From positions 35,425 through 99,424 of the IMG/VR virus record IMGVR_UViG_3300032030_000038: a DNA stretch of 64,000 bases; one strand, 5' to 3'. Positions 1 to 64,000 of the stretch are shown here, in pieces; position 1 is the first letter of the stretch; every line of letters starts with the position of its first letter. The stretch comes from a virus. Taxonomy: Duplodnaviria; Caudoviricetes. The translations under genes and the position numbers were made by a program. The notes under the pieces were generated by a model. That model was not told the origin of the DNA. It made no database searches and saw nothing but the letters and a program-made list of their open reading frames with translations.

Positions 1-3000
1 TCAAATTTAAGAAAAGAATTTGATTATGAACAATCCTGGAAAATCTGGAATGCAGCCGTATCTCCAGAGTACAAACGGGACTTTGGTTCTACTACTATCT
101 ATGATGAATTCGGAGAACCTGAATTACAATCTTTATTTGATAATTTAGATATAGTATCAGACAGCCCTATTAATACTGAAAAGTATGAAAAAGAGCTTAA
201 TACAAATCTTCCTGAAGATAATTTATCTATAATGAAACGTGTTGTTGATTTTAATGAAAAACACAATACGGTAAAGGCAAAAATTAGTAGCTTTAATTTA
301 ATTTCAGAAGAAGGTAATAGTGCACATATTACTGTTGAAATTGCTGACAGTGAAAAAAGAAACATTGCAAAAGCATTAAAAATAAACACTGCAATCTATG
401 AAAAAATAAATAAGTACCTAAATAACTTAGGTATGTCAATTGATTTTTTTGGGGGTGAGTTTTTCAATGGTGAAAAGGCGCTAATGGATCCACAATCTGG
501 TATTACGAATGCAAAAGGTTTTATAAATGTTATAAAATTATCGAATGATCAAGAGGCACTTGGAAAGTTACCGGAAGAATTAGGACACTTCTTAATTGAA
601 TGTAATACAAACAATTCTACTGTGACAAGGGCTCTAAATATATTAAGTCAAGATGAAAAACTTATAAAAGAAATTTTAGGAAATGATTATGAAGATGTAT
701 TAGATTATTACATTGGGCAAAATCGTCCTGATGCGATTGTTAAAGAAGCTCTAGGACGGCTTTTAATAAAATCTATCAATAAAGATATCGATTTGATGAT
801 AGAAGGTCAAAATAGACCGTTTTTAACCCGTATAAAAGGCTATCTTGATAAAATATGGAGTTCAATAAAAAAGCTCTTTAAAAGGAGAGATAAAAATAAT
901 ACAAATCCTATACAAGAACTTGAAGATTCATTACAACCTATACTCCATACGTTTTCAACCAGTGAGAGTAAAAGAAATGAAATTAAACAACGTTTTCATG
1001 AATATGGCGAGCAAATGGCTCATGTCAACACTTTACTCCAAGACTATAATGATTTATTTTCAAAAGGAGGTGTTGTTGATGAGATAAGAAACACAATTGC
1101 AAGAGAAAATAATTATTATAGTAAAGTTTACAAAGACATTGAAAAGCTTAAAGAGGAGATAAAAACAACTTCGGAAGCTTTCAAAATGTTTATTCAAAGT
1201 CGTGAGAACAGCGTAAAGAATGAAACAGAGGCTTATGATACTACTAAAGACATTGGTAATCTTGCGAGTATCGGGTTTTATTCAGAACAGGAAATTCTCG
1301 ACCTGCGCAATATACATCATTTTTGTAAATATATCGATAAAATACAAAAATTAATTAATAACCAATTGGAGTTTCTTAAAGACGTACAAATTAAAAGCAC
1401 TTCGTATGAGGAAATACTTTCCAGTTCCACACAAATAAATACAATAAAATCGTTTATTGAAACACAAGAACCTATTATAAATGATTTACTCAATTTTTCA
1501 GAAGCAATAGTTGATAATAAAATCGATGATACTCTTAAAGATGAAGCTTTTCAGGAAGCAGCTAAAAAATTAAGAAGTGTTGTATCGGAAGATCATCAAT
1601 TATTAACAAGCCTCAAGAGTGAACTTCTTTCAGCAATGAGCATTGTAACTGATCAATTTTGGGAAAATTCAGTCGATCAAGAAACTCTTGATAATATTAT
1701 TCCAAAACACATACAACAAAGAGAGAACCTTGTTGACAATGCGAAAAAAATTGATTATATTCTTAGTTTCTCAATGAGGGATATAAGTGGTGTAGCAAGA
1801 TTATTTACTGCTTATTATGCTCAAAAAGATCCTCTTATTAATTTAGTAAACAATACTCTTCGTAAACAGGAAGAAGAAGCTCGTATTGCCTCTCAGCTAT
1901 TTATAAAAGAGATTGCCGAGATTACACAAGAATATATTGACGAAACTGGCAGTAAGGACACTTCATTTATTTATGAAAATGATGAAAATGGAAAGCCAAC
2001 ACACTTTCTAAAAACTACCGAGGGTGTTTCTATACCAAAATGGCGTGCTATTAAAAAGGAAGTGTGGAAACAAATAAGTGAAGATGATACACTTACTAAA
2101 AAGCAAAAACACGAAAAATGGATTGCTTTTGTAAATAATTCTACTCAAGAAAAACGTATAGAAAACTATATATATGATGCTTCCACAAACACATTTGTAC
2201 AAACTATTCTACCACAATCTATAAGAATACCTACAACAAATGTTAGTATTGAACCCCGTGCAAAAGAATGGATTACAAATGATTTTTCAAAACTTAATGA
2301 AGCACAACAAAGATTCCTTATAAAGTATCTTGAAGCAAAAAATAAACTTGAATCGATGCTTCCATCAACTATACGTCTTAAACGTGAAGGACTTTACTAT
2401 CGTGCTGTACAAAGAGTTGTCGCTTCTGCTGGTGAAGCTATTTTAAATAATAAGAATGGTTTTTTTGAACAAGTAGGCGGGTTAATGAAAAACTCTCTGT
2501 ATGCTCTTGATGAAGATGATATTGTCAACACTGAAGATATTGAGGATGAATTTGATTTGGATAATCCTTTAACAGAAGATAGACCTGACAATATAGGAGA
2601 AGAATCATTTTTAAGGGCAATTACAAGAAAAGGTAAAAAATTTAAAAATAAATTGCTTAATGCAATTCATCGTTGGCTTTATCCTGATACAGACCCAGTA
2701 AGTGATACTCCCGATCCTAATGACCCAAAAGGAAGTTCAAGAATTATTACAAGAAAAACCTCATCTGAATTTAACCAACGTAGAAAAGTACCTGTTTATT
2801 TTACTCGTTTATTAAGCCCGGAAAGACTCTCAAGTCTTTCAACAGATGCTTCCGGTTCTCTCATTGAATATACAATGGCTTGTTTCAGATTTAAAGCAAT
2901 GAATGATGTTGCTGATATTATGGAACTTACTTACGAACGTGCCAAGTATCGTAGATTACAGAAAACAAAATATGGTTTTAAAAACATACTTCATATGATT

Positions 3001-4482
3001 GATCCAAATAATCCTGAAACATCATTAGATCAAGCAATTACTAATGATGCAGCGAGTAGTAATATGCTACAATCATTAAGGCAACTACTTGACACAAAAC
3101 TATATAGTGAATACAATATGGATGCTCGTGGTGAAGCTGGATCGTTCTCGCCAGAAAAAACCACACAAACAATACTAAGACTTACAGCATTCTCTATGCT
3201 TGGTTATAATGTATTTTCAGGTATTAATAATATAGTGGTTGGTAAATACCAGACAATGATTGAGGCTATTGGTAAGGGTAATTTTGACAAGTCTGATTGG
3301 GCTTGGGCTGAAAAGGAATATCATAAATTACTTCCTGAATATGTAAAAGAACTCGGTAAACCTCATAAAACAAGTAAATTGGCATTACTTGATGAATTAT
3401 TTAACGCTACTATGGAATGGAAAGAAACTCTTGAAGGCACAAAATATTATTCAAACAATGCTCTTCGTACTCTTTCAAAGTTTAATTCCGGGATGTTTAT
3501 GAATATGGGTGAAATGAATCTTAAATTAGTTACTTTGCTTGCCAAGCTTCATAATTATAAAATGAAAGATTCAGGAGGTAACGAAACAAATCTTTATGAG
3601 TCTCTTCAGTTTGATTATAAGTACAATAAAAACGGTGATAAAATTTCAGGCAGAATATCAATTAAAAATGGTTACACAAAACCTGACGGTACTAAATTCA
3701 CAATGACAAGAAAAAACGGTTATCAGCAAAGTGACCTTTATGATTTTTGTCTTAAAATGAATGTGATGAATCATCGTATGCATGGTATTTATAACCGTGA
3801 AGATCAAATTGAGGCATTACGCCACTGGTGGGGTAAGCTTCTCTTATTGTTCAGACGGTTTATCGTGCCCACTGTTGAGAATCGTTATATGGGCTCTCGT
3901 TATAATGTCGACACCAAACAATGGGAAGAAGGATTTTATGTTACAGGGCTTAAAGCAATTACCAAAATCATTATGAATGAGGCTGGTCTTGCTTATGGTC
4001 AAGGCAGAATAAAAGGAGCATTAAATGATTTTAATGATTTTCAAAAAGCAAATCTTAAAAAATTTATTGGAGAATTTGTAACACTGCTTGCTTTAATGTT
4101 ATTATTAGCCTTTGCAGTCCCTGATTATAAAGATGAGGACAGGTTTGTACTTCGTGCAGTTAACTATCATATCAGACGTCTTATTCAAGAAATTGAATTT
4201 TACCAACCATGGAATATCAATTCAATATATGATATTCTTCAAAGTCCTAGTGCAACTCTTGGCTTGTTAACAAGATATTTTGAGGTACTTGGCTCTATTC
4301 CTAATTTAAACGAGCGATATAAAGCAGGTCCTAATAAGGGAAAACTTAAAATAGGTGTCAAAGCAATGAATGCCTTGCCTCTTTACCCACAAATTCGTGA
4401 CGTAATTAAGTTTGCTGAAGACGATGGTAGATTTAGAATATTTGAACCAGTAATGTTTGAATCTTTAAAAAACGAAGAATAA
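1..4482 (+). CDS. Giant virion (cargo/ejection-type) protein, 5'-truncated by the window
   Basis: Frame 1 is open from base 1 (TCA AAT TTA AGA...), so the 232 start is internal. >1490 aa, helical, with a hydrophobic segment near the C-terminus (FVTLLALMLLLAFAV). Its position, converging on the replication arm, matches crAss-like giant virion proteins. Confidence 0.6.
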   Translation, partial: SNLRKEFDYEQSWKIWNAAVSPEYKRDFGSTTIYDEFGEPELQSLFDNLDIVSDSPINTEKYEKELNTNLPEDNLSIMKRVVDFNEKHNTVKAKISSFNLISEEGNSAHITVEIADSEKRNIAKALKINTAIYEKINKYLNNLGMSIDFFGGEFFNGEKALMDPQSGITNAKGFINVIKLSNDQEALGKLPEELGHFLIECNTNNSTVTRALNILSQDEKLIKEILGNDYEDVLDYYIGQNRPDAIVKEALGRLLIKSINKDIDLMIEGQNRPFLTRIKGYLDKIWSSIKKLFKRRDKNNTNPIQELEDSLQPILHTFSTSESKRNEIKQRFHEYGEQMAHVNTLLQDYNDLFSKGGVVDEIRNTIARENNYYSKVYKDIEKLKEEIKTTSEAFKMFIQSRENSVKNETEAYDTTKDIGNLASIGFYSEQEILDLRNIHHFCKYIDKIQKLINNQLEFLKDVQIKSTSYEEILSSSTQINTIKSFIETQEPIINDLLNFSEAIVDNKIDDTLKDEAFQEAAKKLRSVVSEDHQLLTSLKSELLSAMSIVTDQFWENSVDQETLDNIIPKHIQQRENLVDNAKKIDYILSFSMRDISGVARLFTAYYAQKDPLINLVNNTLRKQEEEARIASQLFIKEIAEITQEYIDETGSKDTSFIYENDENGKPTHFLKTTEGVSIPKWRAIKKEVWKQISEDDTLTKKQKHEKWIAFVNNSTQEKRIENYIYDASTNTFVQTILPQSIRIPTTNVSIEPRAKEWITNDFSKLNEAQQRFLIKYLEAKNKLESMLPSTIRLKREGLYYRAVQRVVASAGEAILNNKNGFFEQVGGLMKNSLYALDEDDIVNTEDIEDEFDLDNPLTEDRPDNIGEESFLRAITRKGKKFKNKLLNAIHRWLYPDTDPVSDTPDPNDPKGSSRIITRKTSSEFNQRRKVPVYFTRLLSPERLSSLSTDASGSLIEYTMACFRFKAMNDVADIMELTYERAKYRRLQKTKYGFKNILHMIDPNNPETSLDQAITNDAASSNMLQSLRQLLDTKLYSEYNMDARGEAGSFSPEKTTQTILRLTAFSMLGYNVFSGINNIVVGKYQTMIEAIGKGNFDKSDWAWAEKEYHKLLPEYVKELGKPHKTSKLALLDELFNATMEWKETLEGTKYYSNNALRTLSKFNSGMFMNMGEMNLKLVTLLAKLHNYKMKDSGGNETNLYESLQFDYKYNKNGDKISGRISIKNGYTKPDGTKFTMTRKNGYQQSDLYDFCLKMNVMNHRMHGIYNREDQIEALRHWWGKLLLLFRRFIVPTVENRYMGSRYNVDTKQWEEGFYVTGLKAITKIIMNEAGLAYGQGRIKGALNDFNDFQKANLKKFIGEFVTLLALMLLLAFAVPDYKDEDRFVLRAVNYHIRRLIQEIEFYQPWNINSIYDILQSPSATLGLLTRYFEVLGSIPNLNERYKAGPNKGKLKIGVKAMNALPLYPQIRDVIKFAEDDGRFRIFEPVMFESLKNEE

Positions 4483-4490
4483 AAAAAAAT

Positions 4491-4517
4491 AAAGGGCGGT
4501 CATTTTAACCGCCCTTT
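4491..4517. terminator. Bidirectional intrinsic terminator
   Basis: AAAGGGCGGT-cattta(t)-ACCGCCCTTT hairpin with an A run on the left and a T run on the right, between convergent genes. Confidence 0.85.
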
Positions 4518-4529
4518 TCCGTAACTTTA

Positions 4530-4988
4530 CTACTTAATTCGCAACTTAGAAATGTCAACCTGTCGTAATGCGCTTAGCACAATCGACATTAGATTGCAAT
4601 AACAGTCTGCAAACTTTGCAAATTCAGACTGAACTTCTTCTTCGTTGCACAAATTAACCGCACAAGAATCGAACAGCTTGATAATAGGGTTATGAATAAT
4701 GCAATTGGTAATTGCATCTAACATTTCTTCTTTATTAAGAGTATCAGGAATAAGCTTCTTGGACAAAGCCTCTATAACAATAAACTCACCAAGATTTAAT
4801 TCATGGGGTTTCTTTAATACCTCTTCAGTAAAAATCTTCTTCTTACACTTACAATCAGAAGTTTTTTCTTCTGTATTACAATCATCAGAATCAAAAATCA
4901 AATCGAGCAAATCTTCAATAACCTTGATTGCTTCCTGTCCTCTTTTAGTGCTTAAAATTTCTTCTAAATTTATTTCTTTTTTAATCAT
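4530..4988 (-). CDS. Hypothetical protein
   Basis: 152-aa ORF with its own upstream promoter. Confidence 0.7.
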   Translation of the reverse strand: MIKKEINLEEILSTKRGQEAIKVIEDLLDLIFDSDDCNTEEKTSDCKCKKKIFTEEVLKKPHELNLGEFIVIEALSKKLIPDTLNKEEMLDAITNCIIHNPIIKLFDSCAVNLCNEEEVQSEFAKFADCYCNLMSIVLSALRQVDISKLRIK

Positions 4989-5036
4989 TTTATTTTATTT
5001 ATGTTAATACTAATTATTAGTTCTAATTAAACGATA

Positions 5037-5067
5037 CAAAGATACATCGTTTTTCTAATATATCAAA
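5037..5067 (-). promoter_or_regulatory. Bacteroidota housekeeping-sigma promoter (-33 TTTG, -7 TATCTTTG)
   Basis: Minus strand TTTG (5064-5067), 19-nt spacer, TATCTTTG (5037-5044); fits TTTG-N19-21-TAnnTTTG. Confidence 0.7.
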
Positions 5068-5106
5068 ATAATAATTATATTATTAACAATAATTAAGGAA
5101 GAAAAT

Positions 5107-5535
5107 TTACATTGGTTTATATACTGTTTTTCCTTTAATTTTTTCAGCCCGTAATATTTGTTTTCTATTGTTTTTCTCTTTCAAGGAAACATGAACCCAT
5201 AATGGTTGGTTCAAATCTCCAAATTCCCAAATCATCTGGTCGAATTCAAAATTATTTTTTATAAGTTGAAAGAGAAAACTATTATTGTAACATTTCAAAT
5301 CAGCGGCTGCACCGTTGTTTGCCATATGTTGTGAAGTTTTTGCACCTCCTACAGCTTTATTAACTTGTTCACTTCTGAAACAGGATGTTACAATAATAGG
5401 TTTTCCTAATTTTTCCCTTACCGGATCAAGAAGATGGTCCACGAGGTATTCAATATTTTTCTTTTGTTGATAATTAGGAATATTAGGTAAATTTTTAGAT
5501 GACCTAGTCAACTCTTTCCAAGTAAAGTATTTCAT
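5107..5535 (-). CDS. Peptidase M15 (Zn D-Ala-D-Ala peptidase-like), putative endolysin
   Basis: MKYFTWKEL start, LDPVRE, S-x-F-R-S, N-x-A-V-G-G-A-x-x-S-Q-H, AAD and WVHVS motifs. Confidence 0.85.
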   Translation of the reverse strand: MKYFTWKELTRSSKNLPNIPNYQQKKNIEYLVDHLLDPVREKLGKPIIVTSCFRSEQVNKAVGGAKTSQHMANNGAAADLKCYNNSFLFQLIKNNFEFDQMIWEFGDLNQPLWVHVSLKEKNNRKQILRAEKIKGKTVYKPM

Positions 5536-5540
5536 TTTAT

Positions 5541-6230
5541 TTAATTTAAGTTTTTTATAATAAATTTATTATCTTCTATGACAAGATATTCTCTTGGCAT
5601 TGTGTCGCAAAACCACACTTCATTTTGATTTGCCAATGTATTCATCATAGTATGCCCCACAACTTGCTTGAACCCATCTATTTTATCTTTTAACAATGAA
5701 GCAGGTCTTACCCAAATCGGGGAACTATACACTGTATCTCCATATTCTGAAAAAGAATCACCATATGTAAAGTTTAATGCTTTTGGTGATAAATCTTTAT
5801 AATTTATAAATTGTAATTTATTTGGATTATCGGATTCAAACCAATACCTCATCCAAGTTTTTGTAATACCTGCATGTGTAAAAAGAATATCATCTTCTCT
5901 ATGTAGTATTTTAATTGTTTCATTTTCAAGACAATCTTTAACTGCTAAATTAGCCCATCTGAAAGTATCATTACTCCACCCACTATATCTTTCACCGAAG
6001 GATACATAATGCCAGTCATGATTACCGAGTAATAAAATGCATTTGTCTCCTTGTTCCTCTTTAAATTTAAGTATTTCGTAAAAGTTTTCTTTTATCTTTT
6101 TCTTAGAAGTGTTAAATCCATCCAAGTAATCTCCTAAAAAGATAATTTTATCAAACTCATTATTTTCTCTGGCTAAAAGTCTTTTCCAAGAATCATGTCC
6201 ATGTACGTCTCCAATAACAATTATTTTCAT
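5541..6230 (-). CDS. Calcineurin-like metallophosphoesterase
   Basis: GDVHG, GDYLD, GNHD, THAG, GHT motifs. Confidence 0.9.
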   Translation of the reverse strand: MKIIVIGDVHGHDSWKRLLARENNEFDKIIFLGDYLDGFNTSKKKIKENFYEILKFKEEQGDKCILLLGNHDWHYVSFGERYSGWSNDTFRWANLAVKDCLENETIKILHREDDILFTHAGITKTWMRYWFESDNPNKLQFINYKDLSPKALNFTYGDSFSEYGDTVYSSPIWVRPASLLKDKIDGFKQVVGHTMMNTLANQNEVWFCDTMPREYLVIEDNKFIIKNLN

Positions 6231-6409
6231 ATAGGTTTTATTATATCAGGGTGATCAATTAATTCAAAACAATCCAATTTATAAGGTTCTTTATAACACT
6301 TGACGAATTGATACTTACGTTCAACCGCTTCTTTCCATGCCAATGCTCTAAAGCATTTGTCTCTTTTTTTGCACATATCTGTGCTACAATGAGTTATATC
6401 ATGATTCAT
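6227..6409 (-). CDS. Small Cys-rich hypothetical protein
   Basis: DITHC-x4-C-x5-C-FR; ATGA overlap with the next gene. Confidence 0.6.
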   Translation of the reverse strand: MNHDITHCSTDMCKKRDKCFRALAWKEAVERKYQFVKCYKEPYKLDCFELIDHPDIIKPI

Positions 6410-6420
6410 ATTATTTTATT

Positions 6421-6693
6421 TTAATTAATATCAAAAGCCTCATCATTAAAAAAGATATCTTCAAAATTAATCTGCCGCTTCCTGTTTTCAGCTACTAAAT
6501 TATTGTATTCTTTTATAGCAGAAGCAATCATAGCAGGGAAAGATGACTGTAATCTCCATTGACCATTATCAATGACATAATTAACAATCTCATCGTTTGT
6601 CATAATTTTTACTTTATCTCCTTTCATAGTATCTTTTGAATTAAAATATTCATTAAACAATTGGTTTTCAAATTCTATATCTGCTGTACTCAT
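6421..6693 (-). CDS. Hypothetical protein
   Basis: 90-aa ORF in operon spacing. Confidence 0.6.
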   Translation of the reverse strand: MSTADIEFENQLFNEYFNSKDTMKGDKVKIMTNDEIVNYVIDNGQWRLQSSFPAMIASAIKEYNNLVAENRKRQINFEDIFFNDEAFDIN

Positions 6694-6703
6694 ATTATTA
6701 AAT

Positions 6704-6753
6704 AAAACCTATTGCAAATATACAAAAAAAATTTGTAAAATGCAATAGGTTTT
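6704..6753 (-). promoter_or_regulatory. Inverted repeat containing a TAnnTTTG -7 box (terminator and/or promoter)
   Basis: AAAACCTATTGCA...TGCAATAGGTTTT 13-bp arms; TATATTTG on the minus strand at 6715-6722. Confidence 0.55.
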
Positions 6754-6773
6754 TTCTTAAAAATTATTAAAAA

Positions 6774-7229
6774 TCAATCTAAAGAATATATAAGCTCATA
6801 CTTTCCTTTATCCTCCGAATAATCATTATTGTCTTCAAAAGCACTGTATGCAAAATTAAATAAGCTTTTATAATATTTCAAATTTTCAATTTCTTTTTTA
6901 CTCTCATTATTTGAACTAACATAATCGTTTATTTCATCACTTATTACATTATAAAGCTCTTGACTTGATTTTTCAATTCTTTTTTCAAGTATAGCTATAT
7001 GTTCATTATTATTTTTTATATAATTCTCCCAATTTTTTATTTCCTCATCATAAAAATTACACACATCATCATATAATTGTTTTGTAAAGGGGGCATAAAA
7101 ATCTTCTTTATTAGCAGTATAAGGCACAACTTCATACAATTCCCTTGCTGGAGTTGTAGGCAACCAAAACAAAGAAATCTTTTCCTTTGTTTTCTTATTT
7201 CTTAAATAAACAATCAAATAACTTGACAT
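6774..7229 (-). CDS. Hypothetical coiled-coil protein
   Basis: 151-aa ORF abutting the helicase gene. Confidence 0.65.
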   Translation of the reverse strand: MSSYLIVYLRNKKTKEKISLFWLPTTPARELYEVVPYTANKEDFYAPFTKQLYDDVCNFYDEEIKNWENYIKNNNEHIAILEKRIEKSSQELYNVISDEINDYVSSNNESKKEIENLKYYKSLFNFAYSAFEDNNDYSEDKGKYELIYSLD

Positions 7230-7230
7230 A

Positions 7231-8367
7231 TTATTTCTTTTTAAATAAATTAATTATCTTAACAAACATAAGGTTCAACATTTGAACTTTTTGATAGTAT
7301 CTCTCTATCCGTTCGTCAGTAGGCAACGGAAGTTCTTCAAAATAATTACTTTGACCAAGAAAATATAATGGACAAATGCAATTGGATTCTCCCCCACGAT
7401 TAATAACAACTTCAAGAAATCTCAAATGATCCTTCATTTTCTTCACATCATATCCAAGATATTCTGGTATTTCGTGTCTATAAGGACTAAATAAACCAAG
7501 CATAACATTACAATCTCTCGCAGTAAGTTTTGATTCAGCCAAGCCATTCATAGTAGGTCTTAATTTATTTGATTTTATTCTGTCAAGACTTTCCATATCA
7601 CTTGCTTGCTGCTGGATTACCACAGGAGTTATATTATACCTGTTTCTTAATTTAACCAAATAGGTACTTGAAAGTAAATCTATACATTGTTTTATAGTCA
7701 TTCCCTTTTCGGGTGACAAAAGACTTACATGGTCTATTATAGGTATAAAATAAAGCTTGTCATCATTTGGTACATAATAATCAAACGCTTTTATTATATC
7801 TTTATCACCAGTTATATTATTTACTATTTCCTGATCTTTATAATATACTGTACCATTTTTTAAACAATAGTCCTTAATAACGCTATAAATGCCCGTAGGA
7901 TGACGAACTGTTTGAAAGTCGACACATTCTTCATAATATTCCAAAATGCCTCTGTAAGGCTCTGTTTCGAGCTTTTGAAGTATCTCATCATCCACTGGTT
8001 TGTTTTCTTGTATAGATTGTAATTCTTCAGGAGTTATTATTATCTTATCAAATACATATAAAAGATAAGACATAAATCTTAATGTTACATCTTCTGGTGT
8101 TTCTTCAAGAGCAAAATAAAATATTTTTAAATGAACTTTATCTCTATAATAATATGAGTATAATAATGGATTATATAAAAACATATAGTTGGCAATCATT
8201 GATTTACCAACTTTTGTCGATGCGGATACCAAATAATAACGCCCTTGCTGAATTCCAGGATATTTATTTGCAAATCTTTTAAAAGGAGAGGGAATGCAAT
8301 TAATGTTCCCATTAATCACATTCTCTCTTTGTTTATGCAGTCTATTCAGTAAGCGCTGAACTATCAT
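7231..8367 (-). CDS. dnaB: DnaB-like (SF4) replicative helicase, crAss type
   Basis: Walker A ASTKVGKS, YFALEE, IIDHVSLL Walker B, VIQQQ, RDCNVMLGLFSP, INRGGE. Confidence 0.85.
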   Translation of the reverse strand: MIVQRLLNRLHKQRENVINGNINCIPSPFKRFANKYPGIQQGRYYLVSASTKVGKSMIANYMFLYNPLLYSYYYRDKVHLKIFYFALEETPEDVTLRFMSYLLYVFDKIIITPEELQSIQENKPVDDEILQKLETEPYRGILEYYEECVDFQTVRHPTGIYSVIKDYCLKNGTVYYKDQEIVNNITGDKDIIKAFDYYVPNDDKLYFIPIIDHVSLLSPEKGMTIKQCIDLLSSTYLVKLRNRYNITPVVIQQQASDMESLDRIKSNKLRPTMNGLAESKLTARDCNVMLGLFSPYRHEIPEYLGYDVKKMKDHLRFLEVVINRGGESNCICPLYFLGQSNYFEELPLPTDERIERYYQKVQMLNLMFVKIINLFKKK

Positions 8368-8372
8368 AATTT

Positions 8373-9050
8373 TTAATTATAATATTCATCCATTGCGTTT
8401 ACAACAAGAATCAAATCATTGGGAATAAAATCCTCTTCAAACATACCCATTGGGGATTTACATACATATTCGCACCCATTATCTTTAAATGTATGAGTAT
8501 AAAACCCATAAGTAGGAACCCCATCTTCATTATATTGGGGCTTACAAAACAGTACAATATTACACAATGCTTCAGGAGCAAACCCTTCCTTTACAAACCT
8601 ACCGACAAGTTTGATTTCCTTCCTTACAATTTCACCATTGGAAACAACATCTTGCGAGTGCATCATTAAGAACACCTTCTTCTCAATTGGAAGATTAACA
8701 GCTGTCTGTAGAATCTGCTGAAAATGCTGAGCCATTACAGTAAACTTTTTATAACCGACTTCATCTGCTTTTGCAAAATTCTCTTGTGCCATGGAAAAGA
8801 ACAAATCATCAATAATTATGTTCTTTATATGTTCTTGCTGACCCAGATAATTAAGTCCTTTTATAATCTTACTATAATCATTTACAGCAAAGAAATTCTT
8901 ATTTTCAGTATTATACAATTTTGCACTACCTTTAAACGGAGGAACTTTACCTAAAACTGAAATGATTGCTGTTTCTTCAGGGTTTAAATTTTTAATTGAA
9001 GTGGATTTACCGGAGCCACTTTCACCGAGAATAATTGCTATATTTGCCAT
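8373..9050 (-). CDS. AAA_24 family P-loop ATPase (Sak4-like)
   Basis: GESGSGKS Walker A, IIIDD Walker B, MMH, KSPMGMF...IPNDL C-terminal signature. Confidence 0.85.
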   Translation of the reverse strand: MANIAIILGESGSGKSTSIKNLNPEETAIISVLGKVPPFKGSAKLYNTENKNFFAVNDYSKIIKGLNYLGQQEHIKNIIIDDLFFSMAQENFAKADEVGYKKFTVMAQHFQQILQTAVNLPIEKKVFLMMHSQDVVSNGEIVRKEIKLVGRFVKEGFAPEALCNIVLFCKPQYNEDGVPTYGFYTHTFKDNGCEYVCKSPMGMFEEDFIPNDLILVVNAMDEYYN

Positions 9051-9058
9051 ATTTGATT

Positions 9059-9277
9059 TTAGTTATTAGTTAATAAATTTATTTTTCTATTAATATACCA
9101 CACTGCTTTTTGTAAATCTTCTACAATTTTTGCAGGGTCTTTTTTACCAGCTCTTGAAATATACTTTACAGCATTCCCAAGATGATAATCCAATTTTTGA
9201 TCTTCAATAAAATCAATTACCTCTATATTACCACTTGTATAATGTGAAGGGTGGTTTACATTGTCATTTTGTTCCAT
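9059..9277 (-). CDS. DUF3310 / T7 gp1.7-like (SaV-like) protein
   Basis: DNVNHPSHY..G.IEVID, GNAVKYISRAGKK, EDLQKAVWY; start reassigned to MEQND. Confidence 0.85.
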   Translation of the reverse strand: MEQNDNVNHPSHYTSGNIEVIDFIEDQKLDYHLGNAVKYISRAGKKDPAKIVEDLQKAVWYINRKINLLTNN

Positions 9278-9458
9278 ATGTTCCAATAAGCATAGTTTCA
9301 TTAGGTTGTATTTCCAAGGAATCAAAAAACTGATTTCTATACTCCTCAGAATTTAAAAAATCAATATATTCGGCTGCATCGATAGCTTCTCCCGCTGACT
9401 CAGCAGTTACTTCAGCATCAAAATAACCTGTATAGTACACTCTTACTTTATAAGTCAT
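9264..9458 (-). CDS. Hypothetical protein
   Basis: 64-aa ORF with EVTAESAGEA motif; overlaps neighbours in operon fashion. Confidence 0.65.
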   Translation of the reverse strand: MTYKVRVYYTGYFDAEVTAESAGEAIDAAEYIDFLNSEEYRNQFFDSLEIQPNETMLIGTYGTK

Positions 9459-9648
9459 TATAAACTAATTTAAAGTTTTTATCAGATGCAATATCATTTA
9501 CAAATATATTATTGTTTTTTGTTTGTGTATTATACCAATTTATACCATTTTGATTTGAATATGCTATAACCCAATCATTAATGTTATAATTTGGTAAATT
9601 TATATTTTTAATGTATATATCATTATAATATAATTTATAATTCGCCAT
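9448..9648 (-). CDS. Hypothetical protein
   Basis: ATG one base after the PolA stop (MANYKL...). Confidence 0.55.
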   Translation of the reverse strand: MANYKLYYNDIYIKNINLPNYNINDWVIAYSNQNGINWYNTQTKNNNIFVNDIASDKNFKLVYNDL

Positions 9649-9649
9649 A

Positions 9650-11635
9650 TTAGTGAATCCAAAAATTTCCAACTTCAGGAGTTGCTTCTAGTGGTATTAT
9701 CGGACAATAATTTTCTGAAGCCTTCTCCATACATTTTCTTAAAATATCTGGAACCATTGTAAATTCTTCCGGGTATTCCACAAGAATCTCATCGTGAACA
9801 GCTCCAACAATTAATACTTTATTCCATAATTTATGCATTCTAATCCATCTGAAAAACCAAATTATGGCAAGCTTTGTTATTTCACTTGAGCAACCCTGAA
9901 TAGGATAATTTTGCGATAGTCTTTGAATTGTATTATTTATTTTATTATACTCTCTTAAAGCATCTCTGTCATATGAATTTTGTATATCAATTAAAAGGTT
10001 TTTAAAATGTTCGTAATTATTTATCCAAAATTTCCTACCAGTAATTGGTGAAATCAGAACATAACCATGTTGCTTTGTGTACCTTCCTACTTTTTCAAAA
10101 TAATCTTTTAATCCTGAAAACGCTGTCATATATTGATTATAAATACGTTCACCTTCTTCAAGAGCCAAGCCTACATTTTTTGAAATTGTAAATCCCGTAC
10201 CACCATAAGCAACTGCAAACTCTACACTTTTGGCTATTTGCCTGAGATTCTTGAACTTGGCTTTTACATCCTCAATAGGAGTATCACCTATTTCATTTGG
10301 AAAAGTCAATTTTGCAACATAAGAATGCAAGTCTCCCAAACCTTTTTGATAAAACTCAATAAGTTTTGGTTCCTTTGAGAAGTTAACAAGAACAACCGAC
10401 TCTTGTCCATTATAGTCACAACTTACAAACTTATTATTCGGCTTTGCTATAAATGTTTCCCTAAATGCCGCTGTAGCAGGTATGTTCTGTAAATTTGGTT
10501 TAGAACTACTTAATCTCGAAGTACTTACTAACTGAGTATAATCACAGTGAATTCTACCAGTAGTTTTATTTACATACTTTAAAAAATCTTTGCCATAAGT
10601 CGACGCTAATTTTCGGTATTCACTATACTCCAAGAATAATGGTATTAAATCACATTTGTCTTCCTGTGGTTTAAGAACCTTTTCATTAATACTTATATTA
10701 CCATCAGCATCAACAGTATTTACACCAAGTTCTTTGAACAATTGTAATAACTGAGACTGACTGTCCCAATTAATAAGTACTTTATAATTGTTATCAGATG
10801 AAAACAAATCAAGTTGCAAATCTTGATACTTTGTCAAGTTTTTATCATAAATATATTTATTTAATTTGTTTAAACAATCATCACATTTTGCTTTATTAAA
10901 TTCATACAATTTATTCCACTTATCAACATCTATTCCCAAACCACAAAATTCAATATAAGCAAGGGGCCCAAGGAATTCATTTTCCAAATTAACTGCTTTT
11001 ATACAACCGTCTTTTTCAGCTAATTCCTTTTGCTTTGAATATACAGGTAACAAGTACTCAACATCTTTTGCTGAATACTGCAAAAATATCTCTGAAAGAT
11101 AATCATTAAAATTTTCTCTTACAGATTTATTAAGTCTATTACCAGTATAAACAAAAACAAGGGACATCAAAGAATACCAACCTAAATTCGCTTTATGCAA
11201 TAATTTTTTTCTTTCAATATCAGAACCGTCTTTTCCTAAAAACTTTATGTAAATATCTTTTAACCGCTCTTCATTAAGCCCATTATATAATACATACTCT
11301 GCAAGAAGTATATCCCATAAATTTCTTGGAAAAATATTGTTTTTATAAAAAAATTGCAAATCAAACTTTAAATTGGCTCCTACCTTTACAACATTTTCAG
11401 ACTCCAAAATACCCTTATAATTTGTTATATCAGTAGAAACACAATCTATTATAAGCTGATCCTCGATTGTTCCGAATTGTAATAAGGTTATTTTATCAGA
11501 ATGACAATCCAAACCAAGAGTTTCAGTATCTATACCGACTATATTACCCATTTTATCAAGCAATTCAATTGACTTTTGAACACTGATTATTTTAAACAAA
11601 TTTCCTTTATAATCTTTAGATACTATATATTTCAT
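9650..11635 (-). CDS. polA: DNA polymerase family A with 3'-5' exonuclease
   Basis: DTETLG (ExoI), NLKFD (ExoII), YSAKD (ExoIII), SRLSSSKPNLQNIP, motif A DYNGQE, motif B RQIAKSVEFAVAYG, NYPIQG, motif C VHDEI. Confidence 0.95.
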   Translation of the reverse strand: MKYIVSKDYKGNLFKIISVQKSIELLDKMGNIVGIDTETLGLDCHSDKITLLQFGTIEDQLIIDCVSTDITNYKGILESENVVKVGANLKFDLQFFYKNNIFPRNLWDILLAEYVLYNGLNEERLKDIYIKFLGKDGSDIERKKLLHKANLGWYSLMSLVFVYTGNRLNKSVRENFNDYLSEIFLQYSAKDVEYLLPVYSKQKELAEKDGCIKAVNLENEFLGPLAYIEFCGLGIDVDKWNKLYEFNKAKCDDCLNKLNKYIYDKNLTKYQDLQLDLFSSDNNYKVLINWDSQSQLLQLFKELGVNTVDADGNISINEKVLKPQEDKCDLIPLFLEYSEYRKLASTYGKDFLKYVNKTTGRIHCDYTQLVSTSRLSSSKPNLQNIPATAAFRETFIAKPNNKFVSCDYNGQESVVLVNFSKEPKLIEFYQKGLGDLHSYVAKLTFPNEIGDTPIEDVKAKFKNLRQIAKSVEFAVAYGGTGFTISKNVGLALEEGERIYNQYMTAFSGLKDYFEKVGRYTKQHGYVLISPITGRKFWINNYEHFKNLLIDIQNSYDRDALREYNKINNTIQRLSQNYPIQGCSSEITKLAIIWFFRWIRMHKLWNKVLIVGAVHDEILVEYPEEFTMVPDILRKCMEKASENYCPIIPLEATPEVGNFWIH

Positions 11636-12063
11636 AGAACTATTTTCTTGGTTTTGTAATTTATTACAGCATTGTTTTCCAATAAAAAAGAATTACCTAA
11701 TATACCACATACATTTTTATTATATTCATATTGTGATTTTAAAAATTCTATTTGGTTTGAAAAATCGCATACTATAAATGAAGAATTATACGAATTATTA
11801 TTCAAATCAAATTCCAAATCAACAGTAGATGTGGAAACAAATTCTGAGTTTGGTATTAATACTGTATTATTATCATCTTTTATCTTGTTAGTCTGCAAAT
11901 TGTATTTTACATAAGTCTTGTCTATAAAATTAGAAGTTGCTCCCGTATCAACAATAAAAGATACATCATTTGAATTTATTTTTGTGTCTACAATAAGCAG
12001 ATTACAAGAATCAAGGCTGCTCTTTACAGAGCAACCCTGATTTCTTAATAACTGTAGACACAT
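11632..12063 (-). CDS. Retropepsin-like aspartic protease
   Basis: FIVDTGAT catalytic motif and GILG flap motif; ATG at 12063 lies one base after the upstream mini-ORF stop; ATGA overlap with polA. Confidence 0.8.
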   Translation of the reverse strand: MCLQLLRNQGCSVKSSLDSCNLLIVDTKINSNDVSFIVDTGATSNFIDKTYVKYNLQTNKIKDDNNTVLIPNSEFVSTSTVDLEFDLNNNSYNSSFIVCDFSNQIEFLKSQYEYNKNVCGILGNSFLLENNAVINYKTKKIVL

Positions 12064-12064
12064 A

Positions 12065-12244
12065 TTAATAGATATCGGGATCAAGATATTCGTCAATCAT
12101 TCTATCTATTACCTCGTCTGGAAGTTCCGGATTGAGATGTTCCTCAATCATTTTATCCGCAATTTCATCGGGTAATTCAGGATTAAGATGTCTTTCAATC
12201 ATTTCATCAATAAGATTTCCATTAGTTAATTCTTCTTCTTTCAT
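12065..12244 (-). CDS. 59-aa acidic tandem-repeat protein (absent from the ORF track)
   Basis: Manual translation MKEEELTNGNLIDEMIERHLNPELPDEIADKMIEEHLNPELPDEVIDRMIDEYLDPDIY*; 17-aa repeats with synonymous codon differences; TACTAACTTAAAA upstream. Confidence 0.75.
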   Translation of the reverse strand: MKEEELTNGNLIDEMIERHLNPELPDEIADKMIEEHLNPELPDEVIDRMIDEYLDPDIY

Positions 12245-12273
12245 GTTAATTTGTTTTAAGTTAGTAAAATAAT

Positions 12274-12789
12274 TTAATTTTTGTTAACAACTTTCCAATA
12301 TTCATCATGGATTTTTTCTCCATCAATATTTCCCCATTTACAAGGCTTAATACATTTATAAAAACAAACATCTGACAGAAGTTCACCCACTACATCTGGA
12401 AATTCTTTGCAAGTAATCTGAACTGCTTTATTCAGCTTTTTGGCTTGCCACTTGTTTACCAGCTTTACCAATCCAATACTCCTATTAAAATCAGATAATC
12501 CAACTCTACGCCATCCAAACTGAGTCTTCTTGATAGGAATTAAATAATAATCAATTTTCCATATTAACAGTTCAAACCAACTTTCTCCACGAAATAGTTT
12601 ATAACCAAAAAGAATAGTGGATATTTCTCCATTCCACATTCGAAAATAATCATCCCTGTAAGTACCGTACTTCTCTTTACCATACACCCCGCACTTTGCC
12701 CATTTTCTGATACGATACTCAAGAATGTCAATGGCATTATATAATTGATTACCATACTTTTTAAACCATTCGTCTCCCCATATATGCAT
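12274..12789 (-). CDS. Hypothetical protein
   Basis: 171-aa ORF with KEKYG motif. Confidence 0.7.
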   Translation of the reverse strand: MHIWGDEWFKKYGNQLYNAIDILEYRIRKWAKCGVYGKEKYGTYRDDYFRMWNGEISTILFGYKLFRGESWFELLIWKIDYYLIPIKKTQFGWRRVGLSDFNRSIGLVKLVNKWQAKKLNKAVQITCKEFPDVVGELLSDVCFYKCIKPCKWGNIDGEKIHDEYWKVVNKN

Positions 12790-12797
12790 AATATTTT

Positions 12798-13037
12798 TTA
12801 TTTAGTTTCATAATTAATAATTTCATTGCATATTCTTTTTAACATTAAATATAAATTAATAACCATTTTTGTAGCATGTCCATATTCTTGTGTCTCTCCT
12901 GTAATTATTTCAACAGCTATAAAACTAAGTTCAACACATATAATAGCAATATATGCTATTATAACAAATGGGAAAATAAAAGCAATAACAAGAAGCATTA
13001 ATAAAATTGCTTCAATATATTTAATCATTTTTTTCAT
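12798..13037 (-). CDS. Small membrane protein
   Basis: Long hydrophobic stretch, residues ~8-45. Confidence 0.6.
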   Translation of the reverse strand: MKKMIKYIEAILLMLLVIAFIFPFVIIAYIAIICVELSFIAVEIITGETQEYGHATKMVINLYLMLKRICNEIINYETK

Positions 13038-13038
13038 T

Positions 13039-13287
13039 TCAAATACATTCTAGAATTTCTTCTTTTACAGAACAATCAGAAATGAAATTCCCATCTTCAT
13101 CGTATACATCAAATCCCCCAATATCATCAGGGAAAATCCCAATTTCATCCTCATAATAATAAGGATGTACTATCAAATCTGATTTACCATCATTAACTTT
13201 TAGAATAAAATCCTCGCCTACTTCAGGAGAATAATTATCAAATTCTTCCAAAGTAACTATTCTATAATATTTATTATGATCTACCAT
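13039..13287 (-). CDS. Acidic hypothetical protein
   Basis: 82-aa ORF in operon spacing. Confidence 0.6.
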   Translation of the reverse strand: MVDHNKYYRIVTLEEFDNYSPEVGEDFILKVNDGKSDLIVHPYYYEDEIGIFPDDIGGFDVYDEDGNFISDCSVKEEILECI

Positions 13288-13292
13288 TTTAA

Positions 13293-15521
13293 TTACTTTT
13301 TACAAATCATTAGATTACAAACAGAATAACCACAATTTGTACATTCCTTGCACCCACCATGTTTTATAAGTTTTTCACCACATTCAGGACACACAGCATA
13401 ACTTGTGTCATCACTGTCATCATAATACTTATTAAGTACACGACAAATAGCAGAAGTGAATGATGAAATTACAGGATTGACTTTCTTAGCAGTTTTTATG
13501 ATGAAATTTATATCAGCATGATGCCTTAACAACATTGAAATATACAAAGTAGTTGCTCTTTCTTCAATATTACCATAATAATCATTGAGATTATCAATAG
13601 TATATGAATAAGATGAGCTTACAAATTTAAACAGTCCCTTCTTTATCTTGATAGTACTGCCTGTTGATTCAACAATATCAGTCCTATCTTCAGGGATTTT
13701 AAATGCAAATACTTCATATGGCTTCTTGTCCAATTCACCAACAACAACAGCAAATTTTTCACCGTTAACTGTGATTTTATATAAAGTTGAATTGATTACC
13801 TTTGGACGTTTCTTCACTTTTAAAGGTTGTTTTTGCTCTTCTTTATTTACAAACAACACAGGATCCCTGCTACCATCCCTGTAAATAGTAATTCCCTTCA
13901 AACCTCTACTCCATGCATATAAATACAATTGCTCGACTTCATCAATTGTTGTTTCTTTAGGAAGATTCGTAGTGGAACTTATGGCAGTATCAACATATTC
14001 CTGAGCAATTGCTTGAATATCGACACGAAGTTTCCAAGGAATATCATTTGCTGTAACGAAATAATAAGGCAAGGAATCGACAGTATCTTCAGGATGTAAT
14101 TTCAAATAATATTCAACAATCTCAGGATAAACAGTATATACAGATTCTTTACCATCAATAGATACTGTTTTTCTTTGATATTGTAATGCAAACAAGGGCT
14201 CTATACCCATTGTGGATGCACCAATCAGATTACTTATTGAGCCTGTAGGAGCAATAGTAAGCATCGAACAGTTCCTGAGATACTTTACAGGCTTCTCTGA
14301 ATATTCTTCTCCAAAAGAGTGATTTACAATATCAGTAAGACCATAATTATTGGCAGCCTTGAATTTAGCAAAACATCCATATTTCTTACCAAAGAATTGA
14401 TTCAATTTAAAACATTCTTTAAATAAGAATTTCATAATTTCTTTAGTAAGCTCTTTTGATTTGTCACTACCATAAGGTGTTTGGAACATTATAAACACTT
14501 CGGCAAGACCCGTAATACCAATGCCTATATTGCGCCAATTTTCAGCAGCTTCACGCTGTTCTTTCAATGCATGCTTTTCCATACCTTCGTCAATAACATC
14601 ATTCATTGCCTTGTAAATGTAAGGCAAGTCTTCTGCAAGCTCTGAATAATTGAATTTTACATCATTTGTAAAGGGATTCTGTACATACTTTGCAAGATTG
14701 ATTGCTGACAAATTACATGCACCGTTTTTAATCAAAGGCTGCTCACCACAAGGATTAACACATTCTATTGTATAATCTTTGTCATATTGATTAAGATTAT
14801 ATGTATTTATTGTGTCCATGAATAATACACCAGGTTCAGCACATTCCCATGCATATTTGCACAATAATTTAAACAACCTTATAGGTACAATAGTATATTC
14901 AATAACAGAATTTTCATACTTACGAGAACAATGCATTTCAATTTCTTCATTGTCTGTATAATATTTCTGCACAGCATACATGAATTCATCACTGATTTCC
15001 AAAGATAAATTTGCATTATTTATCCTGTTCAAATCAGTCTTGATTTTCATGAATGTCTCTGCTTCCTTGTGTGTAATATCCAATGACATAAGCAAAGCAC
15101 CTCTTCGTCCACCTCCTTGCGAAATACTGCCTGTAATCTTGTCAAACATCTCCATGAATGGTACAATACCATCGGATTGATATCTGTTCGCTACAGACGT
15201 TCCTATGGGCCTTATAAGGGACAAAGACACACCCTGTCCTCCTTGTGCCTTAAAAGTAAGAGCAATATTTTTGCAAGTATCCATAATTTCACTCAAAGAA
15301 TCACCTACTCTACCACTAGTATAACAATTACTAAGACTACCAATCAATCCTCTATTTGATAAAGTACGTCCACCAAAAATAAATTTTTTCTCTCTAATAA
15401 GTCTTTCAATGTACTTATCGCCACCAGAGACCCGGACGAACCAGTCGTCCAGGGTCTCATTGTTATGGCGATATTTAGATTCCCAAATGCGTTTAGCTAA
15501 ATCAGAATTTAAATATTCCAT
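13293..15521 (-). CDS. nrdJ: Class II (adenosylcobalamin-dependent) ribonucleotide reductase
   Basis: SLSNCY, SQGGGRRGALL, EPGVLF, NPCGEQPL, ACNL, TIAPTGS, AISSTTNLP, KGITIYRDGSR, C-terminal Zn ribbon; no beta-subunit gene nearby. Confidence 0.9.
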   Translation of the reverse strand: MEYLNSDLAKRIWESKYRHNNETLDDWFVRVSGGDKYIERLIREKKFIFGGRTLSNRGLIGSLSNCYTSGRVGDSLSEIMDTCKNIALTFKAQGGQGVSLSLIRPIGTSVANRYQSDGIVPFMEMFDKITGSISQGGGRRGALLMSLDITHKEAETFMKIKTDLNRINNANLSLEISDEFMYAVQKYYTDNEEIEMHCSRKYENSVIEYTIVPIRLFKLLCKYAWECAEPGVLFMDTINTYNLNQYDKDYTIECVNPCGEQPLIKNGACNLSAINLAKYVQNPFTNDVKFNYSELAEDLPYIYKAMNDVIDEGMEKHALKEQREAAENWRNIGIGITGLAEVFIMFQTPYGSDKSKELTKEIMKFLFKECFKLNQFFGKKYGCFAKFKAANNYGLTDIVNHSFGEEYSEKPVKYLRNCSMLTIAPTGSISNLIGASTMGIEPLFALQYQRKTVSIDGKESVYTVYPEIVEYYLKLHPEDTVDSLPYYFVTANDIPWKLRVDIQAIAQEYVDTAISSTTNLPKETTIDEVEQLYLYAWSRGLKGITIYRDGSRDPVLFVNKEEQKQPLKVKKRPKVINSTLYKITVNGEKFAVVVGELDKKPYEVFAFKIPEDRTDIVESTGSTIKIKKGLFKFVSSSYSYTIDNLNDYYGNIEERATTLYISMLLRHHADINFIIKTAKKVNPVISSFTSAICRVLNKYYDDSDDTSYAVCPECGEKLIKHGGCKECTNCGYSVCNLMICKK

Positions 15522-16564
15522 TAATCAATAATATTTATGTAAGTAATTTGGTTAGTATTTTGCTTTGAATAAATGTCGTTTATAATATTTTCAGGATAAT
15601 TAAACTCTCTGTTTGTTCTGTGCCATTCGATTTTATTGATTATTTCAATATATTTAGGAACAGAAGCTCCTTTCTTTGAAATAACAAGATTTCCTTCCTC
15701 ATTATATTTTATAGGAAAGTTAAAAATCATTGGTACAGAATTTTGAGCGCTTACTACAAGAAATTTAAAATCATCAATTTCCCATAAACCACAATCATCA
15801 CAGTTACTTATACACCACTTTAAAACATCCTGATACATTTCAGCTTGTCTATAATATCTGAATTTGTAAAATGAATTTTCAACCCATTCACTTTCAGGAG
15901 ATTGTGTGACTTTTAAATCAAATGGTATTATTTTATGATTTTTTTCATCAACAAGAATCATGTCATGCAATGTTCTTACATTGCCTTTTGTCATCCTAAC
16001 TTGATAAAAAGCCTTGAAATTTGTAAATAACTTTTTAGTAAGTTCACCTGTCTTTAAAATATTTACAATATTTACAGCCTGATTATAATCATCAGCTGTT
16101 ATTGATATTTTTGAACTATTACATTGAAACTTTTTAAACGATTCGAAAAGATTATATACTTTTTGAAGTACTGTATCGTCTTTAAAAGAAGCATATATTT
16201 TATTCAATCTGCATATAGACAATATAAAATTGTCACTTTCTTCCGAACGGTTTGAGAAATAAACAGGTAATCCGGAGTCAAATAGATTTTCATTAAAGAT
16301 ATTGTATAATTCCATCTGCTTTTCTGAAAGCATATCATCAGAATTACAAATATAAAATTCACTGTTAAAAATTTCCGGAGTAAACAACAAACAATCAACC
16401 AAAGAACCGAAATTCATTGCTTTTGTTGCTTTACACTCAATAAGTAATCCTTTAGGACCATATTTTTCAAAATTTACAACATCAGAATGTCCAATTCTGC
16501 TATCTGCAAAATAATCTTCTTTATTCCACTTTGAGTTTTTTCTTAACAAATCAATTACATTCAT
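15521..16564 (-). CDS. PD-(D/E)XK exonuclease (RecE/DUF3799-like)
   Basis: FGSLVDCLL, DMILVD...PFDLK, YYRQAEMY. Confidence 0.75.
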   Translation of the reverse strand: MNVIDLLRKNSKWNKEDYFADSRIGHSDVVNFEKYGPKGLLIECKATKAMNFGSLVDCLLFTPEIFNSEFYICNSDDMLSEKQMELYNIFNENLFDSGLPVYFSNRSEESDNFILSICRLNKIYASFKDDTVLQKVYNLFESFKKFQCNSSKISITADDYNQAVNIVNILKTGELTKKLFTNFKAFYQVRMTKGNVRTLHDMILVDEKNHKIIPFDLKVTQSPESEWVENSFYKFRYYRQAEMYQDVLKWCISNCDDCGLWEIDDFKFLVVSAQNSVPMIFNFPIKYNEEGNLVISKKGASVPKYIEIINKIEWHRTNREFNYPENIINDIYSKQNTNQITYINIID

Positions 16565-16576
16565 AAACCTACAATT

Positions 16577-16786
16577 TTAATAATATATTTCATCTTCATC
16601 TTCCACCAGATCATCTGAAATACCACTTAATTCAAAAGATAAATCTGCAGTTTTTTTCAACAAATCATCAATAATGAATTCAATGTCTTCATACTGACCA
16701 TTTTTGAGCAAAGATAATAAATTTTTCTCTAACTCAGGTTTTAAATTGAGTTTTTTAATTTTTTTTGCAATTTGAACTAGTGACAT
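16577..16786 (-). CDS. Small protein with acidic C-terminus
   Basis: 69-aa ORF. Confidence 0.6.
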   Translation of the reverse strand: MSLVQIAKKIKKLNLKPELEKNLLSLLKNGQYEDIEFIIDDLLKKTADLSFELSGISDDLVEDEDEIYY

Positions 16787-16789
16787 ACT

Positions 16790-17251
16790 TCATAGATTAT
16801 CAGTTAATATCATATTTACACATTCCTTAACTTGTTTTTGATTATGTGGTTCCATAAAAACTATATTTTTATCAACCTTTTTTGATAACACATCTTGACA
16901 ATATTTAAGGAACATTTTTTTCTTTAGAGGATAGGAATCATTTGGTTTCCCTTTTGTTTCTATAAAAATCCAATTGTTTTTATACTTTACCATAAAATCA
17001 GGGGTATATGTAATATCCCTGATTTTATTGCAGTAATGTAAAAGATTATAACCAGAACCCCTCTTCTTCGGTGTTATTATTTTAACACGGTCTGGAATAA
17101 ATCCAGATAAAAGAGTGACTTTTATTGGTTCATATTTAGGAGATAGTCCAACTTCTTTCAATTGTTGATAACAATATCCTTCAAGTTTTGATTTGAATTT
17201 TATGTTATCAATAACAATCGATTGCGCATTTTTTACCTTTTTATTACTCAT
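16790..17251 (-). CDS. Endonuclease (DUF1064 / T7 endonuclease I-like; possible resolvase)
   Basis: FKSKLE, YTPDF, IETKG. Confidence 0.8.
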   Translation of the reverse strand: MSNKKVKNAQSIVIDNIKFKSKLEGYCYQQLKEVGLSPKYEPIKVTLLSGFIPDRVKIITPKKRGSGYNLLHYCNKIRDITYTPDFMVKYKNNWIFIETKGKPNDSYPLKKKMFLKYCQDVLSKKVDKNIVFMEPHNQKQVKECVNMILTDNL

Positions 17252-17254
17252 AGG

Positions 17255-18583
17255 CTACTTTATAAATTTTGATATACAAATCAAATCATCCAGACCTGAT
17301 TCAGCACCTATATAATCATGTAATAATTCCTGTTTTTGCTTTAGAGTTTCCAAGTCTCTCAATGCTCTGAACATAGAACACCTTTTTACATGAGGTGCTT
17401 CATAACAATAAGCAACATCAATCACATCATAAAGAGAGTCACCCATATCACTATATAAAGCCGTATTCAATTCCGTATAGAAATTTTCAATTGGCAAATC
17501 TTTTAATCTACAATAAATAGATTCCGCTATTTTAATCATTCCTGTCAGAATGTACAACCAAATAGTTATTTTATTAAAATTTCTGGTCGGACTTAAAAAG
17601 CGAAATTCAACAGTTTTATGTTTCTTATAAAACAAAAGATTTATAAAATTGACCCAATGATATCTTGATGATACATTCCACTTTCTCGTTCTTGAAGAAT
17701 CATTTGGATGATTGGCTGTCAAATCAATCTTTGAGATATCATTTTCATTTATATAGAAATCTTCATTACTGATATAGTAATTATACATTTCAGATATATT
17801 TGAAAAATCCAAAAGTTTTTTACAATAATCCTTTTTACTCTTTTTGAATTTTGAAGTATTAAATGCATACTTTGGAATGACAGAAACAATTGCATCTTCA
17901 AATTTTTTACATACCTTATATAATGTAAATATGAATCTTATATCATTAGGCACTTTTCCAAAATGAATATGCAACGAACATTCTTTATCAAAACTTGTAT
18001 ACTTTTTAAGCAATTTCAATTGATTTTTCAGAATACTCAAACCATAAGTCTTCCCTAATACAATAGATGAATATTCAAATCCTGAAATTGACCCATCTCT
18101 TAAAGGAATAAGTCCGTACTTATAGCATAAATGTTCTGGAATCATACCACTGCTCGTTTCAAACTCAAAACCAAAAGAATATTTCAATAGTGATTGAAGC
18201 TTATCATTAATCTCCCTGTCCTTTTCAGTATAAAGATTGAATCTTGTTAATAAATTATTGCAAGAATATTCCAAATTAAAAGTTTTGTATTGACAACGAC
18301 CTCTTTCTTTTAAACATCTATAAACTACAAGGGATTTATTATTTACATCTCCATATATATAAAAATAAACACCATTGTTTTTATTATAAAACAAATTTTC
18401 TTTATATTTTATTGATGTAATATCAGTCATCATATCTGCTATAAAGTGTTCAGGCGTTTCTTTATTACTTGAAACATAAAAAATTTGCATATACCCTATC
18501 TTATTATAAGCTACATCCACTCTTTTAGCTTCATATTCATTTGTATTTATCAATAAATCCTCATTAAGCAATAATACTCTCAT
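17255..18583 (-). CDS. Putative amidoligase (Amidoligase_2-type COOH-NH2 ligase)
   Basis: FGFEFET, RDGSI, GFEY, CSLHIHFG, RYHWVN, TVEFRF: glutamine-synthetase/GCS-fold metal ligands. Confidence 0.85.
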   Translation of the reverse strand: MRVLLLNEDLLINTNEYEAKRVDVAYNKIGYMQIFYVSSNKETPEHFIADMMTDITSIKYKENLFYNKNNGVYFYIYGDVNNKSLVVYRCLKERGRCQYKTFNLEYSCNNLLTRFNLYTEKDREINDKLQSLLKYSFGFEFETSSGMIPEHLCYKYGLIPLRDGSISGFEYSSIVLGKTYGLSILKNQLKLLKKYTSFDKECSLHIHFGKVPNDIRFIFTLYKVCKKFEDAIVSVIPKYAFNTSKFKKSKKDYCKKLLDFSNISEMYNYYISNEDFYINENDISKIDLTANHPNDSSRTRKWNVSSRYHWVNFINLLFYKKHKTVEFRFLSPTRNFNKITIWLYILTGMIKIAESIYCRLKDLPIENFYTELNTALYSDMGDSLYDVIDVAYCYEAPHVKRCSMFRALRDLETLKQKQELLHDYIGAESGLDDLICISKFIK

Positions 18584-20183
18584 ATACTTTATTAATTAAT
18601 GTTTGTAATTTCATTTTATCATAAATATCATAATTATTCAAATACTTTGCAAATGAATCTTTATAAAATTCCTTTGCCAATTCTATACTAAACTGCTTCT
18701 TAACATCCTTGGTGGATAGCATACCGTTTTTTATATACGATTTAATAAAAGAGTCCGGGGATTGCAAAGGCATTATGAATTTATAATTATTTATCACTTT
18801 GTTTTTTGCTGATATAAAAGTGCTTGTTTTAGTATCGAAGTAAGGCATAGTATTAAAATAATTACTTTTTCCAGACATAGTATCAAGAATATCATAAGGA
18901 TAACAATCATAATATTCACTAATTAAATCAAGAGCCACGAGTATTTTAGGATGATATAATAAGTTTCCATTTACGAAAGCATAAAAATTCTTTACTGAAA
19001 AATTATTATTTTGATTTATCTTAAGTCCTGATTTTGACAAACTGTATATACCATCGGCAGGTAAATCCCCATCCATATAAATACATCCGTCAAAATAAAC
19101 TCTATCACAATCAAGTGTTGTATCATCGGGAGAATGTGTCTTTTTTAAATATTGAATAGCTTCCAAAGTACACATATTACTAAGTTCATTAGGAACTTTT
19201 ACTGGCAACTCATCTAAAAACAAACTAGGGTGTGACTCAACTAATTCGTTTGAAGACTCTTTATTTGTTTCTACCGTTTTGTTAGTAGTACTTACAGTAC
19301 CCCAATCATAATCATCAATATCATAATCATTATAATAAGGATAAGAAGGATTGTATACTAAAGGGAGTTCAGGATCTTTTTTAGTGCTATTATAAGTGCT
19401 AGTATAAGTACTTGAAGTAGAAATTTCAATTTGTACAAGATTAGAACGATCATACTCTTGAACTTTATATAATTGATATCCTTCTATCATATAAAGGGTA
19501 TTCGTTTCAATAGAAACAAATCCTTTATTATTCAAATATACATTATTATACCTTTCAAGATGTTCTTTTAAAGAACTGAACCAATAACCATTAGTATCTT
19601 TTAACAAAAACAGAGGTCTTTCTTCATCAGTATTTGAAGTTTTGTACTTTTTTGACGCTCCTTTAAAAATATGAACTACAGGTTTTCTTTCTTTATTTTG
19701 CCTGTAATCAACTGTAACAAAAGCGCCAGTACCTGTATATTCCGAGAGTACATCATACCCACAAAAATATATTATATAAGCCATTACTTGACTATCAGTA
19801 TACCCCTCTGCATTAGTAAGATACTTATCACGCAAATCTTCATAATTAGAAATGGTTCCATTATGAATCAATACAAAATCAACCTCATCGTTATCATTTG
19901 TAATAACTACAGGCTGAGCATTTTCCAATGAAGTTACACCTATAGATGTTTTTCTGTCATGACCAATTATAATATGGGCTTTTTTAGTTTTATTAAACAA
20001 CTTGCTTGTTTTATAAAAACTATCAAATTTTTTCTTGTCATCAACCCCATATTCCACATTACCATCTATAAACAATCCGCATGAATCTCCTCCTCTAGTG
20101 TCATTATGTATTCCTAAATTACAAAGCAGTAATTTATTAAATTCAGTTCTTTCTTTTCCTATAAATCCAAATAAACCACACAT
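18564..20183 (-). CDS. Class II (Ntn) glutamine amidotransferase with long C-terminal extension
   Basis: N-terminal MCGLFG, RGGDSCG, GHDRK, NAQP, HNGTI, TDSQ, ERPLF. Confidence 0.9.
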   Translation of the reverse strand: MCGLFGFIGKERTEFNKLLLCNLGIHNDTRGGDSCGLFIDGNVEYGVDDKKKFDSFYKTSKLFNKTKKAHIIIGHDRKTSIGVTSLENAQPVVITNDNDEVDFVLIHNGTISNYEDLRDKYLTNAEGYTDSQVMAYIIYFCGYDVLSEYTGTGAFVTVDYRQNKERKPVVHIFKGASKKYKTSNTDEERPLFLLKDTNGYWFSSLKEHLERYNNVYLNNKGFVSIETNTLYMIEGYQLYKVQEYDRSNLVQIEISTSSTYTSTYNSTKKDPELPLVYNPSYPYYNDYDIDDYDWGTVSTTNKTVETNKESSNELVESHPSLFLDELPVKVPNELSNMCTLEAIQYLKKTHSPDDTTLDCDRVYFDGCIYMDGDLPADGIYSLSKSGLKINQNNNFSVKNFYAFVNGNLLYHPKILVALDLISEYYDCYPYDILDTMSGKSNYFNTMPYFDTKTSTFISAKNKVINNYKFIMPLQSPDSFIKSYIKNGMLSTKDVKKQFSIELAKEFYKDSFAKYLNNYDIYDKMKLQTLINKVYESIIA

Positions 20184-20185
20184 AT

Positions 20186-20983
20186 TTATATTAAATTAAA
20201 TTCATTGATTAATTCTATTGCTTGTTTAGCATTTGATTTATTAATTATACTCACTATTTTTTGGTAAGGTGGCAGTTGTTTTCCTTTTAAAAATGCTTCA
20301 ATTGCAAGACGTACTCTTTTTTGTACCCATCTTACAGTTTTTTCATCTTGAAGAAAAGCTCCGGATAACACTCTCCACTCCACTCCCCAACGTTGAAATC
20401 TGAAACAACCAGCCTTTCCATACAATGTCCGTCTGTTTTTATCCTTATCTAATATAATGGAAGGAATGCCTACATAAGCATCAAGATATTTTATAATCTC
20501 AAGACTTGTTTCAATCATAGGATTATCATACCCTATATGAATATGAAAACCACTACTTCTAAAATTAGGAGCAATTAATTCAGGTTTTTTATTTTGCTTT
20601 TGATTATATGCATTATAATCAGGATCACAACCAAATAAACAAGCCTGTTCATTATTAAGATATTTTTCAGGGATGAATTGACTTGCCGAGGGTTTTAATA
20701 TTAGATGAGATTGTTCTTTTTCAAGATATTCATTAATATAGTTCTTCATAGACAGAATATCAACAATGAAATCATCGTTTTCAAATAATTTACTTGCAGG
20801 AATATTGAATTCTGCAAGAACATTATCAGTTTGCATTGCAAATCCCTCACCTAATTCATCGACTTGATACGGAATTTCTTTTGTTCCGGGGATATAACCT
20901 ATTGCTGAAGCAAATTCATTTTCTTCAGTATTGAATACAAAACATTCGGGATCGGCTCCTATTGTTATATTTTTAATTTGCAT
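20186..20983 (-). CDS. phiEco32-like COOH-NH2 ligase type 2
   Basis: IGADPE, GTKE.P, DNVLAEFNIP, FGCDPDYNAY, RSSGFHIHIG, RR.LYGKAG.FR, GVEWRVLS. Confidence 0.9.
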   Translation of the reverse strand: MQIKNITIGADPECFVFNTEENEFASAIGYIPGTKEIPYQVDELGEGFAMQTDNVLAEFNIPASKLFENDDFIVDILSMKNYINEYLEKEQSHLILKPSASQFIPEKYLNNEQACLFGCDPDYNAYNQKQNKKPELIAPNFRSSGFHIHIGYDNPMIETSLEIIKYLDAYVGIPSIILDKDKNRRTLYGKAGCFRFQRWGVEWRVLSGAFLQDEKTVRWVQKRVRLAIEAFLKGKQLPPYQKIVSIINKSNAKQAIELINEFNLI

Positions 20984-21566
20984 AGTAGTTAATTATATTA
21001 TTTATTATTTTTATAAATTTATCATCATTATTCATCCATTCAGGATGTCCCTGAATAGCAAGCATCTTTGTTTTTGGATACCAAATTACTTCTGGCTCGT
21101 AAGGAGGGTTCTCAAGACCGTCTGAATAATAATGATCACTTCTTGACTCGGTAGACCAAGCCAATACATCATAATTTTCATTAGGTAGATTAAACGGATA
21201 ACACATTTGATGATGACATGAAGTAACCATACAAGTATCACCGTTTTTAAATGTTATTTCATGCTCTCCAAAATGTCCTGTAACATCTTGAATAAGTTTA
21301 CCTCCGTTATAAGCGGTAATCATTTGAGCACCTCTGCAAATGCCAATAATAAATTTATTTTCTTCATGGGCTTTACCGAGTAAAGTCCATTGAATATAAT
21401 CCAAATGTTGGTTTATTCCCCTTGTTGCCACATTTTTACTATTATATAAACTCGGGGAAATATCAGCACCACCCGGTAAAATTACAAAACTTGAATCATT
21501 GAATTCATTACTTCTTACAGTATCCTTTATAAAACTGTATCTATTACTTGAAAAATAATACTTCAT
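20973..21566 (-). CDS. Class I glutamine amidotransferase / peptidase C26 (gamma-glutamyl hydrolase-like)
   Basis: PGGADISP, GICRGAQ nucleophile, SCHHQ, QGHPE His-Glu; TAATG overlap with the upstream gene. Confidence 0.9.
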   Translation of the reverse strand: MKYYFSSNRYSFIKDTVRSNEFNDSSFVILPGGADISPSLYNSKNVATRGINQHLDYIQWTLLGKAHEENKFIIGICRGAQMITAYNGGKLIQDVTGHFGEHEITFKNGDTCMVTSCHHQMCYPFNLPNENYDVLAWSTESRSDHYYSDGLENPPYEPEVIWYPKTKMLAIQGHPEWMNNDDKFIKIINNIINYYAN

Positions 21567-22423
21567 TATTCTATGCAATTTGAATCCTTATATTCTTTTA
21601 ATTTTTTATTAATATAATAACTTAAATAATGTACATAAGCATCAAAAACTTTTTCATAAGAATCATATTTATCAAATTTATTTTCAATATTTCGTTTTAT
21701 AGATCTGTTTAATTGAATATCAGTTAGTCTGTCAACTGAAAAAAGATTCCTATTTATACTATTACAAAATATATGATAATTCATTCGTTCTAAAATTTCA
21801 TTAAGACAATTCGGGTCAAAACGATGATGGGAATCAAAACAAATTCTTCTGGGATCATTATTTAAAAATAAATCATCACCCATACTCCACATATACATAT
21901 TATCAATAAGAAAAACCAACTCAAGTAAACTTAAATTATATTTGTTTGATTTCCAAATATTATAAGCAATTTTTAATGTTACAGACAATAAAAATCTGTA
22001 AAATCTTCTACACATATTTAATATAAGTAGAATTTGTGGTCTGGTTGCTTCAGTAAATATTAAATATAATTTAATAAAGTCATCGTGTTCTTCTATTGAA
22101 TAATCCATAAAAGGAAAATTCAATTTTAAATAATTAAGAATTTCAGTTATTTCATCTATAGAAAAATTTAGTTTATTATCTTTATAATATGTTGCGTTAT
22201 AACCTTCATTATCGATTTGAAAATTTTTATAAATCTTTAAAATTACTGTGCCACTGTTTTTATTAAAAGGTAAAAATCCACGTCCTCTCATCAATGCTCC
22301 AAAGCATATATAACCATTTTCCGGAACTTCAAATTCTACTGATGAATAAATATTAGCAGCACTCCAAGTCAAAAATTTTATTTTATTATTTGTATTTCCA
22401 ATTTTAATATTATTAGTTCTCAT
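21566..22423 (-). CDS. Hypothetical protein inside the ligase cluster
   Basis: 285-aa ORF overlapping both neighbours; no motif recognised. Confidence 0.7.
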   Translation of the reverse strand: MRTNNIKIGNTNNKIKFLTWSAANIYSSVEFEVPENGYICFGALMRGRGFLPFNKNSGTVILKIYKNFQIDNEGYNATYYKDNKLNFSIDEITEILNYLKLNFPFMDYSIEEHDDFIKLYLIFTEATRPQILLILNMCRRFYRFLLSVTLKIAYNIWKSNKYNLSLLELVFLIDNMYMWSMGDDLFLNNDPRRICFDSHHRFDPNCLNEILERMNYHIFCNSINRNLFSVDRLTDIQLNRSIKRNIENKFDKYDSYEKVFDAYVHYLSYYINKKLKEYKDSNCIE

Positions 22424-23186
22424 TGCTTACAATTTTTTTTAATTCGTTAATATATTTAGGAGCACTTTCCTCACCAAGTGCAGGTGCTGAATTGGTTTCA
22501 AGAATAATAAAATCAGGATGTTCTTGTTTATTACTTTGAACTTTTACATCAACACAACCTATTTCCAAACCTACAGCAGCAATTGCCTTCTGGCATTCAG
22601 CTACAATCTCATCCCAATTTACAGGCTTGTCAAACATTTCATTATCTTCTCTAATCCACACAGTATTTATATGATGTCTATGCCATCTTTCAGTTGCATC
22701 GTTTTTGAGCATCTTTCTATTAGCATGAAAACACCCGAATTTATCGACATGCAATCTATATTCACGAACGTATTTATGATATTTTTCAATAATATAATTA
22801 TTAAGATTGCTATTATGTGAGTTAATAAATTCAGTCATTTCTTCAGCATTTTGTATATAATATATACCTTTGCCTTTTGAAGAATGAATATGTTTAATAA
22901 TCAAAGGATAATTCTCATTGAATTCATCCGTGTTATCAAATGTCCACCACTGTGCAGTTTTAACATTGTGTTTATCAAATGCACGTTTCATAAGATATTT
23001 GTCATTTGAGGTTTTACACGCTTCTACCGTGTTGATTTCCCTTATTAATTCGGGATGTTTACAATGTTTAAACACTTCATTTGTCGGAGTAAAACTGCCT
23101 AATCTATATACAGTAGGCCTGGTTACTTCAATTTGGTTTCTTAATAAATTTGCCGAATGATTACGGCTTCTTACTTTTAAAAACAT
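22413..23186 (-). CDS. ATP-grasp ligase (RimK/YheCD-like)
   Basis: N...C.TS.DK, YPLIIK..HSSKGKGI, IIEKY, EYRLHV, GCVDV, ILETNSAP. Confidence 0.9.
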   Translation of the reverse strand: MFLKVRSRNHSANLLRNQIEVTRPTVYRLGSFTPTNEVFKHCKHPELIREINTVEACKTSNDKYLMKRAFDKHNVKTAQWWTFDNTDEFNENYPLIIKHIHSSKGKGIYYIQNAEEMTEFINSHNSNLNNYIIEKYHKYVREYRLHVDKFGCFHANRKMLKNDATERWHRHHINTVWIREDNEMFDKPVNWDEIVAECQKAIAAVGLEIGCVDVKVQSNKQEHPDFIILETNSAPALGEESAPKYINELKKIVSNEN

Positions 23187-23190
23187 AGTT

Positions 23191-24153
23191 TTAATTAAAT
23201 AAGTTATTAAAATATTCTATAAATTTTTTTCTTTTATAAGTTTTAAAAAAGTCACTTGGATCTTTTACACCGAGCGTATTATCTATTTCTGTATAAACTA
23301 AATCATATTTCTTGGAAAGTTCCTTGCCAAATTTTTTACCTGTTTCATCATTATCAAGCAATACATAAACAGTTTTGAATCTTTCTTTTATTTGATTTAT
23401 AATCTTGTCTTTTGGAAAGTAAGTCTCACCTTGAAGACAAGTTGCCGGAATACCTATATTGGCCCACAAACACAAAGCATCCTTTCTTGATGAGGTTATA
23501 ATAAGTTTATTTCCAGAGGCTGGTAACTGACGCCATAAATCCCACACAGACTTATCATGGCTGCTCATCCATTTGCATCTTTTACTATAAGGTTGATAAA
23601 TTTTAAATGTTGTTTTGTTGTCTTTGAATTCCGCATATGCATAAGCATACTTTTCAGCAGGTATATCCAATTCATTATTGTCTTTGTTTATAAAAATGTC
23701 TTTTATAGGATATATATTACCAAAAACAAGCCATTCTTTTGAAATACCATACTTATTCCAAAATTCAAAGTCATAATCTTGCCAGTCTCTTATTGAAATA
23801 TTTATACCAATATTATTATTGTTTCTTTTAATTGGTCTTGTAACTTTTATTGTTTTACCAGGCTTGAAATTAAATTCCTGACCTATTTTCAATAAAACTG
23901 TATTATAGTCACAATTGAATTTTTTTTTGAGAAGTCCATAAATATCCCAACATTCCTGTGTGGCAAAATCTTTGAACAATAATTTACCAGACTTATTATA
24001 AAATATTGAAAATGAAGGATTTTTATCTTTTCTAAAAGGTGAATTTATTACACATGGAATATGATTTATATTACCAAAAAAGTGAGTGAAGATTTCTTCT
24101 TCACTCACTTTAATGTCATCAATACTGGCTATTGGTTTAGAAAGGGAGATCAT
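23191..24153 (-). CDS. DNA primase (crAss type, TOPRIM)
   Basis: SPFRKDKNPSF, FKDFAT, KIYQP, ITSSRKD, QGE, LDNDETG, KDPSD. Confidence 0.9.
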   Translation of the reverse strand: MISLSKPIASIDDIKVSEEEIFTHFFGNINHIPCVINSPFRKDKNPSFSIFYNKSGKLLFKDFATQECWDIYGLLKKKFNCDYNTVLLKIGQEFNFKPGKTIKVTRPIKRNNNNIGINISIRDWQDYDFEFWNKYGISKEWLVFGNIYPIKDIFINKDNNELDIPAEKYAYAYAEFKDNKTTFKIYQPYSKRCKWMSSHDKSVWDLWRQLPASGNKLIITSSRKDALCLWANIGIPATCLQGETYFPKDKIINQIKERFKTVYVLLDNDETGKKFGKELSKKYDLVYTEIDNTLGVKDPSDFFKTYKRKKFIEYFNNLFN

Positions 24154-25057
24154 TCAAGTCACTCAAATCATTACTGCTTGTTTCAGGAATTGTATCAGGA
24201 ATAGGAGAATCGTTGGGAGTAACTACAGACTTTTCAGGAATATATTCATGAATAATCATAGCACTATATTCAACGTTTGCCATACCACCAGATTTCTTGT
24301 AATCTTCAATGTTCTTCTTATAGAAATTGGTGTATCCGTTGTTATTATTACGCATAAAATCTCTGGAAAAGATTGTTTGATATCTTCTTCCCTCAGAAGT
24401 GGTTTGCACACCAAACAACACCTTGATTTTATACACAACATTTTCCTTTGTTTCCTTTTCCTTTGCAGCTACAATCAATCCTTTGATTTCCTCCAACTTT
24501 CCAGACATAATATCTTCCCAATTAAGCTGAATGTCACAATTTTCTGCATCATTCACAGGAACAAATGTCTGTGCATTGTTGTCCCATCTTGTTCTGTCCT
24601 CAATACCAGCCCAATATTTGATAAACTTTGTAAGTTCAACTTCTCCACGCTTTGCAGGACGATAATCTCCAAACATCTTTGTCTTTGGAGGCAATGCTTT
24701 TGTCTGATACTGTTCTTTTGTTACCCAAGAAGATTCACCAAAATTGTCGATAACTTGAAACTTTGTTTTGTCTCTGTTTACATTAACTTCATTGGTACAG
24801 AAGAAATTAACATTCGAAATAATATCCACTTTATTATCATTATCAGTGGTTTGAACATAAATGGTAACTCTTGTTTGATTGACTTTCTTTCCATCAACTT
24901 CAATTTGAGTCTTATAAACAGGCTCATCATTTACATTAATACCAATTTCAGCAAGTTGCGCCTTATTGGGGTTTACACACAAGACTTTTACAGGAGCGAA
25001 TCCAACATAGCGTTTGAATGATTGAGTTTCTTCTACTTGTTTACCTAATTTAATCAT
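24137..25057 (-). CDS. Putative single-stranded DNA-binding protein
   Basis: Adjacent to primase; acidic tail ending DLPF; high-expression codon bias. Confidence 0.6.
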   Translation of the reverse strand: MIKLGKQVEETQSFKRYVGFAPVKVLCVNPNKAQLAEIGINVNDEPVYKTQIEVDGKKVNQTRVTIYVQTTDNDNKVDIISNVNFFCTNEVNVNRDKTKFQVIDNFGESSWVTKEQYQTKALPPKTKMFGDYRPAKRGEVELTKFIKYWAGIEDRTRWDNNAQTFVPVNDAENCDIQLNWEDIMSGKLEEIKGLIVAAKEKETKENVVYKIKVLFGVQTTSEGRRYQTIFSRDFMRNNNNGYTNFYKKNIEDYKKSGGMANVEYSAMIIHEYIPEKSVVTPNDSPIPDTIPETSSNDLSDLNDLPF

Positions 25058-25178
25058 AGTTAATTTATTTTAAGTTAATATAATATATAATTCTAATCAA
25101 AAATATTTTTTACATGTAAATTTTCTACATTAAAATTGTTTCAAGAATTGTTTGTTTCATATTATTTATAATTTGCTA

Positions 25179-25736
25179 TTATTGTAAATTGTCAACCCAC
25201 GCATTGCTTAATTCATTCGCATTTTCTTTGTTTTCCATGAAATCGAGTAATGCTGAATTAAATTCTGACATACCATTTTTTACAGTATTTTTGAAAATAA
25301 AATATTTACATATTTGCATATAAGTATAATCACCATTAAAAGATTGTATATATCTTTTGGTAGCATCTAAAACCTCATCAAAATTAAGTTGTATATTTAA
25401 TTTTATTTGAAGTTTGTCAAGCCTTTGAACAATTTCAGCATGACTCCCTCGCCATGAATGATTTGTACCTGGTTTTAAACCAAGCGGAAACTGACTCTGA
25501 ATAGCCTCTGCTATATTATTTATATTATTTTTTATCGGTTTAGGGGTCATATCTACCATTGACAAGATAACTTCTTGTACTTCAAGATTTTTAAAAGTTC
25601 CATCAGGATTTATATCTTCCGAAAACTTATTTAGAAAGTCTTGATAAGAAGCACATCTGGCAAGATTGTATAAATAATTAAAATCAGTGTCTGTAATATC
25701 AGAACCAAAAATGCTTAAAAATTCTTGTTTAGTCAT
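25179..25736 (-). CDS. Conserved crAss-like replication-region protein
   Basis: WRGS, VLDATKRYI, YMQ..KYFI.K pattern typical of this position in crAss-like genomes. Confidence 0.6.
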   Translation of the reverse strand: MTKQEFLSIFGSDITDTDFNYLYNLARCASYQDFLNKFSEDINPDGTFKNLEVQEVILSMVDMTPKPIKNNINNIAEAIQSQFPLGLKPGTNHSWRGSHAEIVQRLDKLQIKLNIQLNFDEVLDATKRYIQSFNGDYTYMQICKYFIFKNTVKNGMSEFNSALLDFMENKENANELSNAWVDNLQ

Positions 25737-25738
25737 AT

Positions 25739-26119
25739 TTACTTTACAAAATAATATTTTATATCACGAATTCCTTTATACTCAAGCCAATTTTGAATAT
25801 GTTCAAAATTTTCATATAATTTCGATGGAATATTGTCAATTATATAAATATAAGAACCATCCTCCAATTTAACTCTTGTATAAAATGCAGGATAGCCTTC
25901 ATAACGCTCTACCTCTTTAAAGACTTCATCAGACACTCCATATGTTTCCACATAAACAGGATTTGTTTTTGTATCCTTTAAAAGTGCTGGAAACTCTCCA
26001 AAATCAACCATTTTGTAAGGAAGGTCAATAACTCCTTTACGAATTAATTTCGAATCTTTAAGAATGTGATGAGCATGAGCTCCCTCTAATAAAGAGCCGT
26101 AAGTTGTGATTTTTTCCAT
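25739..26119 (-). CDS. Gamma-glutamylcyclotransferase (AIG2/GGCT-like)
   Basis: YGSL..G..H, FPAL, VETY.V, E.YEGYP.FY.R with the catalytic Glu. Confidence 0.85.
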   Translation of the reverse strand: MEKITTYGSLLEGAHAHHILKDSKLIRKGVIDLPYKMVDFGEFPALLKDTKTNPVYVETYGVSDEVFKEVERYEGYPAFYTRVKLEDGSYIYIIDNIPSKLYENFEHIQNWLEYKGIRDIKYYFVK

Positions 26120-26121
26120 AC

Positions 26122-26322
26122 TTAAACTTCACTTGAATTAGACATTAAATTATCATATACTTCCTGATTTAAATCAAGAAGTAAAATTTGTTTAGCCAAG
26201 GTTCGTATTTGATTAATATTTGTAATATTATTAGGGAATGCCCCGTCAAATACAAACCACTCTGTTCTTAATTGGTCCATTAGGAATTTGAAATGTTGGA
26301 CTTTTTTTGGTAATTCTTCCAT
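26122..26322 (-). CDS. Hypothetical protein
   Basis: 66-aa ORF in operon spacing. Confidence 0.55.
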   Translation of the reverse strand: MEELPKKVQHFKFLMDQLRTEWFVFDGAFPNNITNINQIRTLAKQILLLDLNQEVYDNLMSNSSEV

Positions 26323-26375
26323 TGTTAACTTATTTTTATTGATTATTAGTCTCTTATTCTTCTTTTCTGTTCATA

Positions 26376-26570
26376 TCAGCCAAGTTTCAGAATATCATCA
26401 ATAGCATCATCAGGAGTGTAGAATAGATTGTCCGTCTTGAGGAACGGGTCAAAGCCACTCATGCCAAAGCATCGTCCTGTGTACACGATACCTTCCCATA
26501 GGTACCCAAGGTGACCGTCATCATCGGTGACAACTGAATGCGCAGTGAAAAAGTATTCTTGTTGTTTCAT
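26376..26570 (-). CDS. Hypothetical protein (GC-richer)
   Basis: 64-aa ORF. Confidence 0.55.
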   Translation of the reverse strand: MKQQEYFFTAHSVVTDDDGHLGYLWEGIVYTGRCFGMSGFDPFLKTDNLFYTPDDAIDDILKLG

Positions 26571-26582
26571 ATCACTCGCAAA

Positions 26583-27014
26583 TTATTCTTCAGTTTCCGG
26601 TTTGCCCAACTTGTAATGACACACGATCTTCTTGGTGAGTCCAGCATAGTATACTGGGATCCCGTTCTCATCGACATACTTCTTGAGCGCGTTCAGCACA
26701 TTGGTGAAGCTTTCTGTCCATCCTATAGAGAATGATGTCTCAAAGCCATAGAAGTTTCGTGGCAGTTTTTCGGCAATTTCCTTTCCTTCTCTTAAAAACC
26801 AGTGCCCGTCGTCTTCTCCGATAAAGTATAGCTGGTCTACTATACATACTACAGCGCCGCAGCCCCAAAGAGAAATTGCAATATTGTCGTTGTATCTGAC
26901 AACTCCTGGCTTAGCACCATTGAATATGCTGTAGTCATCAGAGTCTTGGTTATAGTGATTGTTCAGCCAGCTCACGATTGATTCGAGTTCAGTTTTATCG
27001 TTCATATTACTCAC
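26583..27014 (-). CDS. Hypothetical protein
   Basis: 143-aa ORF with EDDGHWF motif. Confidence 0.65.
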   Translation of the reverse strand: MSNMNDKTELESIVSWLNNHYNQDSDDYSIFNGAKPGVVRYNDNIAISLWGCGAVVCIVDQLYFIGEDDGHWFLREGKEIAEKLPRNFYGFETSFSIGWTESFTNVLNALKKYVDENGIPVYYAGLTKKIVCHYKLGKPETEE

Positions 27015-27182
27015 AAATTCATTTCAGATATTAAATACCATTCATCCTACGGTATTCTTTCCAAGTCATTTTCCTGCAAACTATATAATGTATATAAGCA
27101 ATCTTTTCCTGCAATTCCTGAAATGATAAGCTGCGTTTGGTCTTTTTAGTCTCTTTTTTCATAAATTTTATTTACTACATCT

Positions 27183-27401
27183 TTATCTCTCTATTTCTAT
27201 CTCTCTATTTTTCAAATATTGAATTATCACATCCTTGATATCTACATCTTGAGATGTGAGTTTCTTCTTGTATGACTCGACCAAGTTCTTGTAGTACTTC
27301 GCATCGCTCCCCCAAAAACTCCATCCCAGAAGCACGCTCAGTCCGATGCAACCGAGCATCGCTAAAATTATTACAATGAATCCGTCTATCATATCACTCA
27401 C
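27183..27401 (-). CDS. Small membrane-anchored protein
   Basis: N-terminal TM helix followed by a coiled coil. Confidence 0.55.
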   Translation of the reverse strand: MSDMIDGFIVIILAMLGCIGLSVLLGWSFWGSDAKYYKNLVESYKKKLTSQDVDIKDVIIQYLKNREIEIER

Positions 27402-28095
27402 AAATTATAAGTTCTTTAGCATACGGAAGACTCTCGATCCAAGCACAGAACTCGCCCCAGTCTTCTTTGAGTTTGTGGTTCTTGCGCTGTTTGTAGATGG
27501 TGGCAAGCTGTTCGTAGTTAGTAGAGCAGTGCACCCAGAGCTCAGCGCCCATCGGGCAGTTGGAGATGATGCGCATGTACAGGTCATAGAGCACATCGTC
27601 GGAAGTGTTCAGACTGAGCGAGTTTTGCGCATCTCGTTCGCTGAAGTATTGCTCGAGTAACACATAATAGTCTTTCCTCAGATCGATAAACACATCGAAC
27701 TGGTCTAGGTTCACGAACATCAGATTGTACAGTTGTATCATGCTGTTCATCAGCTTGATCTCAGTCACAGAAACATACCGGTTGCAGCATTTCGAGAAGT
27801 CCATCTTAGTTATGCAGTGCATCATTGATGTGCTGCTCACATATTGGAGAAAGTGATAGCGCTGGACCTGCTTTGTGAAGTACTGCGGGTACTTCAGATC
27901 AAAGGTGACCAGGATACCTGTTCTGAAATTTGTATGACCTGTACCACCACCAAGAGATGCAAGATGCTTACATCTCACTACTGCTTTTATAACATTTTCA
28001 TTCACAACTTCTTGAGGCTCGACAAGCATAGCATTTCCAGAAGCAACCATTGCTTCTTCAAGATTATAAACATGTGTGTTTTTAATTTCTACCAT
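27394..28095 (-). CDS. Divergent ThyX-like (flavin-dependent thymidylate synthase fold) protein
   Basis: GH.NF, FDL..P, Q.QRYH....SS.S.MH and NY.QL..IY.QR..H follow the ThyX layout, but the RHR signature is absent. Confidence 0.5.
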   Translation of the reverse strand: MVEIKNTHVYNLEEAMVASGNAMLVEPQEVVNENVIKAVVRCKHLASLGGGTGHTNFRTGILVTFDLKYPQYFTKQVQRYHFLQYVSSTSMMHCITKMDFSKCCNRYVSVTEIKLMNSMIQLYNLMFVNLDQFDVFIDLRKDYYVLLEQYFSERDAQNSLSLNTSDDVLYDLYMRIISNCPMGAELWVHCSTNYEQLATIYKQRKNHKLKEDWGEFCAWIESLPYAKELIICE

Positions 28096-28137
28096 ATCCA
28101 AAATATATTACTATGTTTTTTGATTGTTTTTTCATAT

Positions 28138-28572
28138 CTATTCAATTCTTTTATTGATAACACGCATATGTAGAACACTGAAATCACCATTCACAAACAA
28201 CGAACCATATTTAAATGAATTTGTTATGTCTTGTCCAATATCAATATGATTATAAAAGTCTTTGCAAACAGGTATTTCGAACTCAACGGCATTTATTTCA
28301 TTCTTTACATGTTCCCATATATCAAGTGTATATGTGCCCTGCTTAATTTTAAATTTCACAATATACGTTGGATCTTTGCCCTTAACCAAGGCATTTCGTT
28401 CATTAGTCAATGTAGTAATTTCAGCATTTAACTCAGAAATTGTATTTTCAAGTGATTGCTTCTGAGTATATAATGTATTGTATTCTTTTTGCAATTGCAT
28501 CTTTTCTTGAATGCTGTTACAAGAAATAAACAAACACATTGTGAAAAATAATATTAATTTTTTTATTTTCAT
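28138..28572 (-). CDS. Putative lipoprotein with coiled coil
   Basis: MKIKKLILFFTMCLFISC lipobox-like signal peptide. Confidence 0.65.
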   Translation of the reverse strand: MKIKKLILFFTMCLFISCNSIQEKMQLQKEYNTLYTQKQSLENTISELNAEITTLTNERNALVKGKDPTYIVKFKIKQGTYTLDIWEHVKNEINAVEFEIPVCKDFYNHIDIGQDITNSFKYGSLFVNGDFSVLHMRVINKRIE

Positions 28573-28576
28573 AATA

Positions 28577-28777
28577 TTATGGTAATAATGATTTTATTTG
28601 ATGTTTCAATTCATCAAGTTCAATTAATATGGGAGCGAATGCTTTAGCATATTGTTCATCTTTCCACTTAGCCATCTCAAGTGCAGAATCATAACATTCT
28701 TTTTGTGAATTAGTAATTTGTCTTGCACTTCTATAATGTTTTTTTGCAATTCTGTCTGCCAATTCTTCGTTTGTCAT
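28577..28777 (-). CDS. Small accessory protein (MTNEE...ALEMAKWK family)
   Basis: MTNEE start and YDSALEMAKWKDEQ motif. Confidence 0.6.
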   Translation of the reverse strand: MTNEELADRIAKKHYRSARQITNSQKECYDSALEMAKWKDEQYAKAFAPILIELDELKHQIKSLLP

Positions 28778-28947
28778 AATCAAATTACTTTTTCTAAACA
28801 CTTAGTAAAATAATTATATTGTTTTCATTGTATTTCTCGTAGTCCATAAATTTGTTTATATCCATATTATTCGATTATAATTTAATTGTATGTTGCTTCT
28901 TTTAATTCTAAAGTTTTTTATCTTTTACAAACCAATTTTGTTATTTC

Positions 28948-29151
28948 TTAATACACCACATTAAGTTTTTTCTCTATATCTAATTCGTATTCGGTTTCCC
29001 TTTTGTCAAGATATTCTTTTATTTCCTTTAAGTTCATTTCTTTAAAAAATGGATAGGCTTCCAACATATCTTTTGTACATTGAAGAAATTTTGAAACCAT
29101 TGACAATATTGCAAAATCTTCTCTAATATTGTAATATTCTTGTTTTGTCAT
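28948..29151 (-). CDS. Hypothetical protein
   Basis: 67-aa ORF; ATGA overlap with the upstream pseudogene. Confidence 0.55.
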   Translation of the reverse strand: MTKQEYYNIREDFAILSMVSKFLQCTKDMLEAYPFFKEMNLKEIKEYLDKRETEYELDIEKKLNVVY

Positions 29152-29405
29152 TGTTCTTTCATTGCTTTTTTAAAAAAATGAATAAGTTCACTCGTGTTAT
29201 AATCATGAAGCGAACACGTTGGTGGCATAAAATCTTCAACGTGTTTTTCCAACAATTCGCACGCTTTGGCTATAATTTATTCTTCTTTCCATTTAGACAT
29301 TCGCATAGCTGAATTATACGCCATTTCGTAAAATGTTCTATTGGTGTTAAATCCATATGAAAAGATACTATCAACTATTTTCTTTGCGTTTTGTTCATCC
29401 AACAT
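29148..29405 (-). pseudogene. Accessory gene with in-frame TAA
   Basis: MLDEQ...SAMRMSKWKEE*IIAKACELLEKHV...FKKAMKEQ; single TAA at 29277-29279, frame continues to a TGA overlapping the next ATG. Confidence 0.65.
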
Positions 29406-29449
29406 ATTGTTTTTTTATTATGCGTTAATAGTCTAATTATTTTTGTAAT

Positions 29450-29897
29450 TTAATCGTGTGTTTCTTTAAGATAGCCATTAACCATTTCAGTTTCACCTTC
29501 TTCTATCCAAAACCTCACAGCGTTGTCAAATATTTCTCCAGTCACGTCAACCCTCCCGCCTTGCCAGCCAGTCTGCACGTCCAGAGTGAACCACCCCCCC
29601 GTCTTTTGTCCTGACAGCCCAGAGGTTGTTTTCGTCATAATTCGGACAAGATACTTCCACAAAGTAATCGGTATCTTTGGCAAAAAGAAAATCACAATTT
29701 AAAGACTCATCTTTCCATATATCATACAATGTTGTTTTAATATCATCCAAATCGAAAACTATTCCCTTTGCTTCTTCAGGTGTTATCACTTTTTCGCATT
29801 TGCAAATATAATGTCTTGAAATGGACGTTTTCCCATCGTCAAAGAAATGGTACTCCTTTCCGATTTCTGGAATATTTTTATTCTGTTTTTGTTCCAT
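29450..29897 (-). pseudogene. Accessory gene frameshifted at a G7 run
   Basis: ...AVRTKDGG switches frame to WFTLDVQTGWQGGRVDV at GGGGGGG (29594-29600); G6 would join the two ORFs. Confidence 0.7.
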
Positions 29898-29992
29898 AAT
29901 ATCCTTGTTTTAATTATACATTCCTTTGATTTCTTTATGGAGACCTTCCTTAGTTGTATAAAATTGACAATTTAAATATTTATTACTCATAA

Positions 29993-30391
29993 TTAAATTA
30001 TTTTTTCCAAACAATATTTAATAGCTGCTTCACAGGCTTCCTCGTAAGAGGTGAACCCCTTTGGCGTAAGAGAATTATCTTGAACAAGCGGACACATCTC
30101 TTTTATTAGGGATTCTCCTGTTACCGTACTGTTCACACAGGCATAATAATCTGGCTGAAATAAAATAGGATTCTCGGTGTAGCAGATATTGATGGCTATA
30201 TGAATGTTATGTACTTCCCTAAGAAATTTCATTGACATCTGAAGTGTTGGACATGCTACCAACGATGTTAATAGCTCGGTTGTTCTTTTACCAGTTGTTA
30301 TAGAGTAGTACATTCCACATTCGAGAGGGTTAAATCCCTTCTCTTTAAGGAGTTTTGCAACTTCCAAACTTACATAATCTTCGGTAATCAT
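29993..30391 (-). CDS. Accessory protein (MITEDYVSLE family)
   Basis: EDYVSLEVAKLLKEKGF, CPTLQM..K.LRE, YEEACEAAIKYCLE. Confidence 0.75.
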   Translation of the reverse strand: MITEDYVSLEVAKLLKEKGFNPLECGMYYSITTGKRTTELLTSLVACPTLQMSMKFLREVHNIHIAINICYTENPILFQPDYYACVNSTVTGESLIKEMCPLVQDNSLTPKGFTSYEEACEAAIKYCLEKII

Positions 30392-30394
30392 AAC

Positions 30395-31342
30395 TTATTT
30401 TTCTTTTATTCTTTCTTTGAGAGAATTGAGCCAATTGATTCGTTTCAGATAGAACTCTTTATGCTCTTTATATGTCATATCACCACAATCCTCATCGTCA
30501 ATAAGGCAACCAATCCATTCTACTATATTTTGTAGATATTCTTCATCCTCTTTACCCCAAACAGGCTTCTTCTGAATCTTTTTCAATTCTTTCTTTTCAA
30601 AATCCCATTCGTATCCTGCATCGGCTATTGCTTTCATTAGAGTATCATGCTGTTCTTTGGTAGCAGGTTTTACATCTTCTGCATCAAACACTCCAAGATT
30701 TTCACAAATAAATTTATTATCAAGGCAACAATGTACATTTATTGTGTCTATCGTACACATTGAATGGTATATAACTATCATATTGTCTTCTTCAAAAGAA
30801 GTAACAAGCACATCGCCATCCTTTGCGTCTTGGATAGTCCACAACCTTGCGTTTTCATCAACATATTTTTTATCATGATAAGCACTACGACCACTTGGTT
30901 CTAATAAAAGATAATTCAAAATACCGTTTTGTTCAGGTTCAACTTCAAGTATTTTAAATTGTTCACTTCCACAAAATGTAATCCAATCACCAACTTTGAG
31001 TTTTGATTTAACTTCATCAATAGGTTTCTGTTCACCTTGCTTTTCAAGCCAGGCAAGCATATTCTTAAACAATTGTGGATTTGCTGTTGAGGGACCATAG
31101 TTCTTGACGCATTCTATTATTGCTTTTCTTATCTTCTCATCATCGCTCTCTAATAATTTTATACTTCCCGCTACTACATCATAACATCTGTCATTTTCGA
31201 CACATATAACTCCAATAACAGAAGTTGGGTCTAATTTGTCATGCAAATGAAATCCATTGAATTTCCCCTCAATGATTTCATTATTGAAGGTTCGCTGGCC
31301 TTTTACAAGGTCACCTAATATAAATTTCTTCTCGTAGTCCAT
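30395..31342 (-). CDS. Mosaic accessory protein (MDYEK / WLEKQGEQKP family)
   Basis: ESDDEKIRKAI, WLEKQGEQKP, LWTIQDAKDGDVL, PATKEQ, WLNSLKER modules. Confidence 0.75.
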   Translation of the reverse strand: MDYEKKFILGDLVKGQRTFNNEIIEGKFNGFHLHDKLDPTSVIGVICVENDRCYDVVAGSIKLLESDDEKIRKAIIECVKNYGPSTANPQLFKNMLAWLEKQGEQKPIDEVKSKLKVGDWITFCGSEQFKILEVEPEQNGILNYLLLEPSGRSAYHDKKYVDENARLWTIQDAKDGDVLVTSFEEDNMIVIYHSMCTIDTINVHCCLDNKFICENLGVFDAEDVKPATKEQHDTLMKAIADAGYEWDFEKKELKKIQKKPVWGKEDEEYLQNIVEWIGCLIDDEDCGDMTYKEHKEFYLKRINWLNSLKERIKEK

Positions 31343-31353
31343 AATTTTGTTAT

Positions 31354-31767
31354 TTAAATGTTATACATTCCTTCAGGTGCTTCCAAAGCCAATCCTTTTA
31401 TAATCAACCCGCCATAATCAAAATGATGTGAGTTAAGCCATTCAAAACATTCAAATATACAGCATGTTGGATTATCATAACCGATAGCAAAAATACCATC
31501 ACCAACTAAGTGACGGTGATAATACCAATAAGCCTCTTCCTCTCACGTCATGCTCGACATTTGACGGAGGTATGGTTTTATTTGGTAATACATCAAGCAT
31601 TCATCTTTATCAGATTTTAATGTCATAACATTATCACCAATAACGCCATATAAAATATCATCATTTTCTTTTATGTCTCCATTTAATCTAAAGACACGGC
31701 AATGAGGTTTATATGGCAACCTTGCGCAAATGTCTTTCAACAACAAATCTTTTTCTTCCTGTGTCAT
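31354..31767 (-). pseudogene. MTQEEK...LEAPEGMY family gene with in-frame TGA
   Basis: KPYLRQMSSMT*EEEAYW...WLNSHHFDYGGLIIKGLALEAPEGMYNI; TGA at 31543-31545. Confidence 0.7.
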
Positions 31768-31798
31768 AACTATTCAGTGTTTGTCATAATTATTTGCA

Positions 31799-31990
31799 TT
31801 AATTTTCAGAAGTTAGAATTGACTTCTTTGATCTTAACCAATCATAAAGTCCTTTCCATCTTTCATATTCTACTTTATTGTTGATTTTCTTATACTTTTC
31901 TGCTTTTAAGTCAAGTGTATGTAGTATAGTATTGAATTGGTATTCATCTATAAACTCTTGTTTAGTTTGTTTCTTTAACACTGATGCCAT
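31799..31990 (-). CDS. Hypothetical protein
   Basis: 63-aa ORF. Confidence 0.5.
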   Translation of the reverse strand: MASVLKKQTKQEFIDEYQFNTILHTLDLKAEKYKKINNKVEYERWKGLYDWLRSKKSILTSEN

Positions 31991-31992
31991 AG

Positions 31993-32403
31993 TTATTCCT
32001 CCATTGCTTTTCTAAAAGCCTCAATAAATTCTTCCTTGCTAATATTATCAACTGAAGCCGTGCAGATGCACATATCGTTAGTAACCGATATAATATTATT
32101 TTCTAGCCACTCAAGAGCTTTATTTAAAGCTGACTGATAACCTCTTATAAATCCAACTTCGAGATCCATGTAATGATAACCATTTGAAACTTTTTCTGAA
32201 AACTTCCTGGCTTTCTTTTGAAGACTTTCAGAACAGCCACCACTCATCACTATCCCTTTAAATGATGTTTTTTCTTCAGGTGGATGTCTTTTTGTTTTTA
32301 ACCATTCTTCATATGTTAATGAAGAGACGTGACCATATTTTTCAAGTTGTAATTTTTCGTATTCAAATTGCTCTTGCAACTTGTTTTCCGGTACTAGTAT
32401 CAT
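31993..32403 (-). CDS. Accessory protein (KALEWLE...FRKAMEE family)
   Basis: C-terminal KALEWLENN...EFIEAFRKAMEE. Confidence 0.65.
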   Translation of the reverse strand: MILVPENKLQEQFEYEKLQLEKYGHVSSLTYEEWLKTKRHPPEEKTSFKGIVMSGGCSESLQKKARKFSEKVSNGYHYMDLEVGFIRGYQSALNKALEWLENNIISVTNDMCICTASVDNISKEEFIEAFRKAMEE

Positions 32404-32522
32404 TCCCCACCTCCTTCCTTATTAAAATGTCGCCCAACATATACTCCCACAAAATAACATAACATACACCATATTGCACTTAGTATAACTATAATCGTTT
32501 CTTTCATTTTTTTTTTATATTT

Positions 32523-32556
32523 AAAACCCACTCCACAACTTAATGAGGAGTGGGTT
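32523..32556 (-). terminator. Intrinsic terminator
   Basis: AACCCACTCC/GGAGTGGGTT 10-bp stem directly after the 32561 stop. Confidence 0.7.
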
Positions 32557-32560
32557 GTTT

Positions 32561-32908
32561 TTACATTTCAACATCGTGTTCATCAAAATACTCTCCCTCC
32601 TCCTCCTCATATTCCTCTATTTCATAAAGAGGAAGATTCTGATACTCTAAGATAGTATCTAATCTCTCCTTTGAGAAAGGAGATTCATTCAAACTACCTT
32701 CTTTGGGAAGTCTGGAGTATTTTAATCTTCCACAGTATAACTGGTCATAAGGAATATCATATACTGTGGGCATATTATATTTGTCACAATATGTCTCAAC
32801 TTCCTCTTCAGTACCTTCTACAATACAGAGCGGAGACTCTACTGGGATGGCATCACCAAATCCACCATCCATATCTATAATTTCACTGATTAACCACTTC
32901 ATCCTCAT
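32561..32908 (-). CDS. Acidic hypothetical protein
   Basis: 115 aa with DGGFGDA motif and Glu-rich tail. Confidence 0.65.
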   Translation of the reverse strand: MRMKWLISEIIDMDGGFGDAIPVESPLCIVEGTEEEVETYCDKYNMPTVYDIPYDQLYCGRLKYSRLPKEGSLNESPFSKERLDTILEYQNLPLYEIEEYEEEEGEYFDEHDVEM

Positions 32909-33212
32909 TAGTTTTAATGGTTATATTATAATAAGTACAGACATTCTCTTTAATTTCTGCACTCATATACTGCCTGTAAATCTTACCAGTCTTCTTACTT
33001 GTTTTAAAAATAAAACAAGCACCAGACTTTTTGTTTAACCATATAGGATAAATATTACCTTGACTGTCTTTGTAAGCAAATACGGTTTTAATTGTATCTT
33101 GAGAGGAAACTGTTTTTTCTATTGAGAAAACATTTCCTTCTCTCTTTATTTGCTGAGCATTTACACAGCAAAATAAAAATACTAATATTATAAAAAGAAA
33201 TAACTTTTTCAT
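32883..33212 (-). CDS. Secreted/periplasmic hypothetical protein
   Basis: Sec-type signal peptide MKKLFLFIILVFLFCCVNA. Confidence 0.7.
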   Translation of the reverse strand: MKKLFLFIILVFLFCCVNAQQIKREGNVFSIEKTVSSQDTIKTVFAYKDSQGNIYPIWLNKKSGACFIFKTSKKTGKIYRQYMSAEIKENVCTYYNITIKTNEDEVVNQ

Positions 33213-33220
33213 ATTTTTTA

Positions 33221-33634
33221 TTATTTAAAATTTACTTTTTCTTTAATCATAATCTGATCAGACACGTATTCTCCCCATTGATTCTTATAGTAAAGAGAAC
33301 CTTTGGGAATGATACATTTGTAAATACAAGGAATTGTAGTATACCTTTGAGTATATATTCTACTTATTTGTTTTGTATTCCTTTGATAAGAATGAAATCC
33401 CCTGAAAATACAATATACATCTTTATAATAAATTCTTTCATTTAAAGAAGTAAAATATATATTACCAGGATAATTAGCGTCGTGTAATGTTCCCAATTCA
33501 GTTTTATATACTTTATTTATAGTATATTCAAAATCTTGAATCCAGGAACACATATTTTGATCCAATACCTTATAGCACACCATATCCGTATGTGCTACCC
33601 ATGGAGAACTTTTTACTGTTGTATAAAAACACAT
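33221..33634 (-). CDS. Conserved phage hypothetical protein (MCF...GFHS...CIIPKG family)
   Basis: MCF, CYKV, GFHSY, KCIIPKGS.YY, YVSDQI. Confidence 0.7.
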   Translation of the reverse strand: MCFYTTVKSSPWVAHTDMVCYKVLDQNMCSWIQDFEYTINKVYKTELGTLHDANYPGNIYFTSLNERIYYKDVYCIFRGFHSYQRNTKQISRIYTQRYTTIPCIYKCIIPKGSLYYKNQWGEYVSDQIMIKEKVNFK

Positions 33635-33647
33635 ATTATTTTTAATT

Positions 33648-33682
33648 AAAAAGGACAGCCCATAAATATATATGGACTGTCC
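33648..33682 (-). terminator. Intrinsic terminator
   Basis: GGACAGTCCATA-loop-TATGGGCTGTCC-TTTTT on the minus strand. Confidence 0.75.
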
Positions 33683-33706
33683 AACAAAGCAATAATACTG
33701 AGGGAA

Positions 33707-34015
33707 TTAAACCAGGTTTTTTATTTCAGTTGTTTTCAATATTCTTTCCAGGTCTTCTTTAGTACCTAGAAAGTTATTATTTTTATCATAGCAGCGTATA
33801 CAACCATCTTTTGATTGTGTATGGTACGCACAATCAGCATACCCAACACCAAGAAGATGCCAAATAACTTCAGACTCATCATGTCTGAAGTTTGTGCATA
33901 TTGAAACCCTCTTCCCTTGTTTATCACGAGTGTGATAAACATCACATTTCCCTTTAATGGGAGAGGATAAAGTCTGAAGTAAATAAGATATTCCATTTTT
34001 AGTATGTACTTCCAT
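33707..34015 (-). CDS. Hypothetical protein
   Basis: Start reassigned to MEVHTK after an A-rich leader. Confidence 0.6.
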   Translation of the reverse strand: MEVHTKNGISYLLQTLSSPIKGKCDVYHTRDKQGKRVSICTNFRHDESEVIWHLLGVGYADCAYHTQSKDGCIRCYDKNNNFLGTKEDLERILKTTEIKNLV

Positions 34016-34037
34016 ATTTTTATTTTTTTTTTTAAAA

Positions 34038-34316
34038 TTAACGTGTAAAATGATAACGGATATTGCCATCATTCATGGTAACACCTCCTTGTTTTTTGAT
34101 TAACTCCTCTCTTACCAGCATTCTTGCTGTTTCCAAAGAAATCTTGCTTGGCGCTTCCCTTTTGCCTCTTTTAACAGGAGGTAAATTAAATGGGTCATGC
34201 AAAACTAAAATCTCTGGCTTATGACCTACGATCTTGGTCCACTGCCAAATAGCAGCCTTTTTTTGTTGAAGAGCTATTTTTTTCTCTTCTTCTTTTACAA
34301 AAGCATAATAACTCAT
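34038..34316 (-). CDS. Hypothetical basic protein
   Basis: 92-aa ORF. Confidence 0.55.
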   Translation of the reverse strand: MSYYAFVKEEEKKIALQQKKAAIWQWTKIVGHKPEILVLHDPFNLPPVKRGKREAPSKISLETARMLVREELIKKQGGVTMNDGNIRYHFTR

Positions 34317-34594
34317 GCTATGTCCCTTCCCTATCCTTTAATAGGGGTTCTTATTAACTTATAATCCCGGGTAGATTACAAGGTTAAATTAATTTACCTT
34401 TTTTTGCTGCCTCTAAATCTTGGAGGTAGTTTTCTCTCTCTTGAAGATTTTTTTCTTCTTCATAAGAAGAAATATCTTCTTTAATCGTCATTGCTATCCC
34501 ACAAAAGAGATAGATAGCTGATGCAATCATAAGAATAAATGCAATAGTTGAAATTACCATTTCTTTATTTTTTTAAATGTTAAACATAAATTTG

Positions 34595-34667
34595 TCGAGT
34601 AGGTGCGACTCGAACGCACGACCACTTGAACCCAAACCAAGTATTCTGCCAACTGAACTACTACTCG
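34595..34667 (-). tRNA. tRNA-Pro(TGG)
   Basis: CGAGTAG/CTACTCG acceptor, GTTC/GAAT D arm, CTTGG-TT TGG GT-TCAAG anticodon arm, GTGCG-TTCGAGT-CGCAC T arm; CCA not encoded. Confidence 0.9.
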
Positions 34668-34701
34668 AAATGACTCCTTTGGAGTCATTATTTTTAAGAA
34701 A

Positions 34702-34995
34702 TTACTTCTTCTGTTGAATTTCTTCAAACAGAAATCTCTCAACCTGGTCCAACTCGGAAAGTTGAGTCTTAATGGAATTTTCTTTATGTTGAATGTGGAT
34801 TAACTCATTCAACACATCTGTTGTTTCTTTCTCTTTAAGAGATTCAACAGCTTTGATTCTTTTGTCGGAAATCTCCATCAAGTCAGTTTCTGCTTGCAGC
34901 TTAGCTGCCTGAATGCAGTTTTTCACACGGTTAACTTTGTTTTTGAGCTTTTGCTCTTCAACCTTCTCTTGTAAAATTGCAATAATTTTAAACAT
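34702..34995 (-). CDS. Coiled-coil hypothetical protein
   Basis: 97-aa ORF. Confidence 0.65.
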   Translation of the reverse strand: MFKIIAILQEKVEEQKLKNKVNRVKNCIQAAKLQAETDLMEISDKRIKAVESLKEKETTDVLNELIHIQHKENSIKTQLSELDQVERFLFEEIQQKK

Positions 34996-34998
34996 CTT

Positions 34999-35739
34999 TT
35001 AATAAAATTTTAAGGGTTTAACATTAAAGTTTAATTTATATTCAGGTTCTTCTTTTTCTGGGTATAAAGAAATACCATCAATTGCTTTATCACAAGTTAT
35101 TTCTGTAGTATGAGCATCCATATAAGATGATACTCCAACTTCACCAATATCTGTTAAAATTACTTTATCTAATGAAGTTACACCTTTAATTGAATCTTTA
35201 ATAGTTCCAACCTTATGAAGCATAGCACTAGACCACTTCCAGTCATTCCCTTCTAATGTATAATAGAAAGGCTCTTCATATCTCAATCTTGGGATGTAGC
35301 TCTTCATAATTGGAATTGACATTTTATTTATTTCACTTATAGCAAAAATCCGATTTTCATATTGTACCATTTCATCAGTATAACTACACGTATAGTCTGA
35401 ACTTTTTTCCTCTCTTTTTGCCACCATAACTAAATCTCCTACTTTAAATTTAGGTGTGGATATTTCTAAGATTCTTTCATAAAGAGCATTTACTACTCTT
35501 TCCAAATCACTTAAACTCTCCAATTCTGGAAACGTATTTAATTTGTCTTTTATATATTTGTCAACTACTTTTTCGTAAAAGCCATATATATCATCAATTT
35601 CCAGAATTTCAAAGATTTTACTATTAGCGCTATCCACATTTAAATTATAGAGAAAAAAACGTTTATCTAAAGTCGTAACAACTTGATACTTTAACGTTGT
35701 TTCATTAAATTTAAATACAATTTTATCACCTATTTTCAT
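34999..35739 (-). CDS. Hypothetical protein
   Basis: Start reassigned to MKIGDK (the track start overlaps tRNA-Leu); FKVGD and W.WS..ML motifs. Confidence 0.7.
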   Translation of the reverse strand: MKIGDKIVFKFNETTLKYQVVTTLDKRFFLYNLNVDSANSKIFEILEIDDIYGFYEKVVDKYIKDKLNTFPELESLSDLERVVNALYERILEISTPKFKVGDLVMVAKREEKSSDYTCSYTDEMVQYENRIFAISEINKMSIPIMKSYIPRLRYEEPFYYTLEGNDWKWSSAMLHKVGTIKDSIKGVTSLDKVILTDIGEVGVSSYMDAHTTEITCDKAIDGISLYPEKEEPEYKLNFNVKPLKFY

Positions 35740-35766
35740 ATTATTTATAATTTTTAAAGATTTTAG

Positions 35767-35851
35767 TACCAGAAGCGGGGCTTGAACCCGCACAGCTATA
35801 ATAGCCAACAGATTTTAAGTCTGTCGTGTCTACCAATTCCACCATTCTGGC
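35767..35851 (-). tRNA. tRNA-Leu(TAA)
   Basis: GCCAGAA/TTCTGGT acceptor, ACAGA-CT TAA AA-TCTGT anticodon arm, long variable arm GGCTA-TTA-TAGCT, GCGGG-TTCAAGC-CCCGC T arm. Confidence 0.92.
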
Positions 35852-35855
35852 ATAA

Positions 35856-35923
35856 TGCAGTGCTTCGGACTTGAACCTGTGCCTCCAAATTATTGGCGTG
35901 CTTCCTATTACACCATCACTGCA
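35856..35923 (-). pseudogene. tRNA-like relic lacking a normal anticodon loop
   Basis: TGCAGTG/CACTGCA stem, GTGT..GCAC D arm, GGTTCAAGTCC T loop; anticodon arm only CCAA-TAAT-TTGG. Confidence 0.55.
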
Positions 35924-35927
35924 TTTG

Positions 35928-36533
35928 TGGTCCCTGAGGGACTTGAACCCCCGACCCGCTGATTCCTGCCACACTATGTTACCATAGCCAAACAATTTCA
36001 ATAATAAGTTGAATTTACTTCAAGTTTACATATACATATGTAGGCTTCCCTAGGTTGCAACAACTTAGCATTTCTTACCTTTTAATAGGTACAACCACGT
36101 CTCGCGACCTTATTATGTATAATTGTTTGTTGTGGTCTGGGCTGTCTCTTTACCATATTGAAGACATTGTTAACTATATCGCAGAACTTAGTCAGCTTTT
36201 TATTGTGGGTTCAACCACTTGACTCTTTCCACTTTCTTCAACTTAGGTATCTCCCGTTCAGTCTCTACACGATTATATACACTTTTCAAAAGTCAATATA
36301 TTTTCGCTCGGTATAGTCCTTATACATTATTGTTTAGTACTGCGAAGGCACCCATATCCTTCTATTAATGGGTTATTTACAGAAACACAAGTTACCATCA
36401 GGCCTACTTACATGTGCTCAAAGCTTGTGTTAAGGATTTTCACCGAATTTAGGAGATTCTACACAGGAATTTCTTGCCTGTGCACACAATTTTACTATGA
36501 GTCAGCCGCTCTAACCATCTGAGCTAAGGGACC
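35928..36533 (-). tRNA. tRNA-Ile2(CAT), exons 36533-36497 and 35964-35928, split by a group I intron
   Basis: Spliced: GGTCCCT TA GCTC AGATGGTTA GAGC G GCTGA CT CAT^AA TCAGC GGGTC GGGGG TTCAAGT CCCTC AGGGACC A. The GGNCCCT acceptor and A73 resemble Ile2 rather than initiator Met. Confidence 0.88.
35965..36496 (-). mobile_element. Group I intron (IC3-like), 532 nt, no internal ORF
   Basis: Exon ends in U, intron ends in G. P1 CATAG/TTGTG with U.G at the splice site; P2 GCACAGG/CCTGTGT; P3 ATCTCCT/GGGAGAT; P AAATTCGGTGAAA; Q ATACCGAGCG; R GTGTAGAGACTG; S AAGAGACAGCCC; P9.0 CCAC/GTGG. Confidence 0.9.
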
Positions 36534-36549
36534 AAAAAAAAAACACACA

Positions 36550-36663
36550 AACATTCCCAAAGTTGTACTTACAGCTCATCTACGTCTAACCGTTGATTTT
36601 GATACTATCTCAGGGTTACTGATTGTACAACACTACTACTAACCCTTTTTCGCTGGGAATGTT
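36550..36663 (-). ncRNA. Candidate structured RNA with crossed stems (pseudoknot)
   Basis: Outer AACATTCCCA/TGGGAATGTT 10 bp; interleaved AGGGTTA/TAACCCT and GTTGTAC/GTACAAC 7-bp stems. Confidence 0.45.
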
Positions 36664-36672
36664 GCTAATTTG

Positions 36673-36746
36673 TTACTCAAACAGGATTCGAACCATAGGA
36701 AATTTTAGTTAGAAATCCCCCAATTTTATACTCAAACTAATGAGAG
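36673..36746 (-). pseudogene. Degenerate tRNA-like element
   Basis: 74 nt; TA-GTTT..AAAT D arm, GGTTCGAATCC T loop, partial acceptor CTCA/TGAG, abnormal 8-bp central stem. Confidence 0.4.
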
Positions 36747-36798
36747 AGTGGGGGACGAAAAAGATGGGAGGCTGGCCTAATAAGACCAAGCCACCCAC

Positions 36799-36816
36799 AA
36801 AAAAGGGCCGAAGCCC
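36799..36816 (-). terminator. Intrinsic terminator with cUUCGg tetraloop
   Basis: GGGC-TTCG-GCCC-TTTTTT overlapping the TAG stop of the upstream gene. Confidence 0.85.
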
Positions 36817-37124
36817 TAGCAGATTTGTATCAACTCGGAGACTTCGCCCGTCTCCTCATCCACTGTCTCTTTGATAGCAAACGTGTCACCCTTATAACCA
36901 GGGTTAGCGAATGCAAATGTCACACCCTTTTCCCACTGGTCAGTTGGCTTGCCATCCGGACCCAGGACGGGCTGTTTAAATGTTAATGGCCACACGGTTA
37001 TCCCACTGGGTTTTACTCTTGCAGGAGTGGTCTTGATTGCTTTTGCAAGGTCTGGTCTTTCCGAGAGTTTTTTAGATTGAAATTCCTCGAAAACTGCATA
37101 CTTTGAATTAAATTTAACTGCCAT
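36816..37124 (-). CDS. 102-aa hypothetical protein, first gene of the leftward arm
   Basis: MAVKFNSKY...; TACTAACTTAAAA leader; own terminator; GC-richer than flanks. Confidence 0.7.
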   Translation of the reverse strand: MAVKFNSKYAVFEEFQSKKLSERPDLAKAIKTTPARVKPSGITVWPLTFKQPVLGPDGKPTDQWEKGVTFAFANPGYKGDTFAIKETVDEETGEVSELIQIC

Positions 37125-37204
37125 AGTTATTGAAGTTTTTAAGTTAGTAAATATTACGGTGGACCGAACCCAATCAGCCCGACACCCAGGGGGTGCTGGG
37201 GGAC

Positions 37205-37274
37205 TACCCACCGCCCTTTTAACTATAAAAAAAAATTTGAAAATTTTTTATCAAAATAAATACCCACCGCCCTT
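37205..37274. repeat. Direct repeat TACCCACCGCCCTT x2 followed by A/T tracts
   Basis: Identical 14-mers at 37205-37218 and 37261-37274, each followed by TATA-A(n)-TTT. Confidence 0.8.
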
Positions 37275-37432
37275 CCAAATATAAAAAAATTTATAAAATT
37301 TAAAAAAAAAAATAAAAAAAAATTATCAAAATTTCCCAAAAAGTTCCGAAATTCTCCGAAATTTTTCACCCCTCAAAATAAGGAATTTTCTTAACTACCT
37401 GAAAATCAATGAAAAAAAATTTTACTTACCCC

Positions 37433-37464
37433 CTTGACTTTTTCAAAAAAATGTTTTATATTTG
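37433..37464 (+). promoter_or_regulatory. Bacteroidota-type promoter for the rightward arm
   Basis: CTTGAC (-33 region) and TATATTTG (37457-37464, TAnnTTTG). Confidence 0.65.
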
Positions 37465-37479
37465 CACAACTTTGTTAAA

Positions 37480-37680
37480 GGGGTTCAGTCAGTTGAAAGG
37501 GTCCCCACGCCAACACGGGAAAGTAAAGGATACCGTTAGCAGGGCAGAGGTAAGTTGGGGCCAGAGATAACAAGAGTGAAAACTAATAATATATAAACGC
37601 CCCTGGATGCTGGCTGGGTTAGTGGTGAGACCCCACTACCGAGGAGCTTGAAGGATGGGAAAGCGCTCCTGAGGTCTCTT
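37480..37680 (+). ncRNA. Candidate ~200-nt multi-stem, pseudoknotted RNA
   Basis: GC-rich island right after the promoter; TTCAGTCAGT/GCTGGCTGGG (G.U-rich), GGTCCC/GGGGCC, TAGTGG/CCACTA with loop GAGACC complementary to GGTCTC, AGGAGC/GCTCCT. Confidence 0.5.
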
Positions 37681-37739
37681 TATATAAAAAACTTAAGTTA
37701 GTTTTTTTATATTGTATTACTAATATAAATGTATAATAT

Positions 37740-40505
37740 ATGGGATTGTATGAATTAAGTATGTATCCTGATGGGTATAATATATATGCTGGTGGCGGCT
37801 CTCCAGAGAATCGTGCTACTTTTGAAAAATCCTTGGATAAATTTATAGCAGCTAATCCTAAAGTGGGTGACATAGATACTAAAATATTCAGGGATTTTAT
37901 GATAGCTTTGGCAAATCACGAAAGCAGCTTCAGGTCAAAAGCGACAAATAATGTAGGCAATTACAGTGGGTATTATGGTCTTTTAAATGGTAGTAAAATG
38001 ACTGAGGAGGAGCAGCACAGGGCTGCTTATAATCATTTGAAGAAGATATTCACGGAAAATATGGTAAAAGAGGATATTGTAAAAGCCTCTGAACTGGGTA
38101 TAACCCCAGCACAGTTGTTAATAAAGTATTGGAATCAGGGAAACAGGGTTACTAATTATTTATATAATGGTAAAGACTCTACTGACGGGTTGGGTACAAA
38201 AGTCAGCGAGTACGGTAATGACATCAACCTTGATTTGGACTACTCTGCTTATCTTCCATCTGCAATTACATCTGATTTTGTAACTGTTGAGAAAGGTAAA
38301 AACTCTCTTTCAAATGCTATAAAATTAGCCAGGATACCTGGGATGGATTATTCAAACAGGGAGTCTTATATTACTAATTTGAATAAGGAGTATAACAAGG
38401 GGTTTGATTCCAGAAAATTGCAAGTTGGTGATATGATATGGTTAGTTCCTAAAAGTGATTCTGAAAAGCAAGATGCAGGTAATACCCCTACAAGAGGTAA
38501 TCAAGTGCATTTTTTGGAAGCACCTCTAGGTGAGTACCAAGTTTCACCTTATAACATGCCAGCTTTTAAAAATCCTTATATCCCAATTCAAAGTGTTGAC
38601 CTTAATACAAAAGAGGGATTCTACAATCCTATATTACAATACAGGGCAAATACAAATGCAACAGGTGGCTCTCTCACAAAGTATGATACAAAATTACCCA
38701 AGGGAAAAGAAAAAGAATATTCACAATGGGTTAAATCTCTTCCATTGAATCTTCGTGATGACCATGATTATGACCTTAGAGGTGCTTTTCTAGAGGGATT
38801 AAAGCCTGACAAGTATGGTCACATGTCCGATAAGTATAAGAAACCTTGGCATCCGACATTTAGTAACGAAAGTATTTATAGTACAAAAGATATACAAGGC
38901 GGTCATTGGGAGGGAGATGAGTTTATTCCTTCTCCATGGCAGGAAAAACGCCAACAACTTATTAATTCAATGAATCTTATGGAACCAAACACATTTTCAA
39001 ATGGTGGTGCTATCCACATAAAACCTGAAAACAAGGGTAAGTTTACAGCAGCTGCAAAACGTGCTGGCAAATCGGTTCAGGGATATGCCTCACAGATTTT
39101 GGCAAACCCCGATAATTACTCTTCCACGTTGGTAAAAAGAGCCAACTTCGCACGCAATGCAGCTAAGTGGCATGCATGTGGTGGTAAACTTTATCCCGAT
39201 GGGGGTCCGATAGATCCGCCGTGGGCTTCATTTGTTCCTTCGCAACCGAGAGAACCCCAGGTGGTAAGACCTCAGCAACAGGCCAATCCTTATTTACTTG
39301 GTCTTTCAGCTGGAATGGGTCAAAACGAAACCGCAAAATATTCTACAGCAGCTCAAACACCTGAATTTCAGCAAGGTTATTATGATGGTCAGGCTCAAGT
39401 AGCTGCTTCAGAGGCTGCTAAAGCTGGCAGAATTCCTGTTATCGAGCCTGGTATTGAAATGGTTTCCCCAGGTCTTGATTTATCTCCTGTAGGAGATGTC
39501 AGAGCTTTGGTTGATGCTGGTGAATATTACCAAGCTACAGGTGATTTGAAAACTGCTTTGGGACTTGCAGCATTGGGTGTTATTGCTGTGCCGGGGGCCG
39601 GTAAAGCTGCTGAAAGAGCTGGCAGAGAGTTTCTTGATGATGTGACATCAAAAGAAGTTCAACAGTTTGTTAAAAATAGAGAGATGTTGAGTGGAGCTCT
39701 CGAATCTATGAAAAATTATGGAAAACAAAATGTTACTAAGCCTATTGGCACTTTAAATTATAGTATACCTTCTCCAGAGCCTATGCTTAGCGAGGTTCCC
39801 TACAGACTAACAATAACTCCTCCAAAACCAAATCCAATGCGTAGCTTACCTGAGCCACGCACATTTATAAACCCAGACGGTACGGTTATAACTCCAGGAG
39901 GAGCAGTCTTTACACCAACTGTTGAAAACCCAATGAATAGACTTAGTGCAGTTGAAAAGCAAAAGCTTATAAAATCTGTTGGTGACATTGACTTCAATCC
40001 AAAAACAGAACCAAAAGTGAATCCAACTACAACCACTACATCAAGTGCCCCCAGCACAACTCAAGATATAGGTAATAGTAAAAAGGGGTTGAAAAAGGTT
40101 GGTCAGTGGATGAAAGACAATCCGTGGAAAACGAGTGCTATTTTTGCCATTCCTACATTTTTAGGAACTATGCCATTCTGGGATGATATTGGAAATAAAA
40201 TAGAATTGTCAAATCAAAGAGAGGAAAATCCTGGTATTGTTATAAACCCAGGAGATACTGTTTATCAAAATACTAATACAAACACGGCATCAGACATTGA
40301 TACCACTACAGATAAATATGCTGCTAACAGGGCTCTTGTGGAAAATATGGCTGCTCTCGATCATGACGAGATTGAGTGGGGTAGAAGACAACTTGACTCA
40401 GTATTAAATACCAAGCACTCTCCAATGGACTCACTTATATGGGAAAACTGGATTAGACAAGCTATAGAGGATAGTGCAACCAGACAAAATAACTACAGGC
40501 GTTAA
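37740..40505 (+). CDS. Multidomain virion-associated protein: lysozyme/SLT-like, LysM-like and conserved crAss modules
   Basis: ALANHESSF...YSGYYG (SLT-like Glu), LQVGD.IW (LysM-like end), DYDLRG..KKPWHPTFSNES, IHIKPENKGKFT..KRANFARNA..W, late hydrophobic segments. Confidence 0.6.
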   Translation: MGLYELSMYPDGYNIYAGGGSPENRATFEKSLDKFIAANPKVGDIDTKIFRDFMIALANHESSFRSKATNNVGNYSGYYGLLNGSKMTEEEQHRAAYNHLKKIFTENMVKEDIVKASELGITPAQLLIKYWNQGNRVTNYLYNGKDSTDGLGTKVSEYGNDINLDLDYSAYLPSAITSDFVTVEKGKNSLSNAIKLARIPGMDYSNRESYITNLNKEYNKGFDSRKLQVGDMIWLVPKSDSEKQDAGNTPTRGNQVHFLEAPLGEYQVSPYNMPAFKNPYIPIQSVDLNTKEGFYNPILQYRANTNATGGSLTKYDTKLPKGKEKEYSQWVKSLPLNLRDDHDYDLRGAFLEGLKPDKYGHMSDKYKKPWHPTFSNESIYSTKDIQGGHWEGDEFIPSPWQEKRQQLINSMNLMEPNTFSNGGAIHIKPENKGKFTAAAKRAGKSVQGYASQILANPDNYSSTLVKRANFARNAAKWHACGGKLYPDGGPIDPPWASFVPSQPREPQVVRPQQQANPYLLGLSAGMGQNETAKYSTAAQTPEFQQGYYDGQAQVAASEAAKAGRIPVIEPGIEMVSPGLDLSPVGDVRALVDAGEYYQATGDLKTALGLAALGVIAVPGAGKAAERAGREFLDDVTSKEVQQFVKNREMLSGALESMKNYGKQNVTKPIGTLNYSIPSPEPMLSEVPYRLTITPPKPNPMRSLPEPRTFINPDGTVITPGGAVFTPTVENPMNRLSAVEKQKLIKSVGDIDFNPKTEPKVNPTTTTTSSAPSTTQDIGNSKKGLKKVGQWMKDNPWKTSAIFAIPTFLGTMPFWDDIGNKIELSNQREENPGIVINPGDTVYQNTNTNTASDIDTTTDKYAANRALVENMAALDHDEIEWGRRQLDSVLNTKHSPMDSLIWENWIRQAIEDSATRQNNYRR

Positions 40506-40530
40506 GAAAAGTTAATTTATTTTCTATTAT

Positions 40531-40561
40531 TTTGTAGATTCGAATATATATAGTATATTTG
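40531..40561 (+). promoter_or_regulatory. Bacteroidota-type promoter
   Basis: TTTG (40531-40534), 19-nt spacer, TATATTTG (40554-40561). Confidence 0.7.
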
Positions 40562-40591
40562 TTTATATTTTAAATAAAAAAAATTATTTAC

Positions 40592-41830
40592 ATGGAAAAT
40601 AAAGAACTTGAAGCTATATTAAATAACGAATCCTTGACTGCCAGAGAGAAATATAAACTCATTTACAATGAAGATTGTTCTCGGGACAAGGCTCGTCATG
40701 CTATAGAAAAACTCAAGAAAACCGACAGGAAATGCTTTATAGGTAAGATTCTCAACCGTGATTGCGGGGAGTCTGTCGAGCTTAATTGTGATGGAACCCA
40801 ATGTAGTTCAAAAAGGTTTTTATGTAGTGAAGATGATATAAAGTGTCCCGAGTTTCTTCTTGTAAAACATGGTTATGATCCGAATAAATTCGTCCTTGTA
40901 AGTGCGAAATCCAGTATATGGGATGCAACCACTAAAGATGGTGACAAGGTGATGTATTCTTCAAAGATCACTGTAAGACCAATTGATTACAAGAAAGATC
41001 TGGATGCTCTTGTTAAAAGTAGTATTGAAAAAACTGATTTTCTTAAGTTTAGAGATGCCGTAAAAGAAGAGCAAAGTACTATAAATAATAAGACATATAA
41101 ATATTTTGCAGCTGAAATATGTTTTGCTGATCTCCACATAGGTCTTACAGACAGAGCTGGTAATGAGGATTTTGAGGCTCAAAAGAGATATCTTGAAAAT
41201 GTAAAGAGTTACATTGACGAGAATAGTGACAAGCTCACGGAAATTTATATCACATTCCTCGGGGATATATTTCACTATGACACAAAAGCAAAAACAACTA
41301 CTGCGGGAACTTCCCAGGAATCAAATACTAGCTTTGAATATATATATTCAACCGCTATAAATTATTTTACCGAGTTATTTACCGCAATAGCATTGCACGG
41401 TATTCCTACATTTGTAAATTATGTACCCGGTAATCACGATGAGATGCTGGGTTACACACTTCTTAGATTACTAAGGGAGTTGTTTAAGGACCTTGAATTT
41501 TATTTTAATATTTTAAACGAACCTCGTAAGCTGGTAAAGATAGGTAATAATCTTGTTGGATACACTCACGGTGATATGCCGGCAAAGAACATAACAAAGT
41601 GGATTTACACCGATGCAAGACATATGCTTAAAGATGTAGCGGCTATAGAAATTCACGCAGGACACTTTCATTGTGAGAAGGTTCTTGAAGACAACGGGCT
41701 TGTGCTCAGACACTTGCCTTCTTTGGCCGAACTCAGTCCCTGGGAAAAGGCCAATGGGTACACTCACGGTAGAAGAGGTATGTTGTTTGAATGGTCCAGA
41801 TATAAACTTGAATCAATTAAATATCTGTAA
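40592..41830 (+). CDS. Metallophosphoesterase (calcineurin-like) with N-terminal extension
   Basis: ADLHIG, LGDIFH, PGNHD, THGD, AGHFH. Confidence 0.85.
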   Translation: MENKELEAILNNESLTAREKYKLIYNEDCSRDKARHAIEKLKKTDRKCFIGKILNRDCGESVELNCDGTQCSSKRFLCSEDDIKCPEFLLVKHGYDPNKFVLVSAKSSIWDATTKDGDKVMYSSKITVRPIDYKKDLDALVKSSIEKTDFLKFRDAVKEEQSTINNKTYKYFAAEICFADLHIGLTDRAGNEDFEAQKRYLENVKSYIDENSDKLTEIYITFLGDIFHYDTKAKTTTAGTSQESNTSFEYIYSTAINYFTELFTAIALHGIPTFVNYVPGNHDEMLGYTLLRLLRELFKDLEFYFNILNEPRKLVKIGNNLVGYTHGDMPAKNITKWIYTDARHMLKDVAAIEIHAGHFHCEKVLEDNGLVLRHLPSLAELSPWEKANGYTHGRRGMLFEWSRYKLESIKYL

Positions 41831-41832
41831 AT

Positions 41833-42045
41833 ATGTACGTTGACAAACACGGTAAAAGAATACCAAGCAAGTATGACAATGAGCCTGTGTATTTTTGCAG
41901 GCATTGTCTCTCCCTTGACATAAGAACTATGGACGATTATGATTACTGCAATCATTGTGGTAGTATGTCGATAACATCATCTGATATTGATCACTGGGAC
42001 TCTTTGTACCAGTTAAGATATGGCAAGCATTTATTAACTAAGTAA
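41833..42045 (+). CDS. Small Zn-finger protein
   Basis: CRHC...CNHC. Confidence 0.7.
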   Translation: MYVDKHGKRIPSKYDNEPVYFCRHCLSLDIRTMDDYDYCNHCGSMSITSSDIDHWDSLYQLRYGKHLLTK

Positions 42046-42064
42046 TAATTTAAATTTATAAAAA

Positions 42065-42355
42065 ATGGCTGAAGAAATGAACAATCAAATGGCAAAGCCG
42101 ACTTATGAACAACTTGTAAGCTATATTAATCAAATGGAGAAGCAGCTCAACGAGCAGCGGCTCGGTGAAATTATTGCCCAACTTAACTTCCTTTTCAAGG
42201 TGGTTGAGCTTAAAGACAACTTCCCCGAGGACTACGTAAAGAAATGCATCAATGAAATTCAGAATGTGTTGCTTATCAAGTCCAATGACGATGCAAAAGT
42301 TGCTGATGTTCCTGAGAAGGTGGTTAAGAAGAGCACTGCAAAGAAGAGCAAGTAG
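42065..42355 (+). CDS. Conserved hypothetical protein
   Basis: TYEQL, L.FLFKVVE; A-rich leader. Confidence 0.7.
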   Translation: MAEEMNNQMAKPTYEQLVSYINQMEKQLNEQRLGEIIAQLNFLFKVVELKDNFPEDYVKKCINEIQNVLLIKSNDDAKVADVPEKVVKKSTAKKSK

Positions 42356-42359
42356 CAGT

Positions 42360-42752
42360 ATGGAATTGGGCAATTCAACCGTTATTCGGGTTCCCACAAA
42401 GTTGAATTATACGTTCTTTCGATATTGGGTTGAGTTCCTTGCCCCAATCCATAAATTAAGCAGGCGTGATGCGGATGTTTTCGCATCACTCCTGTTTGAA
42501 CGCTATAAACTTAGTCAGGCGGTTACTGACCCCAAATTGATAGGGAGCTTATTGACCTCATCCGAGGTTAGAAAAGAAATATGTGACTTCCAAGGCATGA
42601 CAGGTCCTCACCTCAATACATGTCTTGGTGCTTTGCGTAAACAGGGTGTTTTCGTTGATAATGACATTAATCCGAAATTTATACCTATATTCTCAAAGGG
42701 CAAGGATGATTATAAACTTATAATTCATTTTAATCTTCATGAGGACAAGTAG
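42360..42752 (+). CDS. Putative winged-helix DNA-binding protein
   Basis: Start reassigned to MELGNS; R.EIC...M....LN..LG.LRK.G pattern. Confidence 0.55.
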   Translation: MELGNSTVIRVPTKLNYTFFRYWVEFLAPIHKLSRRDADVFASLLFERYKLSQAVTDPKLIGSLLTSSEVRKEICDFQGMTGPHLNTCLGALRKQGVFVDNDINPKFIPIFSKGKDDYKLIIHFNLHEDK

Positions 42753-43041
42753 ACCAGATCCAAAGGTAGCTGAAAAACACGGCATTACTGTTAAAGAATT
42801 AAACGATATTTATTATGATATGTTTGCATTTATAAAAGAGAAGATTGTTGCTCTTGATTTGCTCAATGTATCAGAGGAGGAGTTTAATAAAATAAAGGCC
42901 AGTTTTTCAATACCTAATATAGGAAAACTTGGTACAAATTATAAACGAGTAAAACATTTTCAAGAAAAATTAAAAAAATATGGGAGAAATAAAGTTAAAG
43001 AAAATCAAGCCGATGTTCACGTCAATAGTGACAACTGCTGA
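42739..43041 (+). CDS. HU/IHF-like DNA-binding protein
   Basis: KVAEKHGIT..EL..IY..MF..IK...SFSIPNIGKL. Confidence 0.6.
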   Translation: MRTSRPDPKVAEKHGITVKELNDIYYDMFAFIKEKIVALDLLNVSEEEFNKIKASFSIPNIGKLGTNYKRVKHFQEKLKKYGRNKVKENQADVHVNSDNC

Positions 43042-43369
43042 CAGATATACAGAATTGGTGCATATTCCTGGCTCCTCGCTTTTGAGTGCCGAGCACAACA
43101 AGAGCGGACTTAAAGAGTATCAGAAAGTTATTGCGGTGGGCAGCATGGTAAAGAGTGTCAAGCCTGGTGACTTGGTTTGTATTAATCCTGAACGATATGC
43201 GGTGCGTAAGTACGCCAAGGACAATTCAATGAAGGATGACATGGAGGAAACTTATCGTAAACAAACAGTAGAGTATTCTTTCCATGTTGTAAGACTTGAC
43301 GATCAGCAGTGTTTGCTTTTGCAGGAAAATGACGTTGACTACATCGTTGAAGAGTATACTGAAGAGTAA
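42980..43369 (+). CDS. GroES-like co-chaperonin
   Basis: IKPM...IV, VIAVG..VKSVKPGDLV, LLLQENDV. Confidence 0.65.
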   Translation: MGEIKLKKIKPMFTSIVTTADRYTELVHIPGSSLLSAEHNKSGLKEYQKVIAVGSMVKSVKPGDLVCINPERYAVRKYAKDNSMKDDMEETYRKQTVEYSFHVVRLDDQQCLLLQENDVDYIVEEYTEE

Positions 43370-43374
43370 TACTT

Positions 43375-43950
43375 ATGAGACTTTTTACATTTAGCAATTA
43401 CCAACTTGTAATATCCCCGGAAGCCTTGGCAATCAAGGCTTTTAGGGTTTTATGGGACAGGGATAAGACTGCAAGTAAACTGGTGGCAACACAACAGTTG
43501 GCATATATTTACTTTATGTATGATCCCCGTAGTGATTATATGTTCATTGTCGATGAAGATGAACGTCATGATCATATTGTCGAACAGGAGGGATTGCCTA
43601 AAGGATGGAAACCTGACAAGGAGGTTAACAAGGCGATAGAAGTTTATAAGTTTCTTATAACAACACCTAGCTCATTATTGTTGCAAGATACAAGGGAATT
43701 GATAGACAAGGTAAGACACCAATTAAAAGAGGTTGACCTTACTGCTGTCGACGACAGGGGCAAGCCTATCTGGTCGTTAGCCCAAGTTACAAGTACAATT
43801 AAACAAATACCGTCTTTAATACAGGATCTTACAAATGCCGAGAAGGCAATCAACAGTGAAATCGAAGAGAATTCAAAAATGAGGGGATCTGGTGTGAAAA
43901 AATTATTTGAAGACGGCGTAATGGGATTTGACAAAACACAAGACAAATAA
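43375..43950 (+). CDS. Conserved crAss-like protein upstream of TerL (terminase small subunit candidate)
   Basis: RDKT..K..A...LAYIYF..DPRSDY; position. Confidence 0.55.
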   Translation: MRLFTFSNYQLVISPEALAIKAFRVLWDRDKTASKLVATQQLAYIYFMYDPRSDYMFIVDEDERHDHIVEQEGLPKGWKPDKEVNKAIEVYKFLITTPSSLLLQDTRELIDKVRHQLKEVDLTAVDDRGKPIWSLAQVTSTIKQIPSLIQDLTNAEKAINSEIEENSKMRGSGVKKLFEDGVMGFDKTQDK

Positions 43951-43951
43951 T

Positions 43952-44737
43952 ATGAAAAACGGCTTTAAGTGGAAAAATAACAAGTGGAATGTAGGTCTGT
44001 GGTGGGGAGATCATCACCCTGACCGTGATGTATTCTGGTATGGTGATTCTGTATCAAAGGATTCTGATGGGAATCTCGTGCTTGATGTTGTACGTCATCC
44101 TAAGGAATTTGATGGTAAGATGTACCATTATAGTGTAGGTTGTGTGCAGGATGTAAACGATTATAAATACGGTCTTTTCAGATGGTGGTGCAAGCTTCCT
44201 AAGGGAAAAGGTGTTTGGCCTGCTTTGTGGCTGGCTTCACGTCAGTCCTGGCCCCCTGAAATAGATTGTATGGAAGGCTGGTCAAGAACTGACAAGGCCA
44301 CTTATAGAAAAGGTTTGTTCAAGTTCAATATCCACCCGACAGTACATTGGGGTGATACTGAGAACCACAAACAGAATAGAGGCAGACGTGCCGGATTGCT
44401 TTCTTTATGTGAGGATAAAGTCAATGAGTTTGCCATACTGTGGTTGCCCAAATATGTGTTTGTACTGTATAATGGCTGGGTTGTTGGCCAGTTCAATGAC
44501 AAAGAGATGCTTAAGCAGCTTAATGAAGAGGGTATTACAATGTCCCCGATAATGAGTATTAATGTCACGCCGAATGGCGAATCCTTTGATTATCAAGACT
44601 ATCTGAAGAACGGCTCACCTATGATCGTATATGATTATGAGTATATACCTTTGGAAAAGGTAGAGGTTGATCCATTTTATTATGAACCTTATGAATTTTG
44701 TTCTAGAAGAAAGAAGATGCAAGATGAGAAAAAGTGA
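43952..44737 (+). CDS. Glycoside hydrolase family 16
   Basis: YG.F, KLPKGKGVWPALWL, WPPEIDCMEG (ExDxxE catalytic motif), TVHW; start reassigned to the ATG at 43952. Confidence 0.85.
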   Translation: MKNGFKWKNNKWNVGLWWGDHHPDRDVFWYGDSVSKDSDGNLVLDVVRHPKEFDGKMYHYSVGCVQDVNDYKYGLFRWWCKLPKGKGVWPALWLASRQSWPPEIDCMEGWSRTDKATYRKGLFKFNIHPTVHWGDTENHKQNRGRRAGLLSLCEDKVNEFAILWLPKYVFVLYNGWVVGQFNDKEMLKQLNEEGITMSPIMSINVTPNGESFDYQDYLKNGSPMIVYDYEYIPLEKVEVDPFYYEPYEFCSRRKKMQDEKK

Positions 44738-44972
44738 TTATATGAAATTAAGCAAGGAAAGACTTGCTGAACTTCTTGAAGAATATGATATGCGGGAATA
44801 TATTGGGGGAGTGGGGCAATTTAACCCGGCTGGGATAGTTCCTTGTTATGCTGAGGGCGGTTATTGCACAAATAAACACAAGGACTGTATTAATTGTCCA
44901 AAAGACTGGGCTAGTGGGACAACTACCTCAACTGAACCTGCTGGATTTAAAATAAGAAAGACCTCGAAATAA
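44724..44972 (+). CDS. Small Cys-rich protein
   Basis: MRKSDYMKLSKERLAELL...C...CTN...DCINCP. Confidence 0.6.
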   Translation: MRKSDYMKLSKERLAELLEEYDMREYIGGVGQFNPAGIVPCYAEGGYCTNKHKDCINCPKDWASGTTTSTEPAGFKIRKTSK

Positions 44973-44975
44973 ACT

Positions 44976-47900
44976 ATGATAGAAACAAATATATGCCAGT
45001 CTGAAATAACTGACGAATTGCTTAACAGTATGTCTGGAGACGAACGTGACGCCTTTATGGAATATATCACGTCAATTCCTTTTATACATAATCTTATCTC
45101 AAAGGATAGGAAGTATGCCAGGGATTTGCCGAAGAATGAAGACGGGCGTATAGAGGTTGATTTGTGTAATCCGCATATCCTTGAAAACATGGATTACTTC
45201 AGACCAGCCGCTCTTCATTTCAAAAAGTACGGGTGCTATACCAATTTAAGACCAAACAGCAATCCGAACAGTGAATATGGTGTGTGGGCCAGAACCGAGG
45301 TTGAACGTATCTGGTATGGCATGACCAGACCTGAGGATGGTGAGTGGATTCCCGGCACATTGTATTTTTATTGGAATTATTGTCCCATTTTGCAGTCCAA
45401 AATTAAAAAAGGCTCTCGAAAGGCTGAACGTATTATTGACTTTCCAGAGCCTTGGGATTCTACGTATTTATGGCATCATTATGTACATCAGGCGATACAT
45501 GGCGGTAAATATAACGACTACCTTGGTGGTCAACACTGGGGAATCATAGCACGCAGAGGAGTAGGAAAAGCTCATCCCTATTCTGAATATATTTATACTC
45601 CAAAAGGGCTTAGAAAATGGGGTGAGTTGCAAGTCGGTGATGAAGTTTTTGGAGATGATGGTGTTCCTACAAAAATAATAGATATACCATTTAATGATAT
45701 AACAGATATTTATAAAGTATCATTGAGAGACGGTAGATCTGTATTATGCTCTGGAGAGCATTTATGGAATGTGGAGATACATCATCAAAAAGGTATTAAA
45801 ACACTTTCTACAAGACAACTTATAGAGATTTATAAAAAGGAACGTAAAAAATCAGAGCGAAATCCTGATGGGATTGAGTATGTGTGCAGTATTCACAAAG
45901 GTGGTTGTGTTGAATTTGCAAAACAGCCTACATTAGTTGATCCATATACATTTGGATTGTTATCCGGTGATGGGACTTTTAGAAATGCTCCGTTTTATCT
46001 TACAATGGAGGACAGTGATTTTGATAGTATAAGGAATAATATTCCGTATAGTTGTTATCATCAAAAAACTGCAAAATTCAATCACAGAATTAAAATACCG
46101 AATTTAAAAAACATACTTATAAATTACGGATTGTATGGTAAAAAGTCAGAAGATAAATTCATTCCTGATGAGTATAAATACAATTCAAAAGAAGTAAGAT
46201 TGGATATTTTAAATGGGTTGTTTGATTCAGATGGGTATGTATTAAAAAACCACAGCGCATATTATATCAGCACAGCTTCGCCGAGACTTGCGGATGATAT
46301 AGTTATGATTAGTAGGAGTCTTGGCTTCAATGCGGCAGTATCTGTAAAAAATACAAAGTATTTCAGTAATAAAGAAAATAAATATATTCAATGCCTACCA
46401 GCTTATATTGTAACTATTTATGCAGATTGTAAACTAGGATATCTTAGAAGAAAAACAAGCAGTTCTTATAAAGGAGGATACAGTAAAAGCAGACTTGAAA
46501 AAACAAGAATAATTGATATAAAATACGTTGGAAAACAAATGGCAAAGTGTATTACGGTCAATAATGATTCGGGTTGTTATTTGATTAATGACTTTGTTGT
46601 TACCCACAACTCCCTCAATGTAGCGTCAATGCTGGCCCGTCTGTTTATTCTCGGTGATAACAGGGATGTCAGGGAGTCTGTAAAAGGCACTGTAATAGCA
46701 TCTGACAAGAACTTCCTTATAAAGGATGGTACTCTGAATAAATTTGTTGATTTTATAGATCATTGTGCAGAACATACCCAGTGGCCTACAAGACGTATCA
46801 AGTCCACTCTTGACGAGATGCATTGGATCATGGGTTATAGGGACTCCGAAAATGATCAGATTATCAGGGGCACGAAGAATGAAATCACTGGTATTTCTGT
46901 TAAAGACAACCCAGGTCGTGTTCGTGGTAAACGTGCATTGTTAACTATATTTGAGGAGTTTGGTATGTTTCCAAGATTCCTTGAAACATATAATACATCT
47001 TTGTATAATGCTGCTGAGGGTGATTATGCTTTCGGTAGTATCGGCGTTATCGGTACTGGTGGTGAGAAAAGCAATAATTTCTCTGGTGCTTTGGAGATGA
47101 TTTACAATCCAAAGGGTTACAATATGTATCCTCTTCCCAATGTGTTTGATAAACAATCACAGGGAAGATCGACATCGTTGATGTTCTTAGGTGCATATAT
47201 GAATCGTAAAGGATATTACGACTCTTCTGGTAACAGTGACATTATAGGTGCTTTGGTAGAAGTGATCAAAGAGCGTGAATATATTAAACAAAATTCATCC
47301 GATCCTACCACGGTCACCCAGAAGAAGGCTGAGATGCCTATTACAATACAAGAGTGTATTATGCAGACATCCAGTAATATATATCCTGTATCTGATATAA
47401 ATGAAAGAATCAATGAGATTAATCTCGATCCTACCATAATGAATGGAGTAAAGGCTGGTAAATTCGGTATGGTTGGTGGCGAGGTTATTTTCGAGCTTAC
47501 AAGTGATGAGCCAATTCACAAGTTTCCGCATAAAGACAATAAGATAACAGGTGCTGTTGAGATGTTTATGGAGCCCGAAAAAGATTCCAATGGCAAAATA
47601 TTACAAGACAGGTATATAGCCGGGGCTGACGTTTACGACAATGATGTCGCAGATTCTTTGTCTTTAGGCAGTATATTTGTACTCGATACATTCACTGACC
47701 AGATAGTGTGTGAGTACACAGGAAGACCCATGTTTGCGGATGATTTCTACGAAATTTGCAGAAGAATGTGTATGTATTACAACTGCAAATTGAATTATGA
47801 GCAAAATAAGAAGGGTTTGTTTACATATTTTTCAAGAATGAACTCGACTTATTTACTTACTGACAAGTTTGAGTGGCTATCTGACAGGGATACTTACAAA

Positions 47901-48287
47901 GGAGCTGTCTACGGTAACGTTTCAAAGGGTACGACTTCTACTGTGCCTATAAAGAATTATGGTAGAAAGTTAATAAGGGACTGGCTGCTTAAACCTTGTG
48001 TCAAAATTGAAGTCCAGAACGGCGAAGAAATCGAGATTACTTACCCTAACTTAGGGAATATCAGGAACATAGCGCTTCTTAAAGAGTTATCTATGTACAA
48101 TCTTGATGGTAACTTTGATAGACATGATGCCTTGGTTATGCTCATGATTTACAGAGAAGACAGATTGCGTTTATTTGGAGGCAATATGCGTTCGAATAAT
48201 AATACGCATGATAAAATACTTGACGACAAGTTCTTTTCTTTATATGATGAAAAGGCCTCAAAATACGTCAAGGATTATATGAATTAA
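44976..48287 (+). CDS. terL: Terminase large subunit with intein
   Basis: Walker A ARRGVGK|S, RGKR, FEEFG Walker B, GTGG, GADVYD nuclease motif, GNFDR; 756 aa once the intein is removed. Confidence 0.92.
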   Translation: MIETNICQSEITDELLNSMSGDERDAFMEYITSIPFIHNLISKDRKYARDLPKNEDGRIEVDLCNPHILENMDYFRPAALHFKKYGCYTNLRPNSNPNSEYGVWARTEVERIWYGMTRPEDGEWIPGTLYFYWNYCPILQSKIKKGSRKAERIIDFPEPWDSTYLWHHYVHQAIHGGKYNDYLGGQHWGIIARRGVGKAHPYSEYIYTPKGLRKWGELQVGDEVFGDDGVPTKIIDIPFNDITDIYKVSLRDGRSVLCSGEHLWNVEIHHQKGIKTLSTRQLIEIYKKERKKSERNPDGIEYVCSIHKGGCVEFAKQPTLVDPYTFGLLSGDGTFRNAPFYLTMEDSDFDSIRNNIPYSCYHQKTAKFNHRIKIPNLKNILINYGLYGKKSEDKFIPDEYKYNSKEVRLDILNGLFDSDGYVLKNHSAYYISTASPRLADDIVMISRSLGFNAAVSVKNTKYFSNKENKYIQCLPAYIVTIYADCKLGYLRRKTSSSYKGGYSKSRLEKTRIIDIKYVGKQMAKCITVNNDSGCYLINDFVVTHNSLNVASMLARLFILGDNRDVRESVKGTVIASDKNFLIKDGTLNKFVDFIDHCAEHTQWPTRRIKSTLDEMHWIMGYRDSENDQIIRGTKNEITGISVKDNPGRVRGKRALLTIFEEFGMFPRFLETYNTSLYNAAEGDYAFGSIGVIGTGGEKSNNFSGALEMIYNPKGYNMYPLPNVFDKQSQGRSTSLMFLGAYMNRKGYYDSSGNSDIIGALVEVIKEREYIKQNSSDPTTVTQKKAEMPITIQECIMQTSSNIYPVSDINERINEINLDPTIMNGVKAGKFGMVGGEVIFELTSDEPIHKFPHKDNKITGAVEMFMEPEKDSNGKILQDRYIAGADVYDNDVADSLSLGSIFVLDTFTDQIVCEYTGRPMFADDFYEICRRMCMYYNCKLNYEQNKKGLFTYFSRMNSTYLLTDKFEWLSDRDTYKGAVYGNVSKGTTSTVPIKNYGRKLIRDWLLKPCVKIEVQNGEEIEITYPNLGNIRNIALLKELSMYNLDGNFDRHDALVMLMIYREDRLRLFGGNMRSNNNTHDKILDDKFFSLYDEKASKYVKDYMN
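45570..46610 (+). mobile_element. Class 3 intein (347 aa) with LAGLIDADG endonuclease
   Basis: Begins with Ala (GK|AHPY), ends VVTHN|S; EHLW, KCITV and THN give the WCT triplet; FGLLSGDG and LNGLFDSDG LAGLIDADG motifs. Confidence 0.9.
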
Positions 48288-48374
48288 TACAAAAATAGTA
48301 AAATATAAAAACTACAATAGTTATTTAAAAAAAATATTTTAGTACAGTATTTACTGAATACCGAAGATTTTTTT

Positions 48375-48382
48375 TATTTTTG
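48375..48382 (+). promoter_or_regulatory. TAnnTTTG -7 box upstream of portal
   Basis: TATTTTTG 15 nt before the ATG; -33 box not evident. Confidence 0.45.
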
Positions 48383-48397
48383 CATAAAAAGTAATTT

Positions 48398-50857
48398 ATG
48401 GATAAATTTAGAACCTTACCACCTCAACAACTGCCTTACAAGAAGAAAGGCAAGAAATGGCGTGAGGCCCATCTTGACTGGGCAGATGACCATAGTTATA
48501 TCAATAGTAGTCTGGTGCGTAAGTCTGTTTTGAATAAACAAATAAATTATGACTTGGTGAATGGTATTATTCACCTCAATGATATGATGCTTGTACTTAA
48601 CCCTACTGAGTTAAGTCAGGTCTTTATTCCTCAATCAATACAACATTACCCCGTTATTAACAGTAAATTAAATGTCTTAAGGGGAGAGGAAACGGCTAGA
48701 AGATTTGATTATAAGGTAATTTGTACAAATCCGAATGCTATTTCTGAAATTGAAAAGCAGAAAACTTTAGAGTTACACGACAGACTTCAACAGCTTATAG
48801 AGCAGTCTTCGCTTAGTCAAAATGAACTCCAGCAAAAACTGCAGGACCTCGATCACGAATTCAAGTACTCTTGGCGTGAGCTCCGTGAGATAAGAGCGAA
48901 TGCTTTGCTCAATCATTATTATAAAGAGTATAATATCCCTTATTTGTTTTCCCAAGGTTGGATGGACGCTCTTACTGTTGGTGAAGAAATATACAGATGC
49001 CATATAGTAAACGGTGAACCAGTCATTGACCGTATTAATCCCATGAAGATACGCCTGTATCGCTCTGGTAATTCTTCAAGAATCGAGGATGCTGATATAA
49101 TTATCATAGAAGATTATTGGTCTCTTGGTAAAATATACGATGTTTTCCATGAAGCGCTTACCGAAAGTGATCGCAAGTATCTTGAGAACCTTGTTTCAAA
49201 GGGAAACGATGAAAATTGGTATGATGAACGTGATTCTTTTATAAATGCGGAAGATTTTCTTAAATATAAAGACGGGGTTGCAGTTGGTGATTATGTGCTT
49301 TTCTCTGACAATTCTAGTGGCAGGATGTATGACGATGACGGTAATATCCGTGTGTTGCAATGCTTTTGGAAGAGTCGTAGAAAAATGCTCAAGGTGAAAT
49401 CATATGACCCACAGTCCGGTGAACCCAAATATAATTTTTATACCGAAGAATATGTTCTTGACGAAACAAAAGGTGAGGAAGCCGAGGTTGTATGGGTTAA
49501 TGAAGCCTGGGAAGGCTATAAGATAGGCAAGGATGTTTATGTTGATATCAAGCCTTGTGAGGTTCAATATAACAGACTTACCAATCCTTCAAGATGTCAT
49601 TTTGGTTTTGTAGGTAGCATCTATAATGTTAATGAGGACAGGGTGTTTTCACTTGTTGATATGTTAAAACCCTTTGCCTATTTGTACGATGTTATTCATG
49701 AAAGACTTAATAAAGCCATTGAAGCCACATTCGGTCAAATGTATGAACTTGACCTTGCCTCCGTACCTGACGGCTGGGAGATTGAAAAATGGTTGTACTA
49801 TGCAAGAAACAATCACCTTGCTATAAAAGACTCTTTTAAAGAGGGTAACATAGGTGCTGCGAAAGGTAAACTTGCAGGTGGTTTTGCCGCTAATTCAAGA
49901 GGTATCATAGGTAACGACACCGGTAACTATATACAACAGCTTGTCAACCTTCTTCAGTTTATTCAGGAAGAAATGGCAAGTGCCTGTGGTATTACCAAGC
50001 AAAGGGAAGGTAATATAGGTCAACGTGAGACTGTTGGTGGTGTTGAACGCTCTACATTGCAGTCTTCATATATTACAGAATGGCTGTTCAATACACATAA
50101 TGATGTCAAACGCCGTGTTATGGAGTGCTTCCTTGAAACTGCCAAGGCGGCTGCAAGAGGAAAATCTCTTAAGATTCAACATTGTCTTGACGATCTTACA
50201 ACTGCTGTGATGACTATTGAAGGCGATGAATTTGCTGAAAACGATTATGGTCTTGTTGTTGATAACTCACCATACTCTTCCCAGCTTAACCAGAAGCTTG
50301 AGCAAATGGCTCAAATGGCATTGCAGACCGGGGTTGTTGATTTCTCCACTTGCATGAAAATATTCACGAATCCTTCACTTATTGAGACACAGCGTCTTAT
50401 TGAAGAAAGCGAACGTAATAAAATGCAAGAGGCTCAGAAAGAACGTGAACATCAGGCTCAGATGCAGCAAGAGCTTCTCAAATCCAACGAACAAATCAAA
50501 CAGTTTGAAATGGATATGGCTCAAGCTAAACTCGCTCTTGAAGAACAAAAGAATATCAGGGACAACGAGACAAGGTTGCAAATTGCCGAGTTACAAGCTC
50601 AAACCAATATGGCAAATGCTGATGCTTGGGGCAAGGACTATGACCGTGAGCAAAACAGGGAAGAGCTTATGCAAAAAATCCGTGAGTTCGATGAGAAGAT
50701 TTCTCTTGACAGGGAAAAAGCCAATCTTGAAAGATATAAGATAGAGCAGGCCGAAAAGCAAGCTGACAAGGATAGGGAACTTAAAAAGCAGGAACTTGAG
50801 GTGAAACGTCAGGAAGCAAAGCAGAAAGCAAAGGAAAAATCTTCTACTAACAAATAA
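48398..50857 (+). CDS. Portal protein
   Basis: LPPQQLP..KK...W, HYP.IN.K...L.GEE, SLVD.LKP, GIT.QREG; follows TerL; long coiled-coil C-terminus typical of crAss portals. Confidence 0.85.
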   Translation: MDKFRTLPPQQLPYKKKGKKWREAHLDWADDHSYINSSLVRKSVLNKQINYDLVNGIIHLNDMMLVLNPTELSQVFIPQSIQHYPVINSKLNVLRGEETARRFDYKVICTNPNAISEIEKQKTLELHDRLQQLIEQSSLSQNELQQKLQDLDHEFKYSWRELREIRANALLNHYYKEYNIPYLFSQGWMDALTVGEEIYRCHIVNGEPVIDRINPMKIRLYRSGNSSRIEDADIIIIEDYWSLGKIYDVFHEALTESDRKYLENLVSKGNDENWYDERDSFINAEDFLKYKDGVAVGDYVLFSDNSSGRMYDDDGNIRVLQCFWKSRRKMLKVKSYDPQSGEPKYNFYTEEYVLDETKGEEAEVVWVNEAWEGYKIGKDVYVDIKPCEVQYNRLTNPSRCHFGFVGSIYNVNEDRVFSLVDMLKPFAYLYDVIHERLNKAIEATFGQMYELDLASVPDGWEIEKWLYYARNNHLAIKDSFKEGNIGAAKGKLAGGFAANSRGIIGNDTGNYIQQLVNLLQFIQEEMASACGITKQREGNIGQRETVGGVERSTLQSSYITEWLFNTHNDVKRRVMECFLETAKAAARGKSLKIQHCLDDLTTAVMTIEGDEFAENDYGLVVDNSPYSSQLNQKLEQMAQMALQTGVVDFSTCMKIFTNPSLIETQRLIEESERNKMQEAQKEREHQAQMQQELLKSNEQIKQFEMDMAQAKLALEEQKNIRDNETRLQIAELQAQTNMANADAWGKDYDREQNREELMQKIREFDEKISLDREKANLERYKIEQAEKQADKDRELKKQELEVKRQEAKQKAKEKSSTNK

Positions 50858-50877
50858 TATTCTAAAATATCGTACTT

Positions 50878-51315
50878 ATGGAATGGGTTAATGTCATTGT
50901 AACAGTGCTTACTAGCGGTTTGATAATTTCTATCGTTGAGTTTTTATATTATAAACGTTTTAATAAAGCAATTAAAAAGAACGAAGCTGAATCTGGTGAT
51001 TTGGACAATCAAATGAAAAGTATTAATCTTGGTCAAGTTTTCCTTGAACGAATACAAGCTGTAAATGATGAGCAGCAAAAACTTCAGGAACAGCAAAGAA
51101 AAATGTGGGAAGAACAGGATGCCAAAAGAGATGAGCAGTGGCTCAAACAAAAAGATGTTATGGATGGTATCTTGTCTGCCATAGATGGTTTACGAGGAGA
51201 TGTTGAGAATATAAAGGAGTTTCTCAATGGTGAGTATAAAAGCTTTGAAAATAAGAAGAAGGCTGGTACAAAGAAAAAATCCCCCAAACAAAATATTGAA
51301 AATAAAAACGAATAA
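50878..51315 (+). CDS. Putative holin-like membrane protein
   Basis: Single N-terminal TM helix, coiled coil and basic tail. Confidence 0.45.
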   Translation: MEWVNVIVTVLTSGLIISIVEFLYYKRFNKAIKKNEAESGDLDNQMKSINLGQVFLERIQAVNDEQQKLQEQQRKMWEEQDAKRDEQWLKQKDVMDGILSAIDGLRGDVENIKEFLNGEYKSFENKKKAGTKKKSPKQNIENKNE

Positions 51316-51320
51316 AAGTT

Positions 51321-51695
51321 ATGTTTAAAGCTATTTGGCATTTTATTAAGGGACTTTGGTCTCTTAAATGGGTTAAATGGGTTTTGATTGGCATTGCTGC
51401 AATTGTTTTTGCATCCGTGTTTATAGGAGCTGGTGTAAACCGCAGTCATTATAATAAAATGAAGGCTTACTCCGCTCATCAGGACTCTGTTATTATGGTG
51501 TTAAGAGATTCTCTTAAACATAAAAGTCAACCTATTTACAATTATGAAATTCATCTTGCGGTAACTGACAAGTCGGTTATGCAATGTAAAAATACTGGCA
51601 GGGGTACTCTTAATACTCCCAGTATGAAAACTTATATTTTAAAAGTGGATTCCTCTTCGGTGGCTGTTCGAACTGAGGATCCTTATAAAAAGTAA
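51321..51695 (+). CDS. Putative spanin-like membrane protein
   Basis: N-terminal TM anchor followed by a periplasmic-type domain. Confidence 0.4.
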   Translation: MFKAIWHFIKGLWSLKWVKWVLIGIAAIVFASVFIGAGVNRSHYNKMKAYSAHQDSVIMVLRDSLKHKSQPIYNYEIHLAVTDKSVMQCKNTGRGTLNTPSMKTYILKVDSSSVAVRTEDPYKK

Positions 51696-51709
51696 ATTAA
51701 AATTATACT

Positions 51710-52873
51710 ATGGAAGAAAATGAACTTAATTTAGACAACATCATAGGCAGTGCCTATGAGGTGTATGACGGTTCACAGAGTGACACTGTCGAAACAGATG
51801 ACAACGAGGAGTATATTCCTGAAGAGGAAGAAGAAGAGACTACTCCAAAAAAGAACAAAAAAGAGAAACAACTCACTGAGACCATTGATGAAGATGATGA
51901 GGGGGAGGGGTCAGAGAGCGTAGGTGAGGAAGAATTTACAAGACAAGATGCAGCTTCCCTTGAAAGCGATGGGGATTCTTCAGCCAGTCAATTTTATTCT
52001 TCCATAGCCAACGCTTTGAGGGAAGACGGCATCTTTGAAAATATTGGTGATGTGGATCTCTCTGAAATTGAAGATGCAGATGATTTCAGAGCTCTTATTG
52101 AGCAAGAGGTCAATAACCGACTGTCAGCTTCTGAGAAGTCTATCAAAGACGCCCTTGTACACGGTATTCAGCCTGAGGAGATAGTAAGGTATCAAAACAT
52201 GATAAACTACCTTGAGGGCTTATCTGAGAGCGCTATAGAGGATGAAAGCGAGGATGGTAGCATGTTAAGAAAGAGACTTATCTTCCAAGATTATATCAAT
52301 CGTGGATTTTCCAAGGAAAGAGCTCTTAAAGAAGTTGATAAATCTTTTGCTGCCGGTACTGATATTGAAGATGCAAAGGAAGCGCATGCTGAAAATTTGA
52401 ATTTCTATAAAAGCGCATATAATGAAGAACTTGAGTCCAGAAAGGCCCAAGAAAAGGCAATGAAGGATGCTGTTATCAAACAGACAAAAGAGCTTGAGAA
52501 TCTTATTATGTCCTCAAAAGATGTCTTTGATGGTGTACAGCTTGACAAGAAAACCCGTGAAAGAATCTTTGATACAGTCAGTAAGCCGAGTGTCAAGGGT
52601 AAAGATGGTCAAAGATACACAAAATTACAGGCCTATCAAATGGAAAATCCGAATGATTTCATTTACAAGATAGGTGTTTTATATGAACTCACTGACGGCT
52701 TTAAAAACATTGACAAACTTGTAAAGTCGAAGGTAATCAAGAAACAAAACGAAAATATTAAAAACTTAGAGAGAGCATTAAAAAATCAAAACGTGAATTA
52801 TGGTGAGCCTCGCTACATCAGTAATGGGGCTAGCCGAGATGTAAATAACAAATCCAGGTACTCTCTATTATAA
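51710..52873 (+). CDS. Acidic scaffold-like protein preceding the major capsid gene
   Basis: Very D/E-rich N-terminus, helical body; conserved position in crAss-like phages. Confidence 0.65.
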   Translation: MEENELNLDNIIGSAYEVYDGSQSDTVETDDNEEYIPEEEEEETTPKKNKKEKQLTETIDEDDEGEGSESVGEEEFTRQDAASLESDGDSSASQFYSSIANALREDGIFENIGDVDLSEIEDADDFRALIEQEVNNRLSASEKSIKDALVHGIQPEEIVRYQNMINYLEGLSESAIEDESEDGSMLRKRLIFQDYINRGFSKERALKEVDKSFAAGTDIEDAKEAHAENLNFYKSAYNEELESRKAQEKAMKDAVIKQTKELENLIMSSKDVFDGVQLDKKTRERIFDTVSKPSVKGKDGQRYTKLQAYQMENPNDFIYKIGVLYELTDGFKNIDKLVKSKVIKKQNENIKNLERALKNQNVNYGEPRYISNGASRDVNNKSRYSLL

Positions 52874-52896
52874 TACTAACTTAAAAATGTTGAATA

Positions 52897-54384
52897 ATGG
52901 CAAAATTAGGTCCTTATCAATCGCAATCTTTTAGACACTGGCAGGGTCTTACTTTAGAGAACCATCTTGGTGCATTATTCCAGAAAGAACCCCAGAAAGC
53001 GTCTAACACTATGGTCCAGTTACTGGCCACCCGTAGAGGTAAAACTCTCGAAACTTATTTAAATTCCCTTCCCTCCAAGACGTTCGAGCGTGATGACGAA
53101 TATACTTGGGATGTGGTGTCCTCCAGTCGTAGAAATATTCCTATTGTGGAGGTTCGTGACTATTCCGGCGCTCCTTATCAAGCCAATACTAATGTTACTG
53201 GTCGTTTCTATGTTGTCTTCCCCGAGGATTGGTTCAGCGATGGTGCTGTTATCGTTGGTGAACATAATGAAATGTATCCTATCAGACTGTTGAGTGATGG
53301 TCGTGCCGAAGGTACGAATTTTGTTTATCTTGCTGAACTTTGGGGCAGCGTACAGTCTATCCCTGCTGATGAATTCGCCAGGGGTAAGCGTTGGAGTCTT
53401 GAATACTATCCTGTTGAGAAAGAGCTGTCCAGAGGCATTGGTACTCTGCACTTCTCTGCTCCTACGTCCATGCGTAATGAGTGGTCCAGACTTCGTATGA
53501 AGTATAAGGTCCCCGGCTCTATGATGGACGAGGTTCTTATTTGCGGTATTCCTATGATTGACAATAAGACTAACAAGGTCGTTGTCAAGGATCGTTGGAT
53601 GGCTATGGTCGACTATCGTTTCGAAGAGGAATTCCAGGATCACAAGAATTACTGTTACATGTTTGGACGCTCCAATCGTAACAATGAAGGTGAGTATACC
53701 AATTTTGGTAAGTCCGGTCTTGCAATCAAGTTTGGCGCTGGTATTCGTGAACAGATGGAGGTTAGCAATGTGTATTATTACAATACCTTCTCCCTGCGTC
53801 TGATCGAGAATGCTTTGTATGAACTTTCTGCAAACAAGCTTGATTTGAACGAGCGTGTGTTCGTGATGCGTACTGGTATGCGTGGTGCTGAACAGTTCAG
53901 CAAGGCTGTTCTTAATGATGTGTCTGGTTGGACTGCATTCCAGATGAATGCCGACAACCTCGGTGTCATCCAGAGAACTTCCTCCCCGCTGCACCAGACT
54001 GCTTTAGCTGCAGGCTTCCAGTTCACTGAGTTCCGTGCTCCTAACGGCATTGTGCTTAAGGTCGAGGTCGATCCTATGTATGATGAGGATGTCCGTAATA
54101 AGATTCAGCACCCCAATGGTGGTCCTGCAGAGTCTTATCGTTATGATATTCTGTATGTGGGTAGCCAAGATCAGCCCAATATCCAGCTTGCCAAGCTGAA
54201 GAATCACGACGAGTTCCGTGGTTACTATTGGGGTCCGTTCCGCAACCCGTTTACTGGTGAAATGAATAACGGCAATGCTGCCACTGACGAAGACTCCGCA
54301 ACCATTCACAAGATGTGGATTGGCGGCGTGTTCATTCTGGATCCTACCAGAACAGTATCTATTATTCCGTCTATTCTGCAATAA
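52897..54384 (+). CDS. Major capsid protein (crAss type)
   Basis: GLT.ENHLG, EYTW.V, G.G.REQ, TG.RG..QF, GFQFTEF..PNG, DPMYD, HPNGG.AESYR; strong high-expression codon bias. Confidence 0.9.
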   Translation: MAKLGPYQSQSFRHWQGLTLENHLGALFQKEPQKASNTMVQLLATRRGKTLETYLNSLPSKTFERDDEYTWDVVSSSRRNIPIVEVRDYSGAPYQANTNVTGRFYVVFPEDWFSDGAVIVGEHNEMYPIRLLSDGRAEGTNFVYLAELWGSVQSIPADEFARGKRWSLEYYPVEKELSRGIGTLHFSAPTSMRNEWSRLRMKYKVPGSMMDEVLICGIPMIDNKTNKVVVKDRWMAMVDYRFEEEFQDHKNYCYMFGRSNRNNEGEYTNFGKSGLAIKFGAGIREQMEVSNVYYYNTFSLRLIENALYELSANKLDLNERVFVMRTGMRGAEQFSKAVLNDVSGWTAFQMNADNLGVIQRTSSPLHQTALAAGFQFTEFRAPNGIVLKVEVDPMYDEDVRNKIQHPNGGPAESYRYDILYVGSQDQPNIQLAKLKNHDEFRGYYWGPFRNPFTGEMNNGNAATDEDSATIHKMWIGGVFILDPTRTVSIIPSILQ

Positions 54385-54413
54385 TTTATTTATTAACTAT
54401 GGAAGAATAAAAA

Positions 54414-55301
54414 ATGGCTGAAAAAAATACAAACAAGGAAAATAAAGAAATATATACATGCTTGAGGAATGAGAAAATACATGTAAAATATATTCCCAGA
54501 GCTACAGACATGGTAAAAGACCCCAGGCATGTTTTATATGGTGGATTGGCTGACAAGGCTGCCATTGAGTATGTAGTCCCTGTATTACGTTCCAATGGCG
54601 CCTTTGTCAACGTCCTTACAAATGATGAGAAACGTTTTCTTGAACATTATATGGGTCTTAATGAGGATGATTTGTCCGTTCATAAAAAGAAAGATAATTT
54701 TTGGAGTACATTCTCTGTAAGACTTACCAAGGATGGTCTTACTCTTGATCTTAAAGACCCTGTTGATTATATCAAGTACAAAGTGCTTCGAGCAAACTCA
54801 GACTATGTCGCAGAGTCTTTGCAGACACTTGAAGACCGTCCCAGACCCACATACAGATTTGTCATGGTGACTGATGAAAGTGAGAATAAGAGAAGTCTTG
54901 AAAAGCTTAATAACAGTTCAAAGGCCTATATGCTTCTTGGGCAGTATCAAAGTGACCTCGACGTACTTAAGGTTATTCTTGAAGCACTTGACGGTCGTCC
55001 TTGTAGTGATCAGATAAAGAAAGAAGCACTTCTTTCAAAGCTTCAAGATCATATTTCTGCTGATGCAAAAATGTTTGTCAAATATGCAGATGATGAGCTT
55101 CTAAAATTCAAAGTTCTGCTGCGCAAGGCAATTATCAAGAAACTTGTGTATAAGAAAGGCGATTATTATTATTTGGCAAAGGATGGTTCTCCAATGTGCG
55201 GTGCTGGCGAAGATCCTACATACACTTCCGCAGTGCGTTACCTTGCAAACCCCGCCAATCAAAAAGAATTATTTTCCATTCAAGAAAAAGTTGAAGAATA
55301 A
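54414..55301 (+). CDS. Conserved crAss structural-module protein following MCP
   Basis: NVLT.DEK.FLE, NFW, LDL.DP.DYIKYKVL. Confidence 0.75.
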   Translation: MAEKNTNKENKEIYTCLRNEKIHVKYIPRATDMVKDPRHVLYGGLADKAAIEYVVPVLRSNGAFVNVLTNDEKRFLEHYMGLNEDDLSVHKKKDNFWSTFSVRLTKDGLTLDLKDPVDYIKYKVLRANSDYVAESLQTLEDRPRPTYRFVMVTDESENKRSLEKLNNSSKAYMLLGQYQSDLDVLKVILEALDGRPCSDQIKKEALLSKLQDHISADAKMFVKYADDELLKFKVLLRKAIIKKLVYKKGDYYYLAKDGSPMCGAGEDPTYTSAVRYLANPANQKELFSIQEKVEE

Positions 55302-55304
55302 CAA

Positions 55305-56075
55305 ATGAACTTAGAACAATTTTCTTCTGAATTTGATATTGCTTACAATAATATTACAAGCAATGCTTCTCCTCCTTTGAACGAGTTTGAAAAAAGCTCT
55401 TTTCTTACAAAGGCACAAAATGAATTATTGCTTATATATTATAACGGTCTTAATGGCCGTTATACCTCTTTTGAGTCTACTGAAGAGTGTAGGCGGTATC
55501 TTGATTCTTTGGTTGTTCATGAGTCCCCTCTGACTTTAAAAAGGATTGATAGTATAGAAAGGTTTAAATTGTATATTTACGAAAAACCGAAAGTGACAAC
55601 AACCATCTCTACTACAATAGATGACGAGCCAGTTGAAGTCTCTCTCGACCAATTGCTTTTTATAGTCAGGGATTCCGCAATGAAACAAGTGACAGACGGC
55701 TGTGTTGATACTAAATATCTAAGTGTTAAAGCGGTCAATTTCAACGATCTTACCCACATATTGCAAGACCCATTTAAGTGTCCTAACGGCACAAGAGCCT
55801 TGCGCATTGATTTTGAGGATGGTATAGGTATTATTACATCTGAAACCCTTCAACAGTACTATTGTACTTATATTCGCAAACCAAAGCCGATTATTCTTGA
55901 AGACATAACCGACTACGGGCTTAATATAGAAGGTTATCAAACTCCTCAAACTCCAGTTTGTGAGTTTCCTGATGTGATGCACCAGAAGATAATTGACCGG
56001 GCGGTGTTATTAGCGAAGGCAGCCTATGTCGGTGATTTGAGCTCTCAAGCAGCTTTGAGTACTCAAACAATATAA
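55305..56075 (+). CDS. Head-tail ring/connector protein
   Basis: EFDI.YNNI.SN..P.LNEFEKS.FLTKAQ, YIRKP.PI, CE....H.KIIDRAV. Confidence 0.7.
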   Translation: MNLEQFSSEFDIAYNNITSNASPPLNEFEKSSFLTKAQNELLLIYYNGLNGRYTSFESTEECRRYLDSLVVHESPLTLKRIDSIERFKLYIYEKPKVTTTISTTIDDEPVEVSLDQLLFIVRDSAMKQVTDGCVDTKYLSVKAVNFNDLTHILQDPFKCPNGTRALRIDFEDGIGIITSETLQQYYCTYIRKPKPIILEDITDYGLNIEGYQTPQTPVCEFPDVMHQKIIDRAVLLAKAAYVGDLSSQAALSTQTI

Positions 56076-56104
56076 TTTTTTATTAATTTAAACTAAAATA
56101 TATT

Positions 56105-57073
56105 ATGTATTCTGCAAATCAAGTTAGACAACTGTATGTTGTCAATGATGCTAATCCCATTAATGTTAATACTGGGAATTCGGTCGATCATGTTGGCGGC
56201 AAGTTTTTCTCCATTCTTTATGGAGATTCTACTCTTGGCAAGCAGCAGCTTGTAGATATTATCGAAGACTGCGATATTCGCAAAGTCACTGTCGCAGCGG
56301 CTCCCGAGCTGAAAGCTCGTGAGGCAACCATTACTCTTAACGCTGTTCCTGATGACCCCAATAATGCTGGTACTGCTTCTTCTAATTGGGAGGCTTATCT
56401 TACTATTGTTGCTCCTGGTTTTTATGGTGATACTTTGGAAAATAAGGAAATTTTCCCGGTTAATATTACCTCTGCCGACGCTGGTGCTAACACAGCTGCC
56501 GCTGCTGCCACCGCTTTTGCTGCCAAGATCAATAATGACAAGACCCTGAAGAAGTACTTCACCGCATCTGCTTCCAACGCAGTTCTTACCATTACTGAAA
56601 AGTTTAATGTTAATGATTTTCGTATTGGTCTTTTCAACCTCCATTCTGCACCGTTTGTGATTTCTCATGGTCATTATGTGAACAATATGGAGGACAATCA
56701 TCTTATCGATGCTTACACTCCCAATCTTATTGCAAGTGTGGCCTATGGTCAGAGCCTTACTGAAAAGGTTAATGGCAGCTATGAGCTCGCCCAGCTTGAG
56801 TGGTTCTGTCATGGTTTCCGTGGTGATGTGTATCGTGAAAAGGCATTCCCCAACAATTTCCCGTATAACGGTCTTATTGTTCCGTCTGCAAATGCAGCTT
56901 ACTATACCTGTGATGTTCATTATTTCTGGCATGGTTATGGCAATCAGGTAGACAAGTCTGAAAAGGTTCTCACTTTTGTTGGTTCCGAAACTGACATGGA
57001 GGCTCTTGGGGCTTTGTTTGCGGCGAAGTCTGCTAATAACGTGACCATTCCCAATAACAGTCCCAGTAATTAA
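56105..57073 (+). CDS. Abundant virion protein (auxiliary capsid-like)
   Basis: YS.NQVRQLYV, LEWFCHG.RGD.YR; codon bias like MCP; followed by a hairpin. Confidence 0.6.
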   Translation: MYSANQVRQLYVVNDANPINVNTGNSVDHVGGKFFSILYGDSTLGKQQLVDIIEDCDIRKVTVAAAPELKAREATITLNAVPDDPNNAGTASSNWEAYLTIVAPGFYGDTLENKEIFPVNITSADAGANTAAAAATAFAAKINNDKTLKKYFTASASNAVLTITEKFNVNDFRIGLFNLHSAPFVISHGHYVNNMEDNHLIDAYTPNLIASVAYGQSLTEKVNGSYELAQLEWFCHGFRGDVYREKAFPNNFPYNGLIVPSANAAYYTCDVHYFWHGYGNQVDKSEKVLTFVGSETDMEALGALFAAKSANNVTIPNNSPSN

Positions 57074-57082
57074 TATTAATTT

Positions 57083-57106
57083 GGGTGGGGTAACCAATCC
57101 CCACCC
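57083..57106 (+). terminator. Stem-loop (terminator or mRNA stabiliser)
   Basis: GGGTGGGG-TAACCAAT-CCCCACCC; weak U tail. Confidence 0.6.
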
Positions 57107-57129
57107 GTTAATCATATAATCAAATTAAA

Positions 57130-57705
57130 ATGGCAAATTCTTTATACTCAAAAGGATATTTTTCTAATGGTATTTTGTTTATAGATACCTATCCCATTGC
57201 TGACTGCGATTATGTTTTCGCTGGGGAGTTGGCCGAAGATGGTGAGACATTCATTCCCCACTTTGAAGTCGAAGAGTATATTGGTGGCCAGTGGGTAACT
57301 CTTGATTATGAGGAGGGAGAATACACATATATATTTGTTACAGATCCTAACGAGCCTCCCAGATTACAAATAACTGTAAAGCATGCTACTGGCAAGCTGT
57401 ATCGTGTAAAGTACTTGATGGATGCTGGTGAAAACTGCGATAATTGCGGTTGTCTGTCAAATTCAGTATGCAAAGCATATGTCGATACAGATGAGCTGCG
57501 CGAGGTAGTGCTTCGTCTCGCAGGCAATATGTGTACAGAGGCTTGCGATATTCCTTATAATCTTATTAATAAAATTCTTGAATTGTCTTCTATAGAATTG
57601 GCTGCTGCAAAGGAAAACAATTGTTCAATGGTCGCCAAACTATATGACAAGTACTTATTGAATATTAACTCAACGAATACTTCAAACTGCGGATGTCATG
57701 GTTAG
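57130..57705 (+). CDS. Tail-associated protein
   Basis: Cys-rich; ends CGCHG as in crAss tail/hub-region genes. Confidence 0.55.
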   Translation: MANSLYSKGYFSNGILFIDTYPIADCDYVFAGELAEDGETFIPHFEVEEYIGGQWVTLDYEEGEYTYIFVTDPNEPPRLQITVKHATGKLYRVKYLMDAGENCDNCGCLSNSVCKAYVDTDELREVVLRLAGNMCTEACDIPYNLINKILELSSIELAAAKENNCSMVAKLYDKYLLNINSTNTSNCGCHG

Positions 57706-58270
57706 TAGTGATAATATAGATTTAATGGAATCTACCATAGCTTCCTTTAGCAACTATTTTAAGTATGTAGGCGAGTATGGTGTGTCAAAAAACCAGGACA
57801 AATTTAAACTCCTGGTATTGTTCTTTTTATGTGATACATTATATAATTCCACTTATATCTATAAACTGACACCTATCCTAGGCACTGAAATGCCTGAATC
57901 AAATGATCCTGTAGGTATGGATATCAGTATTGATGTATCAAAAAAAAGATTTATTGACACTGTATTTAATAAAGTACTTTCTTGTATAACTGAAAATTCT
58001 TGCTGTATAATAGCCACAGTTGATAATAAATGCAATAAATGTCTTCCAGAAGGTGTTATTGACTTTCAAACTTATTATCTTACTAATGTGATAGCCACCA
58101 ATATTGACGGTGGCATGGCTATAAATACAGATAAGCAGGTTGACGGAGATGACGTTCAGCAGGAAGAAGATTCTTCCACGCCCAATACTGCTACTATACT
58201 TCACGGACCTAACTGGTATGATTTTGAAAATGATCCTAATCTTCCAGAAGATCGTACTTTTAGCGATTAA
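57698..58270 (+). CDS. Tail-associated protein
   Basis: YF..V.EYG, KLLVL.FL; overlaps the upstream gene. Confidence 0.55.
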   Translation: MVSSDNIDLMESTIASFSNYFKYVGEYGVSKNQDKFKLLVLFFLCDTLYNSTYIYKLTPILGTEMPESNDPVGMDISIDVSKKRFIDTVFNKVLSCITENSCCIIATVDNKCNKCLPEGVIDFQTYYLTNVIATNIDGGMAINTDKQVDGDDVQQEEDSSTPNTATILHGPNWYDFENDPNLPEDRTFSD

Positions 58271-58288
58271 TCTAAACTTTAAATAAAT

Positions 58289-60394
58289 ATGAATACTAAT
58301 TATAGATATATACACTTTCCTAGACTTTTAGCAGGGATTACTCGCTTTAAAGACTTTCGTCTTGATTTTAATAGAAGTGAGGTCCTTGATGATTTAAGTA
58401 AATTTTGGCTTGTAGGTTACTATGAGCATACAAGACCTATAGATGATGACGACTTTGAAAACTCAGAGCAAAGAGTTAACATTGTGGATCTTATGCATTA
58501 TGCCTGTCCTAAACTTGAAGGTATATCGTATGCTTATAGAGCGTCTGCTGCAACTACCGTCGATGAATTGCTCAGTCTCAATGGTAACTGGTCGCAATTA
58601 TATCCGGATGCTTCCGAAGCCCTTCCTTATATTTGGGTAAGATCAAGATATACATTTTCAAATGGTGAATTTAGTGACTACTATCATATAACTGATAAGT
58701 ATGCCGGTAGAGACTCTTCGGTTTGTAAAGTTACAGGCACTAAAACTTGGATTGGTTTTGATGAAGAACAGCCCAATCCTGTACTTGTTTTAAAGAGAGA
58801 AGCCGTTGGTGTTCCTCTGGAAACTGTTATTGCCGAACCCGAGTGGGATAATGGGACTTATATTTATAGTAATCTTCCAACATTTGCTGAAAATCAATAT
58901 CCGTATTCTTACTATGTCTATGAAGTTGATGATCCTAGCTATGAAAGTTTCAGTTATAATACTGAAAGTGGAAGTGACTTTGTCAATGTATCCCTAGAAG
59001 AAATAAGTGTTACTGTAAATAAAATATGGGAGACAGCTGGTCAAGAAATTCCAGAAGAGACTTGTTACTTTAAAATATATGGCAGAAGTAAATCCAGAGA
59101 TCACGAAGTAGCAACTGTTCAGGTTAATTCGAGCGATAACTGGAGTGCTACTGTTTACCATCTTCGTAAATATGATGAATATGGTGAAATTAATTATACT
59201 GCAGAAGAGGTTAATCAACTCGCCGGCTGGGATACGACATATGAAAAATATTTTGATGAAGAGGGTAATATTATCATTGATGTTACCAACACATATAATG
59301 ACGGTTCTACAAAGACCATAACTGTGACTAAATTCTGGAGTGATGCTCAGGTCAATCACCCGAATGTCTCTATCAGTGTTTCCATTAATGGTAATGAAGA
59401 GGTTATAACTCTCGGTCAGTCCAACGATTGGACTTGGACAAGAAGTGGGGTTGATTCTTCCGCTACTGTTGTTGTTAACGAGATTACTACTGTCGCTGGA
59501 TACACTCCTTCAATCACTTGGAGTAATAATAATTGCACTATTTACAATTATAAAGATTCTGATACAGCTCATATCACTATTAATAAGGTGTGGAGTGATT
59601 CTACTAACGACCCTATCACGGCTTATTTGAGCATTAACGAAGAATACCCTCTCGGTACAGAAGTGAATATTGAGGAGGAGCCTGTGCAAGGTTATACTTA
59701 TGAGGTAAGTGATGACGGAGGACTTAACTATACTATTACAAATACCAAGGAATCACCCGACCCTCCCACTACTGATACATTGACTATTACAAAACAATGG
59801 AATCTTACAACATATAACGCACCCCCGGTTAATGCTGTTTCTGTTTACGTTAGCATAGATGGAGTTACCAGTAATGTAGAACTTTCCTCTGAAAATAATT
59901 GGACATATTCCAGAGAAGGCGTTAGTGCATTATCGGAAATTTCAGTGACTGAGGAAACTACATTAACTGATTTCACAACTACTTACTCTCATTCCGGACT
60001 TAATTGGGTTATTATCAATACAGAGGAACCATCTCCGACCGAGCCATTAGTACAGTATACCGAAAATATCAATAATTTAGAAGGTTATCCTTGGAAAGAT
60101 GCTTCTACTGAATTTCCGGTTGGAACACCTAAAACCGACAGAGTGACTCATTACATGCAGTTTTCAATATTAAAGACTTCTTGGACTTCAGGAGTCCGTG
60201 TGAGTACTGGCAGTGTTATTGAAAATAATAAATTCTGGGGTTGGAAGGACGGTAGTTGGTCTCCCATTATAGATGAAAACCCCGCAGGCACTCTTACTTA
60301 TCAATATACTGAAGAAGATTTGGACTACTACACATTCACTATAAATGATGCAAGTACTCATGTTGACAGGGCTATAGTTTTGACAACACCGTAA
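58289..60394 (+). CDS. Virion protein with tandem CnaB-type repeats
   Basis: Five K-x-W starts (GTKTW, VNKIW, VTKFW, INKVW, ITKQW) with NW/DW, xxE and terminal (V/I)xN motifs; N-terminal PYIWVRSRY fibre-like motif. Confidence 0.7.
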   Translation: MNTNYRYIHFPRLLAGITRFKDFRLDFNRSEVLDDLSKFWLVGYYEHTRPIDDDDFENSEQRVNIVDLMHYACPKLEGISYAYRASAATTVDELLSLNGNWSQLYPDASEALPYIWVRSRYTFSNGEFSDYYHITDKYAGRDSSVCKVTGTKTWIGFDEEQPNPVLVLKREAVGVPLETVIAEPEWDNGTYIYSNLPTFAENQYPYSYYVYEVDDPSYESFSYNTESGSDFVNVSLEEISVTVNKIWETAGQEIPEETCYFKIYGRSKSRDHEVATVQVNSSDNWSATVYHLRKYDEYGEINYTAEEVNQLAGWDTTYEKYFDEEGNIIIDVTNTYNDGSTKTITVTKFWSDAQVNHPNVSISVSINGNEEVITLGQSNDWTWTRSGVDSSATVVVNEITTVAGYTPSITWSNNNCTIYNYKDSDTAHITINKVWSDSTNDPITAYLSINEEYPLGTEVNIEEEPVQGYTYEVSDDGGLNYTITNTKESPDPPTTDTLTITKQWNLTTYNAPPVNAVSVYVSIDGVTSNVELSSENNWTYSREGVSALSEISVTEETTLTDFTTTYSHSGLNWVIINTEEPSPTEPLVQYTENINNLEGYPWKDASTEFPVGTPKTDRVTHYMQFSILKTSWTSGVRVSTGSVIENNKFWGWKDGSWSPIIDENPAGTLTYQYTEEDLDYYTFTINDASTHVDRAIVLTTP

Positions 60395-60406
60395 TTATTT
60401 AATATT

Positions 60407-60871
60407 ATGAGAAAATATGTAGCAGATCATAGTACAACTGCGAATTATCTAGAGCGTGGTAGACATCCGAGAGATACTCGTGATGTGGTACAGTTGAGGT
60501 CTGATCTTATAAATCCAAACACCTGGGGGTTTCAACCTGACTCAGAGGAATTCTCAGGGTATTTTAACGATAAAGTGTACATCGGGATGTTGGTATCGGT
60601 TATTGAAGATACTCCCCAAAATAACGGTGTATATCTTTTTGTCGGTAATTACGGTACTCCCTACGACCCTGCGGATTATTGGTTTGACCTTCGTTACTGG
60701 AAGAAACTTGCATTTGCTGTAGATGTCGACGATGAAACTACCAACTGGATACCCAGTACGGATCCCGATACTGTTCATGTGAAGAGAATCAGTGGCGGTC
60801 AGTTTGGTACTAATCAAGACAGTACAGCAGACCTTGATAATTCAGAGTATTTAAATAACAATAAAATTTAA
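60407..60871 (+). CDS. Tail fibre-associated protein
   Basis: P.DTR.VV....DL, YIGMLVSV, NNGVY, WKKL. Confidence 0.6.
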   Translation: MRKYVADHSTTANYLERGRHPRDTRDVVQLRSDLINPNTWGFQPDSEEFSGYFNDKVYIGMLVSVIEDTPQNNGVYLFVGNYGTPYDPADYWFDLRYWKKLAFAVDVDDETTNWIPSTDPDTVHVKRISGGQFGTNQDSTADLDNSEYLNNNKI

Positions 60872-60894
60872 TAAATTAAGCATATTAATAAATT

Positions 60895-62010
60895 ATGGCA
60901 ACTAAAATAAATCTTAAAAGAGGTATTTCTCTTCTTAATACCTATGTATCATTACCTGCTGGTTCAGTTGTAAATATAAATACTGGCGGAAGCTATTCTA
61001 ATATAAACAGCTCGGTTAGTAACGGTATCAACCTTGTTTCGGCAGAGCCTTGGGTAAACACATCAACCAATCAGTTGTGGGTGGATGGCATGCCTATTAA
61101 TGTTGAGCTGAGACTTACAAATAACCAAGGACAGACTACACTGTCTAATATCATGCTTGGTACTGATGGCAAGGCTTACCAGACTCTTAATATTCCTCCG
61201 ACTACTCAGCTGGATATTCCTGTGTATGGCTTGATTGCAACAGACAGCGATAATATATACAGTACTGACCTCTGGACTGGCAAGTCTGCTACAACCGCTA
61301 CTTACAGACCGAATGTTCCTAACAACAACGTCCTCGCACTTGTTGACACCTCGACGAATGGCAGCGCAAATACTCCTAATCCTGCCGATACTAGCTTACA
61401 TCATGTTCCTCAGACATTTGTGTCTTACATAGGAAATATCCAATCCAATATTAATGTTGGTTCTATTGTTAAATACTACAACAATAGTAGTGTTGATAGA
61501 GTATTCCAGGATATTACACTTATTGATGGTGGCGTGTTTGGTAACACTAATACTGAAATTGGTATCTATACTGGTGGTCCTTATGAGAACAGACCTGACT
61601 GGATTGATGTGGTAGTCGTTGGTACTAATAATATCTTCCCCGCTCCTCAGCCTGGTGAAAGTGAGTCTGTTGTCGCTGGTGTTGCTTATATTCGTGATAC
61701 TGAGCTTAGCGGTAGTGATCCTTACACGGTTATCGTTGGTGAGATTGAAAACGCTGGCGCTGATGCACACGATCGTGGCTCTGCTCTTTATTCTGATGCG
61801 TTCGGTTATAAGGTTCTCGAAGACTATCTTGATATTACCAGCGAATCTGCTGTTATTACCATTGATAATATTTCTTATACTTCTCAGACTTCTGAAGTTC
61901 CCTATTTACAACCCGGCCATTCTTATTATTTTGCTAACTATTTTTATATAGGTAATAAAACCTATGTTAACAATATCAGTGCGAGAGTTACAATTCCTGA
62001 GCAAGCATAA
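60895..62010 (+). CDS. Tail fibre/spike-type protein
   Basis: MATKINLKRG start, AEPW.NT..NQLW, IDGG.FG; N/T/S-rich. Confidence 0.55.
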   Translation: MATKINLKRGISLLNTYVSLPAGSVVNINTGGSYSNINSSVSNGINLVSAEPWVNTSTNQLWVDGMPINVELRLTNNQGQTTLSNIMLGTDGKAYQTLNIPPTTQLDIPVYGLIATDSDNIYSTDLWTGKSATTATYRPNVPNNNVLALVDTSTNGSANTPNPADTSLHHVPQTFVSYIGNIQSNINVGSIVKYYNNSSVDRVFQDITLIDGGVFGNTNTEIGIYTGGPYENRPDWIDVVVVGTNNIFPAPQPGESESVVAGVAYIRDTELSGSDPYTVIVGEIENAGADAHDRGSALYSDAFGYKVLEDYLDITSESAVITIDNISYTSQTSEVPYLQPGHSYYFANYFYIGNKTYVNNISARVTIPEQA

Positions 62011-62065
62011 CTCTTAAAAATAGTTAATTTAAGTAAAATTCTTTTATTAAAAGAATAAAAAAATT

Positions 62066-62073
62066 TAATTTTG
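62066..62073 (+). promoter_or_regulatory. TAnnTTTG -7 box
   Basis: TAATTTTG 13 nt before the 62087 ATG. Confidence 0.45.
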
Positions 62074-62086
62074 CAGAAAACAAACA

Positions 62087-62932
62087 ATGGCAACACAAAT
62101 TCTATTAAAAAGAGGATTGTTCAACATTGCTGACAGTAATACTGCAATAGTTACCCCTGGTGAGTTAGGTTTTAACCTACTCACCTTGGGTAATAATATT
62201 TATAGTTTTCCCGAGGTTTTTGGTGTATCCAGTCACGAAGGCACTGCTTCTCTTGTAAACCCAGTTGTTGAATTAAATCGTTCGATACTTAATTCAGAGC
62301 TTGTTGAAGACGGGCCTGCTTTTTCAAATTATCTTTTTTATAATACAGGCAATTCAAACGCTGCTTATAATGGCCAGTGGGTAAGCAACTTCTTAAGTTA
62401 TGGTACTGCTTTTTATGACTCTCCGAGTGACTCCCTTGAATACGGCAGTATGTATTTGTCTCCTGACAAATTTGTAATGCGCTCTGGGAAATACTATACA
62501 TCAGCGTCTGTAAACTGGGCTGTGGGTTTCAAAACTTTTCATTATTATATAAGTGACTTGGACCCTGCATTTATTGAAGCAAGTTCCAATGCAACTTTCA
62601 CTATACCTATAAAGAGGAGCCATCTTACTCATATAATAAATGTAGAGAGTGATTCTGCATATGGTTATCTTTATATTGATTTTGAAAATGGTAATCTGCA
62701 AGAACTTGGCAATACTATTGTATTTATAAAATCATTTAGGGAAGGTGTAAAAGTAGTAGTGAATGCACCCACTAATTATAGTATTTATTATAGTGGTGCG
62801 GCAGCTAATAATATAACAACTGAAGATCAAGAGGTTATAAAGCTTGAATTTACCAACTTGTATAACAGTCAGGACGACAATATTGGACAACCGAGAATAA
62901 TTACTTGTAATGTTACTAAATTTGTAGAATAA
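62087..62932 (+). CDS. Tail fibre/spike-type protein
   Basis: MATQILLKRG...PGELGF N-terminal attachment-type motif. Confidence 0.55.
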   Translation: MATQILLKRGLFNIADSNTAIVTPGELGFNLLTLGNNIYSFPEVFGVSSHEGTASLVNPVVELNRSILNSELVEDGPAFSNYLFYNTGNSNAAYNGQWVSNFLSYGTAFYDSPSDSLEYGSMYLSPDKFVMRSGKYYTSASVNWAVGFKTFHYYISDLDPAFIEASSNATFTIPIKRSHLTHIINVESDSAYGYLYIDFENGNLQELGNTIVFIKSFREGVKVVVNAPTNYSIYYSGAAANNITTEDQEVIKLEFTNLYNSQDDNIGQPRIITCNVTKFVE

Positions 62933-63327
62933 TGCTTGATAAAGCTTCAATAGTTACAATAAATGCAGGAGCTACTGCAACTTTGAGAATTAAGGTTAAA
63001 AGTTTCATCGATGAACTTGAGAATACAATAGTGACCCCTTCTTCTTTACGAGGATATACTATTTATCTTCATATGCTCGATGAGCAAGGTGATCGTAAAT
63101 GGAGTTGCAAGCTTGATGATCGTAAGTGGGATAACTCTGAAAAACTTTTCAAAGTCGAACTTACTAATAAAGATACCCTTAAGTTAGCAGGTTGTACTGT
63201 ACATTTTGAAGCTAGTATGGTCGATTCTGATGGACATGTCATAATTAGTGACTTGATAGAAATTCCCAATATACTATTAAGATTTAATGAAAATTCTATT
63301 GGACCATGGATGGCAAAGGAATTATAG
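62932..63327 (+). CDS. BppU_N-like structural protein
   Basis: G.T.T..I, F.VELT..DT.KL pattern; TAATG overlap. Confidence 0.45.
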   Translation: MLDKASIVTINAGATATLRIKVKSFIDELENTIVTPSSLRGYTIYLHMLDEQGDRKWSCKLDDRKWDNSEKLFKVELTNKDTLKLAGCTVHFEASMVDSDGHVIISDLIEIPNILLRFNENSIGPWMAKEL

Positions 63328-64000
63328 GATGGGCCCTTGAAATCGAGGTCGAGACTCATGAGGTACAGGTCGATGGCTTTTCAGCCGTTAAAAATTTGAA
63401 AACATCTCTTGAAGTTTTTATAGGTTGCGAACTTGAATCTACCACTAATCTTTCTTCATATGCAAAAATAGTATGGGTGAATTCTGAGTTGGCTGATCTT
63501 CGTAAGGAGTTCGGCCACCTTATTGATGAGAAGCTGGGAAAGAATGATCTTAAAACAATTAATGGCAAGTCATTAATTATTACAGACCCTAACGATACTG
63601 ATATTGTTATCGACCAGCCAGAGCCTGACTTGCTTAATTGCAATATGACATATGAGTTGGTTGAAGGCCAGATAGTATGGAGTTGCGATCATACTTGGGA
63701 TGAAATTTATACAGCTATTCAAGATGGTAAAATTGTAAGACTGCTTGTCGATGGTACTACCCTCATGCCTTTTATCATTCAAAAAACTGCTGGAGCCTTC
63801 AGTAATTCTACACATATTGAGTTGGAAAACAACTCAACATATGAATGGAATGTCAGTTTTACCTATGATAATGGCGTATGGGAATTACACAACGAGTTAA
63901 CTCCTGTCTTCACTTCATCTGACAAAACAAAACTTGACAGTATAGAGGAAGGAGCACAAGTTAATGTCCAGTCGGATTGGTCTCAAACAACTAATACAGC
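63306..64000 (+). CDS. Tail fibre protein, 3'-truncated by the window (absent from the ORF track)
   Basis: Manual translation MDGKGIIGWALEIEVE...LKTINGKSL...DKTKLDSIEEGAQVNVQSDW; open to the window end. Confidence 0.7.
   Translation, partial: MDGKGIIGWALEIEVETHEVQVDGFSAVKNLKTSLEVFIGCELESTTNLSSYAKIVWVNSELADLRKEFGHLIDEKLGKNDLKTINGKSLIITDPNDTDIVIDQPEPDLLNCNMTYELVEGQIVWSCDHTWDEIYTAIQDGKIVRLLVDGTTLMPFIIQKTAGAFSNSTHIELENNSTYEWNVSFTYDNGVWELHNELTPVFTSSDKTKLDSIEEGAQVNVQSDWSQTTNT

What the first reader, a model, noticed from the sequence alone, without database searches (positions are those of the whole stretch)
17255..26119. Amide/peptide-ligation cassette (ligases, amidotransferases, gamma-glutamyl eraser) embedded in the replication module
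Seen: between primase and endonuclease lie six tightly coupled genes: ATP-grasp ligase, unknown 285 aa, class I GATase/C26, COOH-NH2 ligase type 2, class II GATase and Amidoligase_2-type ligase. A GGCT lies 2.5 kb upstream on the same strand. Catalytic motifs look intact. Established: a similar ATP-grasp + COOH-NH2 ligase + GATase II + GGCT neighbourhood is known from comparative genomics of phiEco32-like phages; to my knowledge its product is not established. Inference: three ligases, two ammonia donors/hydrolases and a gamma-glutamyl remover form a reversible pathway making a gamma-glutamyl or amidated peptide, or a tag on cell wall, protein or nucleic acid (superinfection exclusion or anti-defence). 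This is the strongest protein-level candidate for an uncharacterised system in the window.
Basis: partly seen in the sequence, partly recalled or inferred. Interest (0 to 1): 0.75.

Follow-up and report, generated by a model that had tools for sequence, protein, structure and literature searches.

The report
Phage amide-ligase gene cassette
A crAss-like phage from the ruminant gut carries an intact copy of a gene cassette known from hundreds of phages since 2009 but never tested; its enzymes make and trim glutamate-type amide bonds, and its product is still unknown.

Summary
Six translationally coupled minus-strand genes lie at 17255-23186: ATP-grasp ligase, a 285-aa unknown, class I GATase/C26, COOH-NH2 ligase, Ntn GATase II and Amidoligase_2. 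A GGACT gene lies at 25739-26119. All reach the Pfam cut-offs and keep their catalytic motifs.

This is the phiEco32/LUZ24-type phage amidoligase cassette predicted by Iyer et al. in 2009. Its product has never been determined. This scan has already met it in at least 142 other genomes.

What I add:
- The host phage is a Crassvirales member. The same synteny occurs in cr108_1, in cultured Cellulophaga phage phi14:2 and in many IMG/VR contigs.
- The "orphan" belongs to a cassette-specific family (U-family) with an invariant Cys. It always co-occurs with C26, and natural fusions exist (C26-U and U-C26-ligase).
- The C-terminal domain of the Ntn GATase is a conserved domain with no match to any solved fold.
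- GGACT is optional. It is absent from five complete cassette-bearing genomes and travels only with the ATP-grasp gene.

Best reading: two glutamine-dependent amidoligase units plus an ATP-grasp ligase act on a carboxylate-rich, glutamate-type substrate. The obligatory "reversible eraser" idea is not supported. The known DNA-hypermodification routes are absent. Verdict: a real and intact, but ordinary, member of a known uncharacterised system.

The parts
25739..26119 (-). GGACT/AIG2-type gamma-glutamyl(amine) cyclotransferase, 126 aa. An optional accessory of the cassette, here 2.5 kb upstream.
   Evidence: PF06094, 47.6 bits; phrog_2520; YGSL and E-x-x-E-G-Y motifs. In relatives it sits next to the ATP-grasp gene or is absent.
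22413..23186 (-). ATP-grasp ligase, 257 aa, with only a short N-terminal domain.
   Evidence: PF02222, 30.7 bits; phrog_2599, E 9e-29. The K98, R154 (EYRLHV) and E230-x-N232 motifs are present. NCBIfam hits to the Ddl, cyanophycin, RimK and PurK models are all far below their cut-offs.
21566..22423 (-). U-family protein (the "unknown 285 aa"). A cassette-specific partner of the C26 enzyme, with invariant Cys40 and near-invariant Phe41 and Arg139.
   Evidence: Only 5 homologues among 1.84 billion representatives, all in the same slot. hhalign against 66 slot-equivalent ORFs gives 95.7%, E 8.7e-9. Alignment A4. Fusions with C26 and the ligase. No Pfam, PDB or fold match.
20973..21566 (-). Class I glutamine amidotransferase / Peptidase C26, 197 aa. 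Its ATG overlaps the upstream stop codon (TAATG).
   Evidence: PF07722, 50.8 bits; PF00117, 28 bits. Cys in GICRG, His and Glu in QGHPE. Junction read. Best NCBIfam hit is gamma-glutamyl-CDP-amidate hydrolase, 43.9 bits against a cut-off of 250.
20186..20983 (-). phiEco32-type COOH-NH2 ligase type 2 (GS/GCS-fold carboxylate-amine ligase), 265 aa.
   Evidence: PF14395, 35.7 bits; phrog_3815, E 6e-66. More than 721 homologues. Invariant GADPE, EFN, HxH, RR and ExR columns.
19419..20183 (-). Ntn (class II) glutamine amidotransferase domain of the 539-aa protein, residues 1-255.
   Evidence: PF13522, 45.8 bits. Cys2, R77, N108-G109 and D130 are present. 42% identity to cr108_1 gp033 over this domain only.
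18567..19151 (-). C-terminal domain of the Ntn GATase (residues 345-539, "ntnC"). A conserved family with no known fold, probably a docking or acceptor-side domain.
   Evidence: An iterated HMM finds it in 54 loci. Alignment A3 has only Gly and aromatic invariant columns. AF2 model: pLDDT 85.8, pTM 0.81. Foldseek best E 2.3; VIA-align wide best Z 2.0, rmsd 2.8, 49 residues aligned.
17255..18583 (-). Amidoligase_2 (GS-like ATP-dependent amidoligase), 442 aa. The core is about residues 100-360; the N- and C-terminal extensions are variable.
   Evidence: PF12224, 24.4 bits; phrog_2443, E 4e-16. 41% identity to cr108_1 gp034 over the core, with the FGxEFE, DGS..G.EY, CSLHxH and TVEFR motifs shared.
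23191..24153 (-). DNA primase. This is the upstream boundary and not part of the cassette.
   Evidence: phrog_12622, E 3e-50; weak Toprim hit.
16790..17251 (-). DUF1064 / endonuclease I-like nuclease. This is the downstream boundary and not part of the cassette.
   Evidence: PF06356, 40.8 bits.

Best explanation
The region is an intact copy of the phiEco32/LUZ24-type phage amidoligase cassette, probably co-transcribed, carried by a ruminant-gut Crassvirales phage.

It is built from three sub-modules:
1. An ATP-grasp ligase, with GGACT as an optional companion.
2. The U-family protein, the class I GATase (C26) and the COOH-NH2 ligase.
3. The Ntn GATase, with its own new C-terminal domain, and Amidoligase_2.

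The mechanism I commit to is inferred, not shown. Each GS-fold ligase activates a carboxylate with ATP as an acyl-phosphate and receives ammonia from its own glutaminase. The pathway therefore performs two glutamine-dependent amidations (-COOH to -CONH2). The ATP-grasp enzyme adds one amino-acid residue through a peptide bond. All three steps act on one carboxylate-rich, glutamate-type substrate.

The best candidate substrates are a short free glutamyl peptide or a peptidoglycan stem-peptide precursor. The enzymes would be made together with the replication genes, before the virion genes.

Where GGACT is present, it removes or recycles a gamma-glutamyl-amine by-product or intermediate of the ATP-grasp step.
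For: Shown:
- All six enzyme families are present with intact catalytic motifs and overlapping genes.
- COOH-NH2 ligase, Ntn GATase and Amidoligase_2 are directly consecutive in 76 of 81 evaluable loci. C26 lies directly upstream of the ligase in 67 of 86.
- The same block sits between primase and DUF1064/PD-(D/E)XK/RNR in cr108_1, phi14:2 and many IMG/VR crAss-like contigs.
- Natural fusions exist: C26+U in L051 and L059 (BLASTP E 1e-24; hhalign 99.0%, E 8e-18), and U+C26+COOH-NH2 ligase in one 773-aa ORF that sits between an ATP-grasp gene and the next large gene.
- U is never found without C26: 52 loci have both and none has U alone.
- The Ntn domain keeps the full glutamine-binding set (Cys2, Arg, Asn-Gly, Asp). 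It carries a conserved non-catalytic C-terminal domain where GlmS, PurF and AsnB carry their acceptor domain.
- GGACT occurs only with ATP-grasp: 32 loci have both and none has GGACT alone.
- A phiEco32-like phage (SU10) expresses the ATP-grasp, GATase and YtfP/GGCT proteins as early products (PMC4281155).
- A sheep-gut RNA library holds identical contigs across the cassette, with uneven depth. This is a weak hint of transcription.

From established knowledge:
- Class I glutaminases fused or adjacent to ATP-dependent synthases are the norm (CTP synthase, GMP synthase, MurT/GatD).
- Peptidoglycan amidation uses one class I system (MurT/GatD) and one class II system (AsnB1/LtsA).
- NAGGN synthesis pairs an ATP-grasp ligase with an Ntn amidotransferase.
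Against: - No product, substrate or activity has been measured in any phage.
- C26-family enzymes with a known function (PuuD, folate gamma-glutamyl hydrolase, Cj1417) hydrolyse gamma-glutamyl-X rather than feeding ammonia to a partner. The best NCBIfam hit of this C26 is such an enzyme.
- Stand-alone Ntn "GATases" such as EgtC are also gamma-glutamyl hydrolases.
- Ligase-hydrolase fusions with opposing activities exist (glutathionylspermidine synthetase/amidase), so a fusion does not prove ammonia channelling.
- I found no fusion of the Ntn GATase with Amidoligase_2 (weak evidence).
- The triple fusion rests on a single 4.7-kb contig.
- The loci in the survey are related to one another, so the co-occurrence counts are not independent events.
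- phi14:2 lacks both C26 and U, so that unit is not essential to the core.
- The choice of peptidoglycan as target is an analogy only.
Confidence: 0.45

Rival explanations
1. A gamma-glutamyl protect/deprotect pathway. The GS-fold ligases gamma-glutamylate an amine, for example a polyamine or an amino-metabolite as in PuuA/PauA. The ATP-grasp enzyme extends it. The C26 enzyme, the Ntn hydrolase and GGACT then remove gamma-glutamyl groups, as PuuD, EgtC and BtrG do. The result is a processed small molecule, or the consumption of a host amine.
For: - The top Pfam hit of the class I enzyme is Peptidase_C26, and its top NCBIfam hit is gamma-glutamyl-CDP-amidate hydrolase.
- The GGACT family acts on gamma-glutamyl-amines (established knowledge), and the gene is present here and in 32 loci.
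- The Ntn domain would bind a gamma-glutamyl moiety as readily as glutamine.
- The pairing of a GS-like ligase with a C26 hydrolase is the logic of the Puu pathway (established knowledge).
Against: - GGACT is absent from five complete genomes that carry the cassette.
- C26 is covalently fused to the ligase in one lineage, which is the more typical layout for ammonia supply.
- Three separate gamma-glutamyl removers for one pathway is redundant.
- The cassette holds no oxidase, dehydrogenase or other tailoring enzyme that would justify a protecting-group strategy.
Confidence: 0.27
2. A protein- or peptide-tagging system. The ligases attach glutamate or a small peptide to a host or phage protein, as RimK, LysX and PafA do. 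The hydrolases prepare or remove the tag. The fast-evolving U-family protein is the target-recognition subunit or the substrate itself.
For: - The ATP-grasp enzyme hits RimK/LysX-type models weakly.
- COOH-NH2 ligases share the fold of the Pup ligase (established knowledge).
- U-family proteins and the terminal extensions of Amidoligase_2 and the Ntn GATase evolve very fast while the catalytic cores stay about 41% identical. This is typical of surfaces in conflict with host proteins.
- An earlier scan note (e1-3433680) describes a related cassette interleaved with proteins that share one C-terminal peptide.
Against: - No conserved C-terminal acceptor motif exists in the U-family; its C-termini differ even among the six closest members.
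- This window has no small precursor or tag gene, because the genes abut one another.
- U is fused to the enzymes in some phages, which suits a subunit better than a substrate.
- No PADLOC match.
Confidence: 0.15
3. DNA or nucleotide hypermodification. Because the cassette sits in the replication module, it would append a glutamyl or amide group to a base or a nucleotide pool.
For: - The cassette lies between primase and nuclease/RNR here and near the primase in LUZ24-like and phi14:2 phages.
- In Leptolyngbya phage Lbo-JY46 it lies next to PrsA and a PncB-like gene.
- Amino-acid-bearing thymidines exist in other phages (established knowledge).
Against: - This 98%-complete genome has no ThyA-type hydroxymethylase, no ThyX and no TGT/DpdA.
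- No conserved cassette component has a nucleic-acid-binding, glycosylase, kinase or transferase domain.
- The PrsA/PncB adjacency is explained by NAD salvage.
- An earlier follow-up in this scan (e1-3261384) also argued against DNA modification.
Confidence: 0.05

Closest known systems
phiEco32/LUZ24-type phage amidoligase cassette (Iyer, Abhiman, Burroughs & Aravind 2009, Mol Biosyst; Pfam PF14395 and PF12224)
   Same: It holds the same five families: ATP-grasp, COOH-NH2 ligase type 2, Ntn GATase II, Amidoligase_2 and GGCT. In LUZ24-like phages they also lie next to the primase/helicase, together with two 280-340-aa unknowns and a 186-aa unknown. The product is unknown in both.
   Different: The order is AG-U-C26-CNL-NTN-AM2 here, against unknown-unknown-CNL-x-AM2-NTN-AG-GGCT in LUZ24-likes. 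A recognisable C26 enzyme and the U-family are present here, whereas the LUZ24-like unknowns gp13/gp14 showed no detectable similarity to U (inconclusive). GGACT is detached by 2.5 kb. The host phage is a 99-kb crAss-like virus.
Crassvirales copies: cr108_1 gp028-gp034 (NC_055878) and Cellulophaga phage phi14:2 g037-g041 (NC_021806)
   Same: Same position, between the primase and the UDG/endonuclease/exonuclease/RNR genes, and same gene order. The catalytic cores are 41-42% identical to cr108_1.
   Different: cr108_1 has two tandem U-family paralogues and no GGACT anywhere in its genome. phi14:2 has GGCT next to ATP-grasp, no C26, no U, and a longer (638-aa) Ntn protein with a different C-terminus.
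Peptidoglycan amidation enzymes: MurT/GatD (class I GATase plus ligase) and AsnB1/LtsA (Ntn GATase II)
   Same: One class I and one class II glutaminase, each tied to an ATP-dependent carboxylate-activating partner. Peptidoglycan was the target originally proposed for the phage cassette (as cited).
   Different: The ligase folds differ: GS/GCS-type here, against Mur-ligase and PP-loop types there. There is no sequence relationship beyond the glutaminase domains, and the target is untested.
Gamma-glutamyl amine metabolism: PuuA/PuuD, EgtA/EgtC, BtrJ/BtrG and the gamma-glutamyl cycle
   Same: A GS/GCS-fold ligase combined with a C26 or Ntn hydrolase and a GGCT-fold enzyme.
   Different: None of these family models is reached. 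PuuD (NF008471) scores 13.8 bits against a cut-off of 266, and Cj1417 (NF045546) scores 43.9 bits against 250. No redox or other tailoring enzymes accompany the cassette.
N-acetylglutaminylglutamine amide (NAGGN) synthesis, Ngg and AsnO
   Same: An ATP-grasp peptide ligase followed by an Ntn glutamine-dependent amidation, giving an amidated dipeptide.
   Different: The hits are only weak, at 15.6 and 24.4 bits against cut-offs of about 570. There is no GNAT domain, and the synthase here is GS-like rather than AsnB-like.

Membership tests
phiEco32/LUZ24-type phage amidoligase cassette | COOH-NH2 ligase type 2 (PF14395) is present | tested here: met
   35.7 bits against a cut-off of 25; phrog_3815, E 6.4e-66 over the full length.
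phiEco32/LUZ24-type phage amidoligase cassette | Ntn (class II) GATase with an N-terminal catalytic Cys, adjacent to an Amidoligase_2 (PF12224) gene | tested here: met
   MCGLFG start and PF13522 at 45.8 bits. PF12224 at 24.4 bits against a cut-off of 22. The two genes overlap by 20 nt.
phiEco32/LUZ24-type phage amidoligase cassette | ATP-grasp ligase in the same gene block | tested here: met
   PF02222 at 30.7 bits against a cut-off of 27. It is the first gene of the block, 4 nt after the primase.
phiEco32/LUZ24-type phage amidoligase cassette | GGCT/AIG2-fold enzyme associated with the block | tested here: met
   PF06094 at 47.6 bits, on the same strand 2.5 kb upstream. The same placement occurs in relative L005, and the gene is adjacent to ATP-grasp in other relatives. 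It is optional across the family.
phiEco32/LUZ24-type phage amidoligase cassette | The genes co-occur and keep their order across unrelated phage lineages | tested here: met
   319 phage records and 241 IMG/VR loci encode the ligase. CNL-NTN-AM2 are consecutive in 76 of 81 loci.
phiEco32/LUZ24-type phage amidoligase cassette | ATP-dependent amide-bond product | not testable with these tools
   No biochemical data exist for any member.
Class I glutamine amidotransferase / Peptidase C26 | Cys-His-Glu triad in the conserved motifs, with the Pfam threshold reached | tested here: met
   PF07722 at 50.8 bits against a cut-off of 20.5. GICRG Cys and QGHPE His/Glu are present.
Gamma-glutamyl-CDP-amidate hydrolase (NF045546, equivalog) | Score above the curated equivalog cut-off | tested here: not met
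   43.9 bits against a cut-off of 250.
RimK family alpha-L-glutamate ligase (TIGR00768); the PHROG label is 'ribosomal protein S6 glutaminyl transferase' | Score above the subfamily cut-off | tested here: not met
   28.9 bits against a cut-off of 143.4. The Ddl, cyanophycin and PurK models score similarly, so the PHROG name should not be taken as a function.
Known phage DNA hypermodification routes (5-hmdU/5-hmdC-derived; 7-deazaguanine) | A ThyA-like hydroxymethylase or a TGT/DpdA transglycosylase encoded in the genome | tested here: not met
   No PF00303, PF02511 or PF01702 match in the 98%-complete genome.
Anti-phage defence systems (PADLOC-DB) | Any component matches a defence-system model | tested here: not met
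   No hit at E <= 0.01 for eight proteins.

The most novel reading that the evidence does not exclude
U-C26-COOH-NH2 ligase is a previously unrecognised three-part glutamine amidotransferase. The U-family protein, with its invariant Cys and near-invariant Arg, would be a new substrate-binding or catalytic subunit. The Ntn GATase would use a domain of new fold to dock on Amidoligase_2. Together the two machines would amidate two carboxylates of a host cell-envelope precursor, such as the D-iGlu and mDAP carboxylates of the peptidoglycan stem peptide. This would give crAss-like and many other lytic phages a way to rewire the host wall during infection.
Probability: 0.15. Interest if true: 0.65.

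Novelty: new member of a known kind. Interest (0 to 1): 0.35.

Why it matters
The cassette is one of the most widespread sets of phage enzyme genes with no known product. I found 319 reference phage records and 241 IMG/VR loci with the ligase. It is almost absent from bacterial genomes: only 15 loci among 185,579 species, all of them on MAG contigs.

Its presence in a sizeable branch of Crassvirales, the dominant gut phages, and in the cultured crAss-like Cellulophaga phage phi14:2 widens its reach and offers another tractable model.

The fusions that link U, C26 and the ligase give concrete, cheap biochemical hypotheses: which proteins to co-purify, and which residue to mutate. So does the optional ATP-grasp/GGACT pairing.

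This window does not change the basic picture known since 2009.

Tried and rejected
Searches that found nothing:
- Megablast of the region against reference phages: no match.
- A single-protein scan of IMG/VR with the ligase: none confirmed. An alignment was needed.
- tblastn of the 285-aa protein against phages: none.
- BLASTP and hhalign of it against the cr108_1 and phage TL unknowns: not significant. The link appeared only through a 66-member profile.

Structure and profile work that gave no lead:
- AF2 model of the 285-aa protein: mediocre (pLDDT 63.5). It gave only generic ferredoxin-like matches at Z about 6.
- ESM Atlas: nothing usable for either unknown.
- PDB sequence searches for the ligases: nothing.
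- U-family profile against the PDB and Pfam: nothing.
- Pfam on the longer Ntn, ATP-grasp and amidoligase variants of phi14:2 and Lbo-JY46: no extra domains.
- The search for a fusion of the Ntn GATase with Amidoligase_2 found only an amidoligase with an unknown 590-aa N-terminus.

Other checks:
- The sigma-70 promoter scan is uninformative in this AT-rich DNA: 87 sites found against 74 expected.
- The Iyer 2009 paper itself is not held.
- Read laying used contigs only, so it cannot show transcript ends or levels.

Rejected readings:
- Chance juxtaposition, because of the conserved synteny.
- A defence system, because of the PADLOC result.
- The RimK function implied by the PHROG label.

Full report
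**What is there.**

The window is bases 35425-99424 of a 99,424-bp IMG/VR virus record that CheckV rates 98% complete. Its major capsid protein is 55-59% identical to those of Steigviridae crAss-like phages: cr111_1, cr106_1, cr108_1 and the PhiCrAssBcn isolates. Near-identical DNA occurs in sheep, goat and bovine gut metagenomes.

On the minus strand the gene order is as follows:

| Coordinates | Gene |
|---|---|
| 25739-26119 | GGACT |
| 25179-25736 | 185-aa unknown |
| 24137-25057 | SSB-like protein with an acidic ...DLPF tail |
| 23191-24153 | primase |
| 22413-23186 | ATP-grasp ligase |
| 21566-22423 | 285-aa unknown |
| 20973-21566 | class I GATase/C26 |
| 20186-20983 | COOH-NH2 ligase |
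| 18564-20183 | Ntn GATase II |
| 17255-18583 | Amidoligase_2 |
| 16790-17251 | DUF1064 nuclease |
| 15521-16564 | PD-(D/E)XK exonuclease |
| 13293-15521 | ribonucleotide reductase |
| 9650-11635 | PolA |

Every enzyme call passes its Pfam gathering threshold. Reading the translations shows the expected catalytic residues:
- Cys2, Arg77, Asn108-Gly109 and Asp130 in the Ntn domain;
- GICRG Cys and QGHPE His/Glu in C26;
- Lys, Arg and Glu-x-Asn in the ATP-grasp enzyme;
- GADPE, HxH and ExR in the COOH-NH2 ligase, which are also the invariant columns of 25 homologues;
- YGSL in GGACT.

The six cassette genes overlap or abut (+4, -11, -1, -11, +2, -20, +3 nt). The C26 ATG overlaps the preceding stop codon as TAATG. 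No terminator-like site lies on the coding strand across 16-27.5 kb.

**It is a known, very common cassette.**

- tblastn of the COOH-NH2 ligase finds 319 reference phage records. They include Bruynoghevirus/LUZ24-like and Kuravirus/phiEco32-like phages, and phages of Vibrio, Aeromonas, Proteus and others.
- The published UFV-P2 and TL annotations list the same families next to the primase/helicase.
- Every paper I could read that comments on function cites only the 2009 comparative-genomics prediction of Iyer et al., namely cell-wall modification, superinfection exclusion or metabolite synthesis. I found no experimental product.
- Proteomics of the phiEco32-like phage SU10 detected the ATP-grasp, GATase and YtfP/GGCT proteins among early products.
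- This scan has noted the cassette in at least 142 other genomes, with follow-ups reaching the same verdict.
- The ligase family is essentially confined to phages. Among representative genomes of 185,579 prokaryote species only 15 loci appear, all on MAG contigs.

**The Crassvirales context.**

The closest annotated relative is cr108_1. It has the order primase, ATP-grasp, two hypotheticals, GATase I, COOH-NH2 ligase, GATase II, a hypothetical that is Amidoligase_2, then UDG and an endonuclease. The catalytic cores are 41-42% identical to the window's, while the flanking domains and the unknown ORFs do not align.

Of 114 crAss-like reference records that share the capsid protein, only cr108_1 and the cultured Cellulophaga phage phi14:2 carry the amidoligase. 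phi14:2 has a minimal form: primase, GGCT, ATP-grasp, COOH-NH2 ligase, a 638-aa Ntn GATase, amidoligase, UDG.

In IMG/VR, 241 loci encode a ligase relative. I fetched 80 of them with 10-kb flanks and annotated them, together with six other loci, using iterated HMMs built from the window's proteins. Of the 86 loci:

| Feature | Loci |
|---|---|
| Ntn GATase | 84 |
| Amidoligase_2 | 81 |
| C26 | 76 |
| ATP-grasp | 67 |
| ntnC domain | 54 |
| U-family | 52 |
| GGACT | 32 |

Ligase, Ntn GATase and amidoligase are directly consecutive in 76 of the 81 loci that extend far enough. C26 lies directly upstream of the ligase in 67. Many loci of about 100 kb repeat the window's primase ... DUF1064/exonuclease/RNR frame. 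These loci are related to one another, so the counts describe lineages, not independent events.

**The "orphan" is a family tied to C26.**

The 285-aa protein has only five homologues among 1.84 billion representative proteins. Those I looked up sit in the same slot after the ATP-grasp gene.

I clustered the unlabelled ORFs that lie upstream of the ligase in the 86 loci. One cluster held 68 proteins of 233-386 aa, often as tandem pairs. A profile of the 285-aa family matches that cluster at 95.7% probability, E 8.7e-9, over 144 columns.

In the joint alignment Cys40 is invariant, and Phe41 and Arg139 are nearly so. The motifs are "aCF" and "R.lYE.P". The family has no Pfam, PDB-sequence or convincing fold match.

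It never occurs without C26: 52 loci have both and none has U alone. Two kinds of natural fusion tie it to its neighbours:
- A protein of about 505 aa in L051 and L059 is C26 followed by a U domain (33% identity, E 1e-24; hhalign 99.0%, E 8e-18).
- A 773-aa protein, P0127, is U + C26 + COOH-NH2 ligase in the window's gene order. An ATP-grasp gene lies before it and a gene of at least 496 aa after it.

The triple fusion rests on one short contig. Taken with the universal adjacency, the fusions still argue that U, C26 and the ligase work as one unit.

**The Ntn GATase extension.**

Residues of about 345-539 form a domain that iterated searching finds in 54 loci. Its alignment has only Gly and aromatic invariant columns. 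AlphaFold2 models it confidently, at pLDDT 85.8 and pTM 0.81. Yet Foldseek (best E 2.3) and an exhaustive VIA-align pass (best Z 2.0, rmsd 2.8, 49 residues aligned) find nothing in the PDB.

It sits where GlmS, PurF and AsnB carry their acceptor domains, and the amidoligase gene always follows it. I read it as an acceptor-side or docking domain. This is inference.

Other lineages carry longer Ntn proteins with different, equally unannotated C-termini.

**GGACT.**

GGACT lies within 10 kb in 32 of 86 loci, always together with ATP-grasp and usually adjacent to it. Five complete genomes that have the cassette but no nearby GGACT have none anywhere. It is therefore an optional companion of the ATP-grasp step, not an obligatory eraser of the pathway.

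**Mechanism.**

The conserved anatomy is shown. The chemistry is inferred.

The layout of two glutaminases, each welded to its own GS-fold ATP-dependent ligase, is what glutamine-dependent amidotransferases look like. I therefore favour two amidations plus one ATP-grasp peptide-bond step on a carboxylate-rich glutamate-type substrate.

Peptidoglycan precursors are an attractive target. Known wall amidation uses exactly one class I and one class II system. The phages that carry the ligase and have a named host in the record infect Pseudomonas, E. coli, Vibrio, Aeromonas, Cellulophaga, a cyanobacterium and a planctomycete, all bacteria.

The main rival is a gamma-glutamyl protect/deprotect route. 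It is supported by the C26 family's known hydrolase members and by the best NCBIfam hit, gamma-glutamyl-CDP-amidate hydrolase, which is far below its cut-off. Protein tagging remains possible, given the very fast evolution of U and of the terminal extensions.

DNA hypermodification by the known routes is unlikely. The genome has no ThyA-like, ThyX or TGT/DpdA gene, and the cassette has no nucleic-acid-handling domain. No component matches a defence-system model.

A sheep-gut metatranscriptome library contains identical contigs over the cassette. Depth ranges from 0.6 to 28 and peaks over the SSB region. This hints at transcription but does not prove it.

**Verdict.**

This is a real, intact and well-conserved copy of a long-known but biochemically uncharacterised phage cassette. 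Its interpretation is reasonable in outline but over-weights GGACT.

The incremental findings are the Crassvirales distribution, the U-family with its fusions, the ntnC domain of unknown fold, and the modular ATP-grasp/GGACT pairing. They sharpen the experiments to do but do not make this a new kind of system.

Noticed in passing
window 18567-19151 (-): The C-terminal domain of the Ntn GATase is modelled confidently (pLDDT 85.8). It has no match in the PDB by Foldseek or by the exhaustive VIA-align pass (best Z 2.0). It may be a new fold and is conserved in 54 related loci.
   Followed up: yes
window 24137-25057 (-): A 306-aa protein with no Pfam or PHROG hit ends in an acidic ...DLSDLNDLPF tail typical of single-strand DNA-binding proteins. 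Homologues sit just upstream of the primase in 38 related loci.
   Followed up: partly
window 25179-25736 (-): A 185-aa unknown lies directly after GGACT (2-nt gap). It belongs to a family found in 39 related loci. In most of them it lies further upstream in the replication module, so it is probably not part of the cassette.
   Followed up: partly
window 21849-21861: Goat-gut variants of this phage carry insertions within the U-family gene; in one goat-gut run (X2) they add up to 12 nt, so that form is in-frame, while the rest of the cassette differs by about 0.65% substitutions with no gaps. This fits a coding gene that evolves fast.
   Followed up: no
window 27394-28101 (-): Another first-stage note calls a gene here "ThyX-like". 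Pfam Thy1 (PF02511) and Thymidylat_synt (PF00303) find nothing in the whole genome. The ORF matches only phrog_6721, which has no known function.
   Followed up: partly
window 11632-12096 (-): A retropepsin-like aspartyl protease (PF13650, 24.8 bits) lies directly upstream of PolA. The same placement is seen, faintly, in relatives L005 and L007.
   Followed up: no
L005:16892-20013 and L002:18141-21749, against window 13293-15521: In relatives the ribonucleotide reductase is split by a LAGLIDADG endonuclease gene (an intron or intein). The window's RNR is one uninterrupted 742-aa ORF.
   Followed up: no
L004 (Leptolyngbya phage Lbo-JY46) 3754-16512: An expanded cassette with three C26 genes, a 536-aa ATP-grasp and a 729-aa Ntn GATase lies directly after a PncB-like phosphoribosyltransferase and a PRPP synthetase. 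This is either coincidental NAD-salvage neighbours or a hint of a nucleotide-linked substrate.
   Followed up: no
window 26001-28000: GC content rises to 0.395, against about 0.28-0.30 in the flanking replication module.
   Followed up: no
window 44976-48287 (+): The large terminase ORF is unusually long at 1103 aa. The main PHROG family (phrog_6681) matches it in two stretches, the best at 569-1081, while residues of about 190-555 match other terminase, primase and helicase-loader families. It may hold an insertion or an intein.
   Followed up: no

Follow-up and report, generated by a model that had tools for sequence, protein, structure and literature searches.

The occurrence of group I introns in bacterial tRNAs is textbook knowledge. 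Among them, the Azoarcus-type introns of tRNA-Ile2(CAU) (class Ile2.5Ug) are compact ribozymes of about 200-250 nt in bacterial chromosomes, and introns of this type self-splice robustly (PMC13168695, PMC4201826). In phages, all introns known in 2014 were located in protein-coding genes, despite the many tRNA genes of phages (Hausner 2014, PMC3984707), and crAss-like phages have been described as intron-rich (Yutin 2021, PMC7886860). The introns of T4 td and nrdB, of Twort and of the MCP and PolB genes of crAss-like phages belong to the same ribozyme class as the intron studied here and reside in the same kind of genome, but they lie within protein genes and in most cases encode a homing endonuclease, whereas the present intron is ORF-less and lies in a tRNA gene. 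In the literature, the only phage tRNA introns found in print were those of the Lak megaphages, which were called "enigmatic" and left unclassified (Devoto et al. 2019, PMC6784885).

The window, that is, the whole stretch of 64,000 nt that was analysed, belongs to a phage genome of about 99 kb, 98% complete, in which terminase, portal, MCP and PolA were identified. The MCP was 55-59% identical to those of crAss-like phages, and the source was a crAss-like phage of sheep and goat guts (rumen). On the minus strand, a tRNA-Ile2(CAU) gene was found as two exons of 37 nt each with a 532-nt group I intron between them, and these coordinates agreed exactly with a preliminary description made from the sequence (Table 1). 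The last letter of the 5' exon, U36 (36497), is the -1 nucleotide, and the intron begins with AGTAAAATTGTG and ends with GTGGCAGG. The joined exons (74 nt) formed the perfect, canonical cloverleaf that had been foreseen, with anticodon CAT. A non-coding leader of about 270 nt separated the gene from the terminator-like hairpin upstream, and a promoter scan at the locus gave chance level only. A variant contig over 35852-35926 stemmed from another genomic context.

Table 1. Positions in the window of the split tRNA-Ile2(CAU) gene, its neighbours and the helices of the intron
Feature	Position	Strand	Remarks
Terminator-like hairpin	36804..36817	-	ends the upstream gene (36816-37211, -)
5' exon of tRNA-Ile2(CAU)	36533-36497	-	acceptor 5' strand, D arm, anticodon stem 5' strand, C32-U36
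Group I intron, IC3 (Azoarcus-like)	36496-35965	-	ORF-less, 532 nt; omegaG at 35965
P1	36485..36499	-	exon C34-A35-U36 and intron A1-G2 (CAUAG) with guide UUGUG; U36.G wobble at the splice site
P2 hairpin CACAGG/CCUGUG	36462..36482	-	compensatory changes in 4/6 pairs across the family
P3 AUCUCC/GGAGAU	36457-36452 with 36254-36249	-	5' strand given first
J3/4 UAAA	within 36441..36457	-	between the 5' strands of P3 and P4
P4 UUCGGUG/UACCGAG	36447-36441 with 36313-36307	-	5' strand given first
P5	36436-36431 with 36322-36317	-	encloses the 108-nt peripheral extension 36430-36323
P6/P6a	36270..36306	-	CGA..AU + NNNN / NNNN + AU..UCG around a tandem A.A internal loop
P7 5' strand, G-(A bulge)-GACUG	36259..36265	-	A36262 opposite C36141
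P7 3' strand, CAGCCC	36139..36144	-	C at 36141 where nearly all relatives have U
P8 ACC/GGU + UUGAAG/CUUCAA	36152..36248	-	encloses the 72-nt extension 36235-36164
P9 three-way junction	35968..36136	-	carries the 125-nt extension
P9 ACCAC/GUGGC	36136-36132 with 35972-35968	-	A.C where 10/14 aligned members have A-U
P9a CAAACAAU/AUUGUUUG	36129-36122 with 35996-35989	-	covariation in 8/8 pairs
P9b GNRA hairpin CUAUG-GUAA-CAUAG	35987-35974	-	
3' exon of tRNA-Ile2	35964-35928	-	A37, A38, anticodon stem 3' strand, variable loop, T arm, acceptor 3' strand, discriminator A; CCA not encoded
Degenerate tRNA-like element	35856..35922	-	5 nt downstream of exon 2; outside the intron
tRNA-Leu(UAA)	35766..35851	-	uninterrupted
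tRNA-Pro(UGG)	34594-34667		

Compared with the Azoarcus-type tRNA-Ile intron, the phage intron showed the same tRNA-Ile2(CAU) gene, the same insertion after U36 and the same CAU/GUG P1 with its U.G pair, in accordance with the match claimed in the preliminary description. The terminal G before AAUC was also shared, J3/4-P4 (AAAUUCGGYG) and J6/7-P7-P3' (GUGUAGAGACU..ACGG....ACCUAAG) were near-identical, and a 27-nt J6/7-P7-P3'-J3/8 motif was common to this intron and the Azoarcus-type introns of Betaproteobacteria. Differently, the short Azoarcus-type relatives measured 198-210 nt, and the known intron resides on a betaproteobacterial chromosome, whereas the 532-nt phage intron has added domains on P5, P6 and P8 and a three-way P9, carries A.C rather than A-U beside the G-binding pair, falls below the Rfam cutoff, and belongs to a phage lineage that is also present in Arg, Leu and Thr tRNAs. 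Of the features that define class Ile2.5Ug, the insertion at 36/37 was found, but neither a compact ribozyme of about 200-250 nt nor a bacterial chromosome. The IC3 introns of tRNA-Leu(UAA) are likewise ORF-less, and phage sister members (L006, L012, L023, L116) occupy the same site, after U34 with a CUU/GAG guide; the copy in the window lies at 36/37 of tRNA-Ile2 instead, the tRNA-Leu(UAA) of the window is uninterrupted, and the introns of the phage family are about twice as long.

The P3-P8 core with the P3/P7 pseudoknot, the U.G pair in P1 and omegaG, by which a group I intron is recognised, were all present, as were the other pairings listed beforehand (P1, P2, P3, P4, P7). The intron ends in ...GUGGCAGG at 35965, and G was the last letter of the conserved 3' block in almost every family member. 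Over 14 homologues, 93.5% of the cells of the P1-P9 model were paired, compared with 35-42% when the partners were slid, and 23 compensatory pairs were located in P2, P5, P6a (four pairs), P8a, P9a and P9b; in this intron, UUGAAG/CUUCAA of P8 held a compensatory G-C in place of the family A-U. P3 was invariant, P4 varied on one side only and P7 barely varied, so that these three helices were uninformative for covariation. Extensions of 108, 23, 72 and 125 nt were carried on P5, P6, P8 and P9, respectively; their sequences were not conserved between members, and the P5 extension was unique to this one. No sense-strand ORF of at least 50 aa lay wholly inside the intron, and the three overlapping ORFs had no Pfam match; the intron-encoded endonuclease ORF that marks mobile introns was thus absent. 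An endonuclease-bearing intron was rejected for this lack of ORF and Pfam match, and a group II intron because the element is too short. An archaeal/eukaryal-type intron at 37/38, which the A repeat at both borders would permit, was rejected in view of the full group I core and the bacterial-phage host.

Neither ARAGORN with default settings nor the tRNA model of Rfam called the split gene, which bore out the warning that standard tRNA finders can miss it, and ARAGORN with introns allowed, a check proposed at that time, called tRNA(cat) i(38,532) at the locus. The intron was detected neither at the Rfam gathering score over the whole window, nor in an E-value scan of 5 kb, nor with RF00028 against the full 99-kb genome. 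Only when 621 nt were scanned did RF00028 align with it end to end (model 1-253; E = 2e-7), so the covariance-model check that had also been proposed yielded a full-length alignment, but its 35.6 bits fell below the gathering score of 50 bits. None of 10 other long-family loci reached 50 bits, while the short relatives scored 53-75 bits; this loss was caused by the long insertions. The end-to-end match together with the helix covariation over the 14 homologues excluded a chance resemblance.

In P7 (GAGACUG/CAGCCC), the A.C mismatch at 36262/36141 that had been pointed out earlier was confirmed by the family alignment. This position was A-U in all 66 shorter relatives (53/53 bacterial and 13/13 short viral), and most long-family members were also without the C, which was common to only two others, L001 (Arg) and L120 (Leu). 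In Tetrahymena, the G-binding base-triple stack includes A265-U310 as one of its layers, next to G264-C311. The G-binding site of the phage intron retained its bulged A and its G-C pair, and the adjoining pair was A.C, not A-U. Since the mismatch lies in the G-binding stack, catalysis could be impaired.

Based on similarity and annotation, the split tRNA was assigned as a predicted tRNA-Ile2, which upheld its original naming. An intronless allele in another phage (L045) was 72/74 identical to the joined exons, and the best E. coli matches of this allele were annotated tRNA-Ile genes with a CAT anticodon (81-83% identity over the full length of 75 nt) and the anticodon loop CTCATAA. An elongator-type acceptor stem was indicated by G1-C72. 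After host lysidine modification, the anticodon CAU would read AUA, which made up 39% of the Ile codons of the phage (29 per 1000). That an elongator tRNA-Met gene hosts the intron instead was considered very unlikely: ARAGORN did label the gene Met, a label derived from the CAT anticodon alone, but the E. coli matches were tRNA-Ile, the phage uses AUA very often, and both the insertion site and the guide agree with the known Ile2.5Ug class. In addition, the acceptor stem contained C4-G69 and C5-G68, which we take to be TilS determinants, and L045 already has two further CAU tRNAs, one initiator-like and one elongator-like, that resemble the two kinds of tRNA-Met.

The intron was found to be a member of a family of about 25 Azoarcus-like (IC3), ORF-less introns of 430-600 nt in viral contigs, in which tRNA-Ile2, Arg, Leu and Thr genes were occupied, after position 36 in Ile2 and Arg and after position 34 in Leu, Arg and Thr. 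The preliminary description had recognised neither this large family nor the existence of intron-minus alleles. The guide triplet tracked the exon triplet (GUG/CAU, GGA/UCU, GAG/CUU) in every member in which both could be read (about 20 loci). The family-specific core was present at 19 viral loci and, searched as an exact pattern, in none of the 56 matches obtained from 185,579 species genomes of Bacteria and Archaea; every one of these matches was of the short Azoarcus type. The proposal that the phage could move tRNA introns between hosts was therefore not supported, and the suggested survey for intron-plus and intron-minus alleles gave an intron-minus allele in phage L045 but no family core in host species genomes. 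No match of the region was obtained by blastn ("distant" mode) against 50,697 GenBank phage records, so the family is absent from deposited phage genomes at that sensitivity, and a motif search for further copies in the genome of this phage returned only the present one. The 921-aa neighbour protein gave short domain matches only against phages L119, L045, L116 and L012 and was uninformative on synteny. One family member (L019) had a tRNA-like sequence within its intron. A tRNA-like sequence was also predicted in one Lak intron, and the Lak introns likewise occur in tRNA genes of gut phages of Bacteroidota hosts; a group I core is demonstrable here, and the Lak introns were compared by their description (PMC6784885).

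In contigs of a sheep-gut RNA library, 36497 was joined exactly to 35964 and the 532 nt were skipped, and one RNA contig of 676 nt had an exact match of 109 nt, including 71 nt of phage-specific leader. These contigs suggested splicing of the tRNA-Ile2 precursor. The junction is not proof of splicing, because a run presumed to be DNA also contained the exon-joined form (its shorter side being 19 letters) and near-identical intronless genes exist. Exact-match intron contigs had a depth of about 1130 in the RNA run, against 45-90 for the flanks, and of 23 against 17.5 in the DNA run, depth being a poor measure in this evidence, all of which consisted of contigs from one sample and study. Some parts of the stretch had no contig cover, and the bin depths over conserved blocks, which reached 100,000, add up every family member of the sample; neither served as an expression measure. 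RNA contigs with the C variant at 36141 were abundant. In RNA contigs of relatives, the terminal G was joined to an internal site just after CUU, the triplet of their 5' splice site, and such joins may be the signature of circularisation by the ribozyme.

Taken together, the locus is most probably a functional tRNA-Ile2 gene of a crAss-like rumen phage, split between U36 and A37 by an ORF-less, IC3-derived group I intron that is best read as a selfish element of a lineage found here in viral contigs only. As judged from the anatomy, the guide GUG would pair with C34-A35-U36 to form P1 with the U.G wobble, and free guanosine bound in P7 would attack after U36. The terminal G (35965) would then enter the same pocket, the exons would be ligated and the anticodon loop would be restored. 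The excised intron may circularise; in such a circle, GTGGCAGG would be followed directly by AGTAAAATTG or by a position past an internal CAU. The lineage would have colonised many tRNA anticodon loops through changes of the guide triplet, and the intron owes its large size to non-coding extensions on P5, P6, P8 and P9, not to a homing endonuclease.

A splicing-dead or crippled intron, which would make the gene a pseudogene and leave the phage reliant on the host tRNA-Ile2, is suggested by the U-to-C change at 36141, absent from the 66 shorter relatives and most of the long family, by the place of the mismatched pair in the G-binding sandwich, by the further weakening from A.C at the P9 end and by the Rfam score below the cutoff. 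This explanation was judged quite unlikely, given exons that match the intronless allele at 72/74 positions and fold perfectly, core helices that are otherwise all kept and compensatory changes of the intron's own in P2 and P8. The same C also occurs in L001 and L120, in different tRNAs with intact exons, and among the RNA contigs the C variant is abundant and one exon-joined contig carries the leader of this phage. That splicing is not fully autocatalytic but depends on an assisting protein, a chaperone or maturase encoded by host or phage, is unlikely in our assessment. Cofactors are required in vivo by many long group I introns, this intron has a large AT-rich periphery, and its P7 is weakened; against this, no maturase-like ORF was present in or beside the intron, and its close core relatives of the Azoarcus type self-splice robustly (PMC13168695, PMC4201826).

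There is also a small probability that the intron is kept for a benefit to the phage, through the timing of AUA supply, the concealment of the gene or its unspliced transcript from tRNA-targeting endonucleases or host anticodon nucleases, or a stable, maybe circular, non-coding RNA with a role of its own. The family was found only in viral contigs and recurs in tRNA genes of large phages, the peripheral architecture is conserved and large for an ORF-less intron, intron RNA is apparently far above flanking RNA, and circle junctions exist. However, intron-minus alleles of the same tRNA exist, the extension sequences are unconserved, as a neutral periphery would be, and guide retargeting during spread is the behaviour of a selfish element. 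No defence or timing signal was found near the locus, and the ribozyme-gated maturation put forward in the preliminary description was not supported, with no sign of regulation beyond the need to splice.

The reading as a selfish intron may be extended, tentatively and with less than even confidence, to a ribozyme lineage that is actively mobile and restricted to phages of gut and rumen. It would hop between tRNA anticodon loops by reverse splicing and retargeting of the 3-nt guide, accumulate in vivo as circular RNA and remain active with the A.C in the G-binding stack. In that case, a main reservoir of tRNA-type group I introns would lie in the tRNA genes of phages, which would no longer count as an exception.

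This locus and its relatives show that classic ribozyme introns do occur in phage tRNAs. As these introns are invisible to default tRNA finders and at the Rfam cutoff, phage tRNA inventories are undercounted, including decoders of AUA and, in relatives, possibly readers of stop codons. The recurrent A.C beside the guanosine pocket offers a natural test of the strictness of that site, and a single lineage that has spread to no fewer than five tRNA sites, its guide changing to match, provides a natural data set on the retargeting of group I introns. The rumen RNA data give a rare chance to watch the ribozyme of an uncultured phage splice and circularise in its natural setting.

The split tRNA gene consisted of two exons whose joined sequence of 74 nt folded as a canonical cloverleaf; it had the anticodon CAU, an acceptor stem of 7 bp, D and T arms of normal form and a discriminator A. 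The 532-nt insert between the exons started with AGTAAAATTGTG and ended with GTGGCAGG. Neither ARAGORN in default mode nor the Rfam tRNA model called the gene, only tRNA-Pro(UGG) and tRNA-Leu(UAA) being reported nearby, and standard finders can thus miss it, as was stated in the preliminary description. When introns were allowed, as had been proposed there, ARAGORN returned tRNA(cat) i(38,532) in both the window and the whole genome, which together with the joined cloverleaf showed that the coordinates and sequence statements first made for this gene were correct. A run of ten T (36534-36545, minus strand), preceded by the non-coding leader, lay directly 5' of the tRNA. The Rfam tRNA model gave the degenerate tRNA-like element behind exon 2 a score of 24.9 bits, under the cutoff; the acceptor stem and D arm of this element were good, a 4-nt loop took the place of the anticodon loop and the T stem was broken. 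A variant of this element with five changes was present in another genomic context in rumen DNA and RNA runs.

Positions of the tRNA gene, neighbouring features and RNA-contig joints (window coordinates)
Feature	Position	Strand	Size	Remark
tRNA exon 1	36533-36497	minus	37 nt	
tRNA exon 2	35964-35928	minus	37 nt	
Non-coding leader	starts after terminator-like hairpin 36817-36804	minus	~270 nt	upstream of tRNA
Degenerate tRNA-like element	35856-35922	minus		5 nt 3' of exon 2
Large terminase ORF	44976-48287	plus	1103 aa	
Backward joints	36461/36479/36489 to 35967/35969			RNA-run contigs

The Rfam group I model RF00028 (cutoff 50 bits) gave no match at the gathering score, and none was obtained when 5 kb were scanned by E-value or when the whole genome was searched. 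When 621 nt were scanned, the entire model (1-253) aligned to 36506-36137 with 35.6 bits (E = 2e-7), and P1 to P8 fell at the places proposed beforehand. In an alignment of 14 introns of the long family (ORF-less IC3-like introns in viral tRNA genes), including the window's copy, 93.5% of cells were paired under the P1-P9 model versus 35-42% with partners slid by 1-3 columns, compensatory changes were found in 23 pairs (P2, P5, P6a, P8a, P9a and P9b), and none of 500 shuffles reached the observed values. P3 was invariant and P4 and P7 nearly so, and these helices were therefore uninformative on covariation. The full-model alignment and the helix covariation supported the initial reading of the insert as a group I intron.

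In the window's copy, P1 was formed by CAU-AG (the first hyphen marks the splice site) and UUGUG with a U36.G wobble, P2 by CACAGG/CCUGUG, which departed from the relatives by compensated changes, P3 by AUCUCC/GGAGAU, P4 by UUCGGUG/UACCGAG, and P5 by UCCUUA/UAAGGA with a 108-nt extension. P6/P6a enclosed a tandem A.A loop, P7 paired G-A(bulge)-GACUG with CAGCCC, and P8 comprised ACC/GGU and UUGAAG/CUUCAA with a 72-nt extension. P9 formed a three-way junction, its arms being ACCAC/GUGGC, CAAACAAU/AUUGUUUG, which bore a 125-nt extension, and the GNRA hairpin CUAUG-GUAA-CAUAG; the terminal G followed the junction. The peripheral extensions shared no sequence relation between family members, ORFs within or across the intron gave no Pfam hit, and a motif search found no second copy in the genome.

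An uninterrupted gene in L045, a viral contig of 110 kb, was identical to the spliced product at 72 of 74 positions, both differences being in the D loop, and the best full-length matches of this allele among 5,426 complete E. coli genomes were annotated tRNA-Ile with anticodon loop CTCATAA (81-83% identity). L045 also carried two further CAU tRNAs, of which one was elongator-like and the other had an acceptor stem resembling that of an initiator (CGCGGG), and the insertion site and guide of the window's intron equalled those of the known 'Ile2.5Ug' class, one of 21 bacterial tRNA intron settings (Williams 2020). Based on these similarities, the spliced product was read as tRNA-Ile2, in agreement with the identity and the 36/37 site first assigned. 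ARAGORN's label 'Met' reflected the anticodon alone, and tRNA-Met was considered unlikely as similarity favoured annotated tRNA-Ile. As is established for tRNA-Ile2, the product would require host TilS for AUA reading.

The survey of related phages suggested earlier yielded both alleles. Near-identical intronless genes occurred in L045, L048 and L041, and family introns with the canonical U in P7 occupied the same site of other tRNA(CAU) genes in L119 (93.7-kb contig) and L002 (335-kb contig). The flanking genes were dissimilar between these phages, which thus had the tRNA and the intron in common but not the genes around them.

The source record is a 99,424-bp IMG/VR virus, estimated to be 98% complete, with a GC content of 34.5%, and the public runs containing the stretch were sheep and goat gut metagenomes. 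It encodes a PolA-type DNA polymerase, ribonucleotide reductase, large terminase, portal and a major capsid protein 55-59% identical to those of crAss-like phages (e.g. cr111_1, cr106_1 and Bacteroides PhiCrAssBcn phages). AUA made up 39% of isoleucine codons (29 per 1000 codons, above ATG), and only three tRNA genes were recognisable, Pro-UGG, Leu-UAA and the interrupted tRNA(CAU). In the large terminase ORF, residues 569-1081 matched one TerL family and about 187-555 matched other TerL families together with families of primases and DnaC-like loaders; a fusion, an insertion and an intein-like segment are all conceivable.

Searching with a degenerate 27-nt pattern that covered J6/7-P7-P3' returned 35 viral loci, to which a second pattern, over P8'-P7'-P9, added 10. 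About 25 of these had long conserved blocks in common with the window's intron; their introns were 430-600 nt long and nearly all lay in the anticodon loop of a tRNA gene. Since exons differ between members, P1 was read by hand. The guide was GUG where the exon ended in CAU (window, L002, L119), GGA where it ended in UCU (L001, L029, L033), and GAG where it ended in CUU (e.g. in those Leu-UAA and Arg-UCU members whose split follows U34). This one-to-one match was the strongest sign that the family members are working, retargeted ribozymes.

Several family members were unusual in other respects. L008, L121 and L124 (tRNA-Thr CGU) carried C instead of U at -1 (GACUC-AUG..., guide GAG), giving a C-G splice-site pair that resembles the 'Leu.3Cg' oddity in Williams 2020. 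The flanks of the introns at L007:11562-12037 (minus) and L018:4347-4791 (minus) formed no recognisable tRNA, and these introns may lie in protein genes or other RNAs; P7' was altered in L007 (CAGUAC). ARAGORN called suppressor tRNAs (TCA and TTA anticodons) for some family hosts, L004 and L019, which under group I border rules were Arg(UCU) and Leu(UAA); ambiguity of intron borders can generate false suppressor calls. A cloverleaf-like module of 75 nt lay in the P5 extension of the L019 intron (L019:11399-11473, minus); its D and T arms closely matched the window's tRNA-like element, which makes it a tRNA-like unit within an intron within a tRNA. The same arrangement was found in sheep-run RNA contigs and can be compared with the 'tRNA within a tRNA intron' reported from Lak phages. 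Contigs with family introns also bore tmRNA genes by Rfam (L012:6555-6905, minus, 70.3 bits; L019:8967-9376, minus, 60.6 bits), and two short Azoarcus-type group I introns exceeded the Rfam cutoff on a tRNA-rich viral contig (L010:4552-4748 and L010:5921-6130, both minus).

The family-specific core GTAGAGACTGAACGGGAGATACCTAAG was present at 19 viral loci and in none of 56 hits from 185,579 prokaryote species (one genome per species; exact-pattern scans, which miss diverged copies), and within that scope no evidence was obtained that the lineage enters host chromosomes or, as suggested earlier, that the phage moves tRNA introns between hosts. The 56 hits were nearly all of the Azoarcus-type variant, chiefly in Betaproteobacteria. 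There was no match among deposited phage genomes, and Rfam at its cutoff recovered short relatives only (L010 twice, L014 and L016) and 0 of 10 long-family loci. Taken together, the lineage was seen only in viral contigs and was hidden from standard annotation.

The A.C mismatch reported in P7 was real, A36262 lying opposite C36141, and it is the main ground for doubting that the window's intron has full activity. By position the pair corresponds to Tetrahymena A265-U310, which provides one of the four layers in the stack of base triples forming the guanosine pocket (PMC10020454). Of the 14 aligned members, 12 had A-U here, and U stood at the C36141 position in 53/53 assessable bacterial and 13/13 short viral relatives. 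However, four observations argue against inactivity. C recurred there in L001 (tRNA-Arg) and L120 (tRNA-Leu), found only in these and the window, and thus in three different tRNA contexts with exons intact. The remainder of the window's copy was conserved and had its own compensatory changes, and exact-match RNA contigs spanning C36141 were abundant. A second A.C, closing P9, was likewise not singular, with C in three of the 14 members (the window's copy, L023 and L029).

The RNA evidence consisted of assembled contigs, with RNA runs from one sample and study. The exon joint 36496/7 to 35963/4, which leaves out exactly 532 nt, was found in a contig in two sheep-gut RNA-library runs; in one of these runs the contig had 676 nt, of which 109 nt matched without difference, including 71 nt of the leader. 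A run presumed to be DNA also contained this joint, its shorter side being only 19 letters. This agrees with the intronless genes that other phages carry, and the RNA junction is therefore no proof of splicing. The mean depth of exact-match intron contigs was about 1130 in the RNA run versus 45-90 for the flanks, and 23 versus 17.5 in the DNA run; this excess fits accumulation of the excised intron, contig depth being a weak measure. One RNA-run contig spanned the 5' splice site unspliced and could be precursor or DNA.

Several RNA-run contigs ran backwards, from the intron 3' end to the 5' part, with letters inserted. After reverse complementation, the 3' end typical of Leu-type relatives (...GUGGUAAG) was joined directly to a family intron 5' region; the terminal G of family introns was linked to their own 5' regions, full-length or 5'-truncated. 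In one such contig, an L116-like intron lacked its first 11 nt and was cut right after CUU, the triplet recognised by its guide at the 5' splice site. A joint after the guide-recognised triplet is what group I circularisation classically leaves behind. These joints apparently marked circular RNAs of introns from several relatives, and their position suggested that family members, the relatives rather than the window's own copy, are catalytically active in the rumen.

All phage introns known in 2014 were stated to lie in protein genes, despite many phage tRNA genes (Hausner et al. 2014, PMC3984707), and dense introns were described in crAss-like protein genes (Yutin et al. 2021). Unclassified introns were noted in Lak phage tRNAs, with the statement that there had been no earlier report of such introns (Devoto et al. 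2019, PMC6784885), and the literature searched, of incomplete coverage, yielded no description of a group I intron in a phage tRNA. Ordinary guanosine-initiated self-splicing would most likely restore the anticodon loop of the window's tRNA, with subsequent lysidine modification by the host. The intron itself most likely is a selfish passenger, its lineage being carried by phages and retargeting from one tRNA to another; in practical terms, it means that the tRNA sets of phages are undercounted.

Follow-up and report, generated by a model that had tools for sequence, protein, structure and literature searches.

In the window, the whole 64,000-nt stretch of phage DNA that was analysed, two gene arms diverge at a point where the cumulative GC skew turns, and at this point a stretch of about 240 nt with 45–50% G+C lies within an intergenic region of 20–30% G+C. 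It follows a host-type promoter that agrees with the consensus at 10 of 12 positions, with a predicted transcription start at about 37469–37475, and the interior of the transcript contains no ORF of at least 60 aa, as stated in the original prediction of a GC-rich, ORF-free island just past such a promoter. From 37740 to the end of the window all family-identified ORFs of at least 200 aa are on the plus strand, including those for terminase, portal, and major head protein, which agrees with the earlier view of the element as the first transcript of the structural arm; two unassigned minus-strand ORFs in this part overlap plus-strand ones. Neither of the flanking genes was matched in PHROGs or Pfam. 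The tRNA genes are found within a few kb of the element in the window and in nearly all homologous loci, and in relatives the element is followed by tRNA arrays and then by same-strand genes. In the homologues, the three ORFs that come first after the element belong to at least six unrelated clusters of varying order, and no single family is associated with the element. The features of the locus are collected in Table 1.

Table 1. Features of the promoter, the RNA element, and the adjoining sequence (window coordinates).
Feature	Position	Strand	Remarks
Promoter: TTGACT (37434–39), 17-nt spacer, TATATT, overlapping a Bacteroidetes −7 box TATATTTG (37457–64)	37434..37464	+	sequence match
Entire folded RNA domain, P1 5′ strand to P1 3′ strand	37476..37682	+	about 205 nt; limits set by P1 and tail
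P1, 5′ strand TAAAGGGG	37476..37483	+	pairs with TCTCTTTA at 37675–82; accessory; overlaps the pseudoknot on the tail
P2, 5′ strand TTCAGTCAG	37484..37492	+	pairs with CTGGCTGGG at 37610–18; three G.U pairs
P2′, 5′ strand AGGG	37498..37501	+	pairs with CCCT at 37601–04
P3, 5′ strand CCCCA (37503–07)	37503..37511	+	pairs with TGGGG at 37556–60; double changes in 6/6 pairs
P3b, GCC	37509–11	+	pairs with GGC at 37543–45; G-C replaced by A-U in 17 sequences
P3a, hairpin ACGG/CCGT around the conserved loop GAAAGUAAAGGAUA	37515..37536	+	family alignment
Tertiary pair, G37547 of CA(G)AGG	37547	+	lone long-range pair with C37600; crosses P3
Junction J (CCAGAGAUAAC..AAGAG..ACUAAUAAUAUAUAAACGC)	37561..37600	+	40 nt, near-invariant columns; between P3 3′ strand and P2′ 3′ strand
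Pseudoknot, 5′ strand AAGAG	37572..37576	+	pairs with CUCUU at 37676–80 in the 3′ tail
P4, hairpin TAGTGG/CCACTA, loop UGAGACC	37620..37638	+	sequence and length variable; absent in some lineages
P5, hairpin AGGAGC (37642–47)/GCTCCT (37665–70), closure CC (37639–40)/GG (37673–74)	37639..37674	+	homologue comparison
3′ tail GGUCUCUUUA	37673..37682	+	near-invariant; common to P5 closure, pseudoknot, and P1
A/U-rich hairpin AAAAACU/AGUUUUU and U run	37687..37708	+	lineage-specific, weak; one G-C pair; fails terminator scan
First operon gene, 921 aa	37740..40505	+	family unassigned

The core covariance model of the element (R1) finds it with 135.9 bits (E = 2.5e-27), as a single copy in the window and in the whole genome alike. 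The fold shown by covariation consists of a long arm P2-P2′-P3, from which P3a branches as a side hairpin and within which P3b forms an internal helix, followed by the hairpins P4 and P5. The long-range stem relying on G.U pairs that had been drawn from the single sequence corresponds to P2, each of whose 8 pairs has variation on either side among the 81 aligned sequences, while in P2′ double changes are present in 5 of 5 pairs and 92–95% of the cells are paired. A helix had also been drawn at P3 as GGTCCC/GGGGCC; the helix itself stands, but its register is one off, and the family supports CCCCA/TGGGG. The ACGG/CCGT hairpin is supported in the family alignment as P3a, with three loop positions that co-vary A/G, and the arm is absent from the short variants L068, L094, and L104. 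The hairpin TAGTGG/CCACTA holds as P4 despite its variability among relatives, and AGGAGC/GCTCCT was recovered as P5, since every homologue has a hairpin in this position, with differing stem sequences and with the CC/GG closure paired in 19–26 of the 27 core sequences. The accessory helix P1 has 5–12 bp in most lineages and covaries beyond the invariant tail (ATGAAGAG/CTCTTCAT, ATAGGAG/CTCCTAT, CAAAGAG/CTCTTTG), being missing or doubtful in L008, L051, L088, L048, and L064.

The junction J is nearly invariant even in lineages whose stems have all changed. Its pseudoknot with the tail, 5–8 bp in length, is represented by eight compensatory classes (AAGAG/CTCTT, GAGAG/CTCTC, AAGGG/CCCTT, AAGCA/TGCTT, AGAGG/CCTCT, GGGAG/CTCCC, AGGAG/CTCCT, and AGGAA/TTCCT); the strand in J is the exact complement of its own tail in 35 of 43 sequences versus 14 of 344 comparisons across classes, and the observed value was reached by none of 5000 shuffles. 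The CUCUU tail is folded back on AAGAG of J, which bulges from the long arm, and this pseudoknot locks the domain. The lone pair 37547/37600 (19 G-C and 8 C-G, paired in 27/27 and also recovered by mutual information) ties the internal loop of P3 to the 3′ end of J, and in most lineages the 5′ end can pair with the same tail as P1. Another partner for C37600 suggested by alifold, the base after P3, was rejected, because that base pairs within P3 in 27/27 sequences while the pairing with G37547 is perfect. Multiple pseudoknots had been predicted and the RNA does hold pseudoknots, but both of those originally drawn were lost on comparison: the crossing CAGGG/CCCTG is 61.2% paired versus 60.9% in shuffles, its bases pairing instead in P3b and P2′, and the GAGACC/GGTCTC pairing of the P4 loop occurs in this window only, the P4 loops differing in every lineage.

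In the core alignment of 27 sequences 92.4% of the cells are paired versus 63.4% in shuffles, double changes are present in 24 of 27 pairs, and pairing falls to 30–43% when the partners are slid; in the 81-hit alignment the corresponding values are 90.9% and 56.6%. The cells include 135 G.U pairs against 37 A.C cells, therefore the plus strand is the RNA strand, as had been proposed from the G.U pairs of the long-range stem. According to these alignments all five helices, the pseudoknot, and the tertiary pair covary, and judged by this comparison the fold is a real RNA structure. The folding energy of the region is no better than that of shuffles on the plus strand (MFE z-score +0.38; −1.76 on the minus strand), and it is uninformative here because J is long and unpaired and pseudoknots are present; thus the case for structure stands on comparative evidence and not on thermodynamics. 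A conserved ORF is absent among 70 homologues, the median length of their longest ATG-ORF being 17 aa.

The known RNA families were searched with Rfam 15 (4227 models, including riboswitches, ribozymes, RNase P, 6S, SRP, Y RNA, pRNA, ROOL, and GOLLD), which at gathering scores gave only 2 tRNAs in the whole window and tRNAs alone in 14 homologous loci; in the region 37100–37800, scanned up to E = 10, there was no plus-strand match in 37476–37650. The element had been said to lack the tRNA-like end of a tmRNA, and ARAGORN finds no tmRNA in the window; the TAATAA in J has no upstream frame conserved among homologues, and tmRNA identity was rejected. Group I intron P/Q/R/S boxes were discarded as well, the GGGAAAG arm being dispensable (L068, L094) and no Rfam intron model matching, and so was RNase P, with its wrong helix order, no P4-type pairing, and no match. 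The HDV-like fold is a nested double pseudoknot with the helix order P1-P2-P3-P1′-P4-P2′. In the present element the 5′ strand of the pseudoknot is located in the bulge between P3 and P2′, past the P3 hairpin on its 3′ side, and with no Rfam HDV-type match an HDV-like or theta-type ribozyme was rejected. A Y RNA with a TROVE/Ro partner was rejected too, since PF05731 was found in the RNA-negative crAss001 alone and not in this genome, tikkala, or bajarodcaudo virus, all RNA-positive. A phi29-type pRNA, which has two loops of conserved intermolecular complementarity, was likewise rejected, there being no Rfam match and the sole loop complementarity, between the P4 loop and the tail, being window-specific.

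In the literature, searched as full text with incomplete coverage, no description of this RNA was found. The original observation is partly confirmed, five of its stems holding and both of its pseudoknots failing, and its core inference, an undescribed structured RNA, is supported by the Rfam result together with the covariation among homologues. The segment 37476–37682 is very probably an RNA domain in its own right, pseudoknotted and about 205 nt long, which the host RNA polymerase makes from a consensus host-type promoter. In this crAss-like phage of the ruminant gut, of Steigviridae type, it very probably forms the 5′ leader of the late operon, which holds the packaging and structural genes. 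It represents a new, previously uncatalogued RNA family that opens the packaging and structural operon in a group of crAss-like gut phages.

In the guts of humans and animals, few viruses are as abundant as the crAss-like phages. About 85 contigs of crAss-like phages carry the RNA family, with 69 distinct core sequences among them, and a TAnnTTTG box is located upstream in nearly all homologues, 113–118 nt before the ACTAATAATATATAAACG motif, or further where a lineage has a 5′ extension; such extensions add 40–120 nt 5′ of the domain in some lineages. The cultured Kehishuvirus “tikkala”, growing on Bacteroides cellulosilyticus, carries the RNA, which is therefore open to experiment. The distribution is patchy even among close relatives, DAC15 and crAss002 being without the RNA. 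In crAss001 the promoter is identical to that of tikkala up to the transcription start region and the downstream gp3 is alike; the ORF-free leader of about 330 nt between gp2 and gp3 takes the same slot and is also G+C-rich and helix-rich, but its sequence is unrelated save for a few short words, and it is matched by neither R1 nor any Rfam model. Since DAC15, crAss002, and crAss001 express their late operons without the RNA, the general plan of these phages does not depend on it. The homologous left-hand operon of crAss001 is late (30–60 min), and its transcription has been attributed to the host RNA polymerase (PMC8375218). The terminal repeats of DAC15 end beside the position of the element. 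Among cellular genomes, a pattern search covering 185,579 species genomes gave 4 true hits, all of them MAG contigs of 2–62 kb resembling mis-binned phage, and within the limits of the pattern used no isolate genome among them was matched.

Behind the element a hairpin AAAAACT/AGTTTTT with a U run had been predicted, and it does exist, but it has a single G-C pair, does not pass the terminator scan, and is found in this window only, most homologues being without an equivalent. In most homologues there is no terminator, and a coding gene begins 40–90 nt past the tail. A sheep-gut RNA-library contig of 273 nt exactly matches 37482–37754 and so joins the element with the weak hairpin and the start codon, which may be taken as the only hint toward terminator read-through. 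The RNA libraries X2 and X8 derive from the same single sample, and their contigs, which carry neither strand nor ends, cannot prove a transcript; X8 has no contig on the element, and both are without contigs over 37170–37481, a segment mostly covered by DNA runs, which says nothing on ends, level, or absence. The depths of the RNA-library contigs vary from gene to gene and are not usable as evidence of level.

Several known systems resemble the element in part. The HK022 put RNAs (putL and putR) are cis-acting processive antiterminators of a lambdoid phage, about 70 nt long with two stem-loops and no pseudoknot. The present RNA is likewise the first-transcribed phage RNA right behind a host-type promoter, ahead of a long same-strand operon and with no obvious phage protein partner; however, it is a 205-nt pseudoknotted domain of five helices that resembles the put RNAs in neither sequence nor structure, and it belongs to other hosts and promoters (Bacteroidetes). 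ROOL (RF03087) and GOLLD (RF01998) are orphan structured RNAs of phages and bacteria, 500–800 nt long, usually located beside tRNA genes and reported as multimeric cages. They share with the element the high degree of structure, the orphan status in phages (rumen and gut being among the sources), and the vicinity of tRNA genes, whereas the element has about 205 nt, is matched by neither model, and is a leader with genes directly after it. The leader position ahead of long, partly untranslated transcripts with tRNA arrays is also reminiscent of nut and rrn leader boxA, and the tail of the element in the window carries CUCUUUA, the same core as in the boxA consensus of E. coli, UGCUCUUUAACA (PMC13753749). 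However, this tail is paired in the pseudoknot and becomes CCCUU, UGCUU, CUCCC, or UUCCU elsewhere, the partner changing too; therefore it is selected for pairing and not as a NusB site, and in the lack of a single-stranded boxA consensus across members a boxA/nut element, judged by the E. coli consensus, was rejected. With pseudoknotted riboswitch aptamers (SAM-II, preQ1-II, fluoride) the element has in common the covarying helices around invariant junction nucleotides, the 3′ tail pseudoknotted into the core, and the 5′ leader position, but it is much larger, has no Rfam riboswitch match and no common downstream pathway (the 921-aa gene of the window is without a Pfam family), and possesses no clear expression platform, although P1 and the pseudoknot compete for the tail.

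Among the functions originally suggested, a leader of the late genes fits best, and we tentatively favor, at somewhat less than even confidence, a cis-acting leader that would control the elongation of host RNA polymerase into the late operon. Such a leader would act in cis on the transcribing host polymerase complex and decide or ensure read-on from the promoter into the 25–60 kb late operon, by antitermination or gating after the manner of the phage put and nut leaders, with the overlapping P1 and pseudoknot pairings as a possible on/off element; since P1 is missing in several lineages, this switch cannot be universal. Because the leader is swapped behind the promoter shared by crAss001 and tikkala, the first genes belong to at least six families, and J is invariant while the stems change, we infer that the element probably works with the host machinery and not with a co-evolving phage partner. 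Certain observations speak against elongation control: the put RNAs are short and unrelated, and ligand binding, catalysis, or an RNP would more typically go with so ornate a domain; the late operons of DAC15, crAss002, and crAss001 run without the RNA; and the hairpin with the U run is both weak and confined to this window. A riboswitch-type sensor, that is an aptamer for a metabolite, an ion, or a phage or host protein marking late-gene time, whose binding would shift the balance of P1 and pseudoknot and so open or close the operon, is rather unlikely. It would explain the classic aptamer signature of covarying stems, invariant junction nucleotides, pseudoknot, and lone tertiary pair in a 5′ leader where two overlapping pairings vie for one tail, and a consensus host promoter driving genes that are late in crAss001 (PMC8375218) invites control after initiation; but in most members no expression platform is recognizable, the terminator being absent and the tail lying 40–90 nt from the start codon, the downstream genes do not form one pathway, P1 is not found throughout, no Rfam aptamer matches, and crAss001 has an unrelated leader instead. 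Improbable to a similar degree is a stable ncRNA acting in trans after being cut from the leader, or terminated in this phage, as an assembly or packaging cofactor, as an ornate RNA of the ROOL/GOLLD kind, or as a decoy, free or in an RNP, for a host defence or RNA-binding protein. The closed domain whose 5′ and 3′ ends meet via P1 and pseudoknot, the behavior as a swappable cassette behind a constant promoter, patchy among close relatives, the tRNA genes near almost every locus as with ROOL/GOLLD, and, in this window alone, the hairpin with the U run directly behind the element are in accord with a trans-acting RNA; against it, most members have a gene directly after the element and no terminator, the RNA-library contig continues into the gene, and no co-varying partner gene is evident, TROVE/Ro being present in RNA-negative crAss001 and absent from RNA-positive genomes.

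It is still less probable that the fold is a passive leader that has no specific partner and merely keeps nucleases off the late mRNA at its 5′ end or withholds a loading site from Rho, as protection needs neither a 40-nt invariant strand nor an eight-class pseudoknot nor a conserved tertiary pair, and the 40–120 nt of extra 5′ sequence in some lineages is unfit for 5′-end protection, even though the element heads a long transcript whose first kilobases in relatives are untranslated tRNA arrays and crAss001 has another structured leader in the same slot. Gut phages carry small ribozymes beside tRNAs. The nearby tRNA arrays and the compact pseudoknotted core with many invariant unpaired nucleotides would suit a catalytic RNA, self-cleaving or otherwise, with a role in 5′-end processing of the late transcript or of the tRNA precursor; this is very unlikely, however, given that no Rfam ribozyme family is matched up to E = 10, the helix order is unlike the HDV-like double pseudoknot, and the exact RNA-library contig is unbroken across the domain and 70 nt beyond. 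The least probable, and disfavored, is a signal at the DNA level (an origin, a packaging site, or an operator cluster) or chance complementarity, to which the divergence point of the arms with its GC-skew turn, the neighboring end of the DAC15 terminal repeat, and a folding energy no better than shuffles might point, but the family admits G.U pairs and avoids the A.C mirror images of such pairs, compensatory changes affect nearly all pairs, the promoter is placed to transcribe the element, and the sequence is present in an RNA library.

A bolder version of these readings, possible but doubtful, is that the RNA is a timing device of the late operon and belongs to a new sensor or catalytic class, either a riboswitch for a signal that accumulates in the course of infection or a direct reprogrammer of Bacteroides RNA polymerase, with J as the binding or active site and with crAss lineages carrying interchangeable leader cassettes tuned to different signals. 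Apart from the choice between mechanisms, the present data add a strongly conserved pseudoknotted RNA family that stands at the very start of the late operon, and the accompanying structure model is precise enough for designing disruptive and compensatory mutants. If the favored control of elongation is true, the element would represent a new kind of regulatory device, based on RNA, in Bacteroidetes, while ligand binding or catalysis would make it a new riboswitch or ribozyme class, and even as a mere mark of the transcript it would be a useful annotation feature for crAss genomes. The two close relatives tikkala and crAss001, with the same promoter and different leaders, thus provide a natural swap experiment.

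The RNA studied here is a conserved, pseudoknotted plus-strand domain that lies directly behind a host-type promoter and heads the late operon. As the original prediction held, its island (37476-37712) is GC-rich, with a G+C content of 45–50% versus 20–30% in the surrounding divergent intergenic region, and contains no ORF of at least 60 aa; a 53-aa ORF (37409-37570) begins 5' of the promoter −7 box. From the window sequence alone the claim of a structured RNA is unproven, and it is the relatives that settle the case. The folding energy of the region gave no signal (z = +0.38, + strand), ARAGORN detected only two tRNAs in the window, both away from the RNA, and Rfam 15 returned no match on it at gathering scores or with the cutoff relaxed to E = 10, in line with the novelty originally supposed.

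By blastn against phage records a conserved core of 40–100 nt was found in the cultured Kehishuvirus 'tikkala' (grown on B. cellulosilyticus), bajarodcaudo virus 1, cr106_1, and cr85_1, each time in an unannotated gap where two gene arms diverge, and the first alignment of these homologues contained stems with both sides changing together. Two exact-pattern scans of IMG/VR provided about 75 homologous loci, mostly on contigs of 90–105 kb, and about 36 of them are less than 93% identical. In the 27-sequence core alignment 92.4% of cells were paired versus 63.4% after shuffling (0 of 500 shuffles reached the observed value), 24 of 27 pairs had changes on both sides, and sliding the partners by 1–3 columns lowered pairing to 30–43%. 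The covariance model of the core, R1, gave 81 matches (69 distinct sequences) among the loci searched; the alignment fitted to it, which is biased toward the model's own structure, showed 90.9% paired cells versus 56.6% when shuffled, and the same helices were recovered without the model by mutual information. Since G.U outnumbers A.C in helix cells (135 versus 37), it is the + strand RNA that functions, as had been argued originally from G.U pairs. There is no conserved ORF across the homologues, where the longest ATG-ORF has a median of 17 aa.

The helix coordinates were verified in the window and are collected in the table; the stem sequences of the P4 and P5 hairpins differ from lineage to lineage. 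Two tertiary contacts are supported by sequence comparison, namely, the pair G37547-C37600, paired in 27 of 27 (19 G-C and 8 C-G), and a pseudoknot of CUCUU (37676-80) in the tail, the 3' end of the RNA, with AAGAG (37572-76) of the junction strand J. The latter occurs in eight compensatory classes (AAGAG/CTCTT, GAGAG/CTCTC, AAGGG/CCCTT, AAGCA/TGCTT, AGAGG/CCTCT, GGGAG/CTCCC, AGGAG/CTCCT, and AGGAA/TTCCT), the exact complement of the own tail being present in 35 of 43 distinct J/tail combinations versus 14 of 344 across classes, and none of 5000 shuffles reached the observed complementarity. P1 overlaps the pseudoknot on the tail and is regarded as an accessory helix or an alternative pairing because it is absent from several members (L008, L051, L088, L048, and L064). 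In the P3a loop (37519-37532) three positions switch together (A/G, G/A, A/G), GAAAGUAAAGGAUA versus GAGAAUAAAGGGUA, in 43 sequences versus 14. Such covariation, which is not of the Watson-Crick type, points to a tertiary contact or to a loop with a structured motif.

Features of the RNA and its promoter in the window, and the alternative leader of crAss001
Feature	Position	Strand	Remarks
Promoter	directly 5' of island	+	TTGACT-17-TATATT, 10/12 matches
Bacteroidetes −7 box	37457-64	+	TATATTTG; overlaps promoter
P1	37476-83 / 37675-82	+	5'-3' closing helix, covarying in most lineages
P2	37484-92 / 37610-18	+	long-range stem
P2'	37498-501 / 37601-04	+	
P3	37503-07 / 37556-60	+	
P3b	37509-11 / 37543-45	+	
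P3a	37515-18 / 37533-36	+	loop GAAAGUAAAGGAUA; arm missing from short variants
J	37561-37600	+	40 nt, nearly invariant; bulge between P3 and P2' 3' strand
P4	37620-25 / 37633-38	+	variable hairpin, absent at times
P5	37642-47 / 37665-70	+	closing pairs CC 37639-40 / GG 37673-74
crAss001 leader	L107:660-1000 (MH675552)		between gp2 and gp3; ORF-free, ~330 nt

The original prediction had drawn P2, P3a, P4, and P5 correctly and had the right P3 stem in a register off by one, which makes five correct stems. Its crossing CAGGG/CCCTG helix pairs no better than shuffles, and its pseudoknot of the P4 loop with GGTCTC proved a coincidence confined to the window. The proposed AAAAACT/AGTTTTT hairpin with a U run is present, but its stem contains a single G-C pair, the terminator scan does not accept it, and most relatives have no counterpart.

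No earlier description of the RNA was found in Rfam 15 or in full-text literature searches. The tmRNA, RNase P, group I, HDV-like, pRNA, Y RNA, and ROOL/GOLLD candidates each lack one or more of the defining features tested. CUCUUUA in the tail is identical to the core of the boxA consensus of E. coli (PMC13753749); a role as a conserved protein site of the boxA type was rejected, since the tail is base-paired and covaries with its partner. In terms of function the nearest analogues are phage leaders of the put/nut type, aptamers with pseudoknots, and orphan ornate RNAs of phages. The RNA is classed as a new family within a general kind already known, that of structured phage leaders or orphan ornate RNAs.

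One copy of the RNA occurs in the 99.4-kb virus record, followed on the + strand by a 921-aa gene of unknown family (37740-40505) and the exonuclease, terminase, portal, and major head protein genes, which places it at the head of the arm for packaging and structure. The 921-aa protein resembles, in its residues 286-425, the N-termini (MW.DLSM...) of the first or second gene behind the RNA in several relatives (first ORFs of loci L085, L073, L028, and L007), as if it were a member of that family extended N-terminally by about 285 residues. In most homologues the gene start lies 40–90 nt past the tail and a terminator is absent; the genes that come first fall into at least six clusters, which are unrelated and vary in order, and tRNA arrays often come after the RNA. 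In crAss001 the left-hand operon, the counterpart of the RNA-led arm, is late (30–60 min) and probably read by the host polymerase, the early genes lying at the opposite end of the linear genome (PMC8375218). A 273-nt sheep-gut metatranscriptome contig matches 37482-37754 exactly, bridging the RNA element, hairpin, and start codon, and is compatible with a leader with read-through, although contigs show neither strand, ends, nor RNA origin.

The RNA was not found in crAss001, DAC15, or crAss002. A pattern scan of 185,579 species genomes revealed it in only four MAG contigs, none from isolates; these (L108, L114, L128, and L133; 2–62 kb), assigned to Intestinibacter, Tissierella, Cellulosilyticum, and a Bacteroidales bin from goat, are in all likelihood fragments of crAss-like phages that were binned wrongly. 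The promoter regions of crAss001 and tikkala are identical over 104 aligned bases up to GCACCA, past which crAss001 carries a different helix-rich leader (CTCCAAAG/CTTTGGAG, TCCACA/TGTGGA, CTCCC/GGGAG, for example) and then the same gp3. This leader is common to the PhiCrAssBcn isolates and cr112_1 and is matched by neither R1 nor Rfam. As the same promoter and gp3 enclose different leaders, the slot looks like an exchangeable cassette.

Tentatively, the RNA may act in cis on transcription elongation, as is suggested by its position, its lack of an own terminator, the long and partly untranslated operon behind it, a J strand that hardly varies although all the stems drift, and the clean cassette swap that leaves neighbouring genes unchanged. 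The near-invariance of J suggests a conserved (host) partner. A switch sensing a ligand or protein is unlikely, and a released trans-acting RNA, set beside a contig that runs on to the start codon, is doubtful to the same degree. That the domain is a passive leader, its J strand so nearly invariant, is improbable; a ribozyme is very improbable, and a DNA signal or chance, given the strand-specific G.U excess, hardly credible.

Several lineages (L002, L007, L013, L037, L019, and L086 among them) have an extra 40–120 nt between promoter and P1 with a common motif (T)AGCAAGTAYT 25–35 nt past the −7 box. GGACAT often stands before this motif, which is partly palindromic (CAAGTACTTG in L037), is absent from the window, and could represent an operator or an additional RNA element. 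In DAC15 (L141:1-1960, MT074136) an exact terminal repeat ends at 1842, in the divergent intergenic region shortly before the rightward operon, and many RNA-bearing IMG/VR contigs (L014, L026, L038, L040, L054, and L060 among them) start or stop 150–500 nt 5' of the RNA. The RNA slot probably lies just within the boundary of the terminal repeat, and this would account for these breaks in the assemblies. Gp96 of crAss001 (L106:35965-38289; crAss001 95964-98288) is a TROVE (Ro60-like) protein; some 900 nt before its gene are without annotation and might house a Y-RNA-like partner, and the gene is absent from the window's genome, tikkala, bajarodcaudo virus, DAC15, and crAss002.

Between the two divergent promoters of the window lies an extremely A/T-rich, homopolymer-rich tract (37220-37420, 20–28% G+C), within which 37283-37329 was skipped as a repeat in read placement and DNA contigs also break. 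About 950 nt adjoining tRNA-Leu (35852-36800) lack a sizeable ORF, and 36300-36600 has very high word depth in RNA-library contigs. A variant form with 36339-36431 replaced by 34 other letters occurs in RNA and DNA runs alike and is thus an allele rather than splicing.
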